Shown here: positions 1 through 64,000 of the stretch, piece after piece
Position numbering within the stretch: the stretch's first letter is position 1
Layout: every line of letters starts with the position of its first letter
Origin: an uncultured candidate division Zixibacteria bacterium
GTDB lineage: Bacteria; Zixibacteria; MSB-5A5; UBA10806; 4484-95
Assembly (NCBI GenBank): GCA_963668625.2
Contig: CAXXKA010000010.1
Location: 414,218-478,217, forward strand
DNA length: 64,000 nt
Reading direction: 5' to 3'
Made by a program: the position numbers and the translations under genes
The notes under the pieces: generated by a model
Told to the model about the DNA's origin: nothing
Databases searched by the model: none
Seen by the model: only the letters and a program-made list of their open reading frames with translations

Positions 1-102
1 AAACATCCCGTATTTGCACAGTCGTTTAAAATCATGTTTGATGCTCTGTGGGATGAGGCGGAAGAATATAGTGAATTCAAAAATAGAATGAAAATAGATT
101 AG
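1..102 (+). CDS. 3' end of a TrmB-family transcriptional regulator (partial, truncated by window)
   Basis: Frame 1 reads KHPVFAQSFKIMFDALWDEAEEYSEFKNRMKID*. This aligns with the C-termini of the two complete TrmB-like proteins (HKGMANIIKLAFETLWAGAEDF; HEAMAKSFKFLFESFWEKARDY) and occupies the same position in its module. Confidence 0.75.
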   Translation, partial: KHPVFAQSFKIMFDALWDEAEEYSEFKNRMKID

Positions 103-248
103 TGAAGGAGGTAGTAGAGCGCCAGATCTAATGAAATCTCAGATGTTGGCCGCCGGCAGATATCGCTATCTACCGGGCGACCAAGCGAAATACGATGGTG
201 CACCGGGCTGTACACCAATCACGAAATAAGTATTAAGGAGAAGCGGTA

Positions 249-1979
249 ATGAAAATGCAAGCATTTAAATCAAGAATAATTAAACATTTGGGCCTCACAA
301 TAATAATAGCCGTTATGCTAGTGGCATTTTCCGGTATGGCAAGCGCCGATGCAGGAGATGTCGTTTGGTCTAATATACAACACTATGTTGATATGGAAAC
401 ACCGGCTGGTGATACGGTTTTTTTCCGATGTGTCGCGATAGATGAAACTACCGATGGTGGAAGTGTAGTTGCCGGTTATGCCGAAGCGACCTCGGTTTAT
501 AATGATGATCTGGCTTATATTATCAGGCTGGATCAATATGGAGACACTCTCTGGGTCCGTCATTTTGGCAGAGCGGATTATCATTATAAATCCAGAGCGG
601 TTATTGTCGAGCCTGATGGTGGATTTATCCTGGTCGGTGATATACGATCCCCATATTATGAAATACCTCCCTCATACTCCGAAACTGGTGTTTTTATGAT
701 GAAGATTAACGCCGATGGTGATAGTGTTTGGTTTGGCCGCTATAATGATATTCCCGGAAAATACTACTACAATGTCAGGAATGTTTGCAAAACCTCCGAT
801 GACGGATATGTTTTATTCGGCAATACGATTAGAAAGCAAGAAGGGGGAGATCTAACCATGTGGGATGGTTTCATAATTAAAACCGATTCTGATGGTAATG
901 AGGAATGGACCAGGCACTATGAGGGGCCAGCCGACGAAGAAGATCCCCGCTGGGACAGGACTCATATAGTAGCACTTGCAGGTGATATCGCCAATGACGG
1001 TACATATTTATTAACCGGCTCCCAACAGACGGTTTATAGTGAGAATGGTGATAGGCTTTGGATATATGACAACGCCCTGGTAATGAATATAGACGCCAAC
1101 GGTGATACCATCTCGACTTTCAAGTATGGCATACATGATCAGGTTAAGGATATATGCGCGACCGCAGAAGGCGGTTATTTAATAGGATTGATAAATAGGG
1201 ATGTGTTCAGTGATGATGTTGCCGAGTTTATCGATCAGGCAACGGTCGTAAATGTTGATAATGCGAATAACGAGATCTGGCATTACGACGTGCTTATGGA
1301 TTCCGGTATTGATTCGGGTTATGACACTTCGAGTGTCGCCCGGTCGGTTGCCGAGATACCAGGCGGCGGATATTTATTAGCAGGACAGAAATTATTTTTT
1401 ATTGAAGATTCCAGTCATCTGATACCTGTACGTACTAGTCAGCTTTTCATATCGGTTTTCGATAATGATGGTTCTTTGAAATTCACACGCCTGTATGAAG
1501 ATGAATTCGGTAATTCAACCTTAAGACCATTTATTCCTTTAGATGTCAAGATAAAAGCGAACGGAAATTACCTCGTATGTGGTACGTTCGAGTATTATGA
1601 GACTGAAGAAAACAGACTCATTTATCCCGCCGAGGGAATTGTAGTGGAATTGGAAGCCAGCACTGTTGGCATCGAGGATAACCAAACTTCCCAATTGCCC
1701 GAGCAGATATCTCTCATGCAGAACTACCCCAATCCGTTCAACGCCACCACGCAAATACAGTTCTCCCTGAATACATCAGATGATGTCACGCTTTCGGTTT
1801 ATGATTTACTTGGACGTAAGATTACCACGCTATACGATGGCGCCTTGAATGCCGGTACGCATAGCATTACCTGGAACGGCACTAATGAGTCGGGTGAGGT
1901 TGTAAGCTCGGGAGTATATTTCTACCGTTTGGAAACCTCCGAATCAACCACCAGCAAACAGATGCTTCTACTTAAATAA
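249..1979 (+). CDS. Secreted beta-propeller-like repeat protein with T9SS/FlgD-type C-terminal sorting domain
   Basis: SD AAGGAG; signal peptide ending ASA; repeated (D/N)GD(T/S)xW and DGGY/F motifs; C-terminal NYPNPFN...SGVYFYRL...MLLLK tail. Confidence 0.85.
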   Translation: MKMQAFKSRIIKHLGLTIIIAVMLVAFSGMASADAGDVVWSNIQHYVDMETPAGDTVFFRCVAIDETTDGGSVVAGYAEATSVYNDDLAYIIRLDQYGDTLWVRHFGRADYHYKSRAVIVEPDGGFILVGDIRSPYYEIPPSYSETGVFMMKINADGDSVWFGRYNDIPGKYYYNVRNVCKTSDDGYVLFGNTIRKQEGGDLTMWDGFIIKTDSDGNEEWTRHYEGPADEEDPRWDRTHIVALAGDIANDGTYLLTGSQQTVYSENGDRLWIYDNALVMNIDANGDTISTFKYGIHDQVKDICATAEGGYLIGLINRDVFSDDVAEFIDQATVVNVDNANNEIWHYDVLMDSGIDSGYDTSSVARSVAEIPGGGYLLAGQKLFFIEDSSHLIPVRTSQLFISVFDNDGSLKFTRLYEDEFGNSTLRPFIPLDVKIKANGNYLVCGTFEYYETEENRLIYPAEGIVVELEASTVGIEDNQTSQLPEQISLMQNYPNPFNATTQIQFSLNTSDDVTLSVYDLLGRKITTLYDGALNAGTHSITWNGTNESGEVVSSGVYFYRLETSESTTSKQMLLLK

Positions 1980-2000
1980 TATTTATCAGAAATAGATTCT

Positions 2001-2027
2001 GGGGCGTGGCACGGCCTGCCGTGCCCC
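2001..2027. repeat. REP-like palindrome copy 1
   Basis: GGGGCGTGGCACGGCCTGCCGTGCCCC just after the stop codon; related copies at 3878 and 5714. Confidence 0.55.
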
Positions 2028-2119
2028 GGTCAATAACTAGCGAGTAACAGGAATCCAGTTTCCTGATAGCGGAAATAACAGGAACAAAAGAATAAACGCA
2101 GATGAAAGGAGTATTTGTT

Positions 2120-3856
2120 GTGAAACAGATAACGCTTATTAAGGACAGAATGGATTTGTTGAAATTCTCCAGCCTGGCAGCTTTAGTGGCCCTTATGCTA
2201 GTGGCATTTTCCGGTATGGCAAGCGCCGATGCGGGAGATATCGTATGGTCAAGTATACAATATTATCTTGACATGGAGACACCGGTTGCCGATACCGTAT
2301 ATTTTGCATGTTCGGCTATTGATGAAACCATCGATGGCGGATGTGTGGTTGCCGGTTATGCCTCCGGGACCTCGATTTATAACGATGATCTGGCATATAT
2401 TATCAGGCTGGATCAATATGGAGATACGCTCTGGGTTCGCCACTTTGGCAGAACGAATTATCATTACGAAGCCAGAGCGATCATCGCGGAATCGGATGGC
2501 GGATTTATCCTGGCAGGCGATATACTTTCCCCTTATTATGAAATACCTCCCGCAAATTACGAAACCGGCGTTTTCATGATGAAAATTAACGCTGATGGTG
2601 ATAGCGTTTGGTTCAATCGCTATAACGATATTCCCGGAAAATACTGCTATAATGTCAGGAATGTTCGCAAAGCGCCTGACGGTGGTTATGCTTTGTTCGG
2701 CAATACGATAAAACTATTGATGAATACGGATAACATCAGCTGGGATGGTTTCTTGATTAAAACCGATTCTGACGGCAATGAGGAATGGACCAGACACTAT
2801 GAGGGACCGGCAGATGAAGAAAATCCTAATTGGCTAAGGACTCATATAATAGGACTTGCCGGTGATATCGCCGATGACGGTACTTATTTATTAGCCGGCT
2901 CCATACAAACTGTTTACAGCGATCCACGTTACGGAATGATGATATATGATAACGGCCTGGTACTAAGCATCGACGCCGCTGGTGACACTATCTCGACTTT
3001 CAAGTATGGCGAGCATGATCAGGTTAACGATGTTTGCGTGACCTCCGAGGGAGGTTATTTGATAGGATTGGTCAATAGGGACGTGTTCAGTGATGATGTT
3101 GCCGATTTTATCGATCAGGCTACGGTTGTTAATGTTGATGATGAGGATAACTATGTCTGGCATTATGATGCACTAATGGATTCCGGTATTGATTCGGGCT
3201 ATGATACATCGAGTGTAGCCCAATCTATTGCCGAGATACCGGGAGGCGGATATTTATTAGCGGGATGGAGGTTTTATTTCAATGAATCCCCCGAATCACC
3301 GTTGCCCGATATTGCCAGCCAGCTTTTCATATCGATATTCGATAATGATGGTTCTTTAAAATTCACGCGTCTTTATGAAGATGAATTCGGTAATTCAACC
3401 TTAAGACCATTTATTCCTTTAGATGTCAAGATAAAAGAGAACGGGAATTATCTCGTATGCGGCAGGCTGGAAGCGTATGAGCTTGATAACAGGCGCATTT
3501 ATCCCCGCCAGGGAATCGTGGCGGAATTGGAAGCCGCCACTGTTGGCATCGAGGATGATCAAACTTTCCAATTGCCCGAGCAGGTATCGCTAATGCAGAA
3601 CTATCCCAATCCGTTCAACGCCACCACGCAAATACAGTTCTCCCTGAATACATCAGATGATGTCACGCTTTCGGTTTATGATTTACTTGGCCGCAAGATT
3701 ACCACGCTATACGATGGCGCCTTGAATGCCGGTACGCATAGCATTACCTGGAACGGCGCTAATGAGTCGGGTGAGGTTGTAAGCTCGGGCGTGTATTTCT
3801 ACCGTTTGGAAACCTCCGAATCAACCACCAGCAAACAGATGCTTCTACTTAAATAA
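2120..3856 (+). CDS. Secreted beta-propeller-like protein with T9SS/FlgD-type tail (close paralogue of 249..1979)
   Basis: ORF track gives 2102..3856; GTG at 2120 follows AAAGGAG and is the more likely start. Same motifs as the first gene, with a nearly identical 3' region. Confidence 0.85.
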   Translation: MKQITLIKDRMDLLKFSSLAALVALMLVAFSGMASADAGDIVWSSIQYYLDMETPVADTVYFACSAIDETIDGGCVVAGYASGTSIYNDDLAYIIRLDQYGDTLWVRHFGRTNYHYEARAIIAESDGGFILAGDILSPYYEIPPANYETGVFMMKINADGDSVWFNRYNDIPGKYCYNVRNVRKAPDGGYALFGNTIKLLMNTDNISWDGFLIKTDSDGNEEWTRHYEGPADEENPNWLRTHIIGLAGDIADDGTYLLAGSIQTVYSDPRYGMMIYDNGLVLSIDAAGDTISTFKYGEHDQVNDVCVTSEGGYLIGLVNRDVFSDDVADFIDQATVVNVDDEDNYVWHYDALMDSGIDSGYDTSSVAQSIAEIPGGGYLLAGWRFYFNESPESPLPDIASQLFISIFDNDGSLKFTRLYEDEFGNSTLRPFIPLDVKIKENGNYLVCGRLEAYELDNRRIYPRQGIVAELEAATVGIEDDQTFQLPEQVSLMQNYPNPFNATTQIQFSLNTSDDVTLSVYDLLGRKITTLYDGALNAGTHSITWNGANESGEVVSSGVYFYRLETSESTTSKQMLLLK

Positions 3857-3877
3857 TATTTATCAGAAATAGATTCT

Positions 3878-3904
3878 GGGGCGTGGAACGGCCTGCCGTG
3901 CCCC
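3878..3904. repeat. REP-like palindrome copy 2
   Basis: GGGGCGTGGAACGGCCTGCCGTGCCCC, one mismatch to copy 1. Confidence 0.55.
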
Positions 3905-3956
3905 AGTTTTAAAAAAAATGAATATCTACCTAGGTGCTATGAAAGGAGAAGTAGCA

Positions 3957-5696
3957 ATGAGAAAACAATTAATGAAAGCAGAATTATTTAAAAGCTTGGG
4001 GATAATTTTCATATTTATCCTGATGCTATCAGCATTTTCGGGCACAGCCGGCGCCGATCCGGGAGATGTAGTATGGTCAAGCGTCCAATATTACAATGAT
4101 CTTGACACTCAGCCGGGTGATACGATTTCTTTTAGTTGTACATCAATAGAGGAAACTCTGGATGGCGGATGTATCGTAGCGGGTACTGCAATTGGCCACC
4201 CCTCTTATTTTCGTAATAGAGCTTATTTGATGAGATTCGATGAAGCCGGTGATACTCTCTGGGTTCGTCATTATGGCTGGGAAAACTTTTATTATAACGC
4301 CAGCACGGTTATGGCCGAATCCGATGGAGGGTTCGTAGTAGCCGGCGATAAACAAACTCCCTTTTACGATTATCCACCTCCAAGCTATCCATGCGGCGTA
4401 TTTTTGATCAAGGTTGATACTAATGGTGATACTCTCTGGACGCGAACCTATAATGATCCTTCTGGCGATTATAGGTTTTATGTCAGGGATGCCTGTAAAA
4501 CCTCTGACGGCGGGTATGCTGTATTTGGTTTTACGATAAGTTTCGACCCGGACGCTTATTATAGCGAATTGTGGAGAGCCTTTATACTTAAAGTCAGCGC
4601 TGATGGTACCGAGCAATGGCTGAGACAATATGAGCCGCCGATTGATAGTGACCCTAATTTTAGGGGCTCTTTAATGGTTGGCTTAAATGGAGCAGTAGCC
4701 GATGACGGCGGTTATGTTATAGCCGGTTCCAGTCAAATGTTCTATGTGGATTATAATCAAAATGTATGGTCTTATGATCACGCCACGGTATTGAAAGTTG
4801 ATGCTGACGGTGATACTGTATGGACTTACAGGTATGGCGATCAAGACCAGATTTTTACTATTAACTCTGCCTCCGATGGCGGTTTCATTATCGGTGATAT
4901 GAACAGAGATCTTTTAAGTCCCGATCTCAGCTGCCTTGTTGATCAAACCACAGTGATTAAAATTGATGGTTCAGGCAACGAGTCATGGCTTTATGATATC
5001 GCGCTTGATGGCTCCGGTGATTATCATACAGGAACTGATACCTCGGCGGTGCCCAGAGCAGTATGTGAGATTCCTGGTAATGGCGGGTATGTTTTAGCCG
5101 GTGAAAAGTTGTGGATGACTGACGAATCTCCCGGTAGTCCTGATCTGGATCAAAATAGCCAGCTACTTATAACGCTATTTGACGGCAATGGCGATTTTAA
5201 AAGTATGCGCATATATGAAGAAGAGTATGGAAACCCAATTGAAATGGCGTTCTCGGCGCGGGATATTAAGGTTAAACGTAATGGGAATTATCTTATCTGC
5301 GGTAATTTAGAGGCTCTCATTCTTAGTGGCTATGTAGCCATTCCCTGCCGTGGTATTGTGACCGAGATCGAGGCCGTTACTGTTTCTATTGATGATGAGC
5401 ATTCACTGGAATTACCCGAGCAGGTTTCTTTAATGCAGAACTATCCCAATCCGTTCAACGCCACCACCCAGATACAATTCTCGCTCAACACCCCAGATGA
5501 TGTCACGCTCTCGGTATACGATCTACTCGGCCGCAAGATTACCACGCTATACGATGGCGCCTTGAATGCCGGTACGCATAGCATTATCTGGAACGGCACT
5601 AATGAGTCGGGTGATGTTGTAAGCTCGGGCGTGTATTTCTACCGTCTCGAAACTTCGAAAAGCACACAAAGTCAACAGATGATTCTTCTTAAATAA
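3957..5696 (+). CDS. Secreted beta-propeller-like protein with T9SS/FlgD-type tail (third, more divergent paralogue)
   Basis: ORF track gives 3918..5696; ATG 3957 follows AAAGGAG. Signal peptide, GDTLW repeats, NYPNPFN tail. Confidence 0.85.
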   Translation: MRKQLMKAELFKSLGIIFIFILMLSAFSGTAGADPGDVVWSSVQYYNDLDTQPGDTISFSCTSIEETLDGGCIVAGTAIGHPSYFRNRAYLMRFDEAGDTLWVRHYGWENFYYNASTVMAESDGGFVVAGDKQTPFYDYPPPSYPCGVFLIKVDTNGDTLWTRTYNDPSGDYRFYVRDACKTSDGGYAVFGFTISFDPDAYYSELWRAFILKVSADGTEQWLRQYEPPIDSDPNFRGSLMVGLNGAVADDGGYVIAGSSQMFYVDYNQNVWSYDHATVLKVDADGDTVWTYRYGDQDQIFTINSASDGGFIIGDMNRDLLSPDLSCLVDQTTVIKIDGSGNESWLYDIALDGSGDYHTGTDTSAVPRAVCEIPGNGGYVLAGEKLWMTDESPGSPDLDQNSQLLITLFDGNGDFKSMRIYEEEYGNPIEMAFSARDIKVKRNGNYLICGNLEALILSGYVAIPCRGIVTEIEAVTVSIDDEHSLELPEQVSLMQNYPNPFNATTQIQFSLNTPDDVTLSVYDLLGRKITTLYDGALNAGTHSIIWNGTNESGDVVSSGVYFYRLETSKSTQSQQMILLK

Positions 5697-5713
5697 TTTT
5701 TAGCGCAAAATTA

Positions 5714-5739
5714 GTAGGGGCGCGGCATGCTATGCCCCT
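5714..5739. repeat. REP-like palindrome copy 3 (GTAG-type)
   Basis: GTAGGGGCGCGGCATGCTATGCCCCT: GTAG tetranucleotide followed by an imperfect GC-rich palindrome. Confidence 0.55.
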
Positions 5740-5826
5740 GAGACCATAAAAACAAGCATTTGAAACAAGAATGAATACGGTAAACCAAATACCTAAGAAC
5801 TTAAAAACAAACGAAATCAGGTTGAG

Positions 5827-5860
5827 AAAAAGCCGTTAGATGATTACTCACCTAACGGCT
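5827..5860 (-). terminator. Hairpin with U-tract on the minus strand
   Basis: AAAA-AGCCGTTAG-N12-CTAACGGCT on the plus strand; the A-run lies on the 5' side. Confidence 0.5.
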
Positions 5861-5990
5861 CCAGTAAGAAAAATCGGGAAAGCACTCCCGACATTAATTA
5901 AGATACTAAAAATTCACCCTAAAACAAGGCCTTAATTAAATCGATCGTAAGCAGGGGGGACGATCGAAATATAGGGCATAGTGAGGGAAA

Positions 5991-8333
5991 ATGAAAAAGC
6001 TATTTTGGGTAGTTTTTGTTATAGGACTGTGTTTAATTCTTAACAACACTGCCTCAGCCGATCCACCGGCAAATGATGATTGTGTTAATGCCGATGACGC
6101 CGGTACTCTAGTATCGGATTCAACGGTACAACTCAGCGGAAGTCTGATTGAGGCGACCCAGGACTGTATGAATAATTATTATGCCGAGGTCTGGGTAAAG
6201 TTTACACTCACCGATTGCATGGATGTTACCATAGATTTCTGCAACAATTCGATTGATGTTATGGAATTCTCCGATTATGTATTTGGTGAATGCCCATGCG
6301 GAGATATGACCTATCGTTCCGTTCAAAACTATTGCTCATCTAATTACAATTCAGCTTTAACCTGGTACGGTTTATCCGCAGGCACATATTACTATTCAAT
6401 CTGGTCTACGGGAAGTTCTGATTCTTACGTTGTTAATATAACCGGTACCGATTGCCCGGAAGCTCCAGTTAACGATGATTGCACCAATGCTACCGCAGTG
6501 GGTGAGGTAACCGAGCTGGCCTATTCGACTCGTGGAGCATCATTTGATGGCGAAGGTTACTGCATGGACTCGCCGAATATCTGGTATGTATATACCCCGA
6601 CATTTACCGGCAACATAAGGGTAACCGCGGATGCCAATTATGGCCCGAGAATCGCGGTTTATAATGGCGCCGATTGTTCGCCTATCTCGAGTGAGATCGG
6701 CTGTTCCCCCGAAGGTATTTTAAGTTTCGCGGCTACGCTGGGCAATCAATACCTGATAGAGGTTGGCGGAATAGGGAGCAATAACGGCGATGGCCTGTTA
6801 ACCATAGAAGAAGCTCCGGAATCGCCTGACAACGATAACTGTGCTGATGCCGATGATGCCGGCACGCTTTCGGATGGTATACCCGTGCAGCTAACCGGTA
6901 CGTTAGCCGAGGCTACTATCGATTGCCCGAGCTTATACTATCCTGAGGTTTGGGTTATGTTCACTGTCCCCGATTACATGCATGTAACGATTGATTTCTG
7001 CGATCATCCAAGTGGAGTGGATATGTATAGCGTGGCCATGGGATTGTATATCGATTGCCCCTGCGGTGATGATATCAATTACACTCAATTCGATAATTGC
7101 GGGAACGGCAATCCCTCTATGACCTGGCAATATCTGCCTGCAGGTACTTACTATTATCCGATCTTGAGCAGTTATTATATTGATGACGCATATACGGTAA
7201 ATATCGTTGGCTCGTTGAGTTCGACCCCGCCAACAGGCGCTTGCTGTGTCAGCGATTCGATGACCTGTGAAGTAGTCGACGAATATACCTGCATGTATGT
7301 CATAGATGGCTCATGGAAAGGCGAGGGCACCGATTGCGGGACCTACGATGAGGAAACAGGTTGGTCTGGATGTGTCGATGTGGAACCGACTGGAGTTTGC
7401 TGCTATGATGGTGGTTTTAACTGTGCAGAAGGTGTCACGTTTGACGATTGCTATGAGGTGTTCTTCGGTGAATGGCGAGGCGAAGGTACAACCTGCGGTT
7501 TGCCGGATTCGACCGGTATCTATGAGGGCTGTCAAAGCTCGACACCCACAACAGGCGCTTGCTGCTATGACGACGGATATAGCTGCGCGGATGGTGTCAC
7601 CGAAAGCGATTGCTACGAATTCTATATGGGCGATTATAAAGGCAATGGTACATACTGTGGCGAGATCGATCCTGTTTCAGGTATGTACGAAGCCTGTATT
7701 GAACAATTGCCAGGCGCTTGCTGTTTCAATGATGGCATGAACTGTGAGATCGTCTCCTCCGAATTAGAATGTATTGATATGTATGGCGGTACGTGGAAAG
7801 GCGAGGGTTCTACCTGCGGCGAATATGATTCAGTTGAGGGTTGGTCCGGATGTATCGAACCGCCAGTAGGTGCCTGTTGTTTGGAGGGCGGCACAATATG
7901 TCTTAATGATGCATCAGAGTTTGATTGTGTTAATGACTATATGGGTACCTGGATGGGCGAAGGTTCAGTCTGCGGCAATATTGATCCAGTGTCCGGTGAG
8001 TACGAGGGCTGTCAGGTAAATGACGCTTACGAATACCTCCCCGGTGACGCCAACATGGCTGCCGGCTCGTGGCCGCCGAATGTAATCGGCGCGGATGTCA
8101 CTTACCTGGTAAACTATTTCCGGGCTATCGCTGCGCCGTGTCTGGTCGGTGGTTTCTATAACTCGGCTGATGCTAACGGTGACTGTTCGGTAATCGGTGC
8201 TGACGTTACCTATCTGGTACAATATTTCCGAGGCGCGAACGAATTGCATTTCTGCCCTGACTATGAACCAACCTGGCAAAGCAGCGGTGATTTACCGGCC
8301 GAGGCTCCCGATGGTTGGCCGAATTGTGAATAG
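5991..8333 (+). CDS. Secreted Cys-rich protein: three NDxC-type beta domains, five GACC repeats, C-terminal dockerin-like domain
   Basis: Signal peptide; PANDDC/PVNDDC/PDNDNC domains; five 6-Cys G(A/V)CC repeats; duplicated GDAN...ADVTYLV / ADANGD...ADVTYLV dockerin motif. Confidence 0.85.
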   Translation: MKKLFWVVFVIGLCLILNNTASADPPANDDCVNADDAGTLVSDSTVQLSGSLIEATQDCMNNYYAEVWVKFTLTDCMDVTIDFCNNSIDVMEFSDYVFGECPCGDMTYRSVQNYCSSNYNSALTWYGLSAGTYYYSIWSTGSSDSYVVNITGTDCPEAPVNDDCTNATAVGEVTELAYSTRGASFDGEGYCMDSPNIWYVYTPTFTGNIRVTADANYGPRIAVYNGADCSPISSEIGCSPEGILSFAATLGNQYLIEVGGIGSNNGDGLLTIEEAPESPDNDNCADADDAGTLSDGIPVQLTGTLAEATIDCPSLYYPEVWVMFTVPDYMHVTIDFCDHPSGVDMYSVAMGLYIDCPCGDDINYTQFDNCGNGNPSMTWQYLPAGTYYYPILSSYYIDDAYTVNIVGSLSSTPPTGACCVSDSMTCEVVDEYTCMYVIDGSWKGEGTDCGTYDEETGWSGCVDVEPTGVCCYDGGFNCAEGVTFDDCYEVFFGEWRGEGTTCGLPDSTGIYEGCQSSTPTTGACCYDDGYSCADGVTESDCYEFYMGDYKGNGTYCGEIDPVSGMYEACIEQLPGACCFNDGMNCEIVSSELECIDMYGGTWKGEGSTCGEYDSVEGWSGCIEPPVGACCLEGGTICLNDASEFDCVNDYMGTWMGEGSVCGNIDPVSGEYEGCQVNDAYEYLPGDANMAAGSWPPNVIGADVTYLVNYFRAIAAPCLVGGFYNSADANGDCSVIGADVTYLVQYFRGANELHFCPDYEPTWQSSGDLPAEAPDGWPNCE

Positions 8334-8436
8334 ACTCCTTGATTCAAGTAATTAATCTTAACTACTACTTCTTGAAAAGTGCTCTAACACTTTGACCTTG
8401 ATCTACGGAAGGCGGCCTTAACGGGCCGCCTTTTTT
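8028..8436 (+). repeat. Dockerin cassette plus 3' UTR and terminator, copy 1 of 3
   Basis: About 410 bp nearly identical to 14844..15253 and 21688..22092, extending about 100 bp past the stop codon. Confidence 0.9.
8409..8436 (+). terminator. Rho-independent terminator
   Basis: AAGGCGGCC-TTAACG-GGCCGCCTT followed by a T-run. Confidence 0.85.
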
Positions 8437-8526
8437 GTGTTAATTCAGGCAAAAATGTCAGATCCAGTTAAATTCTACCTATACTCTAGCGTAAATAATG
8501 GTAATATAACGGGTTATAATTTTTAC

Positions 8527-8591
8527 TTGACAAAATTACAAATATAGTTAAATTAACGTTGGTAGTTGTCATATAGCATAACAGCAACTAC
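8527..8591 (+). promoter_or_regulatory. Sigma70-like promoter and putative operator of the TrmB gene
   Basis: TTGACA(8527)-16 bp-TAAATT(8549), followed by the inverted repeat GTAGTTG-N16-CAACTAC (8562..8591). Confidence 0.6.
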
Positions 8592-8605
8592 TAAAGGACT
8601 AAAAT

Positions 8606-9511
8606 ATGAGCTTCTCCACTCAGGTAAAAGTAATTAAAGAACTGGGTCTTAGCGAATACGAAGCTAAATGCTATTTGGCGCTGTTTGAGAGGGAATCATT
8701 GTCGGTGATTGAGGTTATCGATTTAATCGGGATTCCACGGCCTAACGCTTATCAAGCGCTAAAGAAGCTTTTAGATAAAGGATTATGTGTATCGCTACCG
8801 GGTAATGTCAAGCGTTATGCTGTTTCAAATCCGCAGGCTCTTCGCGAAATGGCTCGAGAGGTTGTCAACGGTTCTCTGGATGTCGAAATCGAAGAGTTGG
8901 AAAATAAGAAACAGAAAATCGTCGACAAGAAAATGAATATAAATGATAATATCGAAAAGGTTGTCAATAAACTTCAGGTTGTTTACAATAAAAACCGCAG
9001 TAACGATTCACCGCTTGATTACATAGAAATATACAAAGACCGTCTTCAGGTGCTCAGAAAATTTAGTGAATTGATTGTTCATGCTAAGGAAGAACTACTA
9101 ACTATCGAAAAACCCACCGGGAATTGGACTCCACCCCCTCAAAAAGAATATGACCAATGGCTTGAGGAGTCCTCAAAAACAGTAGTGAAACTCATAGAAA
9201 GAGGCGTTAAGTGTAGGGGGCTATACGAATTGTCGGATGAAAGCGAGAGAAGAAAGTGGCAACTTCGATTGATGGAGAAGTTTTCAGAAAACGGAGAAGA
9301 TTTTAGAATTACAAGAGAACTTCCAATGAAAGTGACAACCATTGATTCGCGGATTGTAATATTTACAATGGAGGATCAACTTTCCGGCAAACCTTCGTAT
9401 ACCTTTCAGATTGTTTATCATAAAGGGATGGCGAATATTATTAAATTGGCATTTGAAACATTATGGGCCGGCGCCGAAGACTTTAACGATTTTATAAAAA
9501 GAGAGAACTAA
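8606..9511 (+). CDS. TrmB-family transcriptional regulator
   Basis: N-terminal LGLSEYEAKCYLAL...IPRPNAYQALKKLLDKGL winged HTH, a coiled-coil linker, and a C-terminal PLD-like effector domain (LPMK...ID...LAFETLW). Confidence 0.9.
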   Translation: MSFSTQVKVIKELGLSEYEAKCYLALFERESLSVIEVIDLIGIPRPNAYQALKKLLDKGLCVSLPGNVKRYAVSNPQALREMAREVVNGSLDVEIEELENKKQKIVDKKMNINDNIEKVVNKLQVVYNKNRSNDSPLDYIEIYKDRLQVLRKFSELIVHAKEELLTIEKPTGNWTPPPQKEYDQWLEESSKTVVKLIERGVKCRGLYELSDESERRKWQLRLMEKFSENGEDFRITRELPMKVTTIDSRIVIFTMEDQLSGKPSYTFQIVYHKGMANIIKLAFETLWAGAEDFNDFIKREN

Positions 9512-9554
9512 AATAGCAAAGGATAATCTTATGGTAATTAAAAATCAAAAAAGT

Positions 9555-9591
9555 AAAAAAGGACTAATGCTACTGCCATAGCATTTAGTCC
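9555..9591 (-). terminator. Hairpin with U-tract on the minus strand
   Basis: AAAAAA-GGACTAATGCTA-CTGCCA-TAGCATTTAGTCC on the plus strand. Confidence 0.5.
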
Positions 9592-9889
9592 CTCAATGAA
9601 ATTACCGGGTTCTAAAAGCGATGCAAAACCCAGCACTTTTTCACTTGAAATGTATATTAAAAGAATTTCTTACCAAACATCAAGTCATAAAGTGTTAGCC
9701 GCTTATTATTTCCTGACCCGGAATTGTCAAAAAAAGAGGAATCGATTTAGTAAAGAAGTGTGGAGATGTTTTATGTAAACAAGATTATTAATAAAGGTTT
9801 TACATCAAGGTTATTAACAGTTAGGAGAATTTATGAAGCAAGTTGCGAAGGATAGAAAGGCAAACCTTTTAACTTCAAGGAGAGCAATA

Positions 9890-11668
9890 ATGAAGAATAT
9901 GAAAATATGTTATTTGCTGCTTATAGCATTAATACCGCTGGTTTGCTTAAGCACGGCTTCTGCAGGCAAGCTGGGGACCAGCTATATCGTATCCGAGGAT
10001 GGCAGTGTCGTCAAAGATTATATTTATGATGAATTGTCGCCGGATATTACTTTAGATGTGCCGGAAAACGATAACTGTGAAAACGCAGAGACAGTTTTCT
10101 CGATGCCGGGTGAAGGGTATAATAACGTTAGAACAGTAGTAGTATACAGTACCCTTGAGGCAACCTTTGATGGTTCCGGCTTATGCCAGACTGAGCCCAA
10201 CATCTGGTATATCTATACCGCCGATGTCACGGCTGAAGTTACAGTCAGCACGGACGATAATCTCGGAGATCCACAAGACGAATTAACTTACGATTCCTAT
10301 CTGGCTGTTTACGAAGGTTCCACCTGTCCTCCCTCATCTGTGATTGCCTGTAACGATGACTATGAGGAAGGGAAAGACTACTCTAAGATTACCTTTATGG
10401 CTACCGCTGGCAATCAATACCTGATAGAAGTCGGTGGTATCGACAAAGGCGGCCGCGACGCTACAGGCTTAGGTGAATTGATTGTAATCGCTCGTCCCAT
10501 TCATGATGTGCGCCTCTGGTCACTTACCTCTCCTCGTCCGGGCAAACTACTTGATACCGAGGATGTAGGCTTTAGCGATATCAAAGCTTACATATTCAAT
10601 CCCGGCGCCAACACCGAGAGAATAGATGTTACGGCTTATGATCCTGATGGGGATTACAGCAACTCGTACGATAACCTGGTTATAACTCCCAACGAATTTA
10701 TCGAAATCCACTTAGTCAACCCGACTGGTCCCTATACATTTCCATCTGAAACCTGCGTAGACGGCAACTTAACATTAGAAACACACCTTGATCGCGATGT
10801 AGTGCCGGGTAATAATACCTTCTCGACTGCGTTCAGACGTACTCGTTCTATAACACAATCGTACGAAAATTATAGCAACGAGAGGCCCGGTGGAGGATCG
10901 TGGACTTATCATCATAATTCTGTTATTGCTAAAGAGTATGTCGCTGAAGGAAATGAAGAAATCGTCTATATCGGTGCTCGTGTCTGGTCCGGCGATTATG
11001 GTATATGGCTTGGGAATGGAGCTACAAGGTATTTCGATCCTATTAAGCTTTCTCTTTTCATTGATGGAAATAATGATGGATATCCGGATATTGAGCCGAT
11101 ATTTGAAGCCTTCGCCAAGCCGGCGGGCATGCCAAACGACTGGTGCTATGCCGTGTTGCCTTGCGGAATAACCATAACCGAAGGTCAGCATTTCTGGGTC
11201 GGATGGAGTGACTATCAACACGACAGATGGGGTCACTTCCTTGCTTTCGATAACATTCCAAACGATCGCGATATTTGGTGTCGGAACCAATATAAAGAGT
11301 GGGTTCAAGAAGATGGCACTGGCCGTTATTACCTAGGCGCCTGGGCAACCGACAGCGATGCCATTTCCACCTCCAATAACTCAGACGGGGCATCAGGTAT
11401 ACCCGAAACGTTCGAGTTATCTCATAACTACCCCAATCCGTTTAATGCTCAAACATCAATTGAGTTCGCCCTGCCGCAGGCCGGCGAAGTTGAGCTGACA
11501 GTTTACAATATGCTCGGCCAGGAGATCGATGTTTTAGTCCTGGGAACGATGGAAGCCGGTTATCATTCGGTGATCTGGGATGCTTCCGATGTTTCGACTG
11601 GTGTCTATTTCTATAAAATAAATGCTGGTGAATTTAGTAAAACGCAAAAGATGCTGCTTCTGAAGTAG
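9890..11668 (+). CDS. Secreted protein with NDxC-type domain and T9SS/FlgD-type tail
   Basis: ORF track gives 9833..11668; ATG 9890 follows AAGGAG. Signal peptide, PENDNC...GNQYLIEVGG domain, NYPNPFN...TGVYFY tail. Confidence 0.85.
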   Translation: MKNMKICYLLLIALIPLVCLSTASAGKLGTSYIVSEDGSVVKDYIYDELSPDITLDVPENDNCENAETVFSMPGEGYNNVRTVVVYSTLEATFDGSGLCQTEPNIWYIYTADVTAEVTVSTDDNLGDPQDELTYDSYLAVYEGSTCPPSSVIACNDDYEEGKDYSKITFMATAGNQYLIEVGGIDKGGRDATGLGELIVIARPIHDVRLWSLTSPRPGKLLDTEDVGFSDIKAYIFNPGANTERIDVTAYDPDGDYSNSYDNLVITPNEFIEIHLVNPTGPYTFPSETCVDGNLTLETHLDRDVVPGNNTFSTAFRRTRSITQSYENYSNERPGGGSWTYHHNSVIAKEYVAEGNEEIVYIGARVWSGDYGIWLGNGATRYFDPIKLSLFIDGNNDGYPDIEPIFEAFAKPAGMPNDWCYAVLPCGITITEGQHFWVGWSDYQHDRWGHFLAFDNIPNDRDIWCRNQYKEWVQEDGTGRYYLGAWATDSDAISTSNNSDGASGIPETFELSHNYPNPFNAQTSIEFALPQAGEVELTVYNMLGQEIDVLVLGTMEAGYHSVIWDASDVSTGVYFYKINAGEFSKTQKMLLLK

Positions 11669-11691
11669 GCGAAAGAAGGAGATTTAATATT

Positions 11692-13455
11692 ATGAAGAGA
11701 TGTTATTTACTAATTTTAGTATTGATACCTTTGGTTTGCCTGAATACGGCTTCAGCTGGCAGACAGGGTATTGAGTTTGTCAAGTCCGAAAACGGCAGCA
11801 TTGTTAAAGAATATATTAATGATACGCCGTCTGGGATTACTCTGGATGTTCCGGCCAACGATGACTGCGAAAACGCCGAGGGAATAATCGCGGGCGAGTA
11901 TGGAATTCACAACATGATCACGGGGGTTGAATTCAGCACCCTCGAGGCCACTTTCGATGGCGATGGCTTATGCCAGACAGAACCTAATGTCTGGTATGTT
12001 TACACCGCTGATGTCTCGGCTGAAGTTACAGTCAGCACGGATGGTTTGCTAGGAGCGGAAGAGTTGGAGTTAGACTACGACTCCTACCTGGCTGTTTATG
12101 ATGGCTCCGACTGTCCCCCAACAACCTTGATTGCCTGCAACGATGATTATGATGAGAATTATGATTATTCACAGCTTACCTTTGTGGCTACAGAGGGTAA
12201 TCAATACCTGATAGAAGTCGGAGGTATCGACAAAGGCGGCCGCACCGCTACGGGCACAGGTGAATTGCTGGTAACCTCTCGACCCATTCATGATGTCGGG
12301 ATCTGGTCAGTTACCGAATTTCGTCCGGGCGAATTGTTTGATCCCGATAATGAAGGCTTCGCCGGACTCACAACTTACATATACAATTATGGCGCTAATC
12401 CTGAAAGAGTCGACGTTCTTGCTTACGACTATGACCAGGGTTATTCCAATTGGTATTATGATTTGGAGATGGATCCCGGCCAACTATTAGAAGTCAGTCT
12501 CACTCAGTCGTTTGCCAATTATATGTTGCCTTCAGACACCTGTACAGAAAATAACCTTTCATTCGAAACAGTCCTTGATCGTGATCTGGTGCCGGAAAAT
12601 GATATTTTCACGACGGTGTCCAGACGTCCCCGTCCTATAACCCATGAGTACAAAAACTACGCTGACACTGTTTGGGGTGGAAAGTGGATGTGGCACCCGG
12701 AAGCTGTTACCGCTATGGAGTATGTCTCCGAAAGGGATGAAGATATTGTCTATATCGGCGGGCGTGTTTGTTCGGGCGATGAAGACTTCGGAGAAGGTGG
12801 AACGCTATGGTTTGAGGAATCAAGGTATATCGATCCGGTCATGCTTTCTCTTTACTTCGATGAAAATGAGGATGGACTTCCGGATGATGAGCCGATATTC
12901 GAGGCCCCCGTCCTACCGTCAGGCGATTCACCCGATTGGAGCTACGCCGTGTTACCCTGTGGGGTAAGCGTAACCGAAGGTCAGCATTTCTGGGTCGGCT
13001 GGAGTGATTATCGATACGATAGATGGGGTTACTACCTCGCTACCGACGGCCAACCTTCGGATGATGTCTGGTATTTCGGTGAAGATACTCATACCTGGGA
13101 GCAAGCATCATCTGACCATTGGGGTTTCTTCCTCGGCGCCTGGTCGCGCGAAGATATGGTTGGTATCGGCGATAATCCGTCCGGTATGCCTGAGACGTTC
13201 GAATTGTCAAATAACTATCCCAATCCATTTAATGCTCAAACATCAATCGGGTTCGCCCTGCCGCAGGCCGGTGATGTTAAGTTAACCGTTTACAATACGC
13301 TTGGTCAGGAGATCGAAGTTATAGCCCTCGGACAGTTGGAGGCGGGCTATCATTCGGTGAACTGGGATGCTTCTGACGTGTCGACGGGTGTCTATTTCTA
13401 CAAAGTACAAGCTGGTGAGTTCAGCAAAACACAAAAGATGCTACTTCTGAAGTAA
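11692..13455 (+). CDS. Secreted protein with NDxC-type domain and T9SS/FlgD-type tail (paralogue of the preceding gene)
   Basis: SD AAGGAG; collinear similarity to 9890..11668; same tail. Confidence 0.85.
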   Translation: MKRCYLLILVLIPLVCLNTASAGRQGIEFVKSENGSIVKEYINDTPSGITLDVPANDDCENAEGIIAGEYGIHNMITGVEFSTLEATFDGDGLCQTEPNVWYVYTADVSAEVTVSTDGLLGAEELELDYDSYLAVYDGSDCPPTTLIACNDDYDENYDYSQLTFVATEGNQYLIEVGGIDKGGRTATGTGELLVTSRPIHDVGIWSVTEFRPGELFDPDNEGFAGLTTYIYNYGANPERVDVLAYDYDQGYSNWYYDLEMDPGQLLEVSLTQSFANYMLPSDTCTENNLSFETVLDRDLVPENDIFTTVSRRPRPITHEYKNYADTVWGGKWMWHPEAVTAMEYVSERDEDIVYIGGRVCSGDEDFGEGGTLWFEESRYIDPVMLSLYFDENEDGLPDDEPIFEAPVLPSGDSPDWSYAVLPCGVSVTEGQHFWVGWSDYRYDRWGYYLATDGQPSDDVWYFGEDTHTWEQASSDHWGFFLGAWSREDMVGIGDNPSGMPETFELSNNYPNPFNAQTSIGFALPQAGDVKLTVYNTLGQEIEVIALGQLEAGYHSVNWDASDVSTGVYFYKVQAGEFSKTQKMLLLK

Positions 13456-13472
13456 GTTTTAACAATGTTTTT

Positions 13473-13506
13473 ATGGCCATCACGTTAGTAGGATCGTGAT
13501 GGCCAT
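13473..13506. terminator. Strong hairpin after the stop codon (terminator or stability element)
   Basis: Perfect 12-bp inverted repeat ATGGCCATCACG-N10-CGTGATGGCCAT. Confidence 0.6.
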
Positions 13507-13790
13507 TACCGTATCGACATCTTTGACAATATCAAATTTAAGCTGTACGCAGATGGTTCTAATAAGCGGTAAAATAAATTTATCTTTTAAAGGTTTTTAA
13601 ATCGTCAAATTTTAAGCAGTGAACTAGGAAGTCAGGTTATGGCTTTACGTGAAGATAGTATATTTTACGTGTTGCCGGAAAAGTTTTAAAATTCATGAAA
13701 TATTGGATTAATGATTCAAACAATGAGATTAGCAAAATGTTTTTGATTTTGCTTAGTAGTTAGTGTAAAACCGATGTATCGGAGAGTTTT

Positions 13791-15149
13791 ATGAAACATA
13801 ACTTCTTGATGCTAATTTTAACGGCAATGCTTTTAGGGATGATAGTGTCAACAGCAATTGGCCAAAACGGCGCCTGTTGTTATCTTGATGGCTCTGAAAT
13901 GCAGTGTATGATTACTGATGATGAAGATTACTGCACATGGACGCTATTTGGCTCCTTCCATACCGGCGCAACCTGTGATGATATTGATCCTGAAAACGGT
14001 ATTGCCGATATCTGCGAATACGTACCTGTGGAAGGCGCCTGCTGTTATGATGACGGCTCGGGTATGCAATGTATGATTACTGATGATGAAGATTACTGCA
14101 CATGGACGCTGTTTGGCTCCTTTAATCCCGGCGCAACCTGTGAGGATGTTGATCCTGAAAACGGTATTGCCGATATCTGCGAATCAGGATCACAGGAAGG
14201 CGCCTGTTGTTATGATGACGGCTCAGGCATGCAGTGTATGATTACTGATGATGAAGATTACTGCGCATGGACGCTGTTTGGCTCCTTTAATGCCGGCGCA
14301 ACCTGTGAGGATATGTATCCTGAAAACGGTATCGCCGATATCTGCGAATACGTACCTGTGGAAGGCGCCTGCTGTTACTATGAAGGCGAAGATTTGATGT
14401 GCATGATTACTGGTGATGAAGAGTACTGCCAGGATACACTCAATGGTGATTTTCATTCCGGTGCTACCTGCGAAGACATTGATCCTGAAAACGGTATCGC
14501 CGATATTTGCGACCCCGCTGCTAGCAATGGCGCTTGCTGTTATGATGACGGCTCGAGTATGCAATGTGAGATTACGGATGATATTATGTATTGCACGGAG
14601 ACGCTTGGGGGCTTCTTCCGTTTAGGTGCTACCTGTGATGATATTGATCCACAAAACGGTGTAGCCGATATATGTGATGATGAAGCGCCCGGCGCTTGCT
14701 GTTTCTATGATGGCACGTTCTGCATGATATTTGATTACGAAAACGACTGTGTTTATAGTGGCGGCACCTGGATGGGCGTAGGTTCAGTCTGCGGTGAATA
14801 CGATGAAGAAACCGGTTGGTCGGGTTGCAGCGTCACTACTACTTACGAATACCTCCCCGGTGATGCCAACATGGCTGCCGGCTCGTGGCCGCCGAATGTA
14901 ATCGGCGCGGATGTCACCTACCTGGTGAACTATTTCCGGGCTATCGCCGCGCCATGTCTGGTCGGTGGTTTCTATAACTCGGCTGATGCTAACGGTGACT
15001 GTTCGGTAATCGGCGCGGACGTTACCTATCTGGTACAATATTTCCGAGGCGCGAACGAATTGCATTTCTGCCCTGACTATGAACCAACCTGGCAAAGCAG
15101 CGGCGATTTACCGGCCGAGGCTCCCGATAGCTGGCCGAATTGTGAATGA
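13791..15149 (+). CDS. Secreted Cys-rich GACC-repeat protein with C-terminal dockerin-like domain
   Basis: Signal peptide; five ~55-aa repeats ending DxxP(E/Q)NG(I/V)ADIC plus one GWSGC-type repeat; dockerin cassette. Confidence 0.85.
   Translation: MKHNFLMLILTAMLLGMIVSTAIGQNGACCYLDGSEMQCMITDDEDYCTWTLFGSFHTGATCDDIDPENGIADICEYVPVEGACCYDDGSGMQCMITDDEDYCTWTLFGSFNPGATCEDVDPENGIADICESGSQEGACCYDDGSGMQCMITDDEDYCAWTLFGSFNAGATCEDMYPENGIADICEYVPVEGACCYYEGEDLMCMITGDEEYCQDTLNGDFHSGATCEDIDPENGIADICDPAASNGACCYDDGSSMQCEITDDIMYCTETLGGFFRLGATCDDIDPQNGVADICDDEAPGACCFYDGTFCMIFDYENDCVYSGGTWMGVGSVCGEYDEETGWSGCSVTTTYEYLPGDANMAAGSWPPNVIGADVTYLVNYFRAIAAPCLVGGFYNSADANGDCSVIGADVTYLVQYFRGANELHFCPDYEPTWQSSGDLPAEAPDSWPNCE
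13869..14830 (+). repeat. Intragenic tandem repeats, ~165-bp unit, six units
   Basis: GGCGC(C/T)TG(C/T)TG(T) recurs with near-identical coding blocks in the first three units. Confidence 0.85.
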
Positions 15150-15253
15150 ACTCCTTGATTCGAGTAATTAAACTCAGCTACTACTTCTTGAAAAGTGCTC
15201 TAACACTTTGATCTTGATCTACGGAAGGCGGCTCTGAAAAGGGCCGCCTTTTT
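14844..15253 (+). repeat. Dockerin cassette plus 3' UTR and terminator, copy 2 of 3
   Basis: Near identity to copy 1 at an offset of 6816 bp. Confidence 0.9.
15225..15253 (+). terminator. Rho-independent terminator
   Basis: AAGGCGGCTCT-GAAA-AGGGCCGCCTT followed by TTT. Confidence 0.85.
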
Positions 15254-15402
15254 CATGTCAACACTACGGTAACAACGGCGGTATATCTGTGGTAATCTGT
15301 GGTGCTTTCTGGTGTCGAAAGGTGTAGATCGGATTTATTGCAATTCGCTATCAATCAACAGAGTAAGTTTAATACCAATAATTTAGCAAAATAGCATGGA
15401 TG

Positions 15403-15448
15403 GGAATCATAATCCTCATGCCCGGGGTTCAAGTCCCTGCTCCGCTAC
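15403..15448 (+). pseudogene. 3' half of a tRNA with CAT anticodon (Met/Ile2); att-site-like remnant
   Basis: GGA-ATCATAA-TCCTC anticodon arm, CGGGG-TTCAAGT-CCCTG T arm and CTCCGCTAC acceptor 3' strand. No D arm or 5' acceptor strand upstream. Confidence 0.75.
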
Positions 15449-15572
15449 TTGTCTTTCAATAATTAAAGATTAGCTTATATTTAGTTTAGTGCTCAATTAT
15501 ATATGACTGTGAGGCTTTAGCTTGCCCACTATACTGGTGGGTTATCTGTTGCTCTACTTTATGGGTAACAAT

Positions 15573-15598
15573 AAGGCGACTGTCGAGTCGTCTTTTTT
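15573..15598 (+). terminator. Rho-independent terminator-like hairpin
   Basis: AAGGCGAC-TGTCGA-GTCGTCTT followed by TTTT. Confidence 0.55.
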
Positions 15599-15701
15599 AA
15601 TCTTAACCTTAAAAATACAAAAAAATAATCTCTACAAGGAAATGCAACCATCAAAGAAATATCTCTAAAATATTGTATATTATGTAGTTATAATTATTAT
15701 C

Positions 15702-15762
15702 TTGACTTTATTAAGATTATATTTATTTTATCATTATGTTACTACTTATATTAGTAGTAACA
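15702..15762 (+). promoter_or_regulatory. Sigma70-like promoter and palindromic operator of the TrmB gene
   Basis: TTGACT(15702)-16 bp-TATTTT, then the perfect 10-bp inverted repeat TGTTACTACT-TATATT-AGTAGTAACA (15737..15762). Confidence 0.7.
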
Positions 15763-15815
15763 AGTTCTTAAGCTAGGCCGATAATAATAAAAGGATTGAA
15801 TATAAGGAAACAAGA

Positions 15816-16721
15816 ATGGATATACTTGAAGAAGCCAAAAAGCTCGGCTTGAACAGCTATCAAACGAAGGTCTACTTGGCGCTTATGGAGCGTGAATCAT
15901 TGTCGGTAAGCGAAATTGCTAAGATTTCGCGAGTACCCAGGGCGCGAATCTATGATACCCTTGATTCCCTGATGCTGATCGGCTTAGCTTCGTTAAGACC
16001 CGGCAAGCAAAAAAGGTACAGTGCCTCCAACCCGACGATTCTCCAGAATAAACTCAATAATGATATCGAACAAAAGTATAATGAACAAAAAGAAACAGTA
16101 ACTAAGCTAATTCTGACTTTTAAAAAGAGGTATGAGTCGAGCCGCCAGAATATCACCAGCAATCCCGATCCTTTAGAATTTATTGAAGTGCTCAAAAATC
16201 CCATCCAGGTTCATCATAAATATCTCGAGTTGTTTTCCAAAACCAAAAAAGAGGTACTTGGATTTGTTAAACCGCCTTTTTATTACGCCAATGAAGAACA
16301 GAGGTGGGAGCAGAATAAAGAAAACGAAGCGGCTACGAAAAGAGGGGTTGTAATCAGGTCTATTTTTCAAATACCCCCTGAAGACGAGGCTGAAGAGTTT
16401 TTTGCCAGACAGATGAGCAAGCAAACCTCGACAAAAGGTGACGAGGATCGGGTTTTCGATGAACTTCCTATTAAACTGATTATATTCGATCAGAAAGCCT
16501 GTATCTATACACTTGAAGATCCCATAAAAAGCAGAACTTCCTTAACCGTACTCGCTACCGAACATGAGGCAATGGCTAAAAGCTTCAAGTTTTTATTTGA
16601 ATCATTTTGGGAAAAAGCCCGGGATTATTTCGTGGTAAATGGCCAAAGGCATTATCTTTCTGAATACAAAAAGGGAAACGCTGAAAATTCGAAATATTCA
16701 AGTTATGATTATGTTATTTAA
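15816..16721 (+). CDS. TrmB-family transcriptional regulator
   Basis: LGLNSYQTKVYLAL...VPRARIYDTLDSL HTH; C-terminal ELPIKLIIFD...FESFWEKA; paralogue of 8606..9511. Confidence 0.9.
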   Translation: MDILEEAKKLGLNSYQTKVYLALMERESLSVSEIAKISRVPRARIYDTLDSLMLIGLASLRPGKQKRYSASNPTILQNKLNNDIEQKYNEQKETVTKLILTFKKRYESSRQNITSNPDPLEFIEVLKNPIQVHHKYLELFSKTKKEVLGFVKPPFYYANEEQRWEQNKENEAATKRGVVIRSIFQIPPEDEAEEFFARQMSKQTSTKGDEDRVFDELPIKLIIFDQKACIYTLEDPIKSRTSLTVLATEHEAMAKSFKFLFESFWEKARDYFVVNGQRHYLSEYKKGNAENSKYSSYDYVI

Positions 16722-16794
16722 AAGGAGAAACAATGAATAATTATTCACGGGCTAATCGTTAATATGTCAAATTAAATATTAAAGGAGAAAAGCG

Positions 16795-19071
16795 ATGTAT
16801 CGGATTAAACCATTTGCATTAACGTTACTGCTGGCGTTTGCATTATTGCCCTACGGCATAGGCAAGGCAGAAAACAGTGACAAGCCGGCCGGCGATAACC
16901 ATCTTCCGACTTATCAGGAAACGATAGACAAAAGTACGGGGCTTATAATATGGAACGAACCCGAATTGCAGCCAAAAACAAATCCAACACAATCAACCAT
17001 ACTCGATATCCCGGCGAATGACAATTGCGCCGATGCCACTCCGATTGGCGAAACTGAGGGAGTACTGTTCAGCACTGTTGAAGCCACCCCTGACGGCCCG
17101 AATGACTTTGTAACCAATCCCAATGTGTGGTTCCTCTATACCGCCACCGTGACCGCGCCGGTTCAGATCGTGGTCTCCGATACCACCGGATCGGATTATT
17201 CGATCTCGGAAAATTGTGCTATCTATAAAGGTGCTGCCTGTCCGGAAGCTGTAGTTTTTCCGGAGCCAACACAAATGCAGGGTGGAGAGACGATCGAAAC
17301 CGCCACCTCAATATCATCCCTGCCTGCGGTAGTCACCGGTACTATTCGAGGGTATAGTCGGGACTACGAGTTTTCATCTTGCATTTATTACGGGCAGGGT
17401 GTTTTCTCAGATGTTGTTTATTCTTATGCCTCTCAAGTGGATGATTTTATTAATGTACTCCTTGATTTCGAAAGTTCTACGACTACTGATTTTATTGTGA
17501 TTACCGATGCCGAAGGTAATGAATTAGCCTGTGCTAGAGAGCAATGGGAGCAGTCCAGGATACTTAATTTCCCCGTTACTGCGGGAGAAACTTATTACTT
17601 TGTCATTGGGAACTCGTGGGGCACAGACATTGGTGATCCATATACTTTAAAAATTTCATCGCCGAATTATATATTAGCAGAGTGCCTTGATGCGTCATAT
17701 TATGTTAACCGAACTACGATGAATGTTGTTGTCGGTGAGCAGTATTTAATCGAAATCGGCGCCCATCATTCAAGCTCGAGTCCAAACTGCGAAGGGTATC
17801 TCTCGATAATACCCAATCCGATCGTGCCGATTAACGACGATTGCGAAGACGCCACCCAGATGGGCATCCTCCAGCCGGGTTCGGTCTTGCAGGCAACCGG
17901 TGATAACAGAGGCGCTCCCAGCATTGACTGTCACCAGAGTAACAATGCTCCCGAAGTCTGGGTAACGTTTGCAATCGAAGACACGATGGATATTAGCATA
18001 GATCTTTGCGGTACGCCGGTAACTTTCCACTCATCTTTTCTGTATCTAACAGAAGAGTGTCCGTGCGATCTCACCTATAGTAGAATCTCATCATCGAATT
18101 ATACCCATATCTCGCGGTGTATCTCAGCTCAACTGATTATCTATTTTACTAATGTACCCCCGGGTAGCTACTATTTTCCAATATGTTCCCAATATGGGGC
18201 CGAAGGTGAATATATCATTAATGTTAAAAGCCTTATGCCTCAGGTTTGTGACGACGAAGCTCTTTTCGGACAGAAACCTATTACCAATCTTAATAATTCT
18301 TGTTTTATTCCTTCAGACATTCAAAGCTCCACTGCCATCTCCGATGATTTCGGAGGGCTGGACGAGGCAATCTCGCAAATCACCTGGTGGGGTGATGATT
18401 ACGTGGTCGATGCTGATTGCGATTCGGACTCTTTACCTTTCCAGATAACTTTTTGTAATGATGTTAACGACTCTCCGGGGGATACGATTGCGATCTATGA
18501 TGTCGATGCTTCAATTGTCGAGACAGGCTATATTTACGTTCGCGACCAGTACTATCAGAAAAAATTTACGGCCACGCTGAGCCCGCCATTATCGGTAAGT
18601 GACGGCTGGGTGATTATCCGGGGCAACAGCGAAAACGGCTGTATATTTACCTGGCAAATGAATAATAGTTCTAATGGTTTCAGTAAATCATACAACGAAT
18701 CCTCGGGTCGTTGGATAACATCATCAACCGATTTCGCTTTCTGCCTGAGCAAGGGGCCGGTTGATATCGATGATGAGCCGGCTGATTTACCGTTGGCTTT
18801 AGAGCTACAACAAAACTATCCAAACCCGTTCAACGCCACCACCTCAATTCAATTCTCCTTAGAAACAACAGATCATGTTAATCTATCTGTCTATGATGTT
18901 GGCGGTCGCCGGATAAAGACGCTGCATGATGGCGTGCTATCGGCCGGTACGCATAGCATAATCTGGGATGGCGCCAACGAAGCGGGTGAGGTGGTATCAT
19001 CCGGTATCTATTTCTATCGCTTAAAAAGCTCCGAGGGATCATTTGCCAAACGGATGGTGCTATTAAAATAA
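16795..19071 (+). CDS. Secreted multidomain protein (NDxC-type domains) with T9SS/FlgD-type tail
   Basis: SD AAGGAG; signal peptide; PANDNC and PINDDC domains shared with the dockerin proteins; NYPNPFN...SGIYFYRL tail. Confidence 0.85.
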   Translation: MYRIKPFALTLLLAFALLPYGIGKAENSDKPAGDNHLPTYQETIDKSTGLIIWNEPELQPKTNPTQSTILDIPANDNCADATPIGETEGVLFSTVEATPDGPNDFVTNPNVWFLYTATVTAPVQIVVSDTTGSDYSISENCAIYKGAACPEAVVFPEPTQMQGGETIETATSISSLPAVVTGTIRGYSRDYEFSSCIYYGQGVFSDVVYSYASQVDDFINVLLDFESSTTTDFIVITDAEGNELACAREQWEQSRILNFPVTAGETYYFVIGNSWGTDIGDPYTLKISSPNYILAECLDASYYVNRTTMNVVVGEQYLIEIGAHHSSSSPNCEGYLSIIPNPIVPINDDCEDATQMGILQPGSVLQATGDNRGAPSIDCHQSNNAPEVWVTFAIEDTMDISIDLCGTPVTFHSSFLYLTEECPCDLTYSRISSSNYTHISRCISAQLIIYFTNVPPGSYYFPICSQYGAEGEYIINVKSLMPQVCDDEALFGQKPITNLNNSCFIPSDIQSSTAISDDFGGLDEAISQITWWGDDYVVDADCDSDSLPFQITFCNDVNDSPGDTIAIYDVDASIVETGYIYVRDQYYQKKFTATLSPPLSVSDGWVIIRGNSENGCIFTWQMNNSSNGFSKSYNESSGRWITSSTDFAFCLSKGPVDIDDEPADLPLALELQQNYPNPFNATTSIQFSLETTDHVNLSVYDVGGRRIKTLHDGVLSAGTHSIIWDGANEAGEVVSSGIYFYRLKSSEGSFAKRMVLLK

Positions 19072-19353
19072 GCATAGTTTTTGAGAACTGGTTAAAACTG
19101 AAGAAAATCAATTAAGAAATAGTTTTGAAAACAACAGATCTTTTAACTTAAACGAACAGGAATCAGGAAAAATTAGAAGCTGTCCCCGGCGATCTGCCGG
19201 GAACAGCCCGCTGTTAAGGCATTGGGAATTTACTCCCAACGCAAAATGAAGTGTAACTAACAAGGAATCAAAAAGCAAACTTCTTGTGATAATGAGATAT
19301 TGTTTTAGTGGTACACGCGGGAATCGCAAGAAGTAAAAGAGAAGAGATTACGT

Positions 19354-21993
19354 ATGAAAAGAGAGTTGTTTTTAATAAAGGTTGTAATACTATTTTGTGT
19401 TATGACTATTTGTGTCCTGGCAGATCCTCCTGCCAATGATGATTGTGTCAATGCCGATGATGCCGGGACTCTTGTATCGGGATCGACTGTGCAGCTTACC
19501 GGCACTACAGTTGATGCTACTCAGGATTGCGGTTATAACAGCAATTCCGAGGTATGGGTAAAGTTCACATTGGCCGGTTGTATGGATGTTACCATTGATT
19601 TCTGCGATGACCCCTCCATTGTAACCGAATGGTCATATGTCTTGTATGATGGATGCCCATGCGATAATTCCACAACGTTTGATTACGCCGAAGTGTGTGG
19701 TTCGAGTTCTAACTATTCACGTACCTGGCATAGCATGGAAGCCGGTACATATTACTATTCGATTTTACAGCCACATCGCTCCCCGGGACCTTATACTGTA
19801 AATGTCACCGGAATTGACTGTCCTGATGCACCGGTTAATGACAACTGTGGTAACGCAATATCAATCGGCGAGGTAACCGATTACTCTTTTTCCACCAGAA
19901 GCGCGACCTACGATGGCAACGGCACATGTATTACCTCTGGCGCGAATGTCTGGTTTGTTTACACGGCATCAAACACATTTTCAGCTCGTATCAGCCTGGA
20001 CGGCTCACATTACAATACGATGATGGCTGTTTATAATGGCACCGATTGCTCGCATCTTCCCACCCGATTAGGCTGTACCGCGAGTGATCACCTGGATATC
20101 TCGGTGGTTAGCGGGCAATCATATTTAATCGAAATTGGCGGAGTAAATGATGCTGAGGGTTATGGTCTGCTAACTATAAGTGAGGCTCCTGTAACGCCGG
20201 CCAATGATGATTGTGCCGACGCCGATGATGCCGGGACATTACTGGATGGTGTGACCGTTCAACTTACCGGCGATACGGATGGGGCTACTACCGATTGTAT
20301 GAATCATCATGACCCGGAGGTGTGGATTAGTTTTACTTTAAGCTCCTGCATGAATGTTACGATCGATTTCTGCGATGATGCTAATACTGTTAGTAATCCT
20401 TCCATGAACTTATTTGGTGAATGTCCCTGCGCGGATATGGTTTTTTATAATTCACAAGTAAACTGCCCGCATGGCTCTAATCTGTCCACTTCCTGGAATA
20501 ATTTAGCCGCCGGCGATTATTATTATCCCATTTTCAGTAATGGTAACCCGTACACTGTCAATATTACCGGAGTTAATTGTACTCCACCGATCGGCGCTTG
20601 CTGCATGAATGGCGGCATGACCTGCACTGGAGACACAGAAGAAGACTATTGTGTAAACACTCTACGTGGCACCTGGATGGGTGAAGGTTCAACCTGTGGC
20701 GATTACGATGAGCACTCTGGTTGGTCGGGTTGTCAGACTCCTGAACTTGGCGCTTGCTGCATAAATGGCGGCATGAACTGCACTGAAAGCACAACAGAAG
20801 ACTATTGTGTAAACACTCTGCGCGGCACCTGGATGGAGGATGGTTCTACCTGCGGTACCTATGATCATGAAACCGGCTGGTCGGGTTGCAGCGTGCAACC
20901 TGAACTTGGCGCTTGCTGCATGAATGGCGGCATGACCTGCACTGGAGACATAGAAGAAGACTATTGTGTAAATACTCTTCGCGGTACCTGGATGGGTGAA
21001 GGTTCAACCTGTGGCGATTACGATGAGCACTCCGGTTGGTCGGGTTGTCAGACACCTGAACTTGGCGCCTGCTGTATGAATGGCGGCATGACCTGCACTG
21101 GAGACACAGAAGAAGACTATTGTGTAAATACTCTACGTGGCACCTGGATGGGTGAAGGTTCAACCTGTGGCGATTACGATGAGCACTCCGGTTGGTCTGG
21201 TTGTCAGACACCTGAACTTGGCGCCTGCTGTATGAATGGCGGCATGACCTGCACTGGAGACACAGAAGAAGACTATTGTGTAAATACTCTACGTGGCACC
21301 TGGATGGGTGAAGGTTCAACCTGTGGCGATTACGATGAGCACTCTGGTTGGTCGGGTTGTCAGACACCTGAACTTGGCGCCTGTTGTATGAATGGCGGCA
21401 TGACCTGCACTGGAGACACAGAAGAAGACTATTGTGTAAATACTCTACGTGGCACCTGGATGGGTGAAGGTTCAACCTGTGGCGATTACGATGAGCACTC
21501 CGGTTGGTCGGGTTGTCAGACACCTGAACTTGGCGCTTGCTGCATAAATGGCGGCATGAACTGCAATGAAAGCACAACAGAAGACTATTGTGTAAACACT
21601 CTACGCGGTACCTGGATGGAGGATGGTTCTACCTGCGGTACCTACGATCATGAAACCGGTTGGTCGGGTTGCAGCGTCACTACTACTTACGAATACCTCC
21701 CCGGTGATGCCAACATGGCTGCCGGCTCGTGGCCGCCGAATGTAATCGGCGCGGATGTCACCTACCTGGTGAACTATTTCCGGGCTATCGCCGCACCATG
21801 CCTGGTCGGTGGTTTCTATAACTCGGCTGATGCTAACGGAGATTGTTCGGTAATCGGTGCTGACGTTACCTACCTTGTTCAGTATTTCCGAGGCGCGAAC
21901 GAATTACATTACTGCCCGGACTATGAGCCAACCTGGCAAAACAGTGGCGATTTACCGGCCGAGGCTCCCGATGGCTGGCCGAATTGCGAATGA
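19354..21993 (+). CDS. Secreted Cys-rich protein: three NDxC-type domains, seven GACC repeats, dockerin-like domain
   Basis: N-terminus collinear with 5991..8333 (DPPANDDCVNADDAGTLVS); seven 52-53 aa repeats; dockerin cassette. Confidence 0.85.
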   Translation: MKRELFLIKVVILFCVMTICVLADPPANDDCVNADDAGTLVSGSTVQLTGTTVDATQDCGYNSNSEVWVKFTLAGCMDVTIDFCDDPSIVTEWSYVLYDGCPCDNSTTFDYAEVCGSSSNYSRTWHSMEAGTYYYSILQPHRSPGPYTVNVTGIDCPDAPVNDNCGNAISIGEVTDYSFSTRSATYDGNGTCITSGANVWFVYTASNTFSARISLDGSHYNTMMAVYNGTDCSHLPTRLGCTASDHLDISVVSGQSYLIEIGGVNDAEGYGLLTISEAPVTPANDDCADADDAGTLLDGVTVQLTGDTDGATTDCMNHHDPEVWISFTLSSCMNVTIDFCDDANTVSNPSMNLFGECPCADMVFYNSQVNCPHGSNLSTSWNNLAAGDYYYPIFSNGNPYTVNITGVNCTPPIGACCMNGGMTCTGDTEEDYCVNTLRGTWMGEGSTCGDYDEHSGWSGCQTPELGACCINGGMNCTESTTEDYCVNTLRGTWMEDGSTCGTYDHETGWSGCSVQPELGACCMNGGMTCTGDIEEDYCVNTLRGTWMGEGSTCGDYDEHSGWSGCQTPELGACCMNGGMTCTGDTEEDYCVNTLRGTWMGEGSTCGDYDEHSGWSGCQTPELGACCMNGGMTCTGDTEEDYCVNTLRGTWMGEGSTCGDYDEHSGWSGCQTPELGACCMNGGMTCTGDTEEDYCVNTLRGTWMGEGSTCGDYDEHSGWSGCQTPELGACCINGGMNCNESTTEDYCVNTLRGTWMEDGSTCGTYDHETGWSGCSVTTTYEYLPGDANMAAGSWPPNVIGADVTYLVNYFRAIAAPCLVGGFYNSADANGDCSVIGADVTYLVQYFRGANELHYCPDYEPTWQNSGDLPAEAPDGWPNCE
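20593..21675 (+). repeat. Intragenic tandem repeat, 156-bp unit, seven units (A-B-A-A-A-A-B)
   Basis: CCTGAACTTGGCGC recurs at 20899, 21055, 21211, 21367 and 21523; A units are almost identical. Confidence 0.95.
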
Positions 21994-22092
21994 ACTTCTG
22001 ATTCGAGTAATTAAATTCAGCTACTACTTCTTGAAAAGTGCTCTAGCGCTTTGACCTTGATCTACGAAAGGCGGCCTTAACGGGCCGCCTTC
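21688..22092 (+). repeat. Dockerin cassette plus 3' UTR and hairpin, copy 3 of 3
   Basis: Near identity to copy 1 at an offset of 13660 bp. Confidence 0.9.
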
Positions 22093-22098
22093 GTAGAT
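22060..22098. terminator. Long hairpin between convergent genes
   Basis: ATCTACGAAAGGCGGCC-TTAACG-GGCCGCCTTCGTAGAT. Confidence 0.7.
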
Positions 22099-22141
22099 TT
22101 ATAGTTTATCGATACCAGGCATACAGGAAACTATCAAAATA

Positions 22142-22453
22142 CTACTTTTTGTTCTCTACACTTTCAATTCTGCCGGTTATAGACTGCTCTCGGTCTGTTC
22201 GTGTCGAGATTTTCAACGAGGTTACCACGCGCACTACGCCGTCCTCGTGAAGCTGATCGTGGCATTCGCGAATCGTGGCCATTATCTCATCCCAGTCACC
22301 CTCGATATTGGTTCCCATCGTGTGAAGCCTGGTTTCCAGCCCGGCCTCGGCAAGTATCCTCTCGCATTTAGCTACGTATTTCGATAGTGATATCCCAACG
22401 CCTATAGGCAGTATCTGGAAATCCGCGATTACTTTCAGTTTTTTTTCTGACAT
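22142..22453 (-). CDS. MTH1187/YqgV-family thiamine-binding protein
   Basis: IADFQILPIG...SLSKYVA...HTMGTNIEG.WDE...RV.TSLKI.TR.D signature; SD GGAGG. Confidence 0.9.
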   Translation of the reverse strand: MSEKKLKVIADFQILPIGVGISLSKYVAKCERILAEAGLETRLHTMGTNIEGDWDEIMATIRECHDQLHEDGVVRVVTSLKISTRTDREQSITGRIESVENKK

Positions 22454-22533
22454 ATTTACCTCCGTTCAACTTGATTTTATAACCGTTTCGGTATACGAAA
22501 TGTTCTTATACTTCTAGAATATTATAGATTAAA

Positions 22534-22790
22534 TCACTAGTGTCCGGTGTTTTTCGTTAAATTTTAAATTTCTCCTTGGAATTGTTAATGAAAAATATTT
22601 TCCGATATAATTATTATATTCAGCGTATCATTCATCCTGACATATCCTGCCGATGTTAGGCTTGGTTTTCTGGTTTCCAAGCGCTGCTTGGAAACCTTCT
22701 TGAATCATGTAGAATGCGCATTCTGCCGGCAAACAAGCCACGTTGCGAAGCAGCGCTTCGCAACGAGATGAAAAGACCGGACAGTAGTGA
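22534..22790. mobile_element. MITE-like element with ~20-bp terminal inverted repeats enclosing a REP/REPIN-like triple palindrome
   Basis: Left end TCACTAGTGTCCGGTGTTTT, right end AAAAGACCGGACAGTAGTGA. Internal hairpins GGTTTCCAAGC-GCT-GCTTGGAAACC, AGAATGCGCATTCT and CGTTGCGAAGC-AGC-GCTTCGCAACG. Confidence 0.6.
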
Positions 22791-23011
22791 AATTAAATAG
22801 AAATGAAAATATCACGATATTATGCGTGTTTGACGAAACAGCAGGATATGCTCCTGCCATCAGCTTATAACATACGTGTTTATCATTGTCATGAGGGCAA
22901 CAAATAGCTTGCGGTCAAAAGGCAATCGACGTAATATAGCCCAATAAATACGAGGGAGAATGTAACTATCCTGAAAATGATCTTAAATATCAAATAATAG
23001 CGGAGAGATAA

Positions 23012-26000
23012 ATGAAAAGGTATGTCATCCTGTTTGCATGCGCGTTTGCAGTTGCCGGAACTTTTTTGTTCTCTGAGGTAAAAGCCGATACTGAAGAAGC
23101 CTGGAAACAGCTCAGTCAGTTGAATATATCAGATGCCAAAGCCATGTTCGCGAATGAACTGGCCTCGCATCCCGATGATTTAGCCTGTATGAGGGGACTG
23201 CTGTTGGCCTCGCATTTCGATCTGGATTACGCTACGCAAATAGAGATGATAGAAAGACTGATTGCGGCGGATAAATCGAGCCCCAACCTGGCGCCACTTT
23301 CGGAATTCGTCAATGCCGAGCTGGGTGATTGGGCCGAATGCAACCGGTTGAGTTTCGAAATAGGAGAGGCGCTGGCCAATAACGCCAAAGGCCCCTGGGC
23401 TCATACCGGTCGTTTACTCATGGAGGGGTACTACACCGAGGCCGATTTCAGCCTCCCCGAGGGCTGGCTTCGCCGTATGAATTATGCTCCTGGTTGCTGG
23501 GTTTGCGGACCGTTCGAGAATAATTCCAATATCGCGGCGTACCGTCCTGTCGAATTCGAGAATCAGTCCCTCGATACGTTGGCCACCGTTGCCGGTAAAA
23601 TCGGTACCAGGGCCGGCTGGACCTGGTTGCCTGCAGACGATTTCGGAAATTTCCTGCCTTATTATGCGATCGAGAATACTCAGGACGTGGCTATGCAGGC
23701 GCGGTTTTATTTCGAGCTTCCCGACGATATGGAGATACTCGTGCTGATGGGAGGGGCGCTCAATTACCGTATCTTATTCGATGGCGTGCCGGTACACGAT
23801 GATCCACGATATAGAAATGCCGTGCAGCGGGAGGCGTTCGAGATAGATGCCGGAGCAGGCATGCATGAAATAACCGTCGTACTAGGGACAACCGATCAGG
23901 GGTTGACATTCGGTCTTCAGGTATTGAATAGCGATTACGAGAACATAGATGGTTTCAAATGGCATCGCTACGGCAAGGTAAAGAGAGGCGGAAGTTTCGA
24001 TGTCGAGCAAATTCATCCGCTATTCGATCCGTTCGAAAGCTACGTGGCCGAACACGGTGAAGAGCCCGATACCAGATTGTGGCGCACCTACCTTCAGATA
24101 TATAACGGTTATTCCGATGAAGCCGTGCGAACGCTCGAAACGCTTTACCACAAGCAAAAAGCGGATCCGATCGATATTTACCTGCTGTTCGTGGCGCTCA
24201 CTCTAAACAACGAGCCTCAACTCGGCTTGAGATATTTGAGTACGATAATGGATGATATTCATGTTCCACTTATCGAATTCAGGTGGATAGAGAATACCGT
24301 TGAAAATTATGAGATACAGGTAAATACCTATTGCCAACTCGATAGCGTATACCCAGACAGATTCCCGATCGAATTGACTGCGGGCTTGAAACCTCTCTTG
24401 AAGCAGGATAAAAAAGGGTTATTCGAAAATTACGACAGGCTTCTGCAGAAATACCCGAACGCGGTCGGTATTCACAGTTTTCTTACCATGATGTATAGCC
24501 AGGTGGTGAGAGACCCGGAAGCGGCTTATCGGGAGGCAAAAGCATTCAGCGAGCAAGCTAATAACAAGCGATACCTGATAACGACTGAACCTCGCTATCT
24601 CGTGACACTGGCGAGATACGATGAGGCTATCGAGAAGGCCAGGCAGGCTTTCTACCTATCGAAATATTCCGATCAGGCGTTGACCGAACTGTATTATACT
24701 TATAGTATGGCTAAGCGTGAAAAAGAGATGATTCCCATACTGGACAGCCTGAAGGAGATCTATCCTTACAATATCGAACTGTACAGCAAGCTTTATGAAA
24801 TTTATTCCGAGGCAAGCGAGTACGATAAAGCCAACAAAGTACTCGAGCGAATTCACGCGATCAAACCATCGGCGGTTAAACCGTATCAGGTTCTCGAAAG
24901 TCTTCATAACAATGAAACGTATGACAAAATATTCGGCTCCGTGGATGTATTGGAATACTGGGATATGACCCCAACCCCCGAACAGCTTAATAACAACGAT
25001 TTCTGGTACGTGCTGGATAAACGTCAGGCGTTGTTGTTCGATTCCGGCGTGGTGCTCAAGGATATTCATTACGCTATCGCGTTATTGGATGAGGATGTTA
25101 TCGCCCAGTACCAGGAGATGAATCTAGGATTCGACCCCGATTACTCGTTTAACAATCTTCTGGTAGCGCAAAGACTGAGAAAAGGACAACCACCGATGGC
25201 GGGTACGGTCGAGGGCGAGTATGCCGTATTCCAGGATTTAAAACCCGGTGATGTTATCGAGATACACTATCGCTACTGGGAAAGCCGAGACGGCGACCTG
25301 TGGAACGAGTTCTGGGGGACATACATGACTCACAGTGATTTCTTCCAGCGCTACTGGGACTATACGATTCTGACCAATAGGGATGATATTCGTTACCTAT
25401 CGATCGATCCGGCTCCCGATCCGAAGATTTCCAAACATTGTGGTTTTAAGAAATATACCTGGAGTGGTGAGAAAACTCCGGCCCTGAACATGAATAATGC
25501 CATGTTACCGCCGGTTCCCGATATCGTAGGTGTGGTGATTGTTACCACGCTTGATAACTGGGACGTCCTGAACGACTGGTACTATTCGATCAGCCAGGCT
25601 GTACTGGGCGATAACCCTCGCGCAGATGCTCTGGCCGACAGTCTGGTCGGGGGGATTATGAGCGACAGCAGAAAACTCGAGGTCCTTTTCGAGCATATCG
25701 TCATGGGTATTCCCTACCAGATGATCGGTTTCGATTATCATGCCTCGATACCCAGGAAACCGGATGATGTTTTGCTGAACCGCTGGGGAGATTGCAAAGA
25801 TAAAGGTCACCTGCTTATTCATATGCTGCGCCATGTCGGTCTCGAGGCCTGGCCGGTTCTGGTGATGACTCGTGACTTAGGCACCAGCATGCCGCTTCCG
25901 TATTTCGGATTCAATCACCTTATCGCCGGATGTATCATCGATGGTGATACGCTCTATGTGGATGCCACGGATATTCCTGTCGATCCCAAATCCTCTATCG

Positions 26001-26737
26001 CCAACGATATCGCGGGCCAGCCGATTTTACAGGTCGGATTGAAAGGCTTCGCCAAAAAACTCAAAAAACTACCGGATGCCGAAAGTGAGGATTCCCACTG
26101 GAAAATGAAAATGGTATTGCAGCCATCGGAAGGGAGCAAGTACCGTTTTCGATACATTCGCGACTACTATAAGCTCGAGGCCGGTTTGAGCCGTTACGAC
26201 CTTCGGGGATATTCGAGCGAGGAATTGAGAAACGACCTGGAATCGGCTTACTCGGATAACTGGGGAGTGATCCTTTCTATCGATTCGGTTACGTTCGACA
26301 CTCCCGAAAGTATTGCGCCGGAATTCAATCAGACCTGGTACGGCGAGATGGAAATATCCACGCAGAAAATAGGCAACACCACTATCATGAATTTGCCGTC
26401 GTGGTCAACAATCTCGAAAGGCCTGATACCAATGCTCGGTGATCCCGATGAGAGACGTTTTCCGGTCGATAGAAATGATTATATTGGCGTGTTCGAAAAA
26501 GAGCTCGAGATCAAAGTGCCTGATGATTACGGTCGACCGAAACCAATAAAGGCTTTCGAGCTGAAAAAAGGCCAATTACAATTCGAGTACGATTATAATT
26601 GGAATGATGATACGAGAACGCTCAACCTGGTGTATAATCTAAAAATCGAGCAGGGTTATAGTAAGCCGAAAGATTTTACAGGATTCATCAAAAAAGTAAT
26701 AGATACGTTCGATAGCCCGCTGTTGTTCGAAAAATAG
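23012..26737 (+). CDS. Secreted TPR + DUF3857 + transglutaminase-like domain protein
   Basis: Signal peptide; helical TPR-like region; FQDLKPGDVIEIHY (DUF3857-like); catalytic triad motifs GDCKDK, FNHLI and YVDAT. Confidence 0.85.
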   Translation: MKRYVILFACAFAVAGTFLFSEVKADTEEAWKQLSQLNISDAKAMFANELASHPDDLACMRGLLLASHFDLDYATQIEMIERLIAADKSSPNLAPLSEFVNAELGDWAECNRLSFEIGEALANNAKGPWAHTGRLLMEGYYTEADFSLPEGWLRRMNYAPGCWVCGPFENNSNIAAYRPVEFENQSLDTLATVAGKIGTRAGWTWLPADDFGNFLPYYAIENTQDVAMQARFYFELPDDMEILVLMGGALNYRILFDGVPVHDDPRYRNAVQREAFEIDAGAGMHEITVVLGTTDQGLTFGLQVLNSDYENIDGFKWHRYGKVKRGGSFDVEQIHPLFDPFESYVAEHGEEPDTRLWRTYLQIYNGYSDEAVRTLETLYHKQKADPIDIYLLFVALTLNNEPQLGLRYLSTIMDDIHVPLIEFRWIENTVENYEIQVNTYCQLDSVYPDRFPIELTAGLKPLLKQDKKGLFENYDRLLQKYPNAVGIHSFLTMMYSQVVRDPEAAYREAKAFSEQANNKRYLITTEPRYLVTLARYDEAIEKARQAFYLSKYSDQALTELYYTYSMAKREKEMIPILDSLKEIYPYNIELYSKLYEIYSEASEYDKANKVLERIHAIKPSAVKPYQVLESLHNNETYDKIFGSVDVLEYWDMTPTPEQLNNNDFWYVLDKRQALLFDSGVVLKDIHYAIALLDEDVIAQYQEMNLGFDPDYSFNNLLVAQRLRKGQPPMAGTVEGEYAVFQDLKPGDVIEIHYRYWESRDGDLWNEFWGTYMTHSDFFQRYWDYTILTNRDDIRYLSIDPAPDPKISKHCGFKKYTWSGEKTPALNMNNAMLPPVPDIVGVVIVTTLDNWDVLNDWYYSISQAVLGDNPRADALADSLVGGIMSDSRKLEVLFEHIVMGIPYQMIGFDYHASIPRKPDDVLLNRWGDCKDKGHLLIHMLRHVGLEAWPVLVMTRDLGTSMPLPYFGFNHLIAGCIIDGDTLYVDATDIPVDPKSSIANDIAGQPILQVGLKGFAKKLKKLPDAESEDSHWKMKMVLQPSEGSKYRFRYIRDYYKLEAGLSRYDLRGYSSEELRNDLESAYSDNWGVILSIDSVTFDTPESIAPEFNQTWYGEMEISTQKIGNTTIMNLPSWSTISKGLIPMLGDPDERRFPVDRNDYIGVFEKELEIKVPDDYGRPKPIKAFELKKGQLQFEYDYNWNDDTRTLNLVYNLKIEQGYSKPKDFTGFIKKVIDTFDSPLLFEK

Positions 26738-26760
26738 CAATAGTGATAAAGACCGATAGC

Positions 26761-27384
26761 CTATCGTATCTGCGGCAAGTCTTTGGCGAGCTGGCGAAGG
26801 TTTTCTTTTAGCGGTTTCATCGCCTCGCCGTCCAATCCGTCATGGTAGCTTCTGATTTGGCCAAGATGATCGACTACGATGAATTTCGAGGAATGACCCA
26901 TCGGCAAAGATTCGGCGGCCAGTAAAAATTGCTTTTCGCATAGCTCTACGACATCCTCGATAGGAGCGCTCAGAAACACCCATCTGCTGTCCGTTATATT
27001 ATGATTTTTAGCGTATTGGCGTTGAACCTCATAGGTATCTCTTTCAGGATCGACTGAAATTGTTATGAACTGAACCTGGGGATAGTCGGCGTAGTAAGCA
27101 TATAGATCGTACATGTTTTCGACGAGAATAGGGCAAATACTTTTACAGTTGGTAAAACCGAAATAAACGACATTCAATTTGCCTTTCATCTGCTCCAGGC
27201 TGAATGGTTGCTCGTTGTGGGCTGCGGTAAATCGGAAATCGGTTAGCGTATTATATACCGGCATCGACTGGCGCGACCGATGAGCCAGGTTAACCACGAG
27301 TATCGCGATGATTGCCAGTATTAGCGTGGCCGAAACGGAGTATATCAAGAACTTAGGGTGCCTATTGGTGTCAGGCATTTTCAA
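26761..27384 (-). CDS. SCO1/SenC-family copper chaperone
   Basis: N-terminal TM; FGFTNCKSICP (CxxxC); ISVDPERDT; HS...VD..G.IR. Confidence 0.9.
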   Translation of the reverse strand: MKMPDTNRHPKFLIYSVSATLILAIIAILVVNLAHRSRQSMPVYNTLTDFRFTAAHNEQPFSLEQMKGKLNVVYFGFTNCKSICPILVENMYDLYAYYADYPQVQFITISVDPERDTYEVQRQYAKNHNITDSRWVFLSAPIEDVVELCEKQFLLAAESLPMGHSSKFIVVDHLGQIRSYHDGLDGEAMKPLKENLRQLAKDLPQIR

Positions 27385-28309
27385 CCTCCCTTTTATGACT
27401 TAAAGCCGTATATGTTATCACCAGCATGCCCATTATCAATCCGGCTACCCATAAGTGAAGTATACGGGCGACCTGCGACATATCTACGAAAACGATGATC
27501 ACTCCGATTATCAATTGTAGTATGGTCAGGCCGTGGAGCGACGTGCAACTCTGCCAGACCAGGTTGGATGGTTTACAATCGGAGGCGATGAGTCGTTTGG
27601 TTATGAGCATAACGAAAAACGATGTGAGAATTCCGAACAGGGGATGAGCGTATTTTATCGCCCCCACCTTGCTTATCAGGAGATGGTAGGCAAGAAGCGG
27701 GTGATGAGTGAATGCCAGTTCTATCGATTCGCGAAGCTGCATTCCCAACATTATCTGTATTATAGTGAAAATCCAGATAACGATTATCCAGGCCTGGGCT
27801 TTGTTCGAATAAGCCGAACCGTCTTCCGTATGTGAATCGAGGATATAGTGAGCTTGTTGAGATATGAATAACAATAAGCTTACCAGTACCAGCGAGGAAA
27901 ATATATGGACCGAAAACTTGATCGGCTCGAGGTGGGGCGCAAGGTTAAGGCTGCCCTGCCATATCTGGAATAATACCAGTAATCCGGCAATCACCGAGGG
28001 AATCAGAATCCTGAGCCTGTTGTAATAACGAATTACGGCCCAGATGATTAAGATCGCTACGACTATACAAACCGCTACGCCCGTATAGAAATTGATACAT
28101 TTGATCCAGGGAAGGGTAAGTTCGTTTATACCTGAGTTCGTTTTCAGCGATAGGGGATTTATATTGGCAAACTCTCCCAGATATTTATGCCAGTCGAGAT
28201 AACCACTGTCTGCTCGGGAGATTCTGGAAAGGCCATTGATGTAAATGGAAAAGTACGTAATCAGTACCGAGGTAATCGACAATCCCTTGAATATTCGCAT
28301 TCGGAGCAC
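27371..28309 (-). CDS. COX15/CtaA (heme A synthase)-like membrane protein, degenerate
   Basis: About eight TM segments; QIWQG, VHI, QIMLG.QLRE, AHP and ILHL motifs; overlaps the SCO gene. Lacks the CPDWP-type and EWxHR-type motifs. Confidence 0.65.
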   Translation of the reverse strand: MLRMRIFKGLSITSVLITYFSIYINGLSRISRADSGYLDWHKYLGEFANINPLSLKTNSGINELTLPWIKCINFYTGVAVCIVVAILIIWAVIRYYNRLRILIPSVIAGLLVLFQIWQGSLNLAPHLEPIKFSVHIFSSLVLVSLLLFISQQAHYILDSHTEDGSAYSNKAQAWIIVIWIFTIIQIMLGMQLRESIELAFTHHPLLAYHLLISKVGAIKYAHPLFGILTSFFVMLITKRLIASDCKPSNLVWQSCTSLHGLTILQLIIGVIIVFVDMSQVARILHLWVAGLIMGMLVITYTALSHKREVENA

Positions 28310-28447
28310 CTTCTCAAGCTAGTTAGTATCTCTATATTATTATTTTCCAGCTTATGATGCAATAACAATAAACCGAATATGACAGGAATCTCAAAATCGT
28401 TGCGCAGTTATTTTAGTATTAAATCGGGCTCATGGAGAGGTTAAATC

Positions 28448-31400
28448 TCATGTATCCCGCATTGGTAGCTGTTTGGGAGCATCAACCGTAGCCTCGAGCC
28501 GGGCAGCATAGCTCGTATGTTTTTTGATATCATTGTCGGAAACATATACGACATCGAGTATTCCTCCGATCCTGACGCCGACGCGCAGAAAATTCATCTC
28601 ATCCAGGCACAGGCTCCACCCCTCGAACCAGCTTTGCAGATCGGCTTTTTGTTTCGGTGTGCCTTTGAAATGTACGATCAGGTTGATATCGCTATCGGCA
28701 TCGGCGGTGGCATTTTTCGTGCTGCCGTGTATGTATACGGCCTCGACGCCGAATCTAACCGGGTCCATCATGGAAATCATGTTTTCAGTCATACGCATTC
28801 GCCAGGCCCAATGGTTGACTTTTGATTTCTTGAATTTCGGTTTATGCTTTTTTATCGATGGAGATTCGGACTGCGGTTCGGCAAGTATCGCGACCGCCTC
28901 ATCGATATCGGCGTTCATTAATATGCGAAGTATATTACCATCCGTATTACCGGCAATATCTATGACTTTGATGACATCCGAAAGATGAGCGTATTCCGGT
29001 AGAACCTCGGCCAGGATATTATCCGCATCGCTGAAAAATTTCTCGTTGAATGCGACATTATCGTTATCAGGATATAACGGCAGATACTTGATATCGGCCT
29101 CAACCAGATCCTGGAAAAAATGAGTTCCGAACGACAGGTCAGGCACATAGTTGCCTTTCTGACGGGCCATCTCTATTAGCACGGCCGTATTGTTGATCTC
29201 GGAGTATGTAACTCTCACGCCCAGCTTGATATCGCCTCGGCTGCCCCATCTACCGGGGCCCATTAGCACGAATTTGCGTTTTGGCAATATCTTATTGAGC
29301 TTGCCAACCGCCCTACCAACGGCTATAAGCGAGGCATGCTCCGGTAACGAATCGTAACTTTCGGGATCGACATAAACCACATGAGTTATATCAGGCACCT
29401 CACCATTGGAGATGAATTTATTGGCCGAGAACAACAACTGATCATCGGGAATGTCGGTTGGTATTTCGGCGGGGGCGTCCCCCACTACGTAGCTTTGGGG
29501 GCGGCATTGCAGAAGGAAGAAATTCACGCCGTCGGAGGCGAACTCGAGATCGACCGGCTTGCCGATCTCTTTTTCCAAAAGCTGGATCATGGTTTTCATC
29601 TTATCGACGAATTTCGTGTTAGATATCAAACCATCGAAAGTAACCAGCACATCGCCCTCGTCGAAATCGATATGCCTGCCCATCGGGCGTTTGAGCATAC
29701 CATCCTCGTAAATCGATATCTGGCGTTCGATACCGGGTATATTCTCGCCCTCGACTTTCAGTAAATAATCGATATCGATAGTCTCGAAAGTTTTCGACCA
29801 CAGGTTGATGACATCCGCTTTACGAGGCGCGTACCGTACCGACTCCTCGGTAGTGGCGTTAACTCTCAAACCCGGCTGACCGGGCGCTACCAGTATCGGG
29901 TAATCATCCCCGACACGATCGACCGCCCTCGTGCCCAGCCCCATCACCAAACGTATGAGGCCGTCCTCGCGTTTGATTCTCGGCGACCAGCGAAATTCGT
30001 TGCGGCTGAACGCAACACCGGCATAGGAGGGGAAATAGTAATTGCCGACCCGGGTGCCGACCACCTCCTGAATCATTATGCCCATCTCCTCGGAAAAATC
30101 CAGAAGGCCGCGTTCGGCTCGATACTCGATCGGATCGGGACCGAATACCGAGGCGTAAACCTCAGCGATAGCATCCAGGAGAGCCACCAGGCGGCTTTGC
30201 TTGCTACCCTGATTAGCTAAAAACAGGCTTTTGTACTTTCCCGAAAACACCGCGCCTGCTCTATCCTCGAGCAAACTGGAACTTCTTACCACAAGCGGTT
30301 TATCGCCAAAATCATCCAGAGCTACCGAAAGCCCCTGGATTATCTCGGGGGGAAAATACGAGTTCTTGAATGTTTGTACTACATGCGGGTATTCCAACCG
30401 TACCTGGTTGATATCTTTGTATTTTTGCTCCACCACTTCGTTTAAATTATTGTACCTGACGAATTCCATCAGGACATTAGTGGTGATATACCAGGTTTTC
30501 GGTACTTTAATCTGATCGAATTTCTCGCGGAATTCTTTCGACTTGAGCATTATCTGCTTGGCCAAAAACAAGCCGGCGCCCTTACCTCCGAGCTTGCCTT
30601 TGCCGTCCGAGGTACAGATTATATGATCGAGCAATTCTTCGTAATCGCTGATATTGATATAGTTTTTGGCTACCTTGATAAACTCGATATCGCTCGATAA
30701 AAACTGCCTTACCAAACTCACCCGAAGGCCGCGTCTGGTGTTGGGTGGCAGCTCTATACCATCGGGGGCAATACGCCGGTAACGTTGAACGGCCTCGGCG
30801 ATATCGGCTATGGGTAAATCCTGATGAACCGCTTGTACGAGAAAACTGATTTTATCTTCCTGAATCCATTTGCGGATATAACTCAGTATCAAATCTTCAT
30901 TGAGATGCTTGTCGGCTATAGCGAAAACATCCTCGCTTAGCTTGTTAGAGAACGTGATGATACTTTTTTGATGAGGCACGTTGTCATCGTTTATCGAGCC
31001 CTCGGGATTGGCTTTCTGGATTTTGCTGTACTTGCGTAATGTCTGGTCGGCCTCCTCGTAACCGCTCCAAACCAGATGGTTCAACATCCTGCGAGAGATG
31101 TTGTGAAACAGGTTTTTATCGGTCTGGCAGAGAAGGTTCAATACTACGCGCCATTCGGGAGTCTTTTTCGCCACCAGGTCCTGTCGGGCGGTTTCGTACT
31201 CCTCGAATACCTGTTTCATGAAATTGAATATGATGAAATGACTGAGACGGTTGGCGATCGTATCCAGCAACTTGGCTTCGCCCTCCAGGAACGGCCCGAT
31301 ATCCGACACCGGTGTTTCCTCGGAGTAGTAAACACTGATACTGCCGGCCAACTTGTTGCGGATATTAATCTCGGAGTTCAACAGCCAGGGGGTCTCGGCG

Positions 31401-31627
31401 AATTCGGGCGAGGTGAATGTCGATTTCTCGATAGTGATCTTGATCTTGCATAACTCGGGATACTGCCAGCCGGTGGGGATAACCTCGATTAAACCCTTGC
31501 AGGCATCACCGATACTCAATTCGGGTTGATTCAAAATGCTTTCGATGAGATAGAGGCAGTTAAGCTCTTTTTCTCTATCCTTGAGAAAGCCAAGTAAATC
31601 GTTCGATTGTTTATCCTGATCAGTCAT
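28448..31627 (-). CDS. PEP/pyruvate-binding (PPDK_N, ATP-grasp) domain protein with N-terminal GAF-like and C-terminal nucleotidyltransferase-like domains
   Basis: LGGKGAGL, VRSSSLLED...FSGKY, MGIMIQEV, GLG..AV and DLEFA...LLQCRP motifs; C-terminal YIHGSTKN...SDINL. No phospho-His or pyruvate-binding barrel recognisable. Confidence 0.85.
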   Translation of the reverse strand: MTDQDKQSNDLLGFLKDREKELNCLYLIESILNQPELSIGDACKGLIEVIPTGWQYPELCKIKITIEKSTFTSPEFAETPWLLNSEINIRNKLAGSISVYYSEETPVSDIGPFLEGEAKLLDTIANRLSHFIIFNFMKQVFEEYETARQDLVAKKTPEWRVVLNLLCQTDKNLFHNISRRMLNHLVWSGYEEADQTLRKYSKIQKANPEGSINDDNVPHQKSIITFSNKLSEDVFAIADKHLNEDLILSYIRKWIQEDKISFLVQAVHQDLPIADIAEAVQRYRRIAPDGIELPPNTRRGLRVSLVRQFLSSDIEFIKVAKNYINISDYEELLDHIICTSDGKGKLGGKGAGLFLAKQIMLKSKEFREKFDQIKVPKTWYITTNVLMEFVRYNNLNEVVEQKYKDINQVRLEYPHVVQTFKNSYFPPEIIQGLSVALDDFGDKPLVVRSSSLLEDRAGAVFSGKYKSLFLANQGSKQSRLVALLDAIAEVYASVFGPDPIEYRAERGLLDFSEEMGIMIQEVVGTRVGNYYFPSYAGVAFSRNEFRWSPRIKREDGLIRLVMGLGTRAVDRVGDDYPILVAPGQPGLRVNATTEESVRYAPRKADVINLWSKTFETIDIDYLLKVEGENIPGIERQISIYEDGMLKRPMGRHIDFDEGDVLVTFDGLISNTKFVDKMKTMIQLLEKEIGKPVDLEFASDGVNFFLLQCRPQSYVVGDAPAEIPTDIPDDQLLFSANKFISNGEVPDITHVVYVDPESYDSLPEHASLIAVGRAVGKLNKILPKRKFVLMGPGRWGSRGDIKLGVRVTYSEINNTAVLIEMARQKGNYVPDLSFGTHFFQDLVEADIKYLPLYPDNDNVAFNEKFFSDADNILAEVLPEYAHLSDVIKVIDIAGNTDGNILRILMNADIDEAVAILAEPQSESPSIKKHKPKFKKSKVNHWAWRMRMTENMISMMDPVRFGVEAVYIHGSTKNATADADSDINLIVHFKGTPKQKADLQSWFEGWSLCLDEMNFLRVGVRIGGILDVVYVSDNDIKKHTSYAARLEATVDAPKQLPMRDT

Positions 31628-31702
31628 CGATTATCTCCCTGATTATTTATACTGTCGGCAATAATGGCATTTGCCCGGCTTTTATTATCTGAAATATAAA
31701 CA

Positions 31703-31731
31703 AATAGAGGCTTGCCAGGCAAGCCTCTATT
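31703..31731 (-). terminator. Hairpin between gdh and the PPDK_N gene
   Basis: Perfect 14-bp inverted repeat AATAGAGGCTTGCC-A-GGCAAGCCTCTATT, followed by T-rich sequence on the minus strand. Confidence 0.65.
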
Positions 31732-31760
31732 ATAAAACGAAAATCTATTTACTAAAGGGT

Positions 31761-33047
31761 CTAAATCCAACCTCGGTTGCGGCAGGCCTGCACTACTCTG
31801 TCAATCGCGATAACGTAGGCGGCATCTCGCATGTAAATCTTGCGTTTTCTGGCAAGCTCGCTGACAGCCTTGAATGCCGAGGTCATTTTGGTATCCAGAC
31901 GGCCCAGGACATCGTCTTTTTCCCAGAAATAGTTCATGTTGCTCTGCACCTGTTCGAAATAGCTGCAGGTTACGCCGCCGGCGTTGGCCAGGAAATCCGG
32001 TACCAGGAATATATTGCGTTCCTGGATAACCTTATCGGCTTCGGGAGTAGTCGGGCCGTTAGCGCCCTCGGCGATCAGTTTCACTTTTTGTGAAATCTTT
32101 TCGATATTGTCACCTCTTAACTGATGCTCCATAGCGGCCGGGATAAGTACGTCGACATCCTGCTCCAGCCAGGCGTCACCCTCTAATATCTCGTAACCAA
32201 TGCTTTTGGCTTTATCTTTATCGATTCCTCCGAACCTGTCGGTAATTTTCAGGAGGGCGTCGAGATCGACACCGGATTCGTTTTTGAAACTGTACGCGGC
32301 CTGGTCGTTCTGATCCCAGCAGGATACGCAGATTACCTTACCACCATAGTTATTGTACAGTTGGATAGCATACTGAGCTACGTTACCGAAACCCTGCACG
32401 CTGGCCGTGGTATCCTCGATTTTTATACCCATCTCGTTTAAAGCCTCGCGCACGGTGTACATAACGCCGTAGCCGGTAGCCTCGGTCCGTCCCAGCGAGC
32501 CGCCCATGCCGACCGGCTTACCGGTAATCAAGCCGGGGTACTTATTGCGATTGATAGCCTCGTATTCATCTAGCATCCACAGCATATGTTGAGCGCTGGT
32601 CATGACATCGGGGGCCGGTACATCGATAAGCGGGCCGACATCCTTGTGAATCTGGCGAATCCAGCCGCGACATATCTGTTCTTGTTCTCTCATACTTAGG
32701 TTGTGCGGATCGCAGATTACGCCGCCTTTACTGCCGCCCAGCGGGATATCGACAACAGCGGTCTTCCAGGTCATCCACATCGATAATGCTCTCACAGTAT
32801 CGACAGTCTCCTGCGGGTGAAACCGGATGCCGCCTTTGCCCGGGCCTCGGGAATCATTGTGTTGGCATCTAAAACCACGGAATACTTTAGTCGTGCCGTC
32901 ATCCATCTTAACCGGGATGCTAAAATGGTATTCTCTCATCGGCGTACGAAGGAGGTCTCTGGCGGCCTGATCGAGCCCCAGCATATCAGCCACGTTATCG
33001 AACTGTGACTGCGCCATCTCGAACGGATTGAAAGCCTTATCGGCCAT
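31761..33047 (-). CDS. gdhA: Glutamate dehydrogenase (Glu/Leu/Phe/Val dehydrogenase family)
   Basis: GPGKGGIRFHP, LGGSKGG, DVPAPD, TGKP...GGS.GR.EATGYG, QGFGNV, EGANGP and ANAGGV motifs. ORF track starts at 33152, but ATG 33047 (MADKAFNP) follows AAGGA. Confidence 0.95.
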   Translation of the reverse strand: MADKAFNPFEMAQSQFDNVADMLGLDQAARDLLRTPMREYHFSIPVKMDDGTTKVFRGFRCQHNDSRGPGKGGIRFHPQETVDTVRALSMWMTWKTAVVDIPLGGSKGGVICDPHNLSMREQEQICRGWIRQIHKDVGPLIDVPAPDVMTSAQHMLWMLDEYEAINRNKYPGLITGKPVGMGGSLGRTEATGYGVMYTVREALNEMGIKIEDTTASVQGFGNVAQYAIQLYNNYGGKVICVSCWDQNDQAAYSFKNESGVDLDALLKITDRFGGIDKDKAKSIGYEILEGDAWLEQDVDVLIPAAMEHQLRGDNIEKISQKVKLIAEGANGPTTPEADKVIQERNIFLVPDFLANAGGVTCSYFEQVQSNMNYFWEKDDVLGRLDTKMTSAFKAVSELARKRKIYMRDAAYVIAIDRVVQACRNRGWI

Positions 33048-34234
33048 TGTATCTATCCTTTCCAAAAAAATCTTGTATTTTTTTATATTGAAAAGTCCAG
33101 CCATCGTGGCTGAATTATTCATCGAGATTGATTTGATTTCCTCCTCGGACAACCTGGTTTTCTCATGCCCGGGGTTTTGCGAGTCTCCTTAATAAAAGGG
33201 CTTTGTCATTAGTTAAATAGCCCTTTCTTAATCCGGTGCAAGGATATTCGTTTGGTTTTTAAAAGTCAAGTACGATAAGCAGTAAATATAGAGATTTTTC
33301 AAATATTTTTATCTTTAATAGTGAGTATAAGCCCTGGAATCGGCTTGAACGGAGTCGGCCCGGGGAAAGATTGTCTTATTTAGCTAGATAGGTCGTATGA
33401 TACACGATTCGTGTCCTAATTCATCCTCAGCCATGCCCACAATCGCAATGCCCGTATATACAATCATTTCTAGGCTTTTCGGGAGTATTTTTAATTGAAA
33501 TCGCAGCCGAAAAACCGCTATAAATAAATTTTCTGATAGGCCCGAAAATAATACCCTAATCCTTACTGAAAACTATATGTTAATTGTATCAGTTTATTTG
33601 TCATAACCTGAATAGAATAAACCTGTTACATAAGTTGATTTTTATGTTAAGTATTGATAAATAATTCACAAAAATTTGGTTAAAAGGTGTTCTTTTTCTT
33701 GACTCGTCCGAAAGCTTATAGTAAATAGGTAACGTAGGAAGAGGAAGATTACTCGCCTTGAGTAAGGTATCACGGGAAATGATTCACTGCAAAAGGTAGA
33801 GTATAGAGTTAAATTACTTCCCTATGTTGAGTTAAAGATTAACGTCTAGAGTTTGCAGCCTTAATTAAGCTAAGTTTATCGGTGGGCTTGTTCTAGTACA
33901 CCGGTGATATAGCCTTGTTTGGTTGCAGCGGGGAAAATCATCGCAAATGTTGATGTTTAATATTTACGTCAGCTGCAGTTTGTCTAAAGTCTCACAATGG
34001 CTTATGAACCAATATCATATATGTAAATTATCATCAACTTTAAATTGTTTAACTGTTGAACAAGAGTTTGAAATTTCATCAGATTTAGCCCTGAAAAAAC
34101 TCTATAATGGATACGCCATTCTACGCGCAACTCAATGTTATATTATTGCTTATAAGAAAATCGCCGGTTTGGTTTGGTGTTTGCTCTAATATGCCCCAAA
34201 AGGCAAAATTAAATTTCTCTGGGGGGAAAATTAA

Positions 34235-36652
34235 ATGAACTTACGCAAATCCAAAATCACAGTTAATTTCATCGCAGCGCGAATCATTTTCGCGTTAATG
34301 GCAACTTTAATGATCAATTCAATTGCCGGCGCGCAATTGATCACCGATGATTCGACGGCGCACTCAATAACACTAAACTGGACAGCGCCCGGTGATGACG
34401 GCAACAATGGTACAGCATTCGAATATGACATTCGTTATTCGACCTCGTTAATTTCCGAGGGTAACTGGGATGTCGCCTCGCAAGCAATCAATGAGCCGAC
34501 TCCGTCAGCCGCCGGTTCGGCCGAATCGTTCATCGTGGATAACCTTCAACCGGCCACTACATATTATTTCGCTATTAAAACTCTGGATGATGCCAGTAAC
34601 TGTTCGGGATTGTCAAACGTGGTCTCGCGTTCGACCGGTTCCGATACCGATACCGAACCGCCTTCGGATATCTCTAACTTTTTGGCCTCTAATCCGAGCC
34701 TGTCCTCGATCGCTTTTGCCTGGACCGCGCCGGGTGATGATGGTAACAGTGGCACCGCTTCGCAGTATGATATTCGCTATTCGACTGCTAATATAACCGA
34801 GGCTAACTTCAACTCTGCCACGCAGGCTACCGGTGAGCCCACGCCTCAGGTGGCGGGAAGTGCCGAATCGTTTACGGTAGCCGGTTTGCAGTCCGGTACG
34901 ACTTATTATTTCGCTATAAAAACCCGTGATGATGCCTCGAACTGGTCGGGTATCTCTAATATCACTAACGCTACCACGCAGGTCGGCAACCTTCCGCCTT
35001 CGGATGTCGAAAACCTCGTGGCTGCCAATCCTACTACCAGTTCGGTTACGCTGGTATGGAGCGCCCCGGGCGCTGACGGCGATCAGGGGACGGTTACGCA
35101 GTATGATGTCAGATATTCAACGGTTAACATAGATGATAACTCATTCGTCCAGGCTACCCAGATTCATAATGAGCCTGCTCCGCAACCGGCCGGTACCGAA
35201 CAGTCCGTGACCATTAACGGTTTATCCGAGAATACATCTTATTATTTCGCTTTGAAAGCCGTTGATGAGGTCGATCAGTGGTCGGGTTTATCCAACATTC
35301 CCAGCATTACCACACAGGGCGGTCAGGATATCACCGCTCCCGGTACCGTCGCTAATTTCGCTGTCGAGAGCATAGATGATAATTCGGCCGACTTGAGCTG
35401 GACCGCACCCGGTGACGACGGTTTCGTCGGACAGGCTTCCGTATACGATATCAGGTACAATACCGTTGCCATCACCAACACTAACTGGGGGCAATGTACG
35501 CCGGTAAATAACGAGCCCACGCCTCAGGTTGCCGGCAGTGTAGAGACTTTTACCATAACCGGTCTTGCCGAGGGTACTACTTACTATTTCGCGATGAAAG
35601 CTTATGATGAGGTTCCTAATTACGGTCTTCTCTCCAATAACGCCTCCGGTACGACCGGAAGCGAAACGACCGCTCCCGTAGCGATTACCTCTCTTGAGGT
35701 TTCACAGGCCAACGAGCATGACGTAGAACTTAGCTGGATCGCGCCCGGTGACGATGATGATCAGGGGCAGGCCAGCCAGTATGATATAAGATATTCTCTT
35801 TCGCCGATTACGATCGCTAACTGGGGCGCCGCAGCGCAGGTCAGTAATGAGCCCGCGCCGCAGGTTGCCGGTTCCGCCGAATCATTCACCGTAGAGGGCC
35901 TGGATGCCGAGGTCAGGTACTATTTCGCGATTCGCACCGCCGATGAGGTACCCAACTGGTCAACCCTGTCGAATGTGGCTAATGTAATCACGCCGGACCA
36001 AACCGCTCCTGCCGCAATTATCGACTTGAGCGCTGCCACCGGCTACGATATCGGTTCGGTCTCTATCGAGTGGACTGCTCCGGGTGATGACGAAAACGAC
36101 GGTATCGCCCAGTCTTACGTGATTAAATACAGTTCCTCGCCGATTAATGAGGCTAACTGGAACGCCGCTATAGCCGTAAATGACCCGCCTGCTCCCATAC
36201 AGTCCGGATCGCAGCAGAATTTCGATATCGGTGGACTTAACCCGGGACAGATTTATTATGTCGCGATGAAAGCCCAGGACAATTACAGCAATATAGCCGA
36301 TATCTCCAACCTGGTTTCCGCCGAGGCCCGCCCGTTCGTTCTTGATGATATCGATGATATCAATGGTTTGCCCAGGGATTTCAATCTTTCGCAGAACTAT
36401 CCTAATCCGTTCAATCCGACGACCAATATCGATTTTGCCTTGCCCGCGCCGTCACACGTAAGCCTGAATGTCTATGATTCCAACGGCAGGCTCGTATCCA
36501 ACCTGGCCGACCACTATTTCGAGGCCGGTTATCACTCGATTGTCTGGAAAGGTGAATCCGATAGCGGCCGTAATGTTTCAACCGGTGTCTATTTCTACCA
36601 TCTGGTTGCCAACAATTTCGAGTCGACCAAAAAGATGATATTCCTGAAATAA
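34235..36652 (+). CDS. Secreted protein with six fibronectin type III repeats and T9SS/FlgD-type tail
   Basis: Six W(T/S/I)APG.D...Y..(R/K)Y...YY.A repeats; signal peptide; NYPNPFNP...TGVYFY tail. Confidence 0.9.
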   Translation: MNLRKSKITVNFIAARIIFALMATLMINSIAGAQLITDDSTAHSITLNWTAPGDDGNNGTAFEYDIRYSTSLISEGNWDVASQAINEPTPSAAGSAESFIVDNLQPATTYYFAIKTLDDASNCSGLSNVVSRSTGSDTDTEPPSDISNFLASNPSLSSIAFAWTAPGDDGNSGTASQYDIRYSTANITEANFNSATQATGEPTPQVAGSAESFTVAGLQSGTTYYFAIKTRDDASNWSGISNITNATTQVGNLPPSDVENLVAANPTTSSVTLVWSAPGADGDQGTVTQYDVRYSTVNIDDNSFVQATQIHNEPAPQPAGTEQSVTINGLSENTSYYFALKAVDEVDQWSGLSNIPSITTQGGQDITAPGTVANFAVESIDDNSADLSWTAPGDDGFVGQASVYDIRYNTVAITNTNWGQCTPVNNEPTPQVAGSVETFTITGLAEGTTYYFAMKAYDEVPNYGLLSNNASGTTGSETTAPVAITSLEVSQANEHDVELSWIAPGDDDDQGQASQYDIRYSLSPITIANWGAAAQVSNEPAPQVAGSAESFTVEGLDAEVRYYFAIRTADEVPNWSTLSNVANVITPDQTAPAAIIDLSAATGYDIGSVSIEWTAPGDDENDGIAQSYVIKYSSSPINEANWNAAIAVNDPPAPIQSGSQQNFDIGGLNPGQIYYVAMKAQDNYSNIADISNLVSAEARPFVLDDIDDINGLPRDFNLSQNYPNPFNPTTNIDFALPAPSHVSLNVYDSNGRLVSNLADHYFEAGYHSIVWKGESDSGRNVSTGVYFYHLVANNFESTKKMIFLK

Positions 36653-36721
36653 TCGAGTTAACGGTTGAGAACTACTGAGAGTAAATACAAGTAAATTTCT
36701 CGAAATAACTGTTTTCATACC

Positions 36722-36759
36722 AAACCCGTATTTTGTATTATACAACAGAATACGGGTTT
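36722..36759. terminator. Hairpin between the FN3 gene and the sensor kinase
   Basis: AAACCCGTATTTTGT...ACAGAATACGGGTTT. Confidence 0.55.
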
Positions 36760-36768
36760 ATTCGTTTT

Positions 36769-39015
36769 ATGAAAATGTTGATTAATTCGGGAAAAATAAC
36801 AACTTTAGCAATCGCTGTGTTATTGGCGATATCTTTTGATTGTACCTCGGCATTCGGTGAACGGGATTCAGCCGATTACTACCTCGATAAAGTCGACTCG
36901 ACATTAACCATACCGCCCTACCTGAGCGCTTCTCTATACACGGAGGTTCTCGATTATTTCCGTTATCATGCAGGGGATGACTCGGCTTACGCCGATAGGG
37001 ATTTCGATGACTCCGATTGGCCGGTGATTCAATCCGGTTTTAATATCGATAGCCTGCCCGATAACGACTGGAAAGGTATTGGCTGGTTCAGAGCCAATCT
37101 TCGTGTGGCGCCGGAGATGGCGAAAGTACCGATACTACTTTCAGCGCATCATTTGGGCGCAATGGAGATTTTCCTGGATGGCCGACTCGTGGAACGTTAC
37201 GGTATGGTCAGCCCCAAGCCGAGTATCGAGGAGGAGTACATTAACTCCCAGTACAAACCGGCCGTATTCCAGGTTGATGATACCCTCAGCCATATCCTGG
37301 CGATTCGTTATTCCAACTCCGAAAGCCGGTCGTATTTTCGGTTCGATAGCAATCATGGCTTTCATATCATACTTAGCAAATATTCAGATACTATCGATGA
37401 CGCTATTGATTTCGTGAGAGTCGTTAATGGCCATAACTTGGCTTTCACTGTTGCCCCCGTGCTTCTGGGAATAATTCATTTATTTTTCTTTATATTCTAT
37501 CGCAAAGCCAGGAACAACCTTCATTTCGCATTATTCGCGTTCAGCCTGGCGGTTTTACCGCTATCGTTAGTGTTAACCGAGAGATTTCCCAGTTACAGAG
37601 CGTATGAACTGTTATTCTGGGTAATGAAAATATCGGTTATCACCATGAGCGCTTTCGGGGTGGCGTTTCTTTATTCGGTTTTTTACGGCAAGCTTCTTAA
37701 AACGTTCTGGGTAATCGGAGCGGTGGGGCTGTTGCTGATAGCGTTTTCATGGTGGCTGCCGATAGAGCTTATTTATTCCTACAGTATCATAACCCTTATC
37801 GAGGTATCGCGGGTGGTGATACTGGCGGTAAAACGTCGGTTACCCGGCTCCTGGCTTATCGGCCTTGGCATTTTGAGTTTTATTGCCGCCTCGATATATG
37901 TTATGCTGGTTGATGCCAGTATGATCACCTCGCCAACGGTCAACTCGTATTTGTTGTATCTTTACGGCATGGCGATACTGGTGCTTTCCATGTCGGTATA
38001 TCTGGGTTGGGGCATGGCCAGAACCAACAAAATACTCGAACGACAGATAACCCAGGTAAAAGAGCTTTCCGAGAAGAATCTCGAACAGGAAAGGCTGGCT
38101 AAAGAACAACAGATGAGGCAGGCACTGCTGGAAACCGAAATAAATTACCGTCGCAAAGAAGCCGAGAAAGCTCGCGAACTTGCCGAGGCGTTAAAGAACC
38201 TGGAAAAAGCCCATCGAGAACTTCAGGATACCCAGTCTCAATTAGTGCAATCGGAGAAAATGGCCTCATTGGGGCAATTGGTTGCCGGTATTGCGCATGA
38301 GATCAATACGCCGGTAGGAGCGGTCAGCAGTATGCACGATACCACCCGCAGGGCTGTCGATAAGCTGAAAAAGCAGATTTTCGAGAACTGCCGTGATGAA
38401 AAACAGAGAATCGACTTCGAAAATTCATTTAAATTGATCGAAGATAATTATAAAGTTATTGATGAAGGCACAGGAAGAGTGGTAAATATAGTCAGGCGTC
38501 TTAAAAGCTTTGCCCGCCTGGATGAGGCGGAACTGAAATCGGTAGATATTCACGAAGGTATCGAGGATACATTGACATTGATTCATCACGAGATAAAGCA
38601 CGGTATAAAGGTCAATCGGAAGTATGGTGGAATACCAAATATAACATGTTTCCCCGGACAACTCAACCAGGTGTTTCTGAATATGTTGATAAATGCCAAG
38701 CACGCGATTAAAGACCGGGGCGAGATTACGATTAGGACCGGTTTGATCGATAATAAAGTATTCATAGAGATAAGCGATACCGGCGAAGGTATCGAACCGG
38801 AGAATTTAAGTCACATATTCGACCCGGGTTTCACTACGAAAGGCGTGGGGGTCGGAACCGGATTAGGGCTGGCTATTTGTTATCAGATCATTCATGACCA
38901 CATGGGTGATATAAAAGTAAAAAGCGAGCGGGGTAAAGGCGCCACTTTTACGATTATACTACCTACCGATCTGAACAGCCGGATAAACGATAAGAAGAAC
39001 GATGGTAATCGATAA
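36769..39015 (+). CDS. 7TM-DISM-like membrane sensor histidine kinase with extracellular carbohydrate-binding-like domain
   Basis: ORF track gives TTG 36733; ATG 36769 is more likely. FDDSDW...GIGWFR jelly-roll-like domain, about seven TM segments, AHEINTP H-box, and N/G1/F/G2 boxes. Confidence 0.9.
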   Translation: MKMLINSGKITTLAIAVLLAISFDCTSAFGERDSADYYLDKVDSTLTIPPYLSASLYTEVLDYFRYHAGDDSAYADRDFDDSDWPVIQSGFNIDSLPDNDWKGIGWFRANLRVAPEMAKVPILLSAHHLGAMEIFLDGRLVERYGMVSPKPSIEEEYINSQYKPAVFQVDDTLSHILAIRYSNSESRSYFRFDSNHGFHIILSKYSDTIDDAIDFVRVVNGHNLAFTVAPVLLGIIHLFFFIFYRKARNNLHFALFAFSLAVLPLSLVLTERFPSYRAYELLFWVMKISVITMSAFGVAFLYSVFYGKLLKTFWVIGAVGLLLIAFSWWLPIELIYSYSIITLIEVSRVVILAVKRRLPGSWLIGLGILSFIAASIYVMLVDASMITSPTVNSYLLYLYGMAILVLSMSVYLGWGMARTNKILERQITQVKELSEKNLEQERLAKEQQMRQALLETEINYRRKEAEKARELAEALKNLEKAHRELQDTQSQLVQSEKMASLGQLVAGIAHEINTPVGAVSSMHDTTRRAVDKLKKQIFENCRDEKQRIDFENSFKLIEDNYKVIDEGTGRVVNIVRRLKSFARLDEAELKSVDIHEGIEDTLTLIHHEIKHGIKVNRKYGGIPNITCFPGQLNQVFLNMLINAKHAIKDRGEITIRTGLIDNKVFIEISDTGEGIEPENLSHIFDPGFTTKGVGVGTGLGLAICYQIIHDHMGDIKVKSERGKGATFTIILPTDLNSRINDKKNDGNR

Positions 39016-42000
39016 AAAACTTCTGCGCGTACTATATATCGAGGATGACCCTCATCAGCGGAAAGAGTTGAGTCATTTCCTGCGTGCTAAAAAATTCAGA
39101 GTAACGGTAGCCGCCTCCGGTAAAGTAGGATTGAAATATTTTGTAAGTCGTTCCTTCGACGCCATCCTGTGTGATTTGAATATGCCGAATATTAACGGTC
39201 TCAAGGTTCTCGAGAAAGTGCGTTCGGTCAATGAATCTATCCCGTTCATTCTGCTTACCGCTCATGGCACGATTTCACTGGCTGTGAAAGCGATCAAACA
39301 GGGAGCGGATCATTTTATCCATAAGCCGGCTCCTCATGATGAAATAACGGTCACTCTCAAGCAACTGATAGACAGGTCGCGTTTGATGCGCCGACTCCAG
39401 GATTCGGAACGCACGCTTAAACTGGTGTCGGATAACCTGCCGGACGTTATCTACTCCCTGAATGCAAAAGGTGAATTTACCAGCCTGAGTAAAGGCGTGG
39501 AGCAATCACTGAAGTACAAACCCTCGGAGTTGCTGGGAACATCGGTGTTCGATGTAATTCATCCAGATGATAGAAAACGTGTGCTGAACGGATACACTGA
39601 TTCGATCAAGAGCGGTGATGGGAAAACCAGGACGCTCCAATTCAGGATGATCTCCAGGAACGGCGAGTCGCGCTATTATGAGATATCGCGAAAGCTGGTG
39701 TTCGAAAACGGTAAAGCCGTGCGCAGTGATGGTATTGCCAGGGATATAACCGAGCGAATCAAACTGGAAAACCAACTTCGGGAATATTCTCAACAACTGG
39801 AAAAGAAAGTCGAGGAACGAACTAAGAGACTTTCCCGCGCCAACCGTCAACTGGCCGAGTTGAACAAGATTTCCAATCGGTTCAGTGAAATTTACGATCA
39901 ACAGAAGATCTACGACCTGGCGCCGAAAATGCTGATTAAATCTCTCGATTTCAGCCGGGCTTATTTGGCAATCAAACTAGAAAACAATCTGGAGATCATC
40001 TCGTATTGCTGCCATCAGAATATGACCGCCGGTTTGATCAAGTATATCGAGGATGTCAAAAAGGGAAAGATAAAACTTCCGCCCCATTTTAAAAGATGTT
40101 TCAAGAATAAGAAAACGGCGTTCATCCCGGATTTGAAAGCCGAAAAAAGCTGGCCCAAAAAACCGACTTATCTGGCGCGTGCTAAGTCGATGGTCATCGC
40201 GCCATTGGTTATTGAAAACGAAGCTGTTGGATTGATAGTCGGATTCAAGGATGATGAAAGCGAATCGCTGGACAACCAGGATGTTCAACGTTTCGAGATG
40301 TATGCCAAAATCGTGAGTTTCGCTTTAAGTAATATCCGAGCTTACCAATCACTCGAGCGCAAAGTTGAGGAACGTACAAAATCCTTGAGAGATGCCAACG
40401 AGCAATTACGGAAAAAAACCGATGAGATCGATTACAGTCGAATAGAGCTGGCAAAAGCTAACGTGGAATTATTAAGCGTTCAGGAACAGCTCGAGGCGAA
40501 AAACGATGAGATGAAGAAAATCCTGGATGAGCTATCCCGGAAGCATCGCGAACTACAGATAGTGGTGGATTCCGCGCCGGAGGTTATTCTTCTGGTAAAT
40601 AACGAAAACGTCGTTCAACTGGTAAATAAGGCGGTGCGAGAGTTTTTCGGCCTGGATAAAACAGAAGTAGTGGGCATAGATTTCAATTTATTCATCGAAA
40701 GAATAAGTAAGAATTTCAGCGATGAAGCGAAATTCTTAAAAATCATCGAAACGCTTATCGGGCGCCCGGATAATCTGGAAACATTCGATATAACCGAACT
40801 TCAAAAAAGAAGCTTGAAATGTATTGGCGACAATCCTCAATTATTCGCCCCTACCGTAATTGCCATCAAGGATGAAAAAGGCGCGGAGGTCGGTCGATTG
40901 TGGGATTTCGTGAATATAACGAAATTTATCGAAGCCGAGCAAAGAGTAAAAGCTATTGTCAACACCTCGCCCATCCCAACCATTATCAGTAAGATAGATT
41001 CCGGCAAGGTGCTCTACGCCAACGAGCATCTGGCAAAACTGGTAGGTATGAACCGCTCTGATGTGGTAGGGCATTCGACTACCGAGTTTTATTTCGATAC
41101 CAATGACAGGGACAAAGTGATCGAAGGCCTTAAGCGAAACGGTTATGTGCGCAATATCGAGATCAGATTGAAACGCATCGACGGTACCCCTGTCTGGACT
41201 ATTTTTTCGCTTGTAGTTACCGAGATATCCGGGGAGAAAGTCATACTGGGCGGTATTTACGATATAAGCCAGCAAAAAGAAGTGGAAGCGGCGCTGATTT
41301 CCGAACGTAATTTCGTAACTGCGATTCTGGATACTACCAGTTCACTCGTGGTGGTACTCGACAGGGAAGGACGGGTAGTACGATTCAATCGCGCTTGTGA
41401 GGAGATTACCGGGTATAAATCTTACGAGATAAAAGACCTCGTATTTTGGAAGACATTAATCATACCAGATGAAATAGATTTAGTGAAAGCACGTTTCAAC
41501 AGCATGATTAACGGCGAGTTCCCGATTCAGGGGGAGAACTACTGGCTTACCCGTACCGGGGAGAAGCGATTGATATCCTGGTCTAACACCGCCCTGCTCG
41601 ATTCCGAAGGCGAGGTTACCTATATAGTCGCAACCGGCATAGATATAACCGAGCAGCGACAGGCGCAGCAAGATCTGAAGCGGGCATATGAAAACCTGGC
41701 CCAGGCCAATGATAATCTGACTCTGTATAAAGAGATATTCATGAACACCAACGATGGCATCATGATCATGAATAACGAGGCGATCGTGCTCGAACGCAAC
41801 CCTGTGCAGGGAGAACACTCGGGTGTCAGTGATGACGAATTGATCGGTAAGAAACCGTCCTTCATGATAGGCGATAAAAAGTTCGAGGATATTTTCGCGT
41901 CGGCGGTCAAAACCGGAAGCTATCGCGGCGAGCTGGATTTCAAACGTCGCGACGGAGTACGAAAGATTGTTGACCTGATGGTGTTTCCTTTGAAAAACGA

Positions 42001-43798
42001 ACGAGGTGAGATCAATTATTATGTAGGCATGGGCAGGGATATCTCCGAACGGAAAGCCGCCGAGAGGGCTATCGCTCAACGTCTGAAATACGAGGAAGGG
42101 CTGGCGAACTGTTCCCAGGCACTCCTGACCGGCGATGATCCCGGGCGAGCAATCGACCAGGCTCTGAGTTACCTGATGAAGGCCACCGATGTCAGCCGGG
42201 TGTATATATTCGAAAATTTCGAGCATGAGGAGAAAGGCCTGTGCGCTCGAATGATTCACGAGGTCACGCTCGAAGAAGAGGAACCGCGGCTGGAAAACCC
42301 GCTATTGCAGAGGCTGCCTTACGGAATAGCTTTGCCTTTCTGGCAGAAATTTTTAGAGATGGGCGACCCGGTTGGATTTACTATAGATGACATACCCGAT
42401 AAGAGCAGAGAGCTACTGGAGAGTTTTGGAGTCTATTCGATGGCGGCTATCCCAATTACCGTAGATGGTAAATGGTACGGTTTCCTGGGATTCGATGATA
42501 CCAGGGTGAAACGCGAATGGGGAGATGACGATTTACGAACTCTTCAAACCGCCGGCGAGATGATAGGCATACATATCGAAAGAAGACGGTTCGAAGAGGC
42601 GTTAAGTGTCAGTGAGGAGAGGTTCAGGACGCTCGTAGAAAACGCCAATGACATAATCTATTCCACCGATGAGCATAATGTCATAACATACGTATCACCG
42701 ACCGTAAAAGAGGTACTCGGTTATGAACCCGAGGAGATGATAGGTATCAGCGCCGAATCGCTGTTGCATGAGACAGACCGCGAGACATCCGAGATATTCT
42801 ATAAAACAGGTGAATTCAAACAACGCGAGCGATGGTCCGGGTATCGATTCAGGATGATGCATAAAAACGGCGGCTACAAGTGGTTCGTATCCAACGCCTC
42901 GGTGTTGTTCAATGATGACGGCCAGGTTAGAGAGATTATCGGCGTAGCCCACGATATAACCGAGATACAAAAGTTACTCGAGGCTCTGGAAAAAGCAAAC
43001 GAGGAAATTAAATCCGCCCAGTTGCAGCTAATTCAATCGGAGAAAATGGCCTCGCTGGGTATGCTGGTCGCAGGTATCGCGCATGAGATCAACACCCCTA
43101 TAGGCGCGACCTCCAGCATGCACAATACGGCGGTAAGAGCGCAGGAGAAACTTCAGAAATATCTCAAAGAGAAATTCAAGGATGATATAGATAAAGATGA
43201 GATCCTTCAAAAAATATTCAGGATAATCGATGAGGCCAATAAGATAATCGAATCCGGCGCGGGACGGGTTACAAATATCGTGAGGCGTTTGAAATCGTTT
43301 GCCCGCCTGGATGAGGCCGAGTTACAAACCGTGAATATCCGTGATGGCCTGGAGGACACGCTTACGCTTATTCATCACGAAATCAAACATGATATATCGG
43401 TAATTAAGGAATTCAGCGAATTACCGGAGATTGCATGTTTTCCCGGTCAGCTTAACCAGGTATTTCTGAACCTTCTGGTGAATGCTTCGCAGGCAATCAC
43501 GGGAAAAGGGACAATAACGATACGCACCTATCTGAAAAACGACAGGGTGTACGTTGAGCTCTCCGATACCGGCTCAGGAATAAAGCCGGAAAACATGAGT
43601 AAGATATTCGATCCCGGTTTTACAACTAAAGGGGTTGGCGTGGGAACCGGACTTGGGCTTTCGATTTGCTTTAAAATTATCCAAACTCATAGGGGAAAGA
43701 TTACCGCCTCCAGCAAGATTGGACAGGGAACGACTTTTAAAATAGAACTGCCGACTAATCTCGAAAAATTGCTCGAGAAAAGAAACAATGATGATTAA
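39002..43798 (+). CDS. Cytoplasmic hybrid kinase: REC, multiple PAS, two GAF, HisKA-HATPase
   Basis: N-terminal IEDD...CDLNMP...LTAHG...KP receiver; several PAS/PAC (DITE/DISE) motifs; GAF segments; AHEINTP and GTGLGL. Confidence 0.92.
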   Translation: MVIDKKLLRVLYIEDDPHQRKELSHFLRAKKFRVTVAASGKVGLKYFVSRSFDAILCDLNMPNINGLKVLEKVRSVNESIPFILLTAHGTISLAVKAIKQGADHFIHKPAPHDEITVTLKQLIDRSRLMRRLQDSERTLKLVSDNLPDVIYSLNAKGEFTSLSKGVEQSLKYKPSELLGTSVFDVIHPDDRKRVLNGYTDSIKSGDGKTRTLQFRMISRNGESRYYEISRKLVFENGKAVRSDGIARDITERIKLENQLREYSQQLEKKVEERTKRLSRANRQLAELNKISNRFSEIYDQQKIYDLAPKMLIKSLDFSRAYLAIKLENNLEIISYCCHQNMTAGLIKYIEDVKKGKIKLPPHFKRCFKNKKTAFIPDLKAEKSWPKKPTYLARAKSMVIAPLVIENEAVGLIVGFKDDESESLDNQDVQRFEMYAKIVSFALSNIRAYQSLERKVEERTKSLRDANEQLRKKTDEIDYSRIELAKANVELLSVQEQLEAKNDEMKKILDELSRKHRELQIVVDSAPEVILLVNNENVVQLVNKAVREFFGLDKTEVVGIDFNLFIERISKNFSDEAKFLKIIETLIGRPDNLETFDITELQKRSLKCIGDNPQLFAPTVIAIKDEKGAEVGRLWDFVNITKFIEAEQRVKAIVNTSPIPTIISKIDSGKVLYANEHLAKLVGMNRSDVVGHSTTEFYFDTNDRDKVIEGLKRNGYVRNIEIRLKRIDGTPVWTIFSLVVTEISGEKVILGGIYDISQQKEVEAALISERNFVTAILDTTSSLVVVLDREGRVVRFNRACEEITGYKSYEIKDLVFWKTLIIPDEIDLVKARFNSMINGEFPIQGENYWLTRTGEKRLISWSNTALLDSEGEVTYIVATGIDITEQRQAQQDLKRAYENLAQANDNLTLYKEIFMNTNDGIMIMNNEAIVLERNPVQGEHSGVSDDELIGKKPSFMIGDKKFEDIFASAVKTGSYRGELDFKRRDGVRKIVDLMVFPLKNERGEINYYVGMGRDISERKAAERAIAQRLKYEEGLANCSQALLTGDDPGRAIDQALSYLMKATDVSRVYIFENFEHEEKGLCARMIHEVTLEEEEPRLENPLLQRLPYGIALPFWQKFLEMGDPVGFTIDDIPDKSRELLESFGVYSMAAIPITVDGKWYGFLGFDDTRVKREWGDDDLRTLQTAGEMIGIHIERRRFEEALSVSEERFRTLVENANDIIYSTDEHNVITYVSPTVKEVLGYEPEEMIGISAESLLHETDRETSEIFYKTGEFKQRERWSGYRFRMMHKNGGYKWFVSNASVLFNDDGQVREIIGVAHDITEIQKLLEALEKANEEIKSAQLQLIQSEKMASLGMLVAGIAHEINTPIGATSSMHNTAVRAQEKLQKYLKEKFKDDIDKDEILQKIFRIIDEANKIIESGAGRVTNIVRRLKSFARLDEAELQTVNIRDGLEDTLTLIHHEIKHDISVIKEFSELPEIACFPGQLNQVFLNLLVNASQAITGKGTITIRTYLKNDRVYVELSDTGSGIKPENMSKIFDPGFTTKGVGVGTGLGLSICFKIIQTHRGKITASSKIGQGTTFKIELPTNLEKLLEKRNNDD

Positions 43799-43892
43799 TA
43801 TTGATTTTAATCGATTGAAAATAATTAAACGATTCACTGTGTTCGAATCAAAATAACGTGTTGATCCGAGTTTTTATTCAGGGGAGATTCTT

Positions 43893-45239
43893 TTGAGGAG
43901 TTTCGATAGACGAAAAGTTTTTAATTCAACTATGATTACATGTTTATTGACGGCGATAGCGGTTATTTTTCTTTACCAGCCTCCGGTATCTGCCGCCGGC
44001 GTACGAGATAATGATGGCTTCGATGACATGGATAGCGATTCCACCGGGCAAATCGAGTATCCCGAGCGTATGAAAGACAGGGAGACATGGGAGTGGATAT
44101 TGTCCTCTCCGGGGCTGTTGATCAATTTACCGTTCGCGATTACGCTTAAAGTTACCGAGAAAGTAGTCTCGACCGTTTATCAGCCCCGGATGGTTGGCTG
44201 GATGTACGATTTGACCACCTCCGATGACAGCACACGCGCGATTCGACCGGCTTACAGTTCACGAAGCGGACTGGGTATCAAGATATATCAGAAAGAGATG
44301 TTGAATGAGGAATCGAAAATCGAGCTGTCGGCCAAAGCTGGTTTTTACAATCGCCAGAAATACCGGTTGTCGTTCGAGGATTTTCGAATCGCAGACACGG
44401 ATTTCTTCACCGATTTCAGCGCCGGTTACAGATTTCTGCATAACCAGGAGTTCTACGGAATCGGGCCCGACAGCAGGAAGTCCGATCAGACGGATCATGC
44501 CCTCGAACGCTGGTGGTTGTACTGGGATTTGCGATACAGGTTGTCGGAACGCCTGAAATATTCGGTCGGATTGACATTCGAGCATACGAACATTCTTCAA
44601 CGCGTGGGCAACCATGAAGCCCCTGCGACTATAGAGGTATACGACGCCTCGACCTTGCCGGGATTGGAAAACGAGGTTCGTATCCTCGGTTATACTACCG
44701 GGTTGGAGTACGATTCGCGCAACTCGATCGGCGGTCCCCGGCGGGGTCAACGTATAAGACTGAACTCCGGCATATACGAGCAGGTCGGGGATGATAGATA
44801 CGAATTTTGGAAAATCAATGGCGAGATTCGTCAATACATACATCTATTCGCAGGCAGGGTAATTCAACTCCGGCTTGACTGCGAGATAAACGAACCCATT
44901 TCCGATAAAGAGATTCCTTTCTACTACCTGGGCGAGCTTGGTTGGATGGAAACCATTCGGGGATATCCGCGCGGCAGGTTCTGGGACAAGGATATGCTAT
45001 TAGGTTCGATAGAGTATCGTTGGCCGATCTGGCACCGGCTGGAGACGACAATCGATGCTTTTCTATTCTACGATTTCGGCCAGGTGGCTAACGATATTTT
45101 CAGAAATTTGGAGGCGGATGATATCCAGCATGGATTCGGCGGTGGGTTCAGGGTATGGAACGATGAGACGGAATCATTATACCTGGTATTCGCCGGAAGT
45201 AATGAGGATTTCCGGGTTTTCCTCGGGTACAATAAATAA
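43893..45239 (+). CDS. Omp85 (BamA/TamA-family) outer-membrane beta-barrel without POTRA domains
   Basis: Signal peptide; YDSRN...P..G, LG...IRGYPRGRF.D, EYRWP, FYDFG.V and GFGGGFR motifs. Confidence 0.85.
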   Translation: MRSFDRRKVFNSTMITCLLTAIAVIFLYQPPVSAAGVRDNDGFDDMDSDSTGQIEYPERMKDRETWEWILSSPGLLINLPFAITLKVTEKVVSTVYQPRMVGWMYDLTTSDDSTRAIRPAYSSRSGLGIKIYQKEMLNEESKIELSAKAGFYNRQKYRLSFEDFRIADTDFFTDFSAGYRFLHNQEFYGIGPDSRKSDQTDHALERWWLYWDLRYRLSERLKYSVGLTFEHTNILQRVGNHEAPATIEVYDASTLPGLENEVRILGYTTGLEYDSRNSIGGPRRGQRIRLNSGIYEQVGDDRYEFWKINGEIRQYIHLFAGRVIQLRLDCEINEPISDKEIPFYYLGELGWMETIRGYPRGRFWDKDMLLGSIEYRWPIWHRLETTIDAFLFYDFGQVANDIFRNLEADDIQHGFGGGFRVWNDETESLYLVFAGSNEDFRVFLGYNK

Positions 45240-45249
45240 GCAGGGTGTT

Positions 45250-46953
45250 ATGATGATTAATACGAAAAAAGTACCGGGTTTGATATGCCTGATATCGATA
45301 ATAATTTTTTCTGCGTGCGGCGGACATCGCGCATTCGTACCGTCACCGGTTATACCCGATGACCGTCAGCATATACCGGAGCCCGAGGAATACGAATACA
45401 GCGAGGTTGCCGACGCTTTCGATATGCTTATCTCCAACCAGTTGGAACAGTCACTCGATTTGTCCCGTCAGTTTAGACATCTTACCAATGATCGCAAGCA
45501 GGCTTATAACGTCAATGCTTTCGATGAGGTTCCGAACTCGAGCTGGTTTACCAATAGAAACGCCGCCCGCCAGATGAGTATAGCGGAACTTCGACGCGGG
45601 CCTGATACGGGAGACGGCCCCGACACGACCGGCAAATGGACTGTCACCCGAGCCAAGGTCGAGGGTGTTACGCCGGGCTTTCATATCAAGGACAAGCGCG
45701 GTGACCGCTACCTTATCAAATTCGATCCCAAAGGTTACCCCGAGTTAGCGACCGGGGCGGAGGTAGTTTCTACCAAACTGTTTTATGCGATGGGCTATTT
45801 CACACCTGAAAATTATATATCTTACTTCTATCCCGAAAGCCTCATGGTGGGGGATAAAGTGAAATTCACCGACGCCAACGGCAAAAAACGATTCATGTCC
45901 GAGCAAGATTTAAAAGACCTTATCTCACGTATAGAGGTTGGTGTCGATGGCAGGGTGCGAGTCGTTGCCAGCAAATATATTATCGGTGTAGCCAAAGGGC
46001 CGTTTACTTACGAGGGGGTGCGCAAGGATGATCCGAACGATTTCATTCCGCATCAACATAGGAGAGAGCTTAGAGCGCTGTATGTTACGACCTCGTGGCT
46101 TAACCATACCGATACGAAAGCCGGTAACTCGTTCGATAGCTATATAACCGAAGATGGCAAAAGTTATATCCGTCACTACCTGATCGATTTCGGCACGACA
46201 TTCGGCAGCGCCGCTCGTGGGCCGTCCGCTGGCAAAATCGGGCATGAAAACTCTATCGATCCTCATATGTTGTTGACGAGAACATTTGCCCTGGGATTGT
46301 ACTATCCCGATTACGATAAATATGACGATGTAAAATACAATTCCATCGGTCTGTTCGGCTCGGAGTTGTTCGATCCGGGACATTACAAGCCGCTAATTCC
46401 GAATCCGGCGTTCGAGAATAAAACCAATCGCGATTGCTACTGGGGAGCCAGGCTAGTAATGTCGTTCACCGATCATCAACTCGAGGAGATCGTCAAGGAG
46501 GGGCAGTACTCCGATCCTGCCGCCGAGGCGTATCTTCTGAAAGTGCTTAAAGAGCGACGCGATAAAATAGGCCGTTACTGGTATGCGCGAGTTAATCCCC
46601 TTGACTATTTCCGACTGATGAGAATAAGGGGAAGCTGGCATCTTTGTTTCGAGGATATGATGGTGCTGGGTAATCTCGAGGAATCGAAGGATACTAAATA
46701 CCGTGTCGTGTTCGAGCCTCATGGCGACAAGGTAGAATCGGAGACTGATAAAAGACGTATCGATTTGAAAGACCAACACGCGGTCTTTTTGAGTCATGCG
46801 GATGACGCAAGTTTTTTTGATAAATTCCCCGTTGGCGAAGTAACGATTTATACTTTCAGGAATTCAACCGGGAACTGGAGTAAATGGCTGAAAGTATATA
46901 TTCAGTACGATAAGGAATCAGCCAAAATTATGGGAATCGAAAGGCAAGAATAG
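45250..46953 (+). CDS. Lipoprotein with atypical protein-kinase-like (CotH/HipA/PI3K-like) motifs
   Basis: ORF track gives 45055; likely start is ATG 45250/45253. Lipobox FSAC; YLIKFD (Lys), AEVV (Glu), HTDTKAGN (catalytic loop) and YLIDFG. Confidence 0.7.
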   Translation: MMINTKKVPGLICLISIIIFSACGGHRAFVPSPVIPDDRQHIPEPEEYEYSEVADAFDMLISNQLEQSLDLSRQFRHLTNDRKQAYNVNAFDEVPNSSWFTNRNAARQMSIAELRRGPDTGDGPDTTGKWTVTRAKVEGVTPGFHIKDKRGDRYLIKFDPKGYPELATGAEVVSTKLFYAMGYFTPENYISYFYPESLMVGDKVKFTDANGKKRFMSEQDLKDLISRIEVGVDGRVRVVASKYIIGVAKGPFTYEGVRKDDPNDFIPHQHRRELRALYVTTSWLNHTDTKAGNSFDSYITEDGKSYIRHYLIDFGTTFGSAARGPSAGKIGHENSIDPHMLLTRTFALGLYYPDYDKYDDVKYNSIGLFGSELFDPGHYKPLIPNPAFENKTNRDCYWGARLVMSFTDHQLEEIVKEGQYSDPAAEAYLLKVLKERRDKIGRYWYARVNPLDYFRLMRIRGSWHLCFEDMMVLGNLEESKDTKYRVVFEPHGDKVESETDKRRIDLKDQHAVFLSHADDASFFDKFPVGEVTIYTFRNSTGNWSKWLKVYIQYDKESAKIMGIERQE

Positions 46954-46960
46954 TAACTAA

Positions 46961-48214
46961 ATGTTATTCAAAAAAATATTAACCTGCCTGATAGTAACCG
47001 CATTACTTTTAAATTTAAGCTGCGCTACCAAAGGACTGGTAAGCGAAAAGTACGATGAATCTTTTTATCGGGTAAAAAAGCTTCTGCCGGATACGAAATT
47101 CGAGGAAAATGAGCCATTCATCGTCATAAGCGATAATCAGGCCGCGTTCCGTGGCTATCATATGGCCCTTTCTAAAGACCGCTGGACCAGCCCGTGGATG
47201 CTGGCCGTACCGTTCTATCAACTGTATCTTTTGGGGAATGGCGCTGTTGGCGTGCTCAACTTTCTCCGTCACAAGCCGGATTACGGGCATAATAACCGTC
47301 TTATGGTACGGGATGCTATTTACGAAGCCGCCGGGCAAACCGATGCCGCGTTCATCCTGGATATCGGCGATATAGCCGCTCATGACGGCCGTCGTCCGGA
47401 GCACTGGAAAATGTTTCTCGATGATTACCACGCCGATCATCCTATCTTAAAGGAGATACCGTTTCTGCCGGTAATCGGTAATCATGATAGCGCCAACGAT
47501 ACGACTTATGGCTGGCCGAATTATCATGCCATATTCGGATACCCTCGTTTCTATACGGTAGAGTTTCCCGATGGTGTCATATTCATACTCGATTCGAATT
47601 TCATCATCGACCAGCGCGATAAATTGGATGATGATTATCAGGATGAGTTGTTCAGCAAGTGGTTTGTCTCGCAAGATTCCGCAAATAAATCATGGCTGGA
47701 GAATCGATTAGCACAGTATAAAGACAAATCTTTTAAGATAGTTGCCATGCATCACCCTCTGTTTTCGTTTAATAAGCACCATCACGACTGGTACGATCCG
47801 GGTAATGGTAATACTCTTCTCGAAAAGAGAAAAAAGCTCGTGGACTTGTTCGAACGCTATGAAATTCAACTTGTACTGTCAGGTCATGACCATCTCTACC
47901 AGCATAACCTGCTGAAATACGATAATCATGAGATGCATTTCATTGTCGGCGGTGGCGGAGGAGGAGCGCTTCGCAGCCTGGCAAAGGATGATAATATATC
48001 CGAGTATAGTAAACAATTCTCCGATCAGGGATTCGATATCGTGCAATTGAAGCAGCAAAAAATGTATCATTATTTCGAGATAAATTTTGACAAACGACGA
48101 TTGAAACTGGATATTTACGAGGTAACCGGGAATAACGGCAATCAACCGAAACTGGCGGATCGAATCGTAATAGACGACGATGCAATACCGGAAATGAACG
48201 AGGTCGGCAAATAA
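46961..48214 (+). CDS. Lipoprotein calcineurin-like metallophosphoesterase (purple acid phosphatase-like)
   Basis: Lipobox NLSC; motifs SDNQ, GDIA, GNHD, MHHP and SGHDH. Confidence 0.88.
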   Translation: MLFKKILTCLIVTALLLNLSCATKGLVSEKYDESFYRVKKLLPDTKFEENEPFIVISDNQAAFRGYHMALSKDRWTSPWMLAVPFYQLYLLGNGAVGVLNFLRHKPDYGHNNRLMVRDAIYEAAGQTDAAFILDIGDIAAHDGRRPEHWKMFLDDYHADHPILKEIPFLPVIGNHDSANDTTYGWPNYHAIFGYPRFYTVEFPDGVIFILDSNFIIDQRDKLDDDYQDELFSKWFVSQDSANKSWLENRLAQYKDKSFKIVAMHHPLFSFNKHHHDWYDPGNGNTLLEKRKKLVDLFERYEIQLVLSGHDHLYQHNLLKYDNHEMHFIVGGGGGGALRSLAKDDNISEYSKQFSDQGFDIVQLKQQKMYHYFEINFDKRRLKLDIYEVTGNNGNQPKLADRIVIDDDAIPEMNEVGK

Positions 48215-49524
48215 TGGCCAATCCTTTTAAAGCCGTGATGAATATCAAGCGCGAGGAATTTCCGCTTGCGTTATTGATGTTTTTCTACTTTTTCCTGGTT
48301 ATAACCAGCTTCTGGATTTTAAAGCCAATAAAGAAGACATTATTTATCGGGTATTACAAGGCCGGGGGATTCGATTTATTCGGCTGGCTGATGAGCGCCT
48401 CGCAGGCGGAGCTTCTGGCAAAAGTGCTTAATATGATCGTAGCCTTAATCGCGGTGGCTGTGTTTACCTGGCTTACCCGACGGTTTCGCCGTCAGCAGTT
48501 AAGTATTATATTCAGTGGATTTTTCATGATTTGCTACGCGCTTTACAGTTTGATTATCAATGCTCCCTCCGATATTACGGTCTGGTCATTCTATCTGTTC
48601 GGTGATCTTTTCTCCACCTTGATGGTGGCTACTTTCTTCGCGTTCGTCAACGATAGCGTGACTCCCGAGAAGGCCAAGAGGATGTACGGCTTGATCGGTT
48701 TGGGGGGAGTCGTAGGCGGCGCGTTCGGTAGTTCGGTAGTGCGGGTATGGATCGATCAGCTTTCGAATGCCGCCTGGTTGTGGGTAACCTTCGGTATAGC
48801 TATATTGATAATCGTTGTCGCTTTTCTCGCCGGAAAACTGGTAGCCAAGGATCCACCGCCGGAGATTATCCGTATTGATGAAAAGAGCGATGAATCGAAA
48901 GCCGGCGCGGCAATAGAAGGCGCGAAATTGGTGTTCAAGTCCTCGTACCTTCTGGCTATCGTGGGTATTGTCGGCCTGTACGAGATAGTCTCGACCGTGC
49001 TGGATTTCCAGTTCACGGCTACGATCGAACATTTCGTGGCCGGCGAGGATATCGGGCGACATTTTTCGACTGTATTTACCATTACTAATTTCGTGGCTAT
49101 GTTCGTTCAGTTATTTCTCACCAGTTTCATCATGACCAGATTCGGTGTGAAAACCGCCCTGTATATATTGCCCTCGGTGATGCTTATCGCCTCGGGATTT
49201 TACCTGGCCTTGCCGATTCTCTGGGTTGGCTCTTTCTTGAATACCGCGGATAACGGTTTCGCCTATTCGATCAACCAGTCCTCCAAGGAGGCGTTGTACG
49301 TGCCTACCACCAGAGATGAGAAATATAAAGCGAAAGCTTTTATCGACATGTTCGTACAACGGTTTGCCAAGGCTCTGGCGGTCGGTGTTAGTCTGCTTAT
49401 AACCACGATATTCACGGATTTCTCGAGTATACGCTGGTTATCGCTGTTTACGATAATAATCGTAGTCGTCTGGTTTTACGCGGTCAGGGTTGCAGGTAAT
49501 AAATTCGAAGAGATGGCCGGCTAA
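48214..49524 (+). CDS. NTT/Tlc (Npt1/Npt2)-family nucleotide transporter homologue, MFS fold
   Basis: ILKPIK..LF, F.AFVND...E.AKRMYG.IG, YSINQSSKEALY.P...KYKAKAFID.FV.RF motifs; start overlaps the upstream stop (TAATG). Confidence 0.85.
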   Translation: MANPFKAVMNIKREEFPLALLMFFYFFLVITSFWILKPIKKTLFIGYYKAGGFDLFGWLMSASQAELLAKVLNMIVALIAVAVFTWLTRRFRRQQLSIIFSGFFMICYALYSLIINAPSDITVWSFYLFGDLFSTLMVATFFAFVNDSVTPEKAKRMYGLIGLGGVVGGAFGSSVVRVWIDQLSNAAWLWVTFGIAILIIVVAFLAGKLVAKDPPPEIIRIDEKSDESKAGAAIEGAKLVFKSSYLLAIVGIVGLYEIVSTVLDFQFTATIEHFVAGEDIGRHFSTVFTITNFVAMFVQLFLTSFIMTRFGVKTALYILPSVMLIASGFYLALPILWVGSFLNTADNGFAYSINQSSKEALYVPTTRDEKYKAKAFIDMFVQRFAKALAVGVSLLITTIFTDFSSIRWLSLFTIIIVVVWFYAVRVAGNKFEEMAG

Positions 49525-49610
49525 AAAATCGTTTTGTTTGCTTTCGATAAAACATATAATATCACTATAAAAAACTATTCGTGCCGGCTGATCGATAAGG
49601 ATGATATTAG

Positions 49611-52442
49611 ATGCGTAGGCTGATCCAAAAATTATTCGATATCCGCGATGGTGAATGGCTTCGCGCTTTCATGATGTTCGCCTATATGTTCCTGATTATC
49701 GGTTCGCTGATGATAGTCAAACCAATTCGCAATTCTCTGTTTCTGACGAAATTCGGCGCTTCACAATTGCCTTTCGCCTACGTGCTCGTGGCTATCGTAG
49801 CCGCGTTCGTGGTCTGGATATACTCGAAAATATCATCACGTATCAGATTGAGCCAGCACATCTTTTATACGAACGTATTATTCATCGCAGCGTTCTCAAT
49901 TTCCTGGCTGCTTCTGAATAACGGCTATCAATCGGGTTGGTTTATCTACTCGTTTTATGTTTGTGTCGCGATTTTCGGCGTAATCAGCAGCGCTCAATTC
50001 TGGCTTTTGGCTAATTTCGTGTTCAATGCCAGAGAGGCGAAGAGGCTATTCGGATTTATCGGGGCGGGAGGTATCGTTGGCGGTATATTCGGTGGATACC
50101 TGACCAATTATTTAGCCGAGATATTAACCACACATAATTTGATTTTTATATGCATCGCTTTTCTGATTTTATGCATATTTTTACTTTGGAGTATCAGGAT
50201 GGGAGGCATCCGGCGTTTTCAAGCTGGCAAGTTTCAACGTCGTAATACCTCCGAAAGCGGATATGATGAAAGCCTCATTAAAATATTCAGTAATTCCCGT
50301 CACCTTTTATATTTGGCGGGGATAGTTGGAATAAGCGTTATAGTAGCCAACCTTGTGGATTACCAGTTCAGTGCTACCGCCTCCAGCTTTATAGAGAATG
50401 AGGATGAGCTAACTGCGTTCTTCGGTTTTTGGCTTTCGACACTAAGTGTAGTATCACTTGTCATTCAGCTTCTGCTCACCGGCAGGGTACTGAAATACGC
50501 CGGCGTCATATCATCCATGATGTTTCTACCCCTGGGGATTCTTCTCGGCGCTGCGGCAATTATGATATTTCCCGCTCTGTGGTCGGCGGTATTTATTAAG
50601 GTCAGCGACGGTAGTTTCAAACATTCGATTAATAAAGCAGGTATGGAGCTTCTTATTTTACCGATTCCCGCGAGGATTAAAAACCGCGCTAAAACGTTCA
50701 TCGATGTATTCGTTGATAACCTTGCTACCGGTATCGGCGGTATTCTACTCATAATCTTAACTCTGGTTCTCGATCTGTCCATCCAGCATATCAGCTTGAT
50801 GATAATCATTTTCGTCTTAATCTGGATCTACCTGGTTGTTAGGGTAAGAGGAGAATATATAGATTCATTCCGTCATGCTATCGAAAAGCGCACGATAAAC
50901 TTTGCCGAGCAGACGGTTAACCTCCAGGATGCCTCGGTGTTGAAAACCTTCATTAAAGTATTGGATGGTGAAAACGAACGCCAGATTCTTTATGTGTTGA
51001 AGCTATTCAGCGATTTCAAGAATAAAGAGCTTGCCCCATATCTCGAAAAACTGATCGACCATGATTCTCATGATATCAAAACAGCGGTGCTCCAGTTGGC
51101 ATTGGCCTATCCTGAAATCGATCTTTCCCGGAAAGCCGAATCCCTGGTCAGGGCGGAGAGTCAGGAGGTAAGGATTTCGGCCATTGATTATCTGTGCAAA
51201 CGATCTGATGACGCTGTTGCCTGCATAACTTCATATATCGAGGATGAAAATTTATATGTACGAGGCGCGGCTATGCTTCACGCGGCGGATATGATGAGCC
51301 GTGATGCTACCTTAAGAAAACGTCTAAATCTCAATGAGTATTATGACAGGATGGTAAAAAGTATAACTGATAGTGATAATAATGACAATCAGGTTGCCTA
51401 TATAAAAACCGCCGCGGCTGAAGTTGCCGGTATAGCGGGTGATACGACATTGTACCCATACATTCACCTAATGTTAAATGATAAAAATCTGGATGTTGTC
51501 AGGCAGGCTATCATTAGCGCTGGGCAATCGCATCAAAAAGAATTCATTCCCGTATTGATCCCACTTTTGGAGAGAAAGTATCTGAGGAAATCGGTACGTG
51601 AAGCTTTAGCCGAATTTGGCGAGGAAGTTGTTTCACCTCTGGCCGGGTATCTCGAAAATGAATCATCCGCCCGATCTATCAAGCTAGCTATTCCCCGGGT
51701 ACTTTCGCTAATCGATTCGCCGAAATCGATGAAAGTATTGCTAACTCATATCGACCAGCGAAACCTGATATTACGTTATGAGATTATCAAGGCCTTGAGC
51801 AGGCTTAAATCCAAGTACCCCAAGTTGAAAATAGACAACCAGAAGGTCGAACAGCATATTTATGATGAGAGTCGTAACTATTTTAAAGTGCTCACGGTAT
51901 TGAATTATCATCTATCACTCCGGCGTTTGAGCAGTTCCATGAAATCCGGTGATAACGATAACACGGTAGAAAAAGCCTTGACCCTGTTGATAAAGGCGCT
52001 GGAGGAACGGCTCGATAGTAACCTGGAAAGAATATTCCGTTTGCTTGGTTTGCGTTATATTCCCGATGATATGTACAATGCTTACCTGGGTGTACTGAGC
52101 AGAAAAAGCGATTTGCAGGCTAATTCGATAGAATTTCTGGATAACGTACTCGAGCCTAAATTGAAACGTCTGATTATTCCTATCGTGGAAACGACCTCCT
52201 CCGAGATATTACTGAGCCAGACCCATAATCTCATAGATGTCGATTTGCCGGTTAACGACCAGTGTTTCGAATTCATCCTTAACGGCAATGATAATTGGCT
52301 TAAAGTTTGCGCATTGTATTTTCTGACGGAATCCAGAAGCGATCGTTGTATGGATATTATCGCCAGGCTTACCAACGACTACGATCCGATGGTAAAGGAG
52401 ACAGCGAACAGGTATATCAAAATCATGAGAGAGTCGAATTGA
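49611..52442 (+). CDS. NTT/Tlc-family nucleotide transporter fused to HEAT repeats
   Basis: IVKPIRNSLFL, QFWLLAN.VF..REAKRLFG.IGAG, DYQF and HSINKAGMELL.LPI...K.RAK.FID; about 500-aa helical HEAT-like C-terminus. Confidence 0.88.
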   Translation: MRRLIQKLFDIRDGEWLRAFMMFAYMFLIIGSLMIVKPIRNSLFLTKFGASQLPFAYVLVAIVAAFVVWIYSKISSRIRLSQHIFYTNVLFIAAFSISWLLLNNGYQSGWFIYSFYVCVAIFGVISSAQFWLLANFVFNAREAKRLFGFIGAGGIVGGIFGGYLTNYLAEILTTHNLIFICIAFLILCIFLLWSIRMGGIRRFQAGKFQRRNTSESGYDESLIKIFSNSRHLLYLAGIVGISVIVANLVDYQFSATASSFIENEDELTAFFGFWLSTLSVVSLVIQLLLTGRVLKYAGVISSMMFLPLGILLGAAAIMIFPALWSAVFIKVSDGSFKHSINKAGMELLILPIPARIKNRAKTFIDVFVDNLATGIGGILLIILTLVLDLSIQHISLMIIIFVLIWIYLVVRVRGEYIDSFRHAIEKRTINFAEQTVNLQDASVLKTFIKVLDGENERQILYVLKLFSDFKNKELAPYLEKLIDHDSHDIKTAVLQLALAYPEIDLSRKAESLVRAESQEVRISAIDYLCKRSDDAVACITSYIEDENLYVRGAAMLHAADMMSRDATLRKRLNLNEYYDRMVKSITDSDNNDNQVAYIKTAAAEVAGIAGDTTLYPYIHLMLNDKNLDVVRQAIISAGQSHQKEFIPVLIPLLERKYLRKSVREALAEFGEEVVSPLAGYLENESSARSIKLAIPRVLSLIDSPKSMKVLLTHIDQRNLILRYEIIKALSRLKSKYPKLKIDNQKVEQHIYDESRNYFKVLTVLNYHLSLRRLSSSMKSGDNDNTVEKALTLLIKALEERLDSNLERIFRLLGLRYIPDDMYNAYLGVLSRKSDLQANSIEFLDNVLEPKLKRLIIPIVETTSSEILLSQTHNLIDVDLPVNDQCFEFILNGNDNWLKVCALYFLTESRSDRCMDIIARLTNDYDPMVKETANRYIKIMRESN

Positions 52443-52443
52443 A

Positions 52444-52472
52444 TTGACCATTTTGACAGAATGCGCTAATTT
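52444..52472 (+). promoter_or_regulatory. Putative internal sigma70 promoter for the cNMP-binding gene
   Basis: TTGACC-17 bp-TAATTT, then SD AGGAGG. Confidence 0.45.
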
Positions 52473-52504
52473 AATAGCGATATCAGGAGGAGACCGAAGA
52501 ACTT

Positions 52505-52930
52505 ATGCTGACAGCGGTTGAAAAAGTAATATTTCTTCAGGATGTCGACATTTTCCAGTTGATATCCACGGAGGATTTGGCCCGCGTTGCCACCATTACC
52601 GAGGAGATAGAGTATAAGGACGGACAGGAGTTGTTTAAAATTAACGATCTTTCCGATTCCATGTACATGGTTATTGAGGGTAAAGTTAAGATGGACAGGG
52701 ACGACCAAACCGTGATGATAGCCGCGCATAAGGATGTTTTCGGAACATGGGCGCTATTTGATGATGAAACCAGGGTGGTTAACGCGACCGTAATAGAACA
52801 GTCAACCTTGCTGAAAATAGATAAAGATGATTTTATCGATCTTTTGGCTGATAATGTAAGAATTACCCAGAGCGTTTTGAAAGCAATGGTTGTAAAACTT
52901 CGCAATTTGATGACCCGAACCAGGGTTTGA
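52505..52930 (+). CDS. Stand-alone cyclic nucleotide-binding domain protein
   Basis: EKV.FL..V.IF, LF...D.SD.MY.VIEG.V and FG.WAL.D...R...A motifs. Confidence 0.88.
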   Translation: MLTAVEKVIFLQDVDIFQLISTEDLARVATITEEIEYKDGQELFKINDLSDSMYMVIEGKVKMDRDDQTVMIAAHKDVFGTWALFDDETRVVNATVIEQSTLLKIDKDDFIDLLADNVRITQSVLKAMVVKLRNLMTRTRV

Positions 52931-53043
52931 CAGCCGAAAATATCAGCGAATTCTAAAATCTGGCTTGCTTATATGCAACTTTTTGATTTATTTATAGTAG
53001 TAATAACATTGAATCGGTGTAATAAACTTATTGGGAGACTGGG

Positions 53044-53526
53044 ATGGCAGATACAGATAGCAAAGAAGTAATTGTCATTGTTGATGATGAGGAGATGGTA
53101 TTAACCAGTCTCAGTTCGTTTTTATCCCTCGAAACCGGCTACAACGTAAAAACATTTCTTTCGGCCAAGGAGGCATTGGCTTTCATAGAGGGCAATTCTA
53201 TCGATCTGGTGGTTTCCGATTATTTAATGCCGGAAATGGATGGCATCTCTTTCCTGGCCGAGGTCAAGAAACTTCATCCCGAAGTACCGAGGATAATTTT
53301 AACCGGTTACGCCGATAAAGAAAACGCTATCAAAGCTATCAACGATGTCGGCCTGTTTCAGTATATCGAGAAACCGTGGGATAATGACGATCTATTGATT
53401 ATCTTCCGTAACGGCCTCGAAAAGCAACGCCTGATGAAGAAACTTCAGGATAAAATAAAAGAGATAAACGGCGCCTACGCCGAGCTCGATAATCTTCACA
53501 AAGAGATACTGAAGACTTTCATTTAG
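53044..53526 (+). CDS. Single-domain response regulator (REC plus short coiled coil)
   Basis: IVDDE, SDYLMP.MDG, LTGY and KPW motifs; no DNA-binding domain. Confidence 0.92.
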   Translation: MADTDSKEVIVIVDDEEMVLTSLSSFLSLETGYNVKTFLSAKEALAFIEGNSIDLVVSDYLMPEMDGISFLAEVKKLHPEVPRIILTGYADKENAIKAINDVGLFQYIEKPWDNDDLLIIFRNGLEKQRLMKKLQDKIKEINGAYAELDNLHKEILKTFI

Positions 53527-53649
53527 TTAATTAACTATTTACGATTGCTATATGAATGAACATTAGTATAGTTTATCATTGCTGTTCGGTATTTAGATTT
53601 CGTTCTGGAATATGGAAGAAAATAGAAACGAAGTTTTTCAAATACGGTA

Positions 53650-53675
53650 GGCTGCAAAATCGGAGCTTTGCAGCC
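53650..53675. terminator. Hairpin between convergent genes
   Basis: GGCTGCAAA-N8-TTTGCAGCC. Confidence 0.5.
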
Positions 53676-53749
53676 GGTAACAGCCGACTTAAGTCAGCAG
53701 GATAAAAGCCACCGGCGCTGTGCCCGATGGTAGTATACTTAATATAATA

Positions 53750-54817
53750 TCACCAATTTTCAGGCAAATGAAGTATCATAGCGAACGGCGGGTCATCCGG
53801 ATGCTTATCGTATATCAGTACCAGGCTTTTGCCTTTCTCGAACCAGCCCATACCCTCCCAGTTTACATTTTCCCAATCGCTTGCCCGTAATGATTCGATG
53901 GCTGCTTTCATATGTTTCGCCATCCTGATGCCTATACTCTCGTAGAAAATATGATCGAGATTATCCATGGCTTTTTTAGCGTGTTCGTTAATATCAATAG
54001 GATAGCCTAAAGGATTGCCTTCCAAATCGAATTTCTGTAGTATCTTATACTCGTATGATGCTCTCTCATCGGAATCCTCAGGCGGGCAGTTTTCCGATTG
54101 CAGCAATACTATCAAGCAGTCGACGCGATTATCGCCGACGAAATATTCATGCCAGGCTACTGCCGAGCCTCGATATCTCTGACCACGGGATTCATTGTCC
54201 GGAAGCGGAGTATCTAGCGCGAACTGTTGTGGTTTATGCGTATCGTCGCCGGGAATGCTATGTATCAGTACTCTTGGTTTAAGTGATTTGCCGTCAACGC
54301 ATTCTCGAATTTCCTCAGGGATGATAGCGCCGATCGGGTAGCCGCCTTCCCAGAGAACGGCCAACTCGTAACCTCCATGGCTGCTATTTTTTACCGCCAT
54401 GCCCTCCAGACCGCGATTGCCGAACTCGGTATACGATTTGTTATAGTATGATATTATCGAATACTGTTTGGTGTTTTTGTCTTTTTTCCCGATCAGCGAA
54501 TGCAGCAACTCGGATAATACGATTACTTCGCCGTCACCGGTTAAACCGATAGCCTCTAGATCGCCTGCCAACTCGGCTCCTGGCAATTTTACCTCGCGGG
54601 TTTTAGCCGGATCGATTGGTATTACATCGTAGTCATAGGCGGGTATATCGTACTCATAATACACGCCGGGTACATTATCGCTGACAATAAGCAGTTTATC
54701 ACCGGATCTGGTGATACCCGAGGCCTCCGTGATTTTAACTTTATTATCCTGACAAAATAAAACTGAAGTAAACACGAATAACATCATTAATATCAGGATG
54801 GATTTCATCGAAATCAT
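53750..54817 (-). CDS. Secreted hypothetical protein, phytase-like/SdiA-regulated-type beta-propeller
   Basis: Signal peptide; repeated EASG / DLEAI / GLEGM / NWEGM motifs, with SD near the N-terminus and YD near the C-terminus. Confidence 0.6.
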   Translation of the reverse strand: MISMKSILILMMLFVFTSVLFCQDNKVKITEASGITRSGDKLLIVSDNVPGVYYEYDIPAYDYDVIPIDPAKTREVKLPGAELAGDLEAIGLTGDGEVIVLSELLHSLIGKKDKNTKQYSIISYYNKSYTEFGNRGLEGMAVKNSSHGGYELAVLWEGGYPIGAIIPEEIRECVDGKSLKPRVLIHSIPGDDTHKPQQFALDTPLPDNESRGQRYRGSAVAWHEYFVGDNRVDCLIVLLQSENCPPEDSDERASYEYKILQKFDLEGNPLGYPIDINEHAKKAMDNLDHIFYESIGIRMAKHMKAAIESLRASDWENVNWEGMGWFEKGKSLVLIYDKHPDDPPFAMILHLPENW

Positions 54818-54956
54818 ATTATCTCCTTTTCCTGAACGGAATATACCAATAGTCGGCTCAGTAGTAAAGTTATGATTCGCCGCTAATTTAGCGGATTGTC
54901 ATTTTCAATTTTCGTACGTACCTGAACCGAATACCGGCTAATCGATAATCATTTCC

Positions 54957-56450
54957 CTAGGGCTGATATGATTTCATGAATTCATCCTGAAGGTAATCAT
55001 GCATCATATAATCCGTCGAAGAGGTATCGGGTTGAGATAGATATTCGAACGGCCGGGAGCTATCGTAAGCAAGTATCGAATGGCAGAGCGTGCAATCATA
55101 TGGTATATGTTCGCCATCCTCACTAACCAGTTTATTGTTATGACATCTGAAACAACCCTGGTTATTCTTATGGCCGATAAAATTCGGGTAGCTGCCCCAG
55201 GCGATATTCATGCCGGGATGGATATTAGTCGAGTATATCTCTTGAAGCGCCTCGATTGCCCTGTCTATATCCTCGCTTCGTTTGGCAAGTAACTCCGGGT
55301 ACCTGGTTTTGTAAAACCATCTGAACGAATCATCCACTCCCGTCAGACCGGTTTCTTTATCGGGATAGTCGCCTGAGATTGCTGCTAATGCCTGGCGGGC
55401 GGCAAACGGCAATTCTTTTCTGATCTCTCCGGCCAGCATGCTCTTATTTACGGCATTCTCCGGATATTCATATATATGCGTGGCACGATTATGGCAATCT
55501 ACACAATCCATCACCCGGCCATCATGTTCCGAGGGTTTAACACCGGTAAATGATTTATTGGCATAGCGCTCGTATGATCCATCGGGCATCTTGACATCCA
55601 CCCATATCATCTCCCGGCGTTCATCATCAACCGAGGCATACCTGATCTCGTTTGTCGAGTCGATATGCCAGTGTATACCGCTACGCGAATCTCCTCTTTG
55701 CGAATCGATCTTCATCGCCAGAGTGGTGTACTTCGCCGATGAAAGCGAATCATGTTCGTACGAGGTGATCGTTTTCAACCTCGTGCCGTAAAATTTCGAT
55801 GGCCAATGGCATTTCTCGCATGTTTCGCGCGCAGGTCGCAGTTGATGTACCGGTGTGGGGATAGGTTTTTCGTACAGGTTTAATGTAATCGAAAGCATCT
55901 GGTACGCGCCGTTTAGTTTAGAGTTGACCAACGCATCTACGCCCTCGCCTACATGGCATTCTACGCATTTCACCCGGGCATGAGGCGAAACCTGGTAGGT
56001 GGTCCATTCGGGATTCATTACGCTGTGGCAAGCCGTACCGCAGAAATTAGGCGTGTCCATGAAATGAAGCATCTGCGAACTCGCGCCAAGCATAAACAGC
56101 ACGTTCAGGATGGTTAACAGTAACACTGTTCTGAATACTCGCGTACCGAAGATACCGCGCTGCTGATCTTCCTCGGTGAATCGCTCGTTTAATAACTCAC
56201 CTGTTGTTTTACCCGTAGATTTTTTATAACTAAACCAGCCTGCCGGGACGAGTAAAAGCCCTAGAACGAATAACGCCGGGAATAGCAGGTACGTAATCAA
56301 CCCGACATAAGCGTTGGTTAGCAAACCAAGTAAGCGGGTAAGTTCGAGCACTACGAAGGTTACGAAAGAAGATGTAGTCAGGATAACACCCAGCTTGCCG
56401 TACCAGTTAACCGAAACACCACGAATGAATCGTTTGTATTTATCGTACAT
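54957..56450 (-). CDS. NapC/NirT-family membrane-anchored multiheme cytochrome c (six heme motifs)
   Basis: Three N-terminal TM segments; CGTACH (CX3CH), CVECH, CEKCH, CVDCH, CFRCH, CTLCH. Confidence 0.88.
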   Translation of the reverse strand: MYDKYKRFIRGVSVNWYGKLGVILTTSSFVTFVVLELTRLLGLLTNAYVGLITYLLFPALFVLGLLLVPAGWFSYKKSTGKTTGELLNERFTEEDQQRGIFGTRVFRTVLLLTILNVLFMLGASSQMLHFMDTPNFCGTACHSVMNPEWTTYQVSPHARVKCVECHVGEGVDALVNSKLNGAYQMLSITLNLYEKPIPTPVHQLRPARETCEKCHWPSKFYGTRLKTITSYEHDSLSSAKYTTLAMKIDSQRGDSRSGIHWHIDSTNEIRYASVDDERREMIWVDVKMPDGSYERYANKSFTGVKPSEHDGRVMDCVDCHNRATHIYEYPENAVNKSMLAGEIRKELPFAARQALAAISGDYPDKETGLTGVDDSFRWFYKTRYPELLAKRSEDIDRAIEALQEIYSTNIHPGMNIAWGSYPNFIGHKNNQGCFRCHNNKLVSEDGEHIPYDCTLCHSILAYDSSRPFEYLSQPDTSSTDYMMHDYLQDEFMKSYQP

Positions 56451-56459
56451 GGCGATCCG

Positions 56460-57791
56460 CTACCTGGCCTCGAACAGCTTTTCGTATATCTTCTGTAATT
56501 CTCCCGAACGAAGCGACTCTTTCAATTCGCCGGTTTCGGTCAGCATCCACTGATGCATCGGATCATCTTTTAGCATCTTATCGATATAAGCGTTGATTTC
56601 CGGATCATTATACTTCCGCGCCTCCGGCAGGAATTTCAGGTAGAAGTGATGTGCTACCTCATACATGCCATGCCACCAGGTATAATCGGGGCCCATCATA
56701 GCCGCGCCGTGGCGAGTACGTCTGCCCTCGTGATGCCATAACTCCCAGTATATCCATTCGATTTCGTTGGAGAAACCGGCGGGATTTTCCATCAGTTCTT
56801 TATCCTTCACCATCTTCATTATAGCAGTAGCAGGTTTAGCGAATTTCTCGTTATACAGATTCACCATGGCATCGAATTGATAGTAATGCCCATCACTGAA
56901 AGTTTTGCTATGGCAGGTCAAGCACACCTTTTTCATGTTGTCTCGTTTGGCTTGCCAGTTTTCTTTATGTTTTGAAACTGGTGGTCTCAATGTCCAGCTG
57001 ATACGTTGGCCGACATCATGCGTGCTACTCATATCCTTTGCCGCCGACATATGGCAGGTAGCGCAGGTGGGCGCGGCAAAATAATCCTCGCCGGCAATCC
57101 AGCGGTCCGATTCGAGATTCATTTTATGGATATTCGTATAATAAGTATTACCGTGTTTCGACTCCTCGTACACCTCTTTCTGGGGATGATCCGGGCCCAG
57201 ATGGCATTTCGAGCAGGCCTCGGGTTGACGGGCTTGAGCTTTGGAGAAACTATGACGCGTATGACAGGCGTTACAGGAACCTTTGGAACCATCGGGATTG
57301 AGCCTGCCGATACCGGAGTTGGGCCAGCTTTTTTTTCTGAGCTTGTTAGGCGAGTCTGGATCGATTTTCACTTTCGTACCGTGGCAATTTTCGCATCCCT
57401 GAATCGCTACCGGCTCACCGCCGGCGACATTAGCCAGGTAGGAATCAGCAGATTCCAAAATCAATCCGGCGGTAGCGTGATACGAGTTTTCGACCTCAGA
57501 GGCTTCTTGCGCGTGGCAGACTCCGCAATCTTTCGGAGTAACCATGGTTGCAATTAGAGCTCCCTCGTGCATGAAAGCGTCTTGATCGCCTTTTTCCGCG
57601 CCGTGGCAATTTATACAGGTCACGTTATGGCCGGCATGCATGGAGCTATACCATTGACCGTACAGCCCGGTGGAGACCTCCTTATGGCAGGTCATACACT
57701 TCCCGGCGATTTTTGAATCGGTATTTGCCTGTGCTATGCATAATGTTGTTAATACGATAATAAAAATCGACAATAATCCGACAGGTTTCAT
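56460..57791 (-). CDS. Octaheme cytochrome c of the hydroxylamine oxidoreductase (HAO) family
   Basis: Signal peptide; eight CxxCH; CH.RH.FS...AR.P..C..CH.GPDHPQ.E.Y..SKHG, APTCATCHM and HG..M..PD...W.G motifs. Confidence 0.9.
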   Translation of the reverse strand: MKPVGLLSIFIIVLTTLCIAQANTDSKIAGKCMTCHKEVSTGLYGQWYSSMHAGHNVTCINCHGAEKGDQDAFMHEGALIATMVTPKDCGVCHAQEASEVENSYHATAGLILESADSYLANVAGGEPVAIQGCENCHGTKVKIDPDSPNKLRKKSWPNSGIGRLNPDGSKGSCNACHTRHSFSKAQARQPEACSKCHLGPDHPQKEVYEESKHGNTYYTNIHKMNLESDRWIAGEDYFAAPTCATCHMSAAKDMSSTHDVGQRISWTLRPPVSKHKENWQAKRDNMKKVCLTCHSKTFSDGHYYQFDAMVNLYNEKFAKPATAIMKMVKDKELMENPAGFSNEIEWIYWELWHHEGRRTRHGAAMMGPDYTWWHGMYEVAHHFYLKFLPEARKYNDPEINAYIDKMLKDDPMHQWMLTETGELKESLRSGELQKIYEKLFEAR

Positions 57792-58293
57792 GGGTATCCC
57801 CCTTTTCTCTATTATTGGTTGTTATTTCCAATTATCAAGCGATTCTGCTTGCTCGGCAATCCCGGGAGGTAATATCAGAGATGTTATAATGATGCTTTGA
57901 TAAAGCAATTAATGATAACTTCCCGTTAATTGTCAATGGTTTATTCATACTCCGTATTCGGGAAAATATTACATCTCCCGTTTGGATAATAATTATCAAA
58001 CTCGAGCGGCCTTAAATTGAGCTCTTAACAACGAGTTTTTATTTACGATATAATAATGTACCTAATCATCAACGCCCATATCGTTCCTCGAGGCGCCGTT
58101 TATTAACATTAGTATTAATAATTTGAGCAGCTTCAGAATTCTTTGACTTAAATCAAAAGTACGATGTTAATTTTTAGACATAACCGATGAGTTTTACCTT
58201 GCAAAGGTTTCATGATTTGTTGTAACAATCCGATAAGTGGGGAGAAGGTTGTATGATTTCTAACTAGTTAACAAAGCACATTTTAGTAAAGTT

Positions 58294-58758
58294 ATGAAAA
58301 ACAGATTGGAAAATATTTTCGAATTCAGCGAGCATGTACTTTACGGCATAGTCGGGTTCTTTTTGGTATTCACGGCCGTGCTGATAATTTATGGGATCAT
58401 AGAATACACGATAACGCATATATTCACCGGTGAGATCGAAGCCGGAGCTATTCACATTATCGATAAAATGCTACTGGCTTTGATGGTAGCCGAGATTCTA
58501 AACACTATCAGATCATCATTCAAATCGCATAGCCTGGTTGCCGAACCGTTTTTGATAGTCGGCTTGATCGCTATCATCAGGCGCATACTCGTAATAAGCG
58601 TCGAATCGGCGCATGTGATAGGCATCTCGGCCGAGACATTCTATAAGTATATGCTCGAACTGGGTATTCTGGGGGGCCTGACGATCATTATCGTTGTCTC
58701 CATTTACATCCTTCGCAGAAAACCTAGAGCTGAAATAAAAACAAAAGAAATACCATAG
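58294..58758 (+). CDS. Phosphate-starvation-inducible PsiE-family membrane protein
   Basis: Four TM segments; LL.LM.AEIL.T...EPFL.VGLIA.IRRILV. Confidence 0.85.
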   Translation: MKNRLENIFEFSEHVLYGIVGFFLVFTAVLIIYGIIEYTITHIFTGEIEAGAIHIIDKMLLALMVAEILNTIRSSFKSHSLVAEPFLIVGLIAIIRRILVISVESAHVIGISAETFYKYMLELGILGGLTIIIVVSIYILRRKPRAEIKTKEIP

Positions 58759-58784
58759 ATTTTCTAACACACTGGGGGTGATCC

Positions 58785-59867
58785 ATGAATTGGGCGAATC
58801 TGATTCCATATCCCGATCCTATACCGGCTTCATGGGGGATACTGGAATTTTTGAACGTGTTCACTTTCACGATTCATATTCTTCTGATGAACGTGATACT
58901 GGGCGGCAGCCTGCTACTGATATTTACACGGATTAAACATGAACGCGAATCATTCGATCAAACGGCGCCCAGCGCGTTAGCCAGTAAAATTCCTACGATG
59001 TTTGCCCTGACCGTAACTTTCGGAGTAGCGCCATTGTTGTTCCTGCAGGTTCTTTACGGTCATTTGTTTTACAGCAGTTCTATTCTGATGGCAGTGTTCT
59101 GGATATTGATAATTCCCGGATTGATTCTGGCATATTACGGAGCATATATCCATGCCTTAAAACTGTATGATTCCAAAACATTATCGATGACCGCCCTGAT
59201 CATATCCTCGATAATCATGCTTTACATCGCGTTCATGTTCGTAAATAATATCACCCTGATGTATAGCCCTCAAAACTGGAGTATGTATTTCGAGAACAGG
59301 GGAGGAGTTCATCTGAACCTGGGCGATCCGACCATCATACCTCGTTTTCTACATTTCGTCGTAGCCTCGATAGCCGTGGCTGGATTATTTTCGGCGATAG
59401 TCTGGCATATGCGTGAACGCAAGGGCCTCGTGGGTGCGGATGTGAAGGTGCAATCAGGCTTAAGGGTGTTCGGTTTTGCTACGGCTTTGCAGGCCCTGGT
59501 CGGTATCTGGTTTTTACTGGTACTACCGCGGCCTGTCATGATGATTTTCATGGGGCACGACATGGTCACTACGATCTCTCTGACATTGGGGATTCTACTG
59601 ACTATCGGCGTTATAGTGACCGCGTTCAAAGGAAGTTTGAGGCCGACACTGGTACAGTTGCTGCTTCTTATAGTTACCATGATGATTAACAGGGCGTACG
59701 TTCGCTCGGCATATCTCCGCGATTTCTTCGACGTAGCCGAATCGAAAATGGCGCCGCAGTACGGCGTAATGATATTGTTTTTCGTGATTTTCATATTAGG
59801 GCTGATTAGTGTCGGCTATATGATAAAGCTGTCTGTTAATGCCGGCGGAAATGAGGTGAAAGCATGA
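58785..59867 (+). CDS. Polytopic membrane protein, cytochrome bd-superfamily partner subunit (OR-N-like)
   Basis: About nine TM segments; conserved His in FTIHILLMN and PRFLHF; GVAPLLFLQVLYG; overlaps the next start (ATGA). Confidence 0.65.
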   Translation: MNWANLIPYPDPIPASWGILEFLNVFTFTIHILLMNVILGGSLLLIFTRIKHERESFDQTAPSALASKIPTMFALTVTFGVAPLLFLQVLYGHLFYSSSILMAVFWILIIPGLILAYYGAYIHALKLYDSKTLSMTALIISSIIMLYIAFMFVNNITLMYSPQNWSMYFENRGGVHLNLGDPTIIPRFLHFVVASIAVAGLFSAIVWHMRERKGLVGADVKVQSGLRVFGFATALQALVGIWFLLVLPRPVMMIFMGHDMVTTISLTLGILLTIGVIVTAFKGSLRPTLVQLLLLIVTMMINRAYVRSAYLRDFFDVAESKMAPQYGVMILFFVIFILGLISVGYMIKLSVNAGGNEVKA

Positions 59868-62560
59868 ATTATCCGATATGGGATACCGGCTTGATCGGCG
59901 GCGGGAACCTGATCGCCTTGATCTCCGTCCTTCATGTTTATATCGCTCATTTGGCGGTAGGCGGCGGACTGTTTCTATGGCTGACCGATTGGAAAGGCTT
60001 CCGCGAAAACAATCCGCAAATTCACGAATATGTCAAAAGCCATACCTGGTTTTTCCTGCTCCTAACGATGGTGTTCGGCGGTATAAGCGGTGTCGGTATA
60101 TGGTTTATTATCGCGCTGGTCCAGCCCTCGGCAACCTCCAGCCTTATTCATACGTTCGTGTTCGGCTGGGCAATCGAATGGGTGTTTTTCCTGGGCGAGA
60201 TAGTCGCCCTTATCGTTTACAACTACAAGTTCAACCAGCTCGAGAGAGGCCCGCGCCTGACCGTGGCGTTTTTCTATTTCTTTTTCGCCTGGATGAGTTT
60301 GCTCGTTATTAACGGTATATTATCTTTTATGCTAACTCCCGGGAATTGGATAGCAACAGGAGGTTTCTGGACAGGATTTTTCAATCCGACTTTCTTGCCC
60401 TCGCTGGTGTTTCGCTCGTTCGCTGCGTTTATGATTGCCGGACTTTTCGGCTATATCACCTCGGTGTTTCTTGAGGATTCCGAGTTCCGTCACAGGATGA
60501 TATGCTATTGCTCGCGCTGGTTGATGATACCGGCCATTGGCATTGCCTTATCCGGTTGGTGGTATTACGCCTCATTACCCGAAAACATTCGCCGGGTGGC
60601 GTTTTTCATGAATAAAGACATTTCAGCGTATGTAAGCCTGTTTTTTTATTCCTCCATCGCGATTTTCATATTAGGCGTATTGATATCATTCAAAGTCGGT
60701 AAAAACCTTCAGAAAATAATCGCTTTCACCTTGATAATATTCGGCCTGGGTTGGATGGGCGGATTCGAATACATGCGCGAGATTGCTCGTAAACCCTACG
60801 TGATAGTAGATTACATGTACACCAACTCGATCCTCGAAGCACAAGCCAATCGAATCGATAAAGATGGTATACTGGCCACCGCCAAATGGTCGGCAATCAA
60901 AAAAGTCTCTCCGGAAAATAGGTCGGAGGCAGGTAAAGAGATATTCTATCTGGAATGCAGCTCTTGCCATACTATCGGCGGTATGAGAAATGATATCCTT
61001 CGGCTAACAGGGGATTTTCCATATATCGGCATGAAATCCCTTTTTGATGGTATCGGCAAAGTGCATTCATATATGCCGAGATTCATGGGCACGCCTGAAG
61101 AGTTGGATGCACTGGCTTATTTCATTACGCGTGATCTTCATGGTAAGGAAATAGTCGAATGGCCAAAAGTTCACAAGTTAGATGCCTCGCCATTCGAGAT
61201 GCCGAAATTCGATAAGAAAAAATCCGATTACGTGTTGTTAGTATGGAATGATCTGGGCATGCATTGCATATCAGATAGCGATCCGCGATTCGTGATACTG
61301 CCGCCGGCGAATACTCTCGAGGCTCAGCTTGTTAAGAGGGGAGAGCTGCCCGTAATGGTGACCGAGGGAGTGAGAATAACTTACGAGGCAGAGCCGGGAT
61401 TCGAGAATCCTTCAGAGCAAGTCGAATTCTGGAATTATGCCAAAACTATTTTCGGCGCCGATCTCGAGAAGAATATCGGGCTTAAAGGAGCAGGCCTGAA
61501 GGGTGAACTTCACTTTAACAGCGATGCCGGCGTGTATGGTATTCACGCCATACCCGTAGTACCGTACATGGATAATCAGAAATACAATCCGTATCCTCTG
61601 TTTACTATCAAAGCTATAGATGAGGCTACCGGCGAAGTTCTGGCCGAAACTAAGTCCGTAACCCCAACCTCTACTGAGATGGGCTGCAGGAACTGCCATG
61701 GTGGTCCCTGGCGCTGGAACGATGTCTCCGGACTTTCCGATGAGACGGCAGGCAATATATTGAAAATTCACGATCGCAATCATGGTACTACGCTTTATAA
61801 GGAGGCCTTGGACGGACAGCCGAAATTATGCCAGAGCTGTCATGCCGATCCCGCCGTGGGTGCAGCTGGTAAAGAGGAATTGCTTAACCTGTCGAGCGCC
61901 ATACACGGCTGGCATGCCAATTACATGCCATACGATGGCGACCGTCCCTGTGTTTTTTATGCCATCCCCGCCAATCTCGAGGGTTAAATACGCGTTTGCC
62001 TGAGGAGTATTCACTCTCAGCTCGGTTTACACCTGCGTTTACCTGCCACGGCAGCCTCGATGATCACGCTATCTCGCTCCTGAAAGGGCCAGGAAGGTAA
62101 AAGTCGGGGTCGATATGCTGTTTGGCGAAATCTCGAACCGTACTATGTCGATACTAAGGCCGAAATCAACGGCCGTATACCCTGGTTGAACGAGGCCGGA
62201 TTGTTTTGAAACTGCCATCAGGATTTTCCAAAAAACCGGTTTGCGGGAGTAAAACGCGTTTCAATACCTGGGACTGAGGGGCGGTGGCGAGCTATTCCGA
62301 AAATCGCGCCGATAACGCCGGTGTACGATGTGCCGCCTGTCATGGCTCGCCGCATTGCCATGTATCCCGCTAGAAAGCGACTATGGTGTTTAACCGCGAC
62401 AATATTTCAACCAATGCAATACAATGGCAATCCCTTCCCGATAGGCTCGAACGAAAAACTGTCCAGCTTTGCCATAAGATAAGCCCATGGAGGATCCGAT
62501 ACATCACGAGAAACATGCCTCAGGGTGTTTTCGAAACAAGCAAATTCGGGATGAAAATAG
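59864..62560 (+). CDS. CydA-like membrane domain fused to multiheme cytochrome c (OR-C-like); reading frame broken after ~61950 by apparent sequence errors
   Basis: Intact ORF 59864..61987 has HVYIAH, AIEWVFF and REIARKPY, plus CSSCH, CRNCH and CQSCH. Removing duplicated bases downstream restores CVLCH, CVTCH, CLNCH, CAACH and CQLCH. The end coordinate is approximate. Confidence 0.75.
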
Positions 62561-62584
62561 AATTTTTACTTACCGATAAAGGGG

Positions 62585-62616
62585 AAAAGCGGTCTCGGTC
62601 GAGGCGCTTTTTTTTT
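62585..62616 (+). terminator. Rho-independent terminator
   Basis: AAAAGCG.TCTCG...CGAGGCGC followed by a nine-T run. Confidence 0.7.
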
Positions 62617-62879
62617 ATGCGTATACGAGCGGCGTTTTCGAAAACAGCGGGTCTGTTGAAAAAAAAAACTCACTGAGCAGGAAGGAATCCTTTTCCTGCC
62701 GGATTTATTCATGAGACATTTTAGCACAGTAGGTAACAGCCCACTCGGGGCTTGACTTACCCCTAAAAATATTCATAGATAAAAAAAAACAACCGGATCG
62801 CAAACGCAAACCGACCCGGTCGTAAACTCATGCCACCATTTTATTCCGGCACGAGGGGGAGTGAATGTCGAAAAGTAGC

Positions 62880-63798
62880 TATCTCGAGCCTGTCCTTACT
62901 CGAGTGGAAACGCTTAAGACATTTGATATGATGATCACTCGTTATTTATCTTTTATTCTTGAAAATTAAAATTGTATCCTTGAGTGCTGTCCATCCGGTT
63001 TCCATGATTGTCCACGTCGGTTTTCCTTATAACCAAGCTCTTTTTAGCTGTTTTCCTTATATCATCGATGCTGTTTATTCTCCGGATCGATCTTGATATA
63101 CCCTCTTATCATCACCTAAGATTTTTGAGTTTTGGCTTTCCGTATCCGTGCTCATATCTAAGATAATGTTTTGGGATATCATGTTATTAAAAATTAGTGG
63201 AGTCGGTCATATTAATAAAAAATCTGCCTGCCGCCGTTATCGCCTGAGCTGACCATAACTATACCAATCGCTTTTTTTACATACCCCAGGGCTTTACCAG
63301 TTTTATCCTCAAGCTCCTTACGCACGTGCTCATCGGACAAATTTCTTCCGTGTCCGATTATATCCGAGGATTTTTTTTCTTAACTTGAGCATAAAAGGTT
63401 TACTGGGACACAGGGCCGTATTATCGGGGTAATCTTGACAGGACCCTTTATAGCCTGTCGTTAGCAGTAAAACCCAGGCTTAGCTCCTGCGAGGCCTCCT
63501 CCGTTGGGATATTGGTTTACCGCTATATTTATAGCCGTTTTTTCCGATAGGCCTCAGTTTCCACGTCCCGAATTATCGCAGCCCGCAGAGGTTTTACCAG
63601 ATCCATCAGTTTTATCCCGCGGAAAACATACCGGCAAGCTGAAACGTTTCTCGATCGCTACACTGTAAACCCTACGGTATCGAGATACGATTATCGGTAT
63701 CAAACAAACATTATTGCTACTATCGCGGCAATCGCGGTTTATGCCGAAAACTGAAATCTCGGGGTGTTGTTTAATCTCATTTTTTTTACTCTGGCCAT
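62880..63798 (-). other. Probable gene obscured by frameshifting errors; product not identifiable
   Basis: SD GGGGAG and ATG at 63798, followed by a hydrophobic stretch (AIAAIVAIMFV) in a shifted frame. No continuous ORF; the end is a guess. Confidence 0.3.
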
Positions 63799-64000
63799 TA
63801 TGGATATCTCCCCTGTTCTCGATTTTTTACGGATTCTTTCGATTACCCGGGCTTTTCACCTGTTTCGAAAATTCGGGGAATCAGTATAACTTTGACCGCT
63901 TACGGCCGTTAACATCGAATCGAGCATTCCTGCCAGTTTCGACTTCCCTGGAGCAGCTTAGACAGTTTTTTGATTATGCTCGATTATGCTCCGGAGTCAA

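Follow-up and report, generated by a model that had tools for sequence, protein, structure and literature searches.

How could a kinase act outside the bacterial cytoplasm, in a compartment where ATP is not made? This question is raised by a group of co-oriented genes situated in a 64,000-nt stretch of DNA (hereafter the window) from an uncultured candidate division Zixibacteria bacterium. The original prediction described seven genes, the first four of them nearly abutting, which encode a POTRA-less Omp85 barrel, a lipoprotein with kinase motifs, a lipoprotein metallophosphoesterase, a stand-alone NTT carrier, an NTT-HEAT fusion, a cNMP-binding protein and a receiver (REC) protein. Re-examination of the open reading frames and profile searches against Pfam and NCBIfam confirmed this observation in gene order, spacing and domain content (Table 1). 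The barrel gene starts with TTG and is separated by 10 bp from the kinase-like gene, which in turn lies 7 bp upstream of the metallophosphoesterase gene. A one-base overlap (TAATG) with NTT1 follows, whereas the remaining gaps amount to 86, 62 and 113 bp. For the kinase-like protein, the longest reading frame starts at 45055. However, its codon 66, at 45250, is ATG, and 34 homologues start about 20 residues before a conserved cysteine.

Table 1. Features of the gene set and its neighborhood (positions in the window).
Position	Strand	Predicted product	Length (aa)	Profile matches
36733-39015	+	7TMR-DISM sensor histidine kinase	760	7TMR-DISM_7TM, HisKA, HATPase_c
39002-43798	+	Hybrid REC-PAS(xN)-GAF histidine kinase	1598	Response_reg, PAS families, GAF, HATPase_c
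43893-45239	+	POTRA-less Omp85 barrel		Omp85 PF01103, E 6.5e-20
45250-46953	+	Predicted kinase-fold lipoprotein (KinL)	567	none in Pfam or NCBIfam
46961-48214	+	Secreted (probably lipoprotein) metallophosphoesterase		Metallophos PF00149, E 2.7e-7
48214-49524	+	Stand-alone NTT/TLC-type MFS carrier (NTT1)	436	TLC PF03219, E 1.2e-24; MFS_1
49611-52442	+	NTT-HEAT fusion carrier (NTT2-HEAT)	943	TLC PF03219, E 5.6e-14; HEAT_2, E 4.3e-20
52505-52930	+	Small cNMP-binding-domain protein	141	cNMP_binding PF00027, E 4.5e-17
53044-53526	+	Stand-alone receiver protein	160	Response_reg PF00072, E 7.1e-27
53750-54817		Phytase-like protein
58294-58758		PsiE

The absence of a POTRA domain from the barrel was confirmed by an AF2 model (pLDDT 85.3), which shows a signal helix at residues 12-27, a disordered, Asp/Ser/Thr-rich tail (disorder at 30-59), an N-terminal helical extension at 65-108 and 16 strands at 115-446. 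Structure searches with Foldseek returned the barrels of BamA and TamA as best hits (E 1.7e-12).

Although KinL lacks a known family, its AF2 model (pLDDT 82.5, pTM 0.85) displays a tether with helices, a predicted kinase domain (about 100-450) and a C-terminal beta-sandwich (about 450-567). Foldseek matched the model to the Golgi casein kinase Fam20 (4kqa, E 6.9e-6), to H. pylori CtkA (3akj, E 3.4e-5; TM-score 0.50-0.51 on target length), and to Fam20A and PI4KIIalpha. In 34 homologues of 48-81% identity, the Gly-loop (G139/G143), the beta3 lysine (K157), the HxDxKxxN catalytic loop (H286, D288, K290, N293) and the DFG motif (D313, F314, G315) are invariant. Still, the protein shows no significant sequence match to any solved kinase, either as a single sequence or as a profile, and TM-scores on query length are low (0.27-0.30), so that the assignment rests on a predicted model plus motifs. 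Weak hits to HipA_2 (PF20613) were obtained for 11 of the 34 homologues (best E 0.004), none of which reaches a Pfam threshold. KinL thus shares its fold class with HipA-family kinases and with CtkA, itself a secreted bacterial kinase according to its PDB title, but its catalytic loop and DFG motif read like those of eukaryote-type kinases, and it carries a lipid anchor, the tether and the beta-sandwich and has no toxin-antitoxin context. An extracytoplasmic location is supported by Cys23, which follows a hydrophobic leader and is present in at least 90% of the 34 homologues.

Kinase folds can also perform other reactions, as in SelO and SidJ, and acidobacterial relatives of 1009-1176 aa exhibit a degenerate catalytic loop and GFG instead of DFG, indicating that the scaffold persists without catalysis. 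It is therefore conceivable that KinL catalyzes other nucleotide-dependent chemistry such as AMPylation, or acts as a nucleotide-binding or structural subunit that regulates a transport or assembly function of the barrel, a reading to which the extensive, confidently predicted contacts described below would also conform. This alternative is considered unlikely, as every canonical phosphotransfer residue is invariant in the 34 close homologues and a phosphatase of one of two unrelated folds accompanies the kinase gene in 28 of 36 related loci, which points to a phosphate mark.

The barrel gene lies directly upstream of the kinase gene in 32 of these 36 loci. A model of the barrel-kinase complex reached ipSAE values of 0.64, 0.65 and 0.64, compared to 0.00 for the best of three controls. 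The mark that it passed was reached by 58 of 80 solved complexes and 2 of 110 mismatched pairs, although these counts hold only roughly because custom alignments were used. The runs agree in at least 86% of contacts and the pLDDT of the partners is at least 86. The interface covers barrel residues 54-96, 319-322 and 375-391, which correspond to the N-terminal helices and the ends of strands 10-13. This face is inferred to be periplasmic from the usual topology of Omp85 proteins and not from a membrane-aware model. Among the fold hits of the barrel was the BamA-RcsF complex (PDB 6t1w), in which a 16-stranded Omp85 barrel is likewise paired with a lipoprotein. Here, in contrast, there is no POTRA domain, and the lipoprotein is a 60-kDa putative enzyme predicted to dock under the barrel through the N-terminal helical extension, not inside the lumen.

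The metallophosphoesterase is closest to type 5 purple acid phosphatase (PDB 1ute, E 3.1e-6). In 11 orthologues, C21, D58, G136-D137, G173-N174-H175, H264 and G308-H309-x-H311 are invariant, which includes the metal motifs. The invariant Cys21 supports its proposed lipoprotein nature, although the lipobox is non-canonical in the window. In related loci, the metallophosphoesterase was found in 11 cases, while in 17 others a secreted PAP2 protein of about 285 aa occupies its position. The two were never found together and 8 loci show no phosphatase nearby. PAP2 (PF01569), the family of periplasm-facing PAP2 phosphatases and class A acid phosphatases, is not present in the window. This non-homologous replacement lends support to the suggestion that the phosphatase reverses the modification.

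The carriers belong to a family in which every characterised member imports nucleotides (PMC5381601; bioRxiv 10.64898/2026.03.31.715626). NTT1 matches the solved plastid ATP/ADP carrier AtNTT1 (PDB 9j3j, E 1.9e-13), yet NTT1 and NTT2-HEAT score far below the NCBIfam NTP/NDP-exchanger cut-off (79 and 44 bits, respectively, against 387). Orthologues of NTT1 (61-75% identity) were only identified in the closer relatives and in one further locus (L028; L numbers denote individual loci). NTT2-HEAT consists of a transmembrane domain (about 1-420) and HEAT repeats extending to the C terminus. This is the architecture of the NTT-HEAT clade of free-living bacteria (Major, Embley and Williams 2017, PMC5381601), whose members are likewise followed within a few nucleotides by a cNMP-binding-domain gene. 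That study states that their function is unknown and proposes regulation of ATP uptake. In the text consulted, it does not mention an Omp85 barrel, a kinase-like lipoprotein, phosphatases or two-component genes, whereas here the partners argue for supply to an extracytoplasmic enzyme.

NTT-HEAT lies within the examined locus (flanks of about 9-10 kb where the contig allowed) in 22 of 36 cases and in several orientations. At the genome level, the kinase and an NTT-type carrier co-occur almost perfectly: they occur together in 63, singly in 9 and not at all in 215 of 287 genomes from two phyla, and NTT-HEAT is present in 63 of 67 kinase-positive genomes. In the phylum of the source genome, all 46 carrier-positive genomes of 201 are among the 50 kinase-positive ones, while four kinase-positive genomes showed no carrier. 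In a second phylum, all 17 kinase-positive genomes of 86 are among the 22 carrier-positive ones, leaving five with a carrier and without the kinase. In 5 of 5 other genomes whose kinase locus showed no complete NTT-HEAT gene, a carrier was found elsewhere, and in one of them cNMP and REC stay beside the kinase. Related genomes are not independent samples, and NTT-HEAT also occurs in cyanobacteria and chlamydiae (PMC5381601), groups that these counts leave out. Parts move between the two loci but stay in the genome: PAP2 or the 420-aa protein lies beside NTT-HEAT in three loci (L040, L041 and L045), and cNMP-HK-REC lies beside the kinase in L004. Linkage of barrel, kinase, phosphatase, NTT-HEAT, cNMP and REC is thus conserved across several phyla and survives rearrangement. 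The arrangement is far beyond chance, and the notion that the genes are mere neighbors without a common function, for which nothing speaks beyond the absence of experiments, is contradicted by the conserved linkage and the genome co-occurrence and regarded as very improbable.

These data leave room for another scenario, in which the barrel-kinase-phosphatase module is real and extracytoplasmic but is not fed by the NTT-HEAT/cNMP/HK/REC module. The latter would instead sense or import a nucleotide or related solute as a transceptor and be linked to the kinase only through shared regulation or a shared pathway, while the kinase would take its phosphate from another donor, such as external ATP, another NTP, pyrophosphate or polyphosphate. 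In addition to the import function of characterised NTTs and the low family scores, this view is favored by the finding that NTT-HEAT-cNMP-HK-REC forms a self-contained cassette in 12 of 15 unlinked loci, and by the five genomes that have it without the kinase. On the other hand, the cluster has no transcription-factor output, so that shared regulation would need protein contact across the envelope, no alternative phosphate-donor enzyme is conserved in the loci, and the absence of any carrier-positive genome without the kinase within the source phylum is hard to explain for a general importer. This scenario is considered possible but rather unlikely.

With respect to regulation, the cNMP-like gene follows NTT-HEAT in 21 of 36 kinase loci and in 12 of 15 unlinked NTT-HEAT loci. 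Its phosphate-binding cassette is non-canonical (consensus FGTWAL...PRVVTAT in 22 orthologues) and lacks the cassette Glu, which makes a cyclic nucleotide ligand uncertain. The receiver, which has a C-terminal helical tail, is the best-conserved protein of the system, with 66-85% identity in loci where the kinase is 40-60% identical. No DNA-binding output is encoded, which fits regulation by protein contact. The two histidine kinase genes upstream of the barrel overlap by 14 bp. Near-full-length relatives of the first lie beside the cluster or directly before NTT-HEAT in nine loci, and full-length relatives of the second lie directly upstream of the barrel gene in L001, L018 and L019, and in part in L011, which is also one of the nine. 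Both are likely parts of the system that the original prediction had not included. Conversely, the stand-alone NTT1 and the metallophosphoesterase, which it had counted in, are lineage-specific and not core.

Taken together, these findings are best, though tentatively, explained by an envelope phosphorylation system in which a lipoprotein with a Fam20/HipA-like kinase fold is anchored in the outer membrane and docks on the periplasmic face of the barrel, held by the helical extension and two periplasmic turns. There it would phosphorylate a target at or near the barrel, one candidate being the barrel's own Asp-Ser/Thr tail, and a secreted phosphatase would remove the mark. As the kinase would sit where ATP is not made, the inner-membrane NTT-type carriers would supply nucleotide, most simply by exchanging cytoplasmic ATP for periplasmic ADP, and this supply would be gated by the cytoplasmic HEAT domain, the cNMP-like protein and the receiver, the latter fed by the two histidine kinases. 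The analysis establishes gene content, the modelled kinase fold and its motifs, export signals, conserved linkage, genome co-occurrence and a complex model that passes its controls, whereas kinase activity, the periplasmic side, the direction and substrate of transport (and hence ATP export), the gating and the phosphorylated target are inferred. The original interpretation, in which the carriers export ATP to, or exchange nucleotides with, a periplasmic or surface kinase, the phosphatase reverses the modification, the barrel translocates, anchors or is the substrate, and HEAT/cNMP/REC gate or report flux, is therefore supported in part: all of its elements that could be computed, including the kinase fold and the linkage in other genomes that had been named as tests, came out in its favor, while its central step remains inference. 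No description of such a system was found in print. The gene set, conserved in free-living sediment-type bacteria, suggests that these cells feed ATP to an enzyme outside the cytoplasm, which has not been described in bacteria.

A functional parallel exists in the eukaryotic secretory pathway, where Fam20C kinase operates with luminal ATP import by an ATP/ADP exchanger and with the secreted purple acid phosphatase ACP5. In both cases, a kinase of the Fam20/HipA-like structural class would work outside the cytosol, with a phosphatase closest to the type 5 purple acid enzyme and a dedicated nucleotide carrier in the membrane that bounds the compartment. However, the compartment here is a bacterial envelope instead of the ER or Golgi, the carrier belongs to the MFS/NTT and not to the SLC35 family, the kinase is a lipoprotein predicted to bind an Omp85 barrel, no sequence relation to Fam20 is detectable in Pfam, and regulation would proceed via HEAT, a cNMP-like protein and two-component proteins.

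Finally, the system might scavenge nucleotides or phosphate, with the barrel and secreted enzymes processing external nucleic acids or nucleotides and the NTT carriers importing the products. The import function of the NTT family, the role of secreted phosphoesterases as classic scavenging enzymes and the nearby genes for PsiE and a phytase-like protein would agree with this view. Yet a kinase has no role in scavenging without an ATP source, phosphatases would destroy the presumed substrates of the carriers, and Omp85 barrels are not known as solute channels, so that this reading is considered improbable. Also against this reading, the phytase-like protein recurred in 1 of 36 loci (L018), a count that does not cover PsiE.

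The window lies in a 4.3-Mb genome of 10 contigs that is 95.9% complete, and the sample of genomes of its phylum includes a Zixibacteria-labelled MAG (locus L003 and genome G085 share coordinates). The seven genes named in the original prediction are present: the first four are separated by gaps of 10 and 7 bp and by a one-base TAATG overlap, and six of the seven products were confirmed by Pfam as Omp85 (E 6.5e-20), Metallophos (E 2.7e-7), TLC plus MFS_1 in the 436-aa carrier NTT1 (E 1.2e-24 for TLC), TLC plus HEAT_2 in the 943-aa carrier NTT2-HEAT (E 5.6e-14 and 4.3e-20), cNMP_binding (E 4.5e-17) and Response_reg (E 7.1e-27). The second gene, which encodes the kinase-like lipoprotein, matched no Pfam or NCBIfam family. 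Two histidine kinase genes lie directly upstream. A scan of positions 36000-54500 found 32 promoter-like sites, compared with 34.8 +/- 5.4 in shuffled sequences, and 26 terminator-like sites, compared with 18.6 +/- 3.6, and was not informative on the limits of the operon.

Features of the window and of related loci (L numbers) for which coordinates were obtained
Sequence	Coordinates	Strand	Feature
Window	1-34000	+	many ORFs of 576-1241 aa
Window	31761-33152	-	glutamate dehydrogenase
Window	34235-36652		805-aa protein with six fibronectin type III domains and a type IX secretion sorting tail
Window	36722-36759		15-pair hairpin, strongest terminator-like site of the scanned region
Window	36733-39015		7TMR-DISM histidine kinase
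Window	39002-43798		REC-PAS-GAF hybrid histidine kinase
Window	43893-53526	+	seven ORFs of the system
Window	45250	+	adopted start of the kinase-like lipoprotein
Window	53750-57791 and 58294-61987	- (53750-57791)	phytase-like/SdiA-regulated beta-propeller protein, two multihaem cytochromes, PsiE and a cbb3-type cytochrome c domain protein
L003	8596-9915		barrel gene with an in-frame stop
L007	11767-12399		adenylate kinase gene, convergent to the kinase gene
L010	8169-8813		adenylate kinase gene, convergent to the kinase gene
L023	11071-11490		barrel gene reduced to a 139-aa ORF
L026	11037-12299		secreted protein of about 420 aa (example)
L028	6988-9003 and 5304-7055		eukaryote-type Ser/Thr kinase with a PEGA domain and FHA-GAF histidine kinase, next to the kinase gene

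The start of the kinase-like protein was placed according to 34 homologues of 48-81% identity, which begin at this position. In the window protein a hydrophobic leader is followed by Phe-Ser-Ala-Cys, and Cys23 is present in at least 90% of the 34 sequences, mostly preceded by Gly, so that the protein fits a bacterial lipoprotein as judged from sequence. The AF2 model (pLDDT 82.5, pTM 0.85) comprises a tether with two helices, a bilobal domain and a C-terminal beta-sandwich. The best Foldseek hits of this model in the PDB are all atypical kinases, namely the Fam20 Golgi casein kinase (4kqa, E 6.9e-6), H. pylori CtkA (3akj, E 3.4e-5, TM 0.50-0.51 on target length), Fam20A and PI4KIIalpha, with probabilities of 1.00 to Fam20 and CtkA and 0.96 to PI4KIIalpha. 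TM-scores are modest and reach only 0.27-0.30 on query length, as expected for a three-part protein. Every canonical phosphotransfer element is invariant in the alignment of 34 sequences: a Gly-rich turn (G139, G143), Lys157 in strand 3, His286-x-Asp288-x-Lys290-x-x-Asn293 and Asp313-Phe314-Gly315, in an order that fits the secondary structure of the model.

Sequence links to named families are weak. The window protein matched no family at E up to 1, and thus neither HipA_2 (PF20613), Fam20C (PF06702) nor CotH (PF08757), while HipA_2 matched 11 of the 34 homologues with a best E of 0.004. The Atlas neighbours Fam20C, HipA_2 and CotH score 0.77-0.79 and can be considered as leads only. PDB searches with the single sequence and with the 34-sequence profile found no kinase, but only chance hits at E 0.14-1.7. 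The family itself is large and unnamed: a word-indexed search found at least 3690 proteins, and a profile search found 3736 representatives at 50% identity with E up to 0.001, of which 1297 had E up to 1e-30. All members that carry a name are annotated as “hypothetical” or “lipoprotein.” A search for longer relatives that might be fusions found 11 Acidobacteriota-labelled proteins of 1009-1176 aa (P0121-P0131) with about 600 extra C-terminal residues. The five that were tested had no Pfam domain in the extra part, and none is a fusion to another part of the system. In one of them, P0128, the catalytic loop is degenerate and DFG reads GFG, so this is probably a pseudokinase branch. A non-phosphotransfer or scaffolding role of the kinase fold is considered an unlikely alternative.

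The product of the first gene belongs to the Omp85 superfamily (PF01103; 72.3 bits against a cut-off of 24). Its AF2 model (pLDDT 85.3) shows a signal helix, a disordered stretch at residues 30-59, helices at 65-108 and 16 strands at 115-446, and its best Foldseek matches are the barrels of BamA and TamA (E 1.7e-12 to 1e-10). The loop-6 Arg-Gly-Phe/Tyr motif of the superfamily is represented by Arg-Gly-Tyr at 356-358, between strands 11 and 12, and R356 and G357 are present in at least 90% of 27 orthologues. In contrast to BamA/TamA/TpsB-type proteins, no POTRA domain was found by Pfam or in the model, and the NCBIfam BamA score is 56.6 bits against a cut-off of 297.

Among 36 related loci, 16 from named MAGs of Zixibacteria, Calditrichia, KSB1, LCP-89, Krumholzibacteriia, Gemmatimonadota and Bryobacteraceae and 20 from the phylum sample, the barrel gene is located directly upstream of the kinase gene, at 50% coverage or more, in 32. 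Of the other four, L013 and L015 lack upstream sequence, L023 has only a fragment and L009 has none. The interrupted barrel gene of L003 and the short ORF of L023 could reflect assembly errors or decay.

A complex model of the two mature proteins supports binding but does not show it. The ipSAE values were 0.64, 0.65 and 0.64 against a best of three controls of 0.00, a mark that was reached by 58 of 80 solved complexes and 2 of 110 mismatched pairs, although these counts hold only roughly because our own alignments were used. The runs agree in at least 86% of contacts, and partner pLDDT is at least 86. Confident contacts on the barrel were found at residues 54-96, which include a conserved Tyr-Pro-Glu-x-x-Lys segment and the helices, at 319-322 and at 375-391. 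With the usual Omp85 topology the last two groups are the periplasmic ends of strands 10-11 and 12-13, and it is therefore inferred that the kinase hangs under the barrel in the periplasm. Just before the contact segment, 24 of 27 barrels carry an Asp-Ser/Thr pair within a 22-column window. As this tail is rich in Ser, Thr and Asp, the pair is a candidate acceptor site but only a lead.

The third gene encodes a calcineurin-like metallophosphoesterase (PF00149; 31.7 bits against a cut-off of 21.5). The five metal-binding motifs of this family (D, GD, GNH[DE], H and GHxH) correspond to D58, G136-D137, G173-N174-H175, H264 and G308-H309-x-H311, which are invariant in 11 orthologues. Cys21 is likewise invariant in the 11, with a canonical lipobox in about half of them and Leu-Ser-Cys in the window, and this protein too is probably a lipoprotein as judged from sequence. 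The closest match is type 5 purple acid phosphatase (1ute, E 3.1e-6 over 119-334). However, the Tyr ligand of the GDxxY motif of purple acid phosphatases is absent, as the corresponding sequence reads Gly-Asp-Ile-Ala-Ala-His (136-141).

The metallophosphoesterase occurs in 11 of the 36 loci. In 17 others a secreted PAP2 phosphatase is present instead, and all five of the tested proteins of about 285 aa scored E 6e-19 to 1e-23. The two types never share a locus, while eight loci show neither, two of which are very short. This replacement by an unrelated enzyme of the same chemistry is the strongest argument that a phosphate mark is written and erased. A role of the system in scavenging nucleotides or phosphate appears very unlikely. 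In L007 and L010, two Calditrichia-labelled loci without a phosphatase nearby, the convergent adenylate kinase gene may be lineage synteny only.

In 11 of the 17 PAP2 loci (L021, L023-L026, L030-L032, L034, L036 and L037) the PAP2 gene comes with a conserved secreted protein of about 420 aa that follows the kinase gene and is absent from the window. It shows 46-55% identity among 10 sequences and many invariant residues. None of five sequences had a Pfam family and none of ten had a meaningful hit at E up to 1. A PDB profile search gave only YwaC at E 0.059, which was not supported by Pfam, the Atlas gave nothing named above 0.86, and no similarity to the metallophosphoesterase of the window was found.

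Both carriers are members of the NTT/TLC family (PF03219), with 87.4 bits for NTT1 and 52.2 bits for NTT2-HEAT against a Pfam cut-off of 21, but their NCBIfam scores (TIGR00769) of 79.2 and 44.4 lie far below the cut-off of 387.2. They are distant members and do not belong to the characterized exchanger clade. NTT1 matches the solved plastid ATP/ADP carrier 9j3j at E 1.9e-13, and its orthologues occur only in the closer relatives. A crude hydropathy scan found 11 segments in each carrier, with room for one more weakly hydrophobic helix, compared with the twelve transmembrane helices of the family. In its architecture, with TLC and HEAT_2 in one protein and the cNMP_binding gene starting 62 bp downstream, NTT2-HEAT corresponds to the NTT-HEAT arrangement described in 2017 by Major and colleagues, who state that its function is unknown (PMC5381601). 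In one family of the phylum (genomes G015, G003, G009, G016, G018, G023, G057, G075, G109 and G143), the carrier (about 510 aa) and the HEAT protein (about 440 aa) are encoded by adjacent separate genes, and the HEAT part is therefore a separable module.

The cNMP-like protein is a member of PF00027 (62.2 bits against a cut-off of 27.5), but lacks the canonical phosphate-binding cassette, Gly-Glu followed by Arg-Ser/Thr-Ala. In our reading of 22 orthologues, the position after the conserved Gly is Thr in 13, then Ala, Val or Ile, and never Glu. An Arg follows in 17 of the 22, succeeded by a hydrophobic residue, Val in most, rather than Ser/Thr, and five have another residue at the place of the Arg. 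The receiver protein (PF00072; 94.2 bits against a cut-off of 30.2) has Asp-Asp-Glu-Glu at 14-17, and Asp59 in Ser-Asp-Tyr-Leu-Met-Pro is in the place expected for the phospho-acceptor, as read from the sequence. It is the best-conserved protein of the system, with 66-85% identity where the kinase has 40-60%, and it has no output domain, which fits action by binding.

Analysis of the genomic context revealed that NTT-HEAT lies within the fetched locus, with flanks of about 9-10 kb where the contig allowed, in 22 of the 36 loci, on the same or the opposite strand and on either side. In 15 NTT-HEAT loci that are unlinked to the kinase or are second copies, the order (HK)-NTT-HEAT-cNMP-(HK)-REC recurs in 12, and PAP2 or the 420-aa protein sits beside it in three. 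In one Calditrichia-labelled genome, cNMP, HK and REC stay with the kinase while NTT-HEAT lies elsewhere, and in L028 an NTT1-type carrier lies upstream of the barrel gene.

Across 201 genomes of the own phylum, the kinase was found in 50 and an NTT-type carrier in 46, all of which are among the 50. The exceptions are the four genomes G131, G140, G167 and G172, and 151 genomes have neither. None of the 8 other genomes of the window's own family has either, so the set is gained or lost as a unit. The group of the Gemmatimonadota-labelled genome G206 holds only 2 genomes and could not serve for replication, and the phylum of genome G201 was used instead. Of its 86 genomes, 17 have the kinase and all 17 are among the 22 with a carrier, whereas five have the carrier only and 64 have neither. 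As related genomes are not independent, no P value is given. Several genomes of this second phylum hold two or three copies of the kinase family, including a second type of about 32-36% identity.

The linkage points to one system with two modules: an outer-membrane module of barrel, kinase and phosphatase, and an inner-membrane and cytoplasmic module of NTT-HEAT, cNMP-like protein, histidine kinases and receiver. That these genes form one functional system is considered highly likely. The simplest link between an extracytoplasmic kinase and a relative of ATP/ADP exchangers is nucleotide supply, as an exchanger in a cell that makes its own ATP would run ATP out and ADP in. This is the proposal of the original prediction, in which the carriers export ATP to, or exchange nucleotides with, a periplasmic or surface kinase; it survived every test that was applied and is partly supported. 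Gene content, sequence motifs, linkage and co-occurrence rest on direct observation, whereas nucleotide transport and its direction, kinase activity, the target, the periplasmic position and any ligand of the cNMP-like protein are inferred, and the full model therefore remains tentative.

Searches of the literature on NTT-HEAT proteins, on bacterial, periplasmic or secreted Fam20-type kinases, on periplasmic ATP and on outer-membrane kinases returned no description of this system, judged for part of the papers by title or the start of the abstract. A review states that the route of ATP into the periplasm is unknown, that the inner membrane is impermeable to ATP and that Gram-negative bacteria are not known to encode an ATP/ADP translocase for this purpose (PMC7432876). 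A 2026 preprint calls the mitochondrial carrier the only known ATP exporter and describes NTTs as importers (10.64898/2026.03.31.715626). A carrier module that senses or imports is regarded as an unlikely alternative, though the least unlikely of those considered. The cluster gives the widespread NTT-HEAT proteins of free-living bacteria a concrete and testable partner, the putative extracytoplasmic kinase. If the model holds, regulated phosphorylation exists in the bacterial envelope with an energy supply controlled from the cytoplasm. This would parallel the closest analogue, the eukaryotic secretory pathway, where Fam20 kinases operate with luminal ATP import and a secreted acid phosphatase.

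A further reading, which is unlikely but not excluded, is a trans-envelope relay in which ATP itself is the transmitted signal. In this model, the histidine kinases would phosphorylate the single-domain receiver, which together with the cNMP-like protein would open the HEAT-gated NTT carrier. The resulting pulse of periplasmic ATP would let the outer-membrane-anchored kinase phosphorylate the Asp-Ser/Thr tail of its Omp85 partner, or cargo passing it, and so switch the function of the barrel, while the secreted phosphatase would reset it. If true, this would be the first dedicated ATP supply to the bacterial periplasm, the first NTT working as an exporter and the first reversible phosphorylation cycle at the outer membrane.

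The genes downstream of the system in the window, which include the phytase-like protein, PsiE and the cytochromes, are not regarded as conserved with it, a view that rests on the phytase-like protein, which recurred in 1 of the 36 loci, next to REC in L018. On the upstream side, the fibronectin type III protein is followed by the hairpin, and its relatives lie upstream in L001 and beside second NTT-HEAT copies in L047 and L048.
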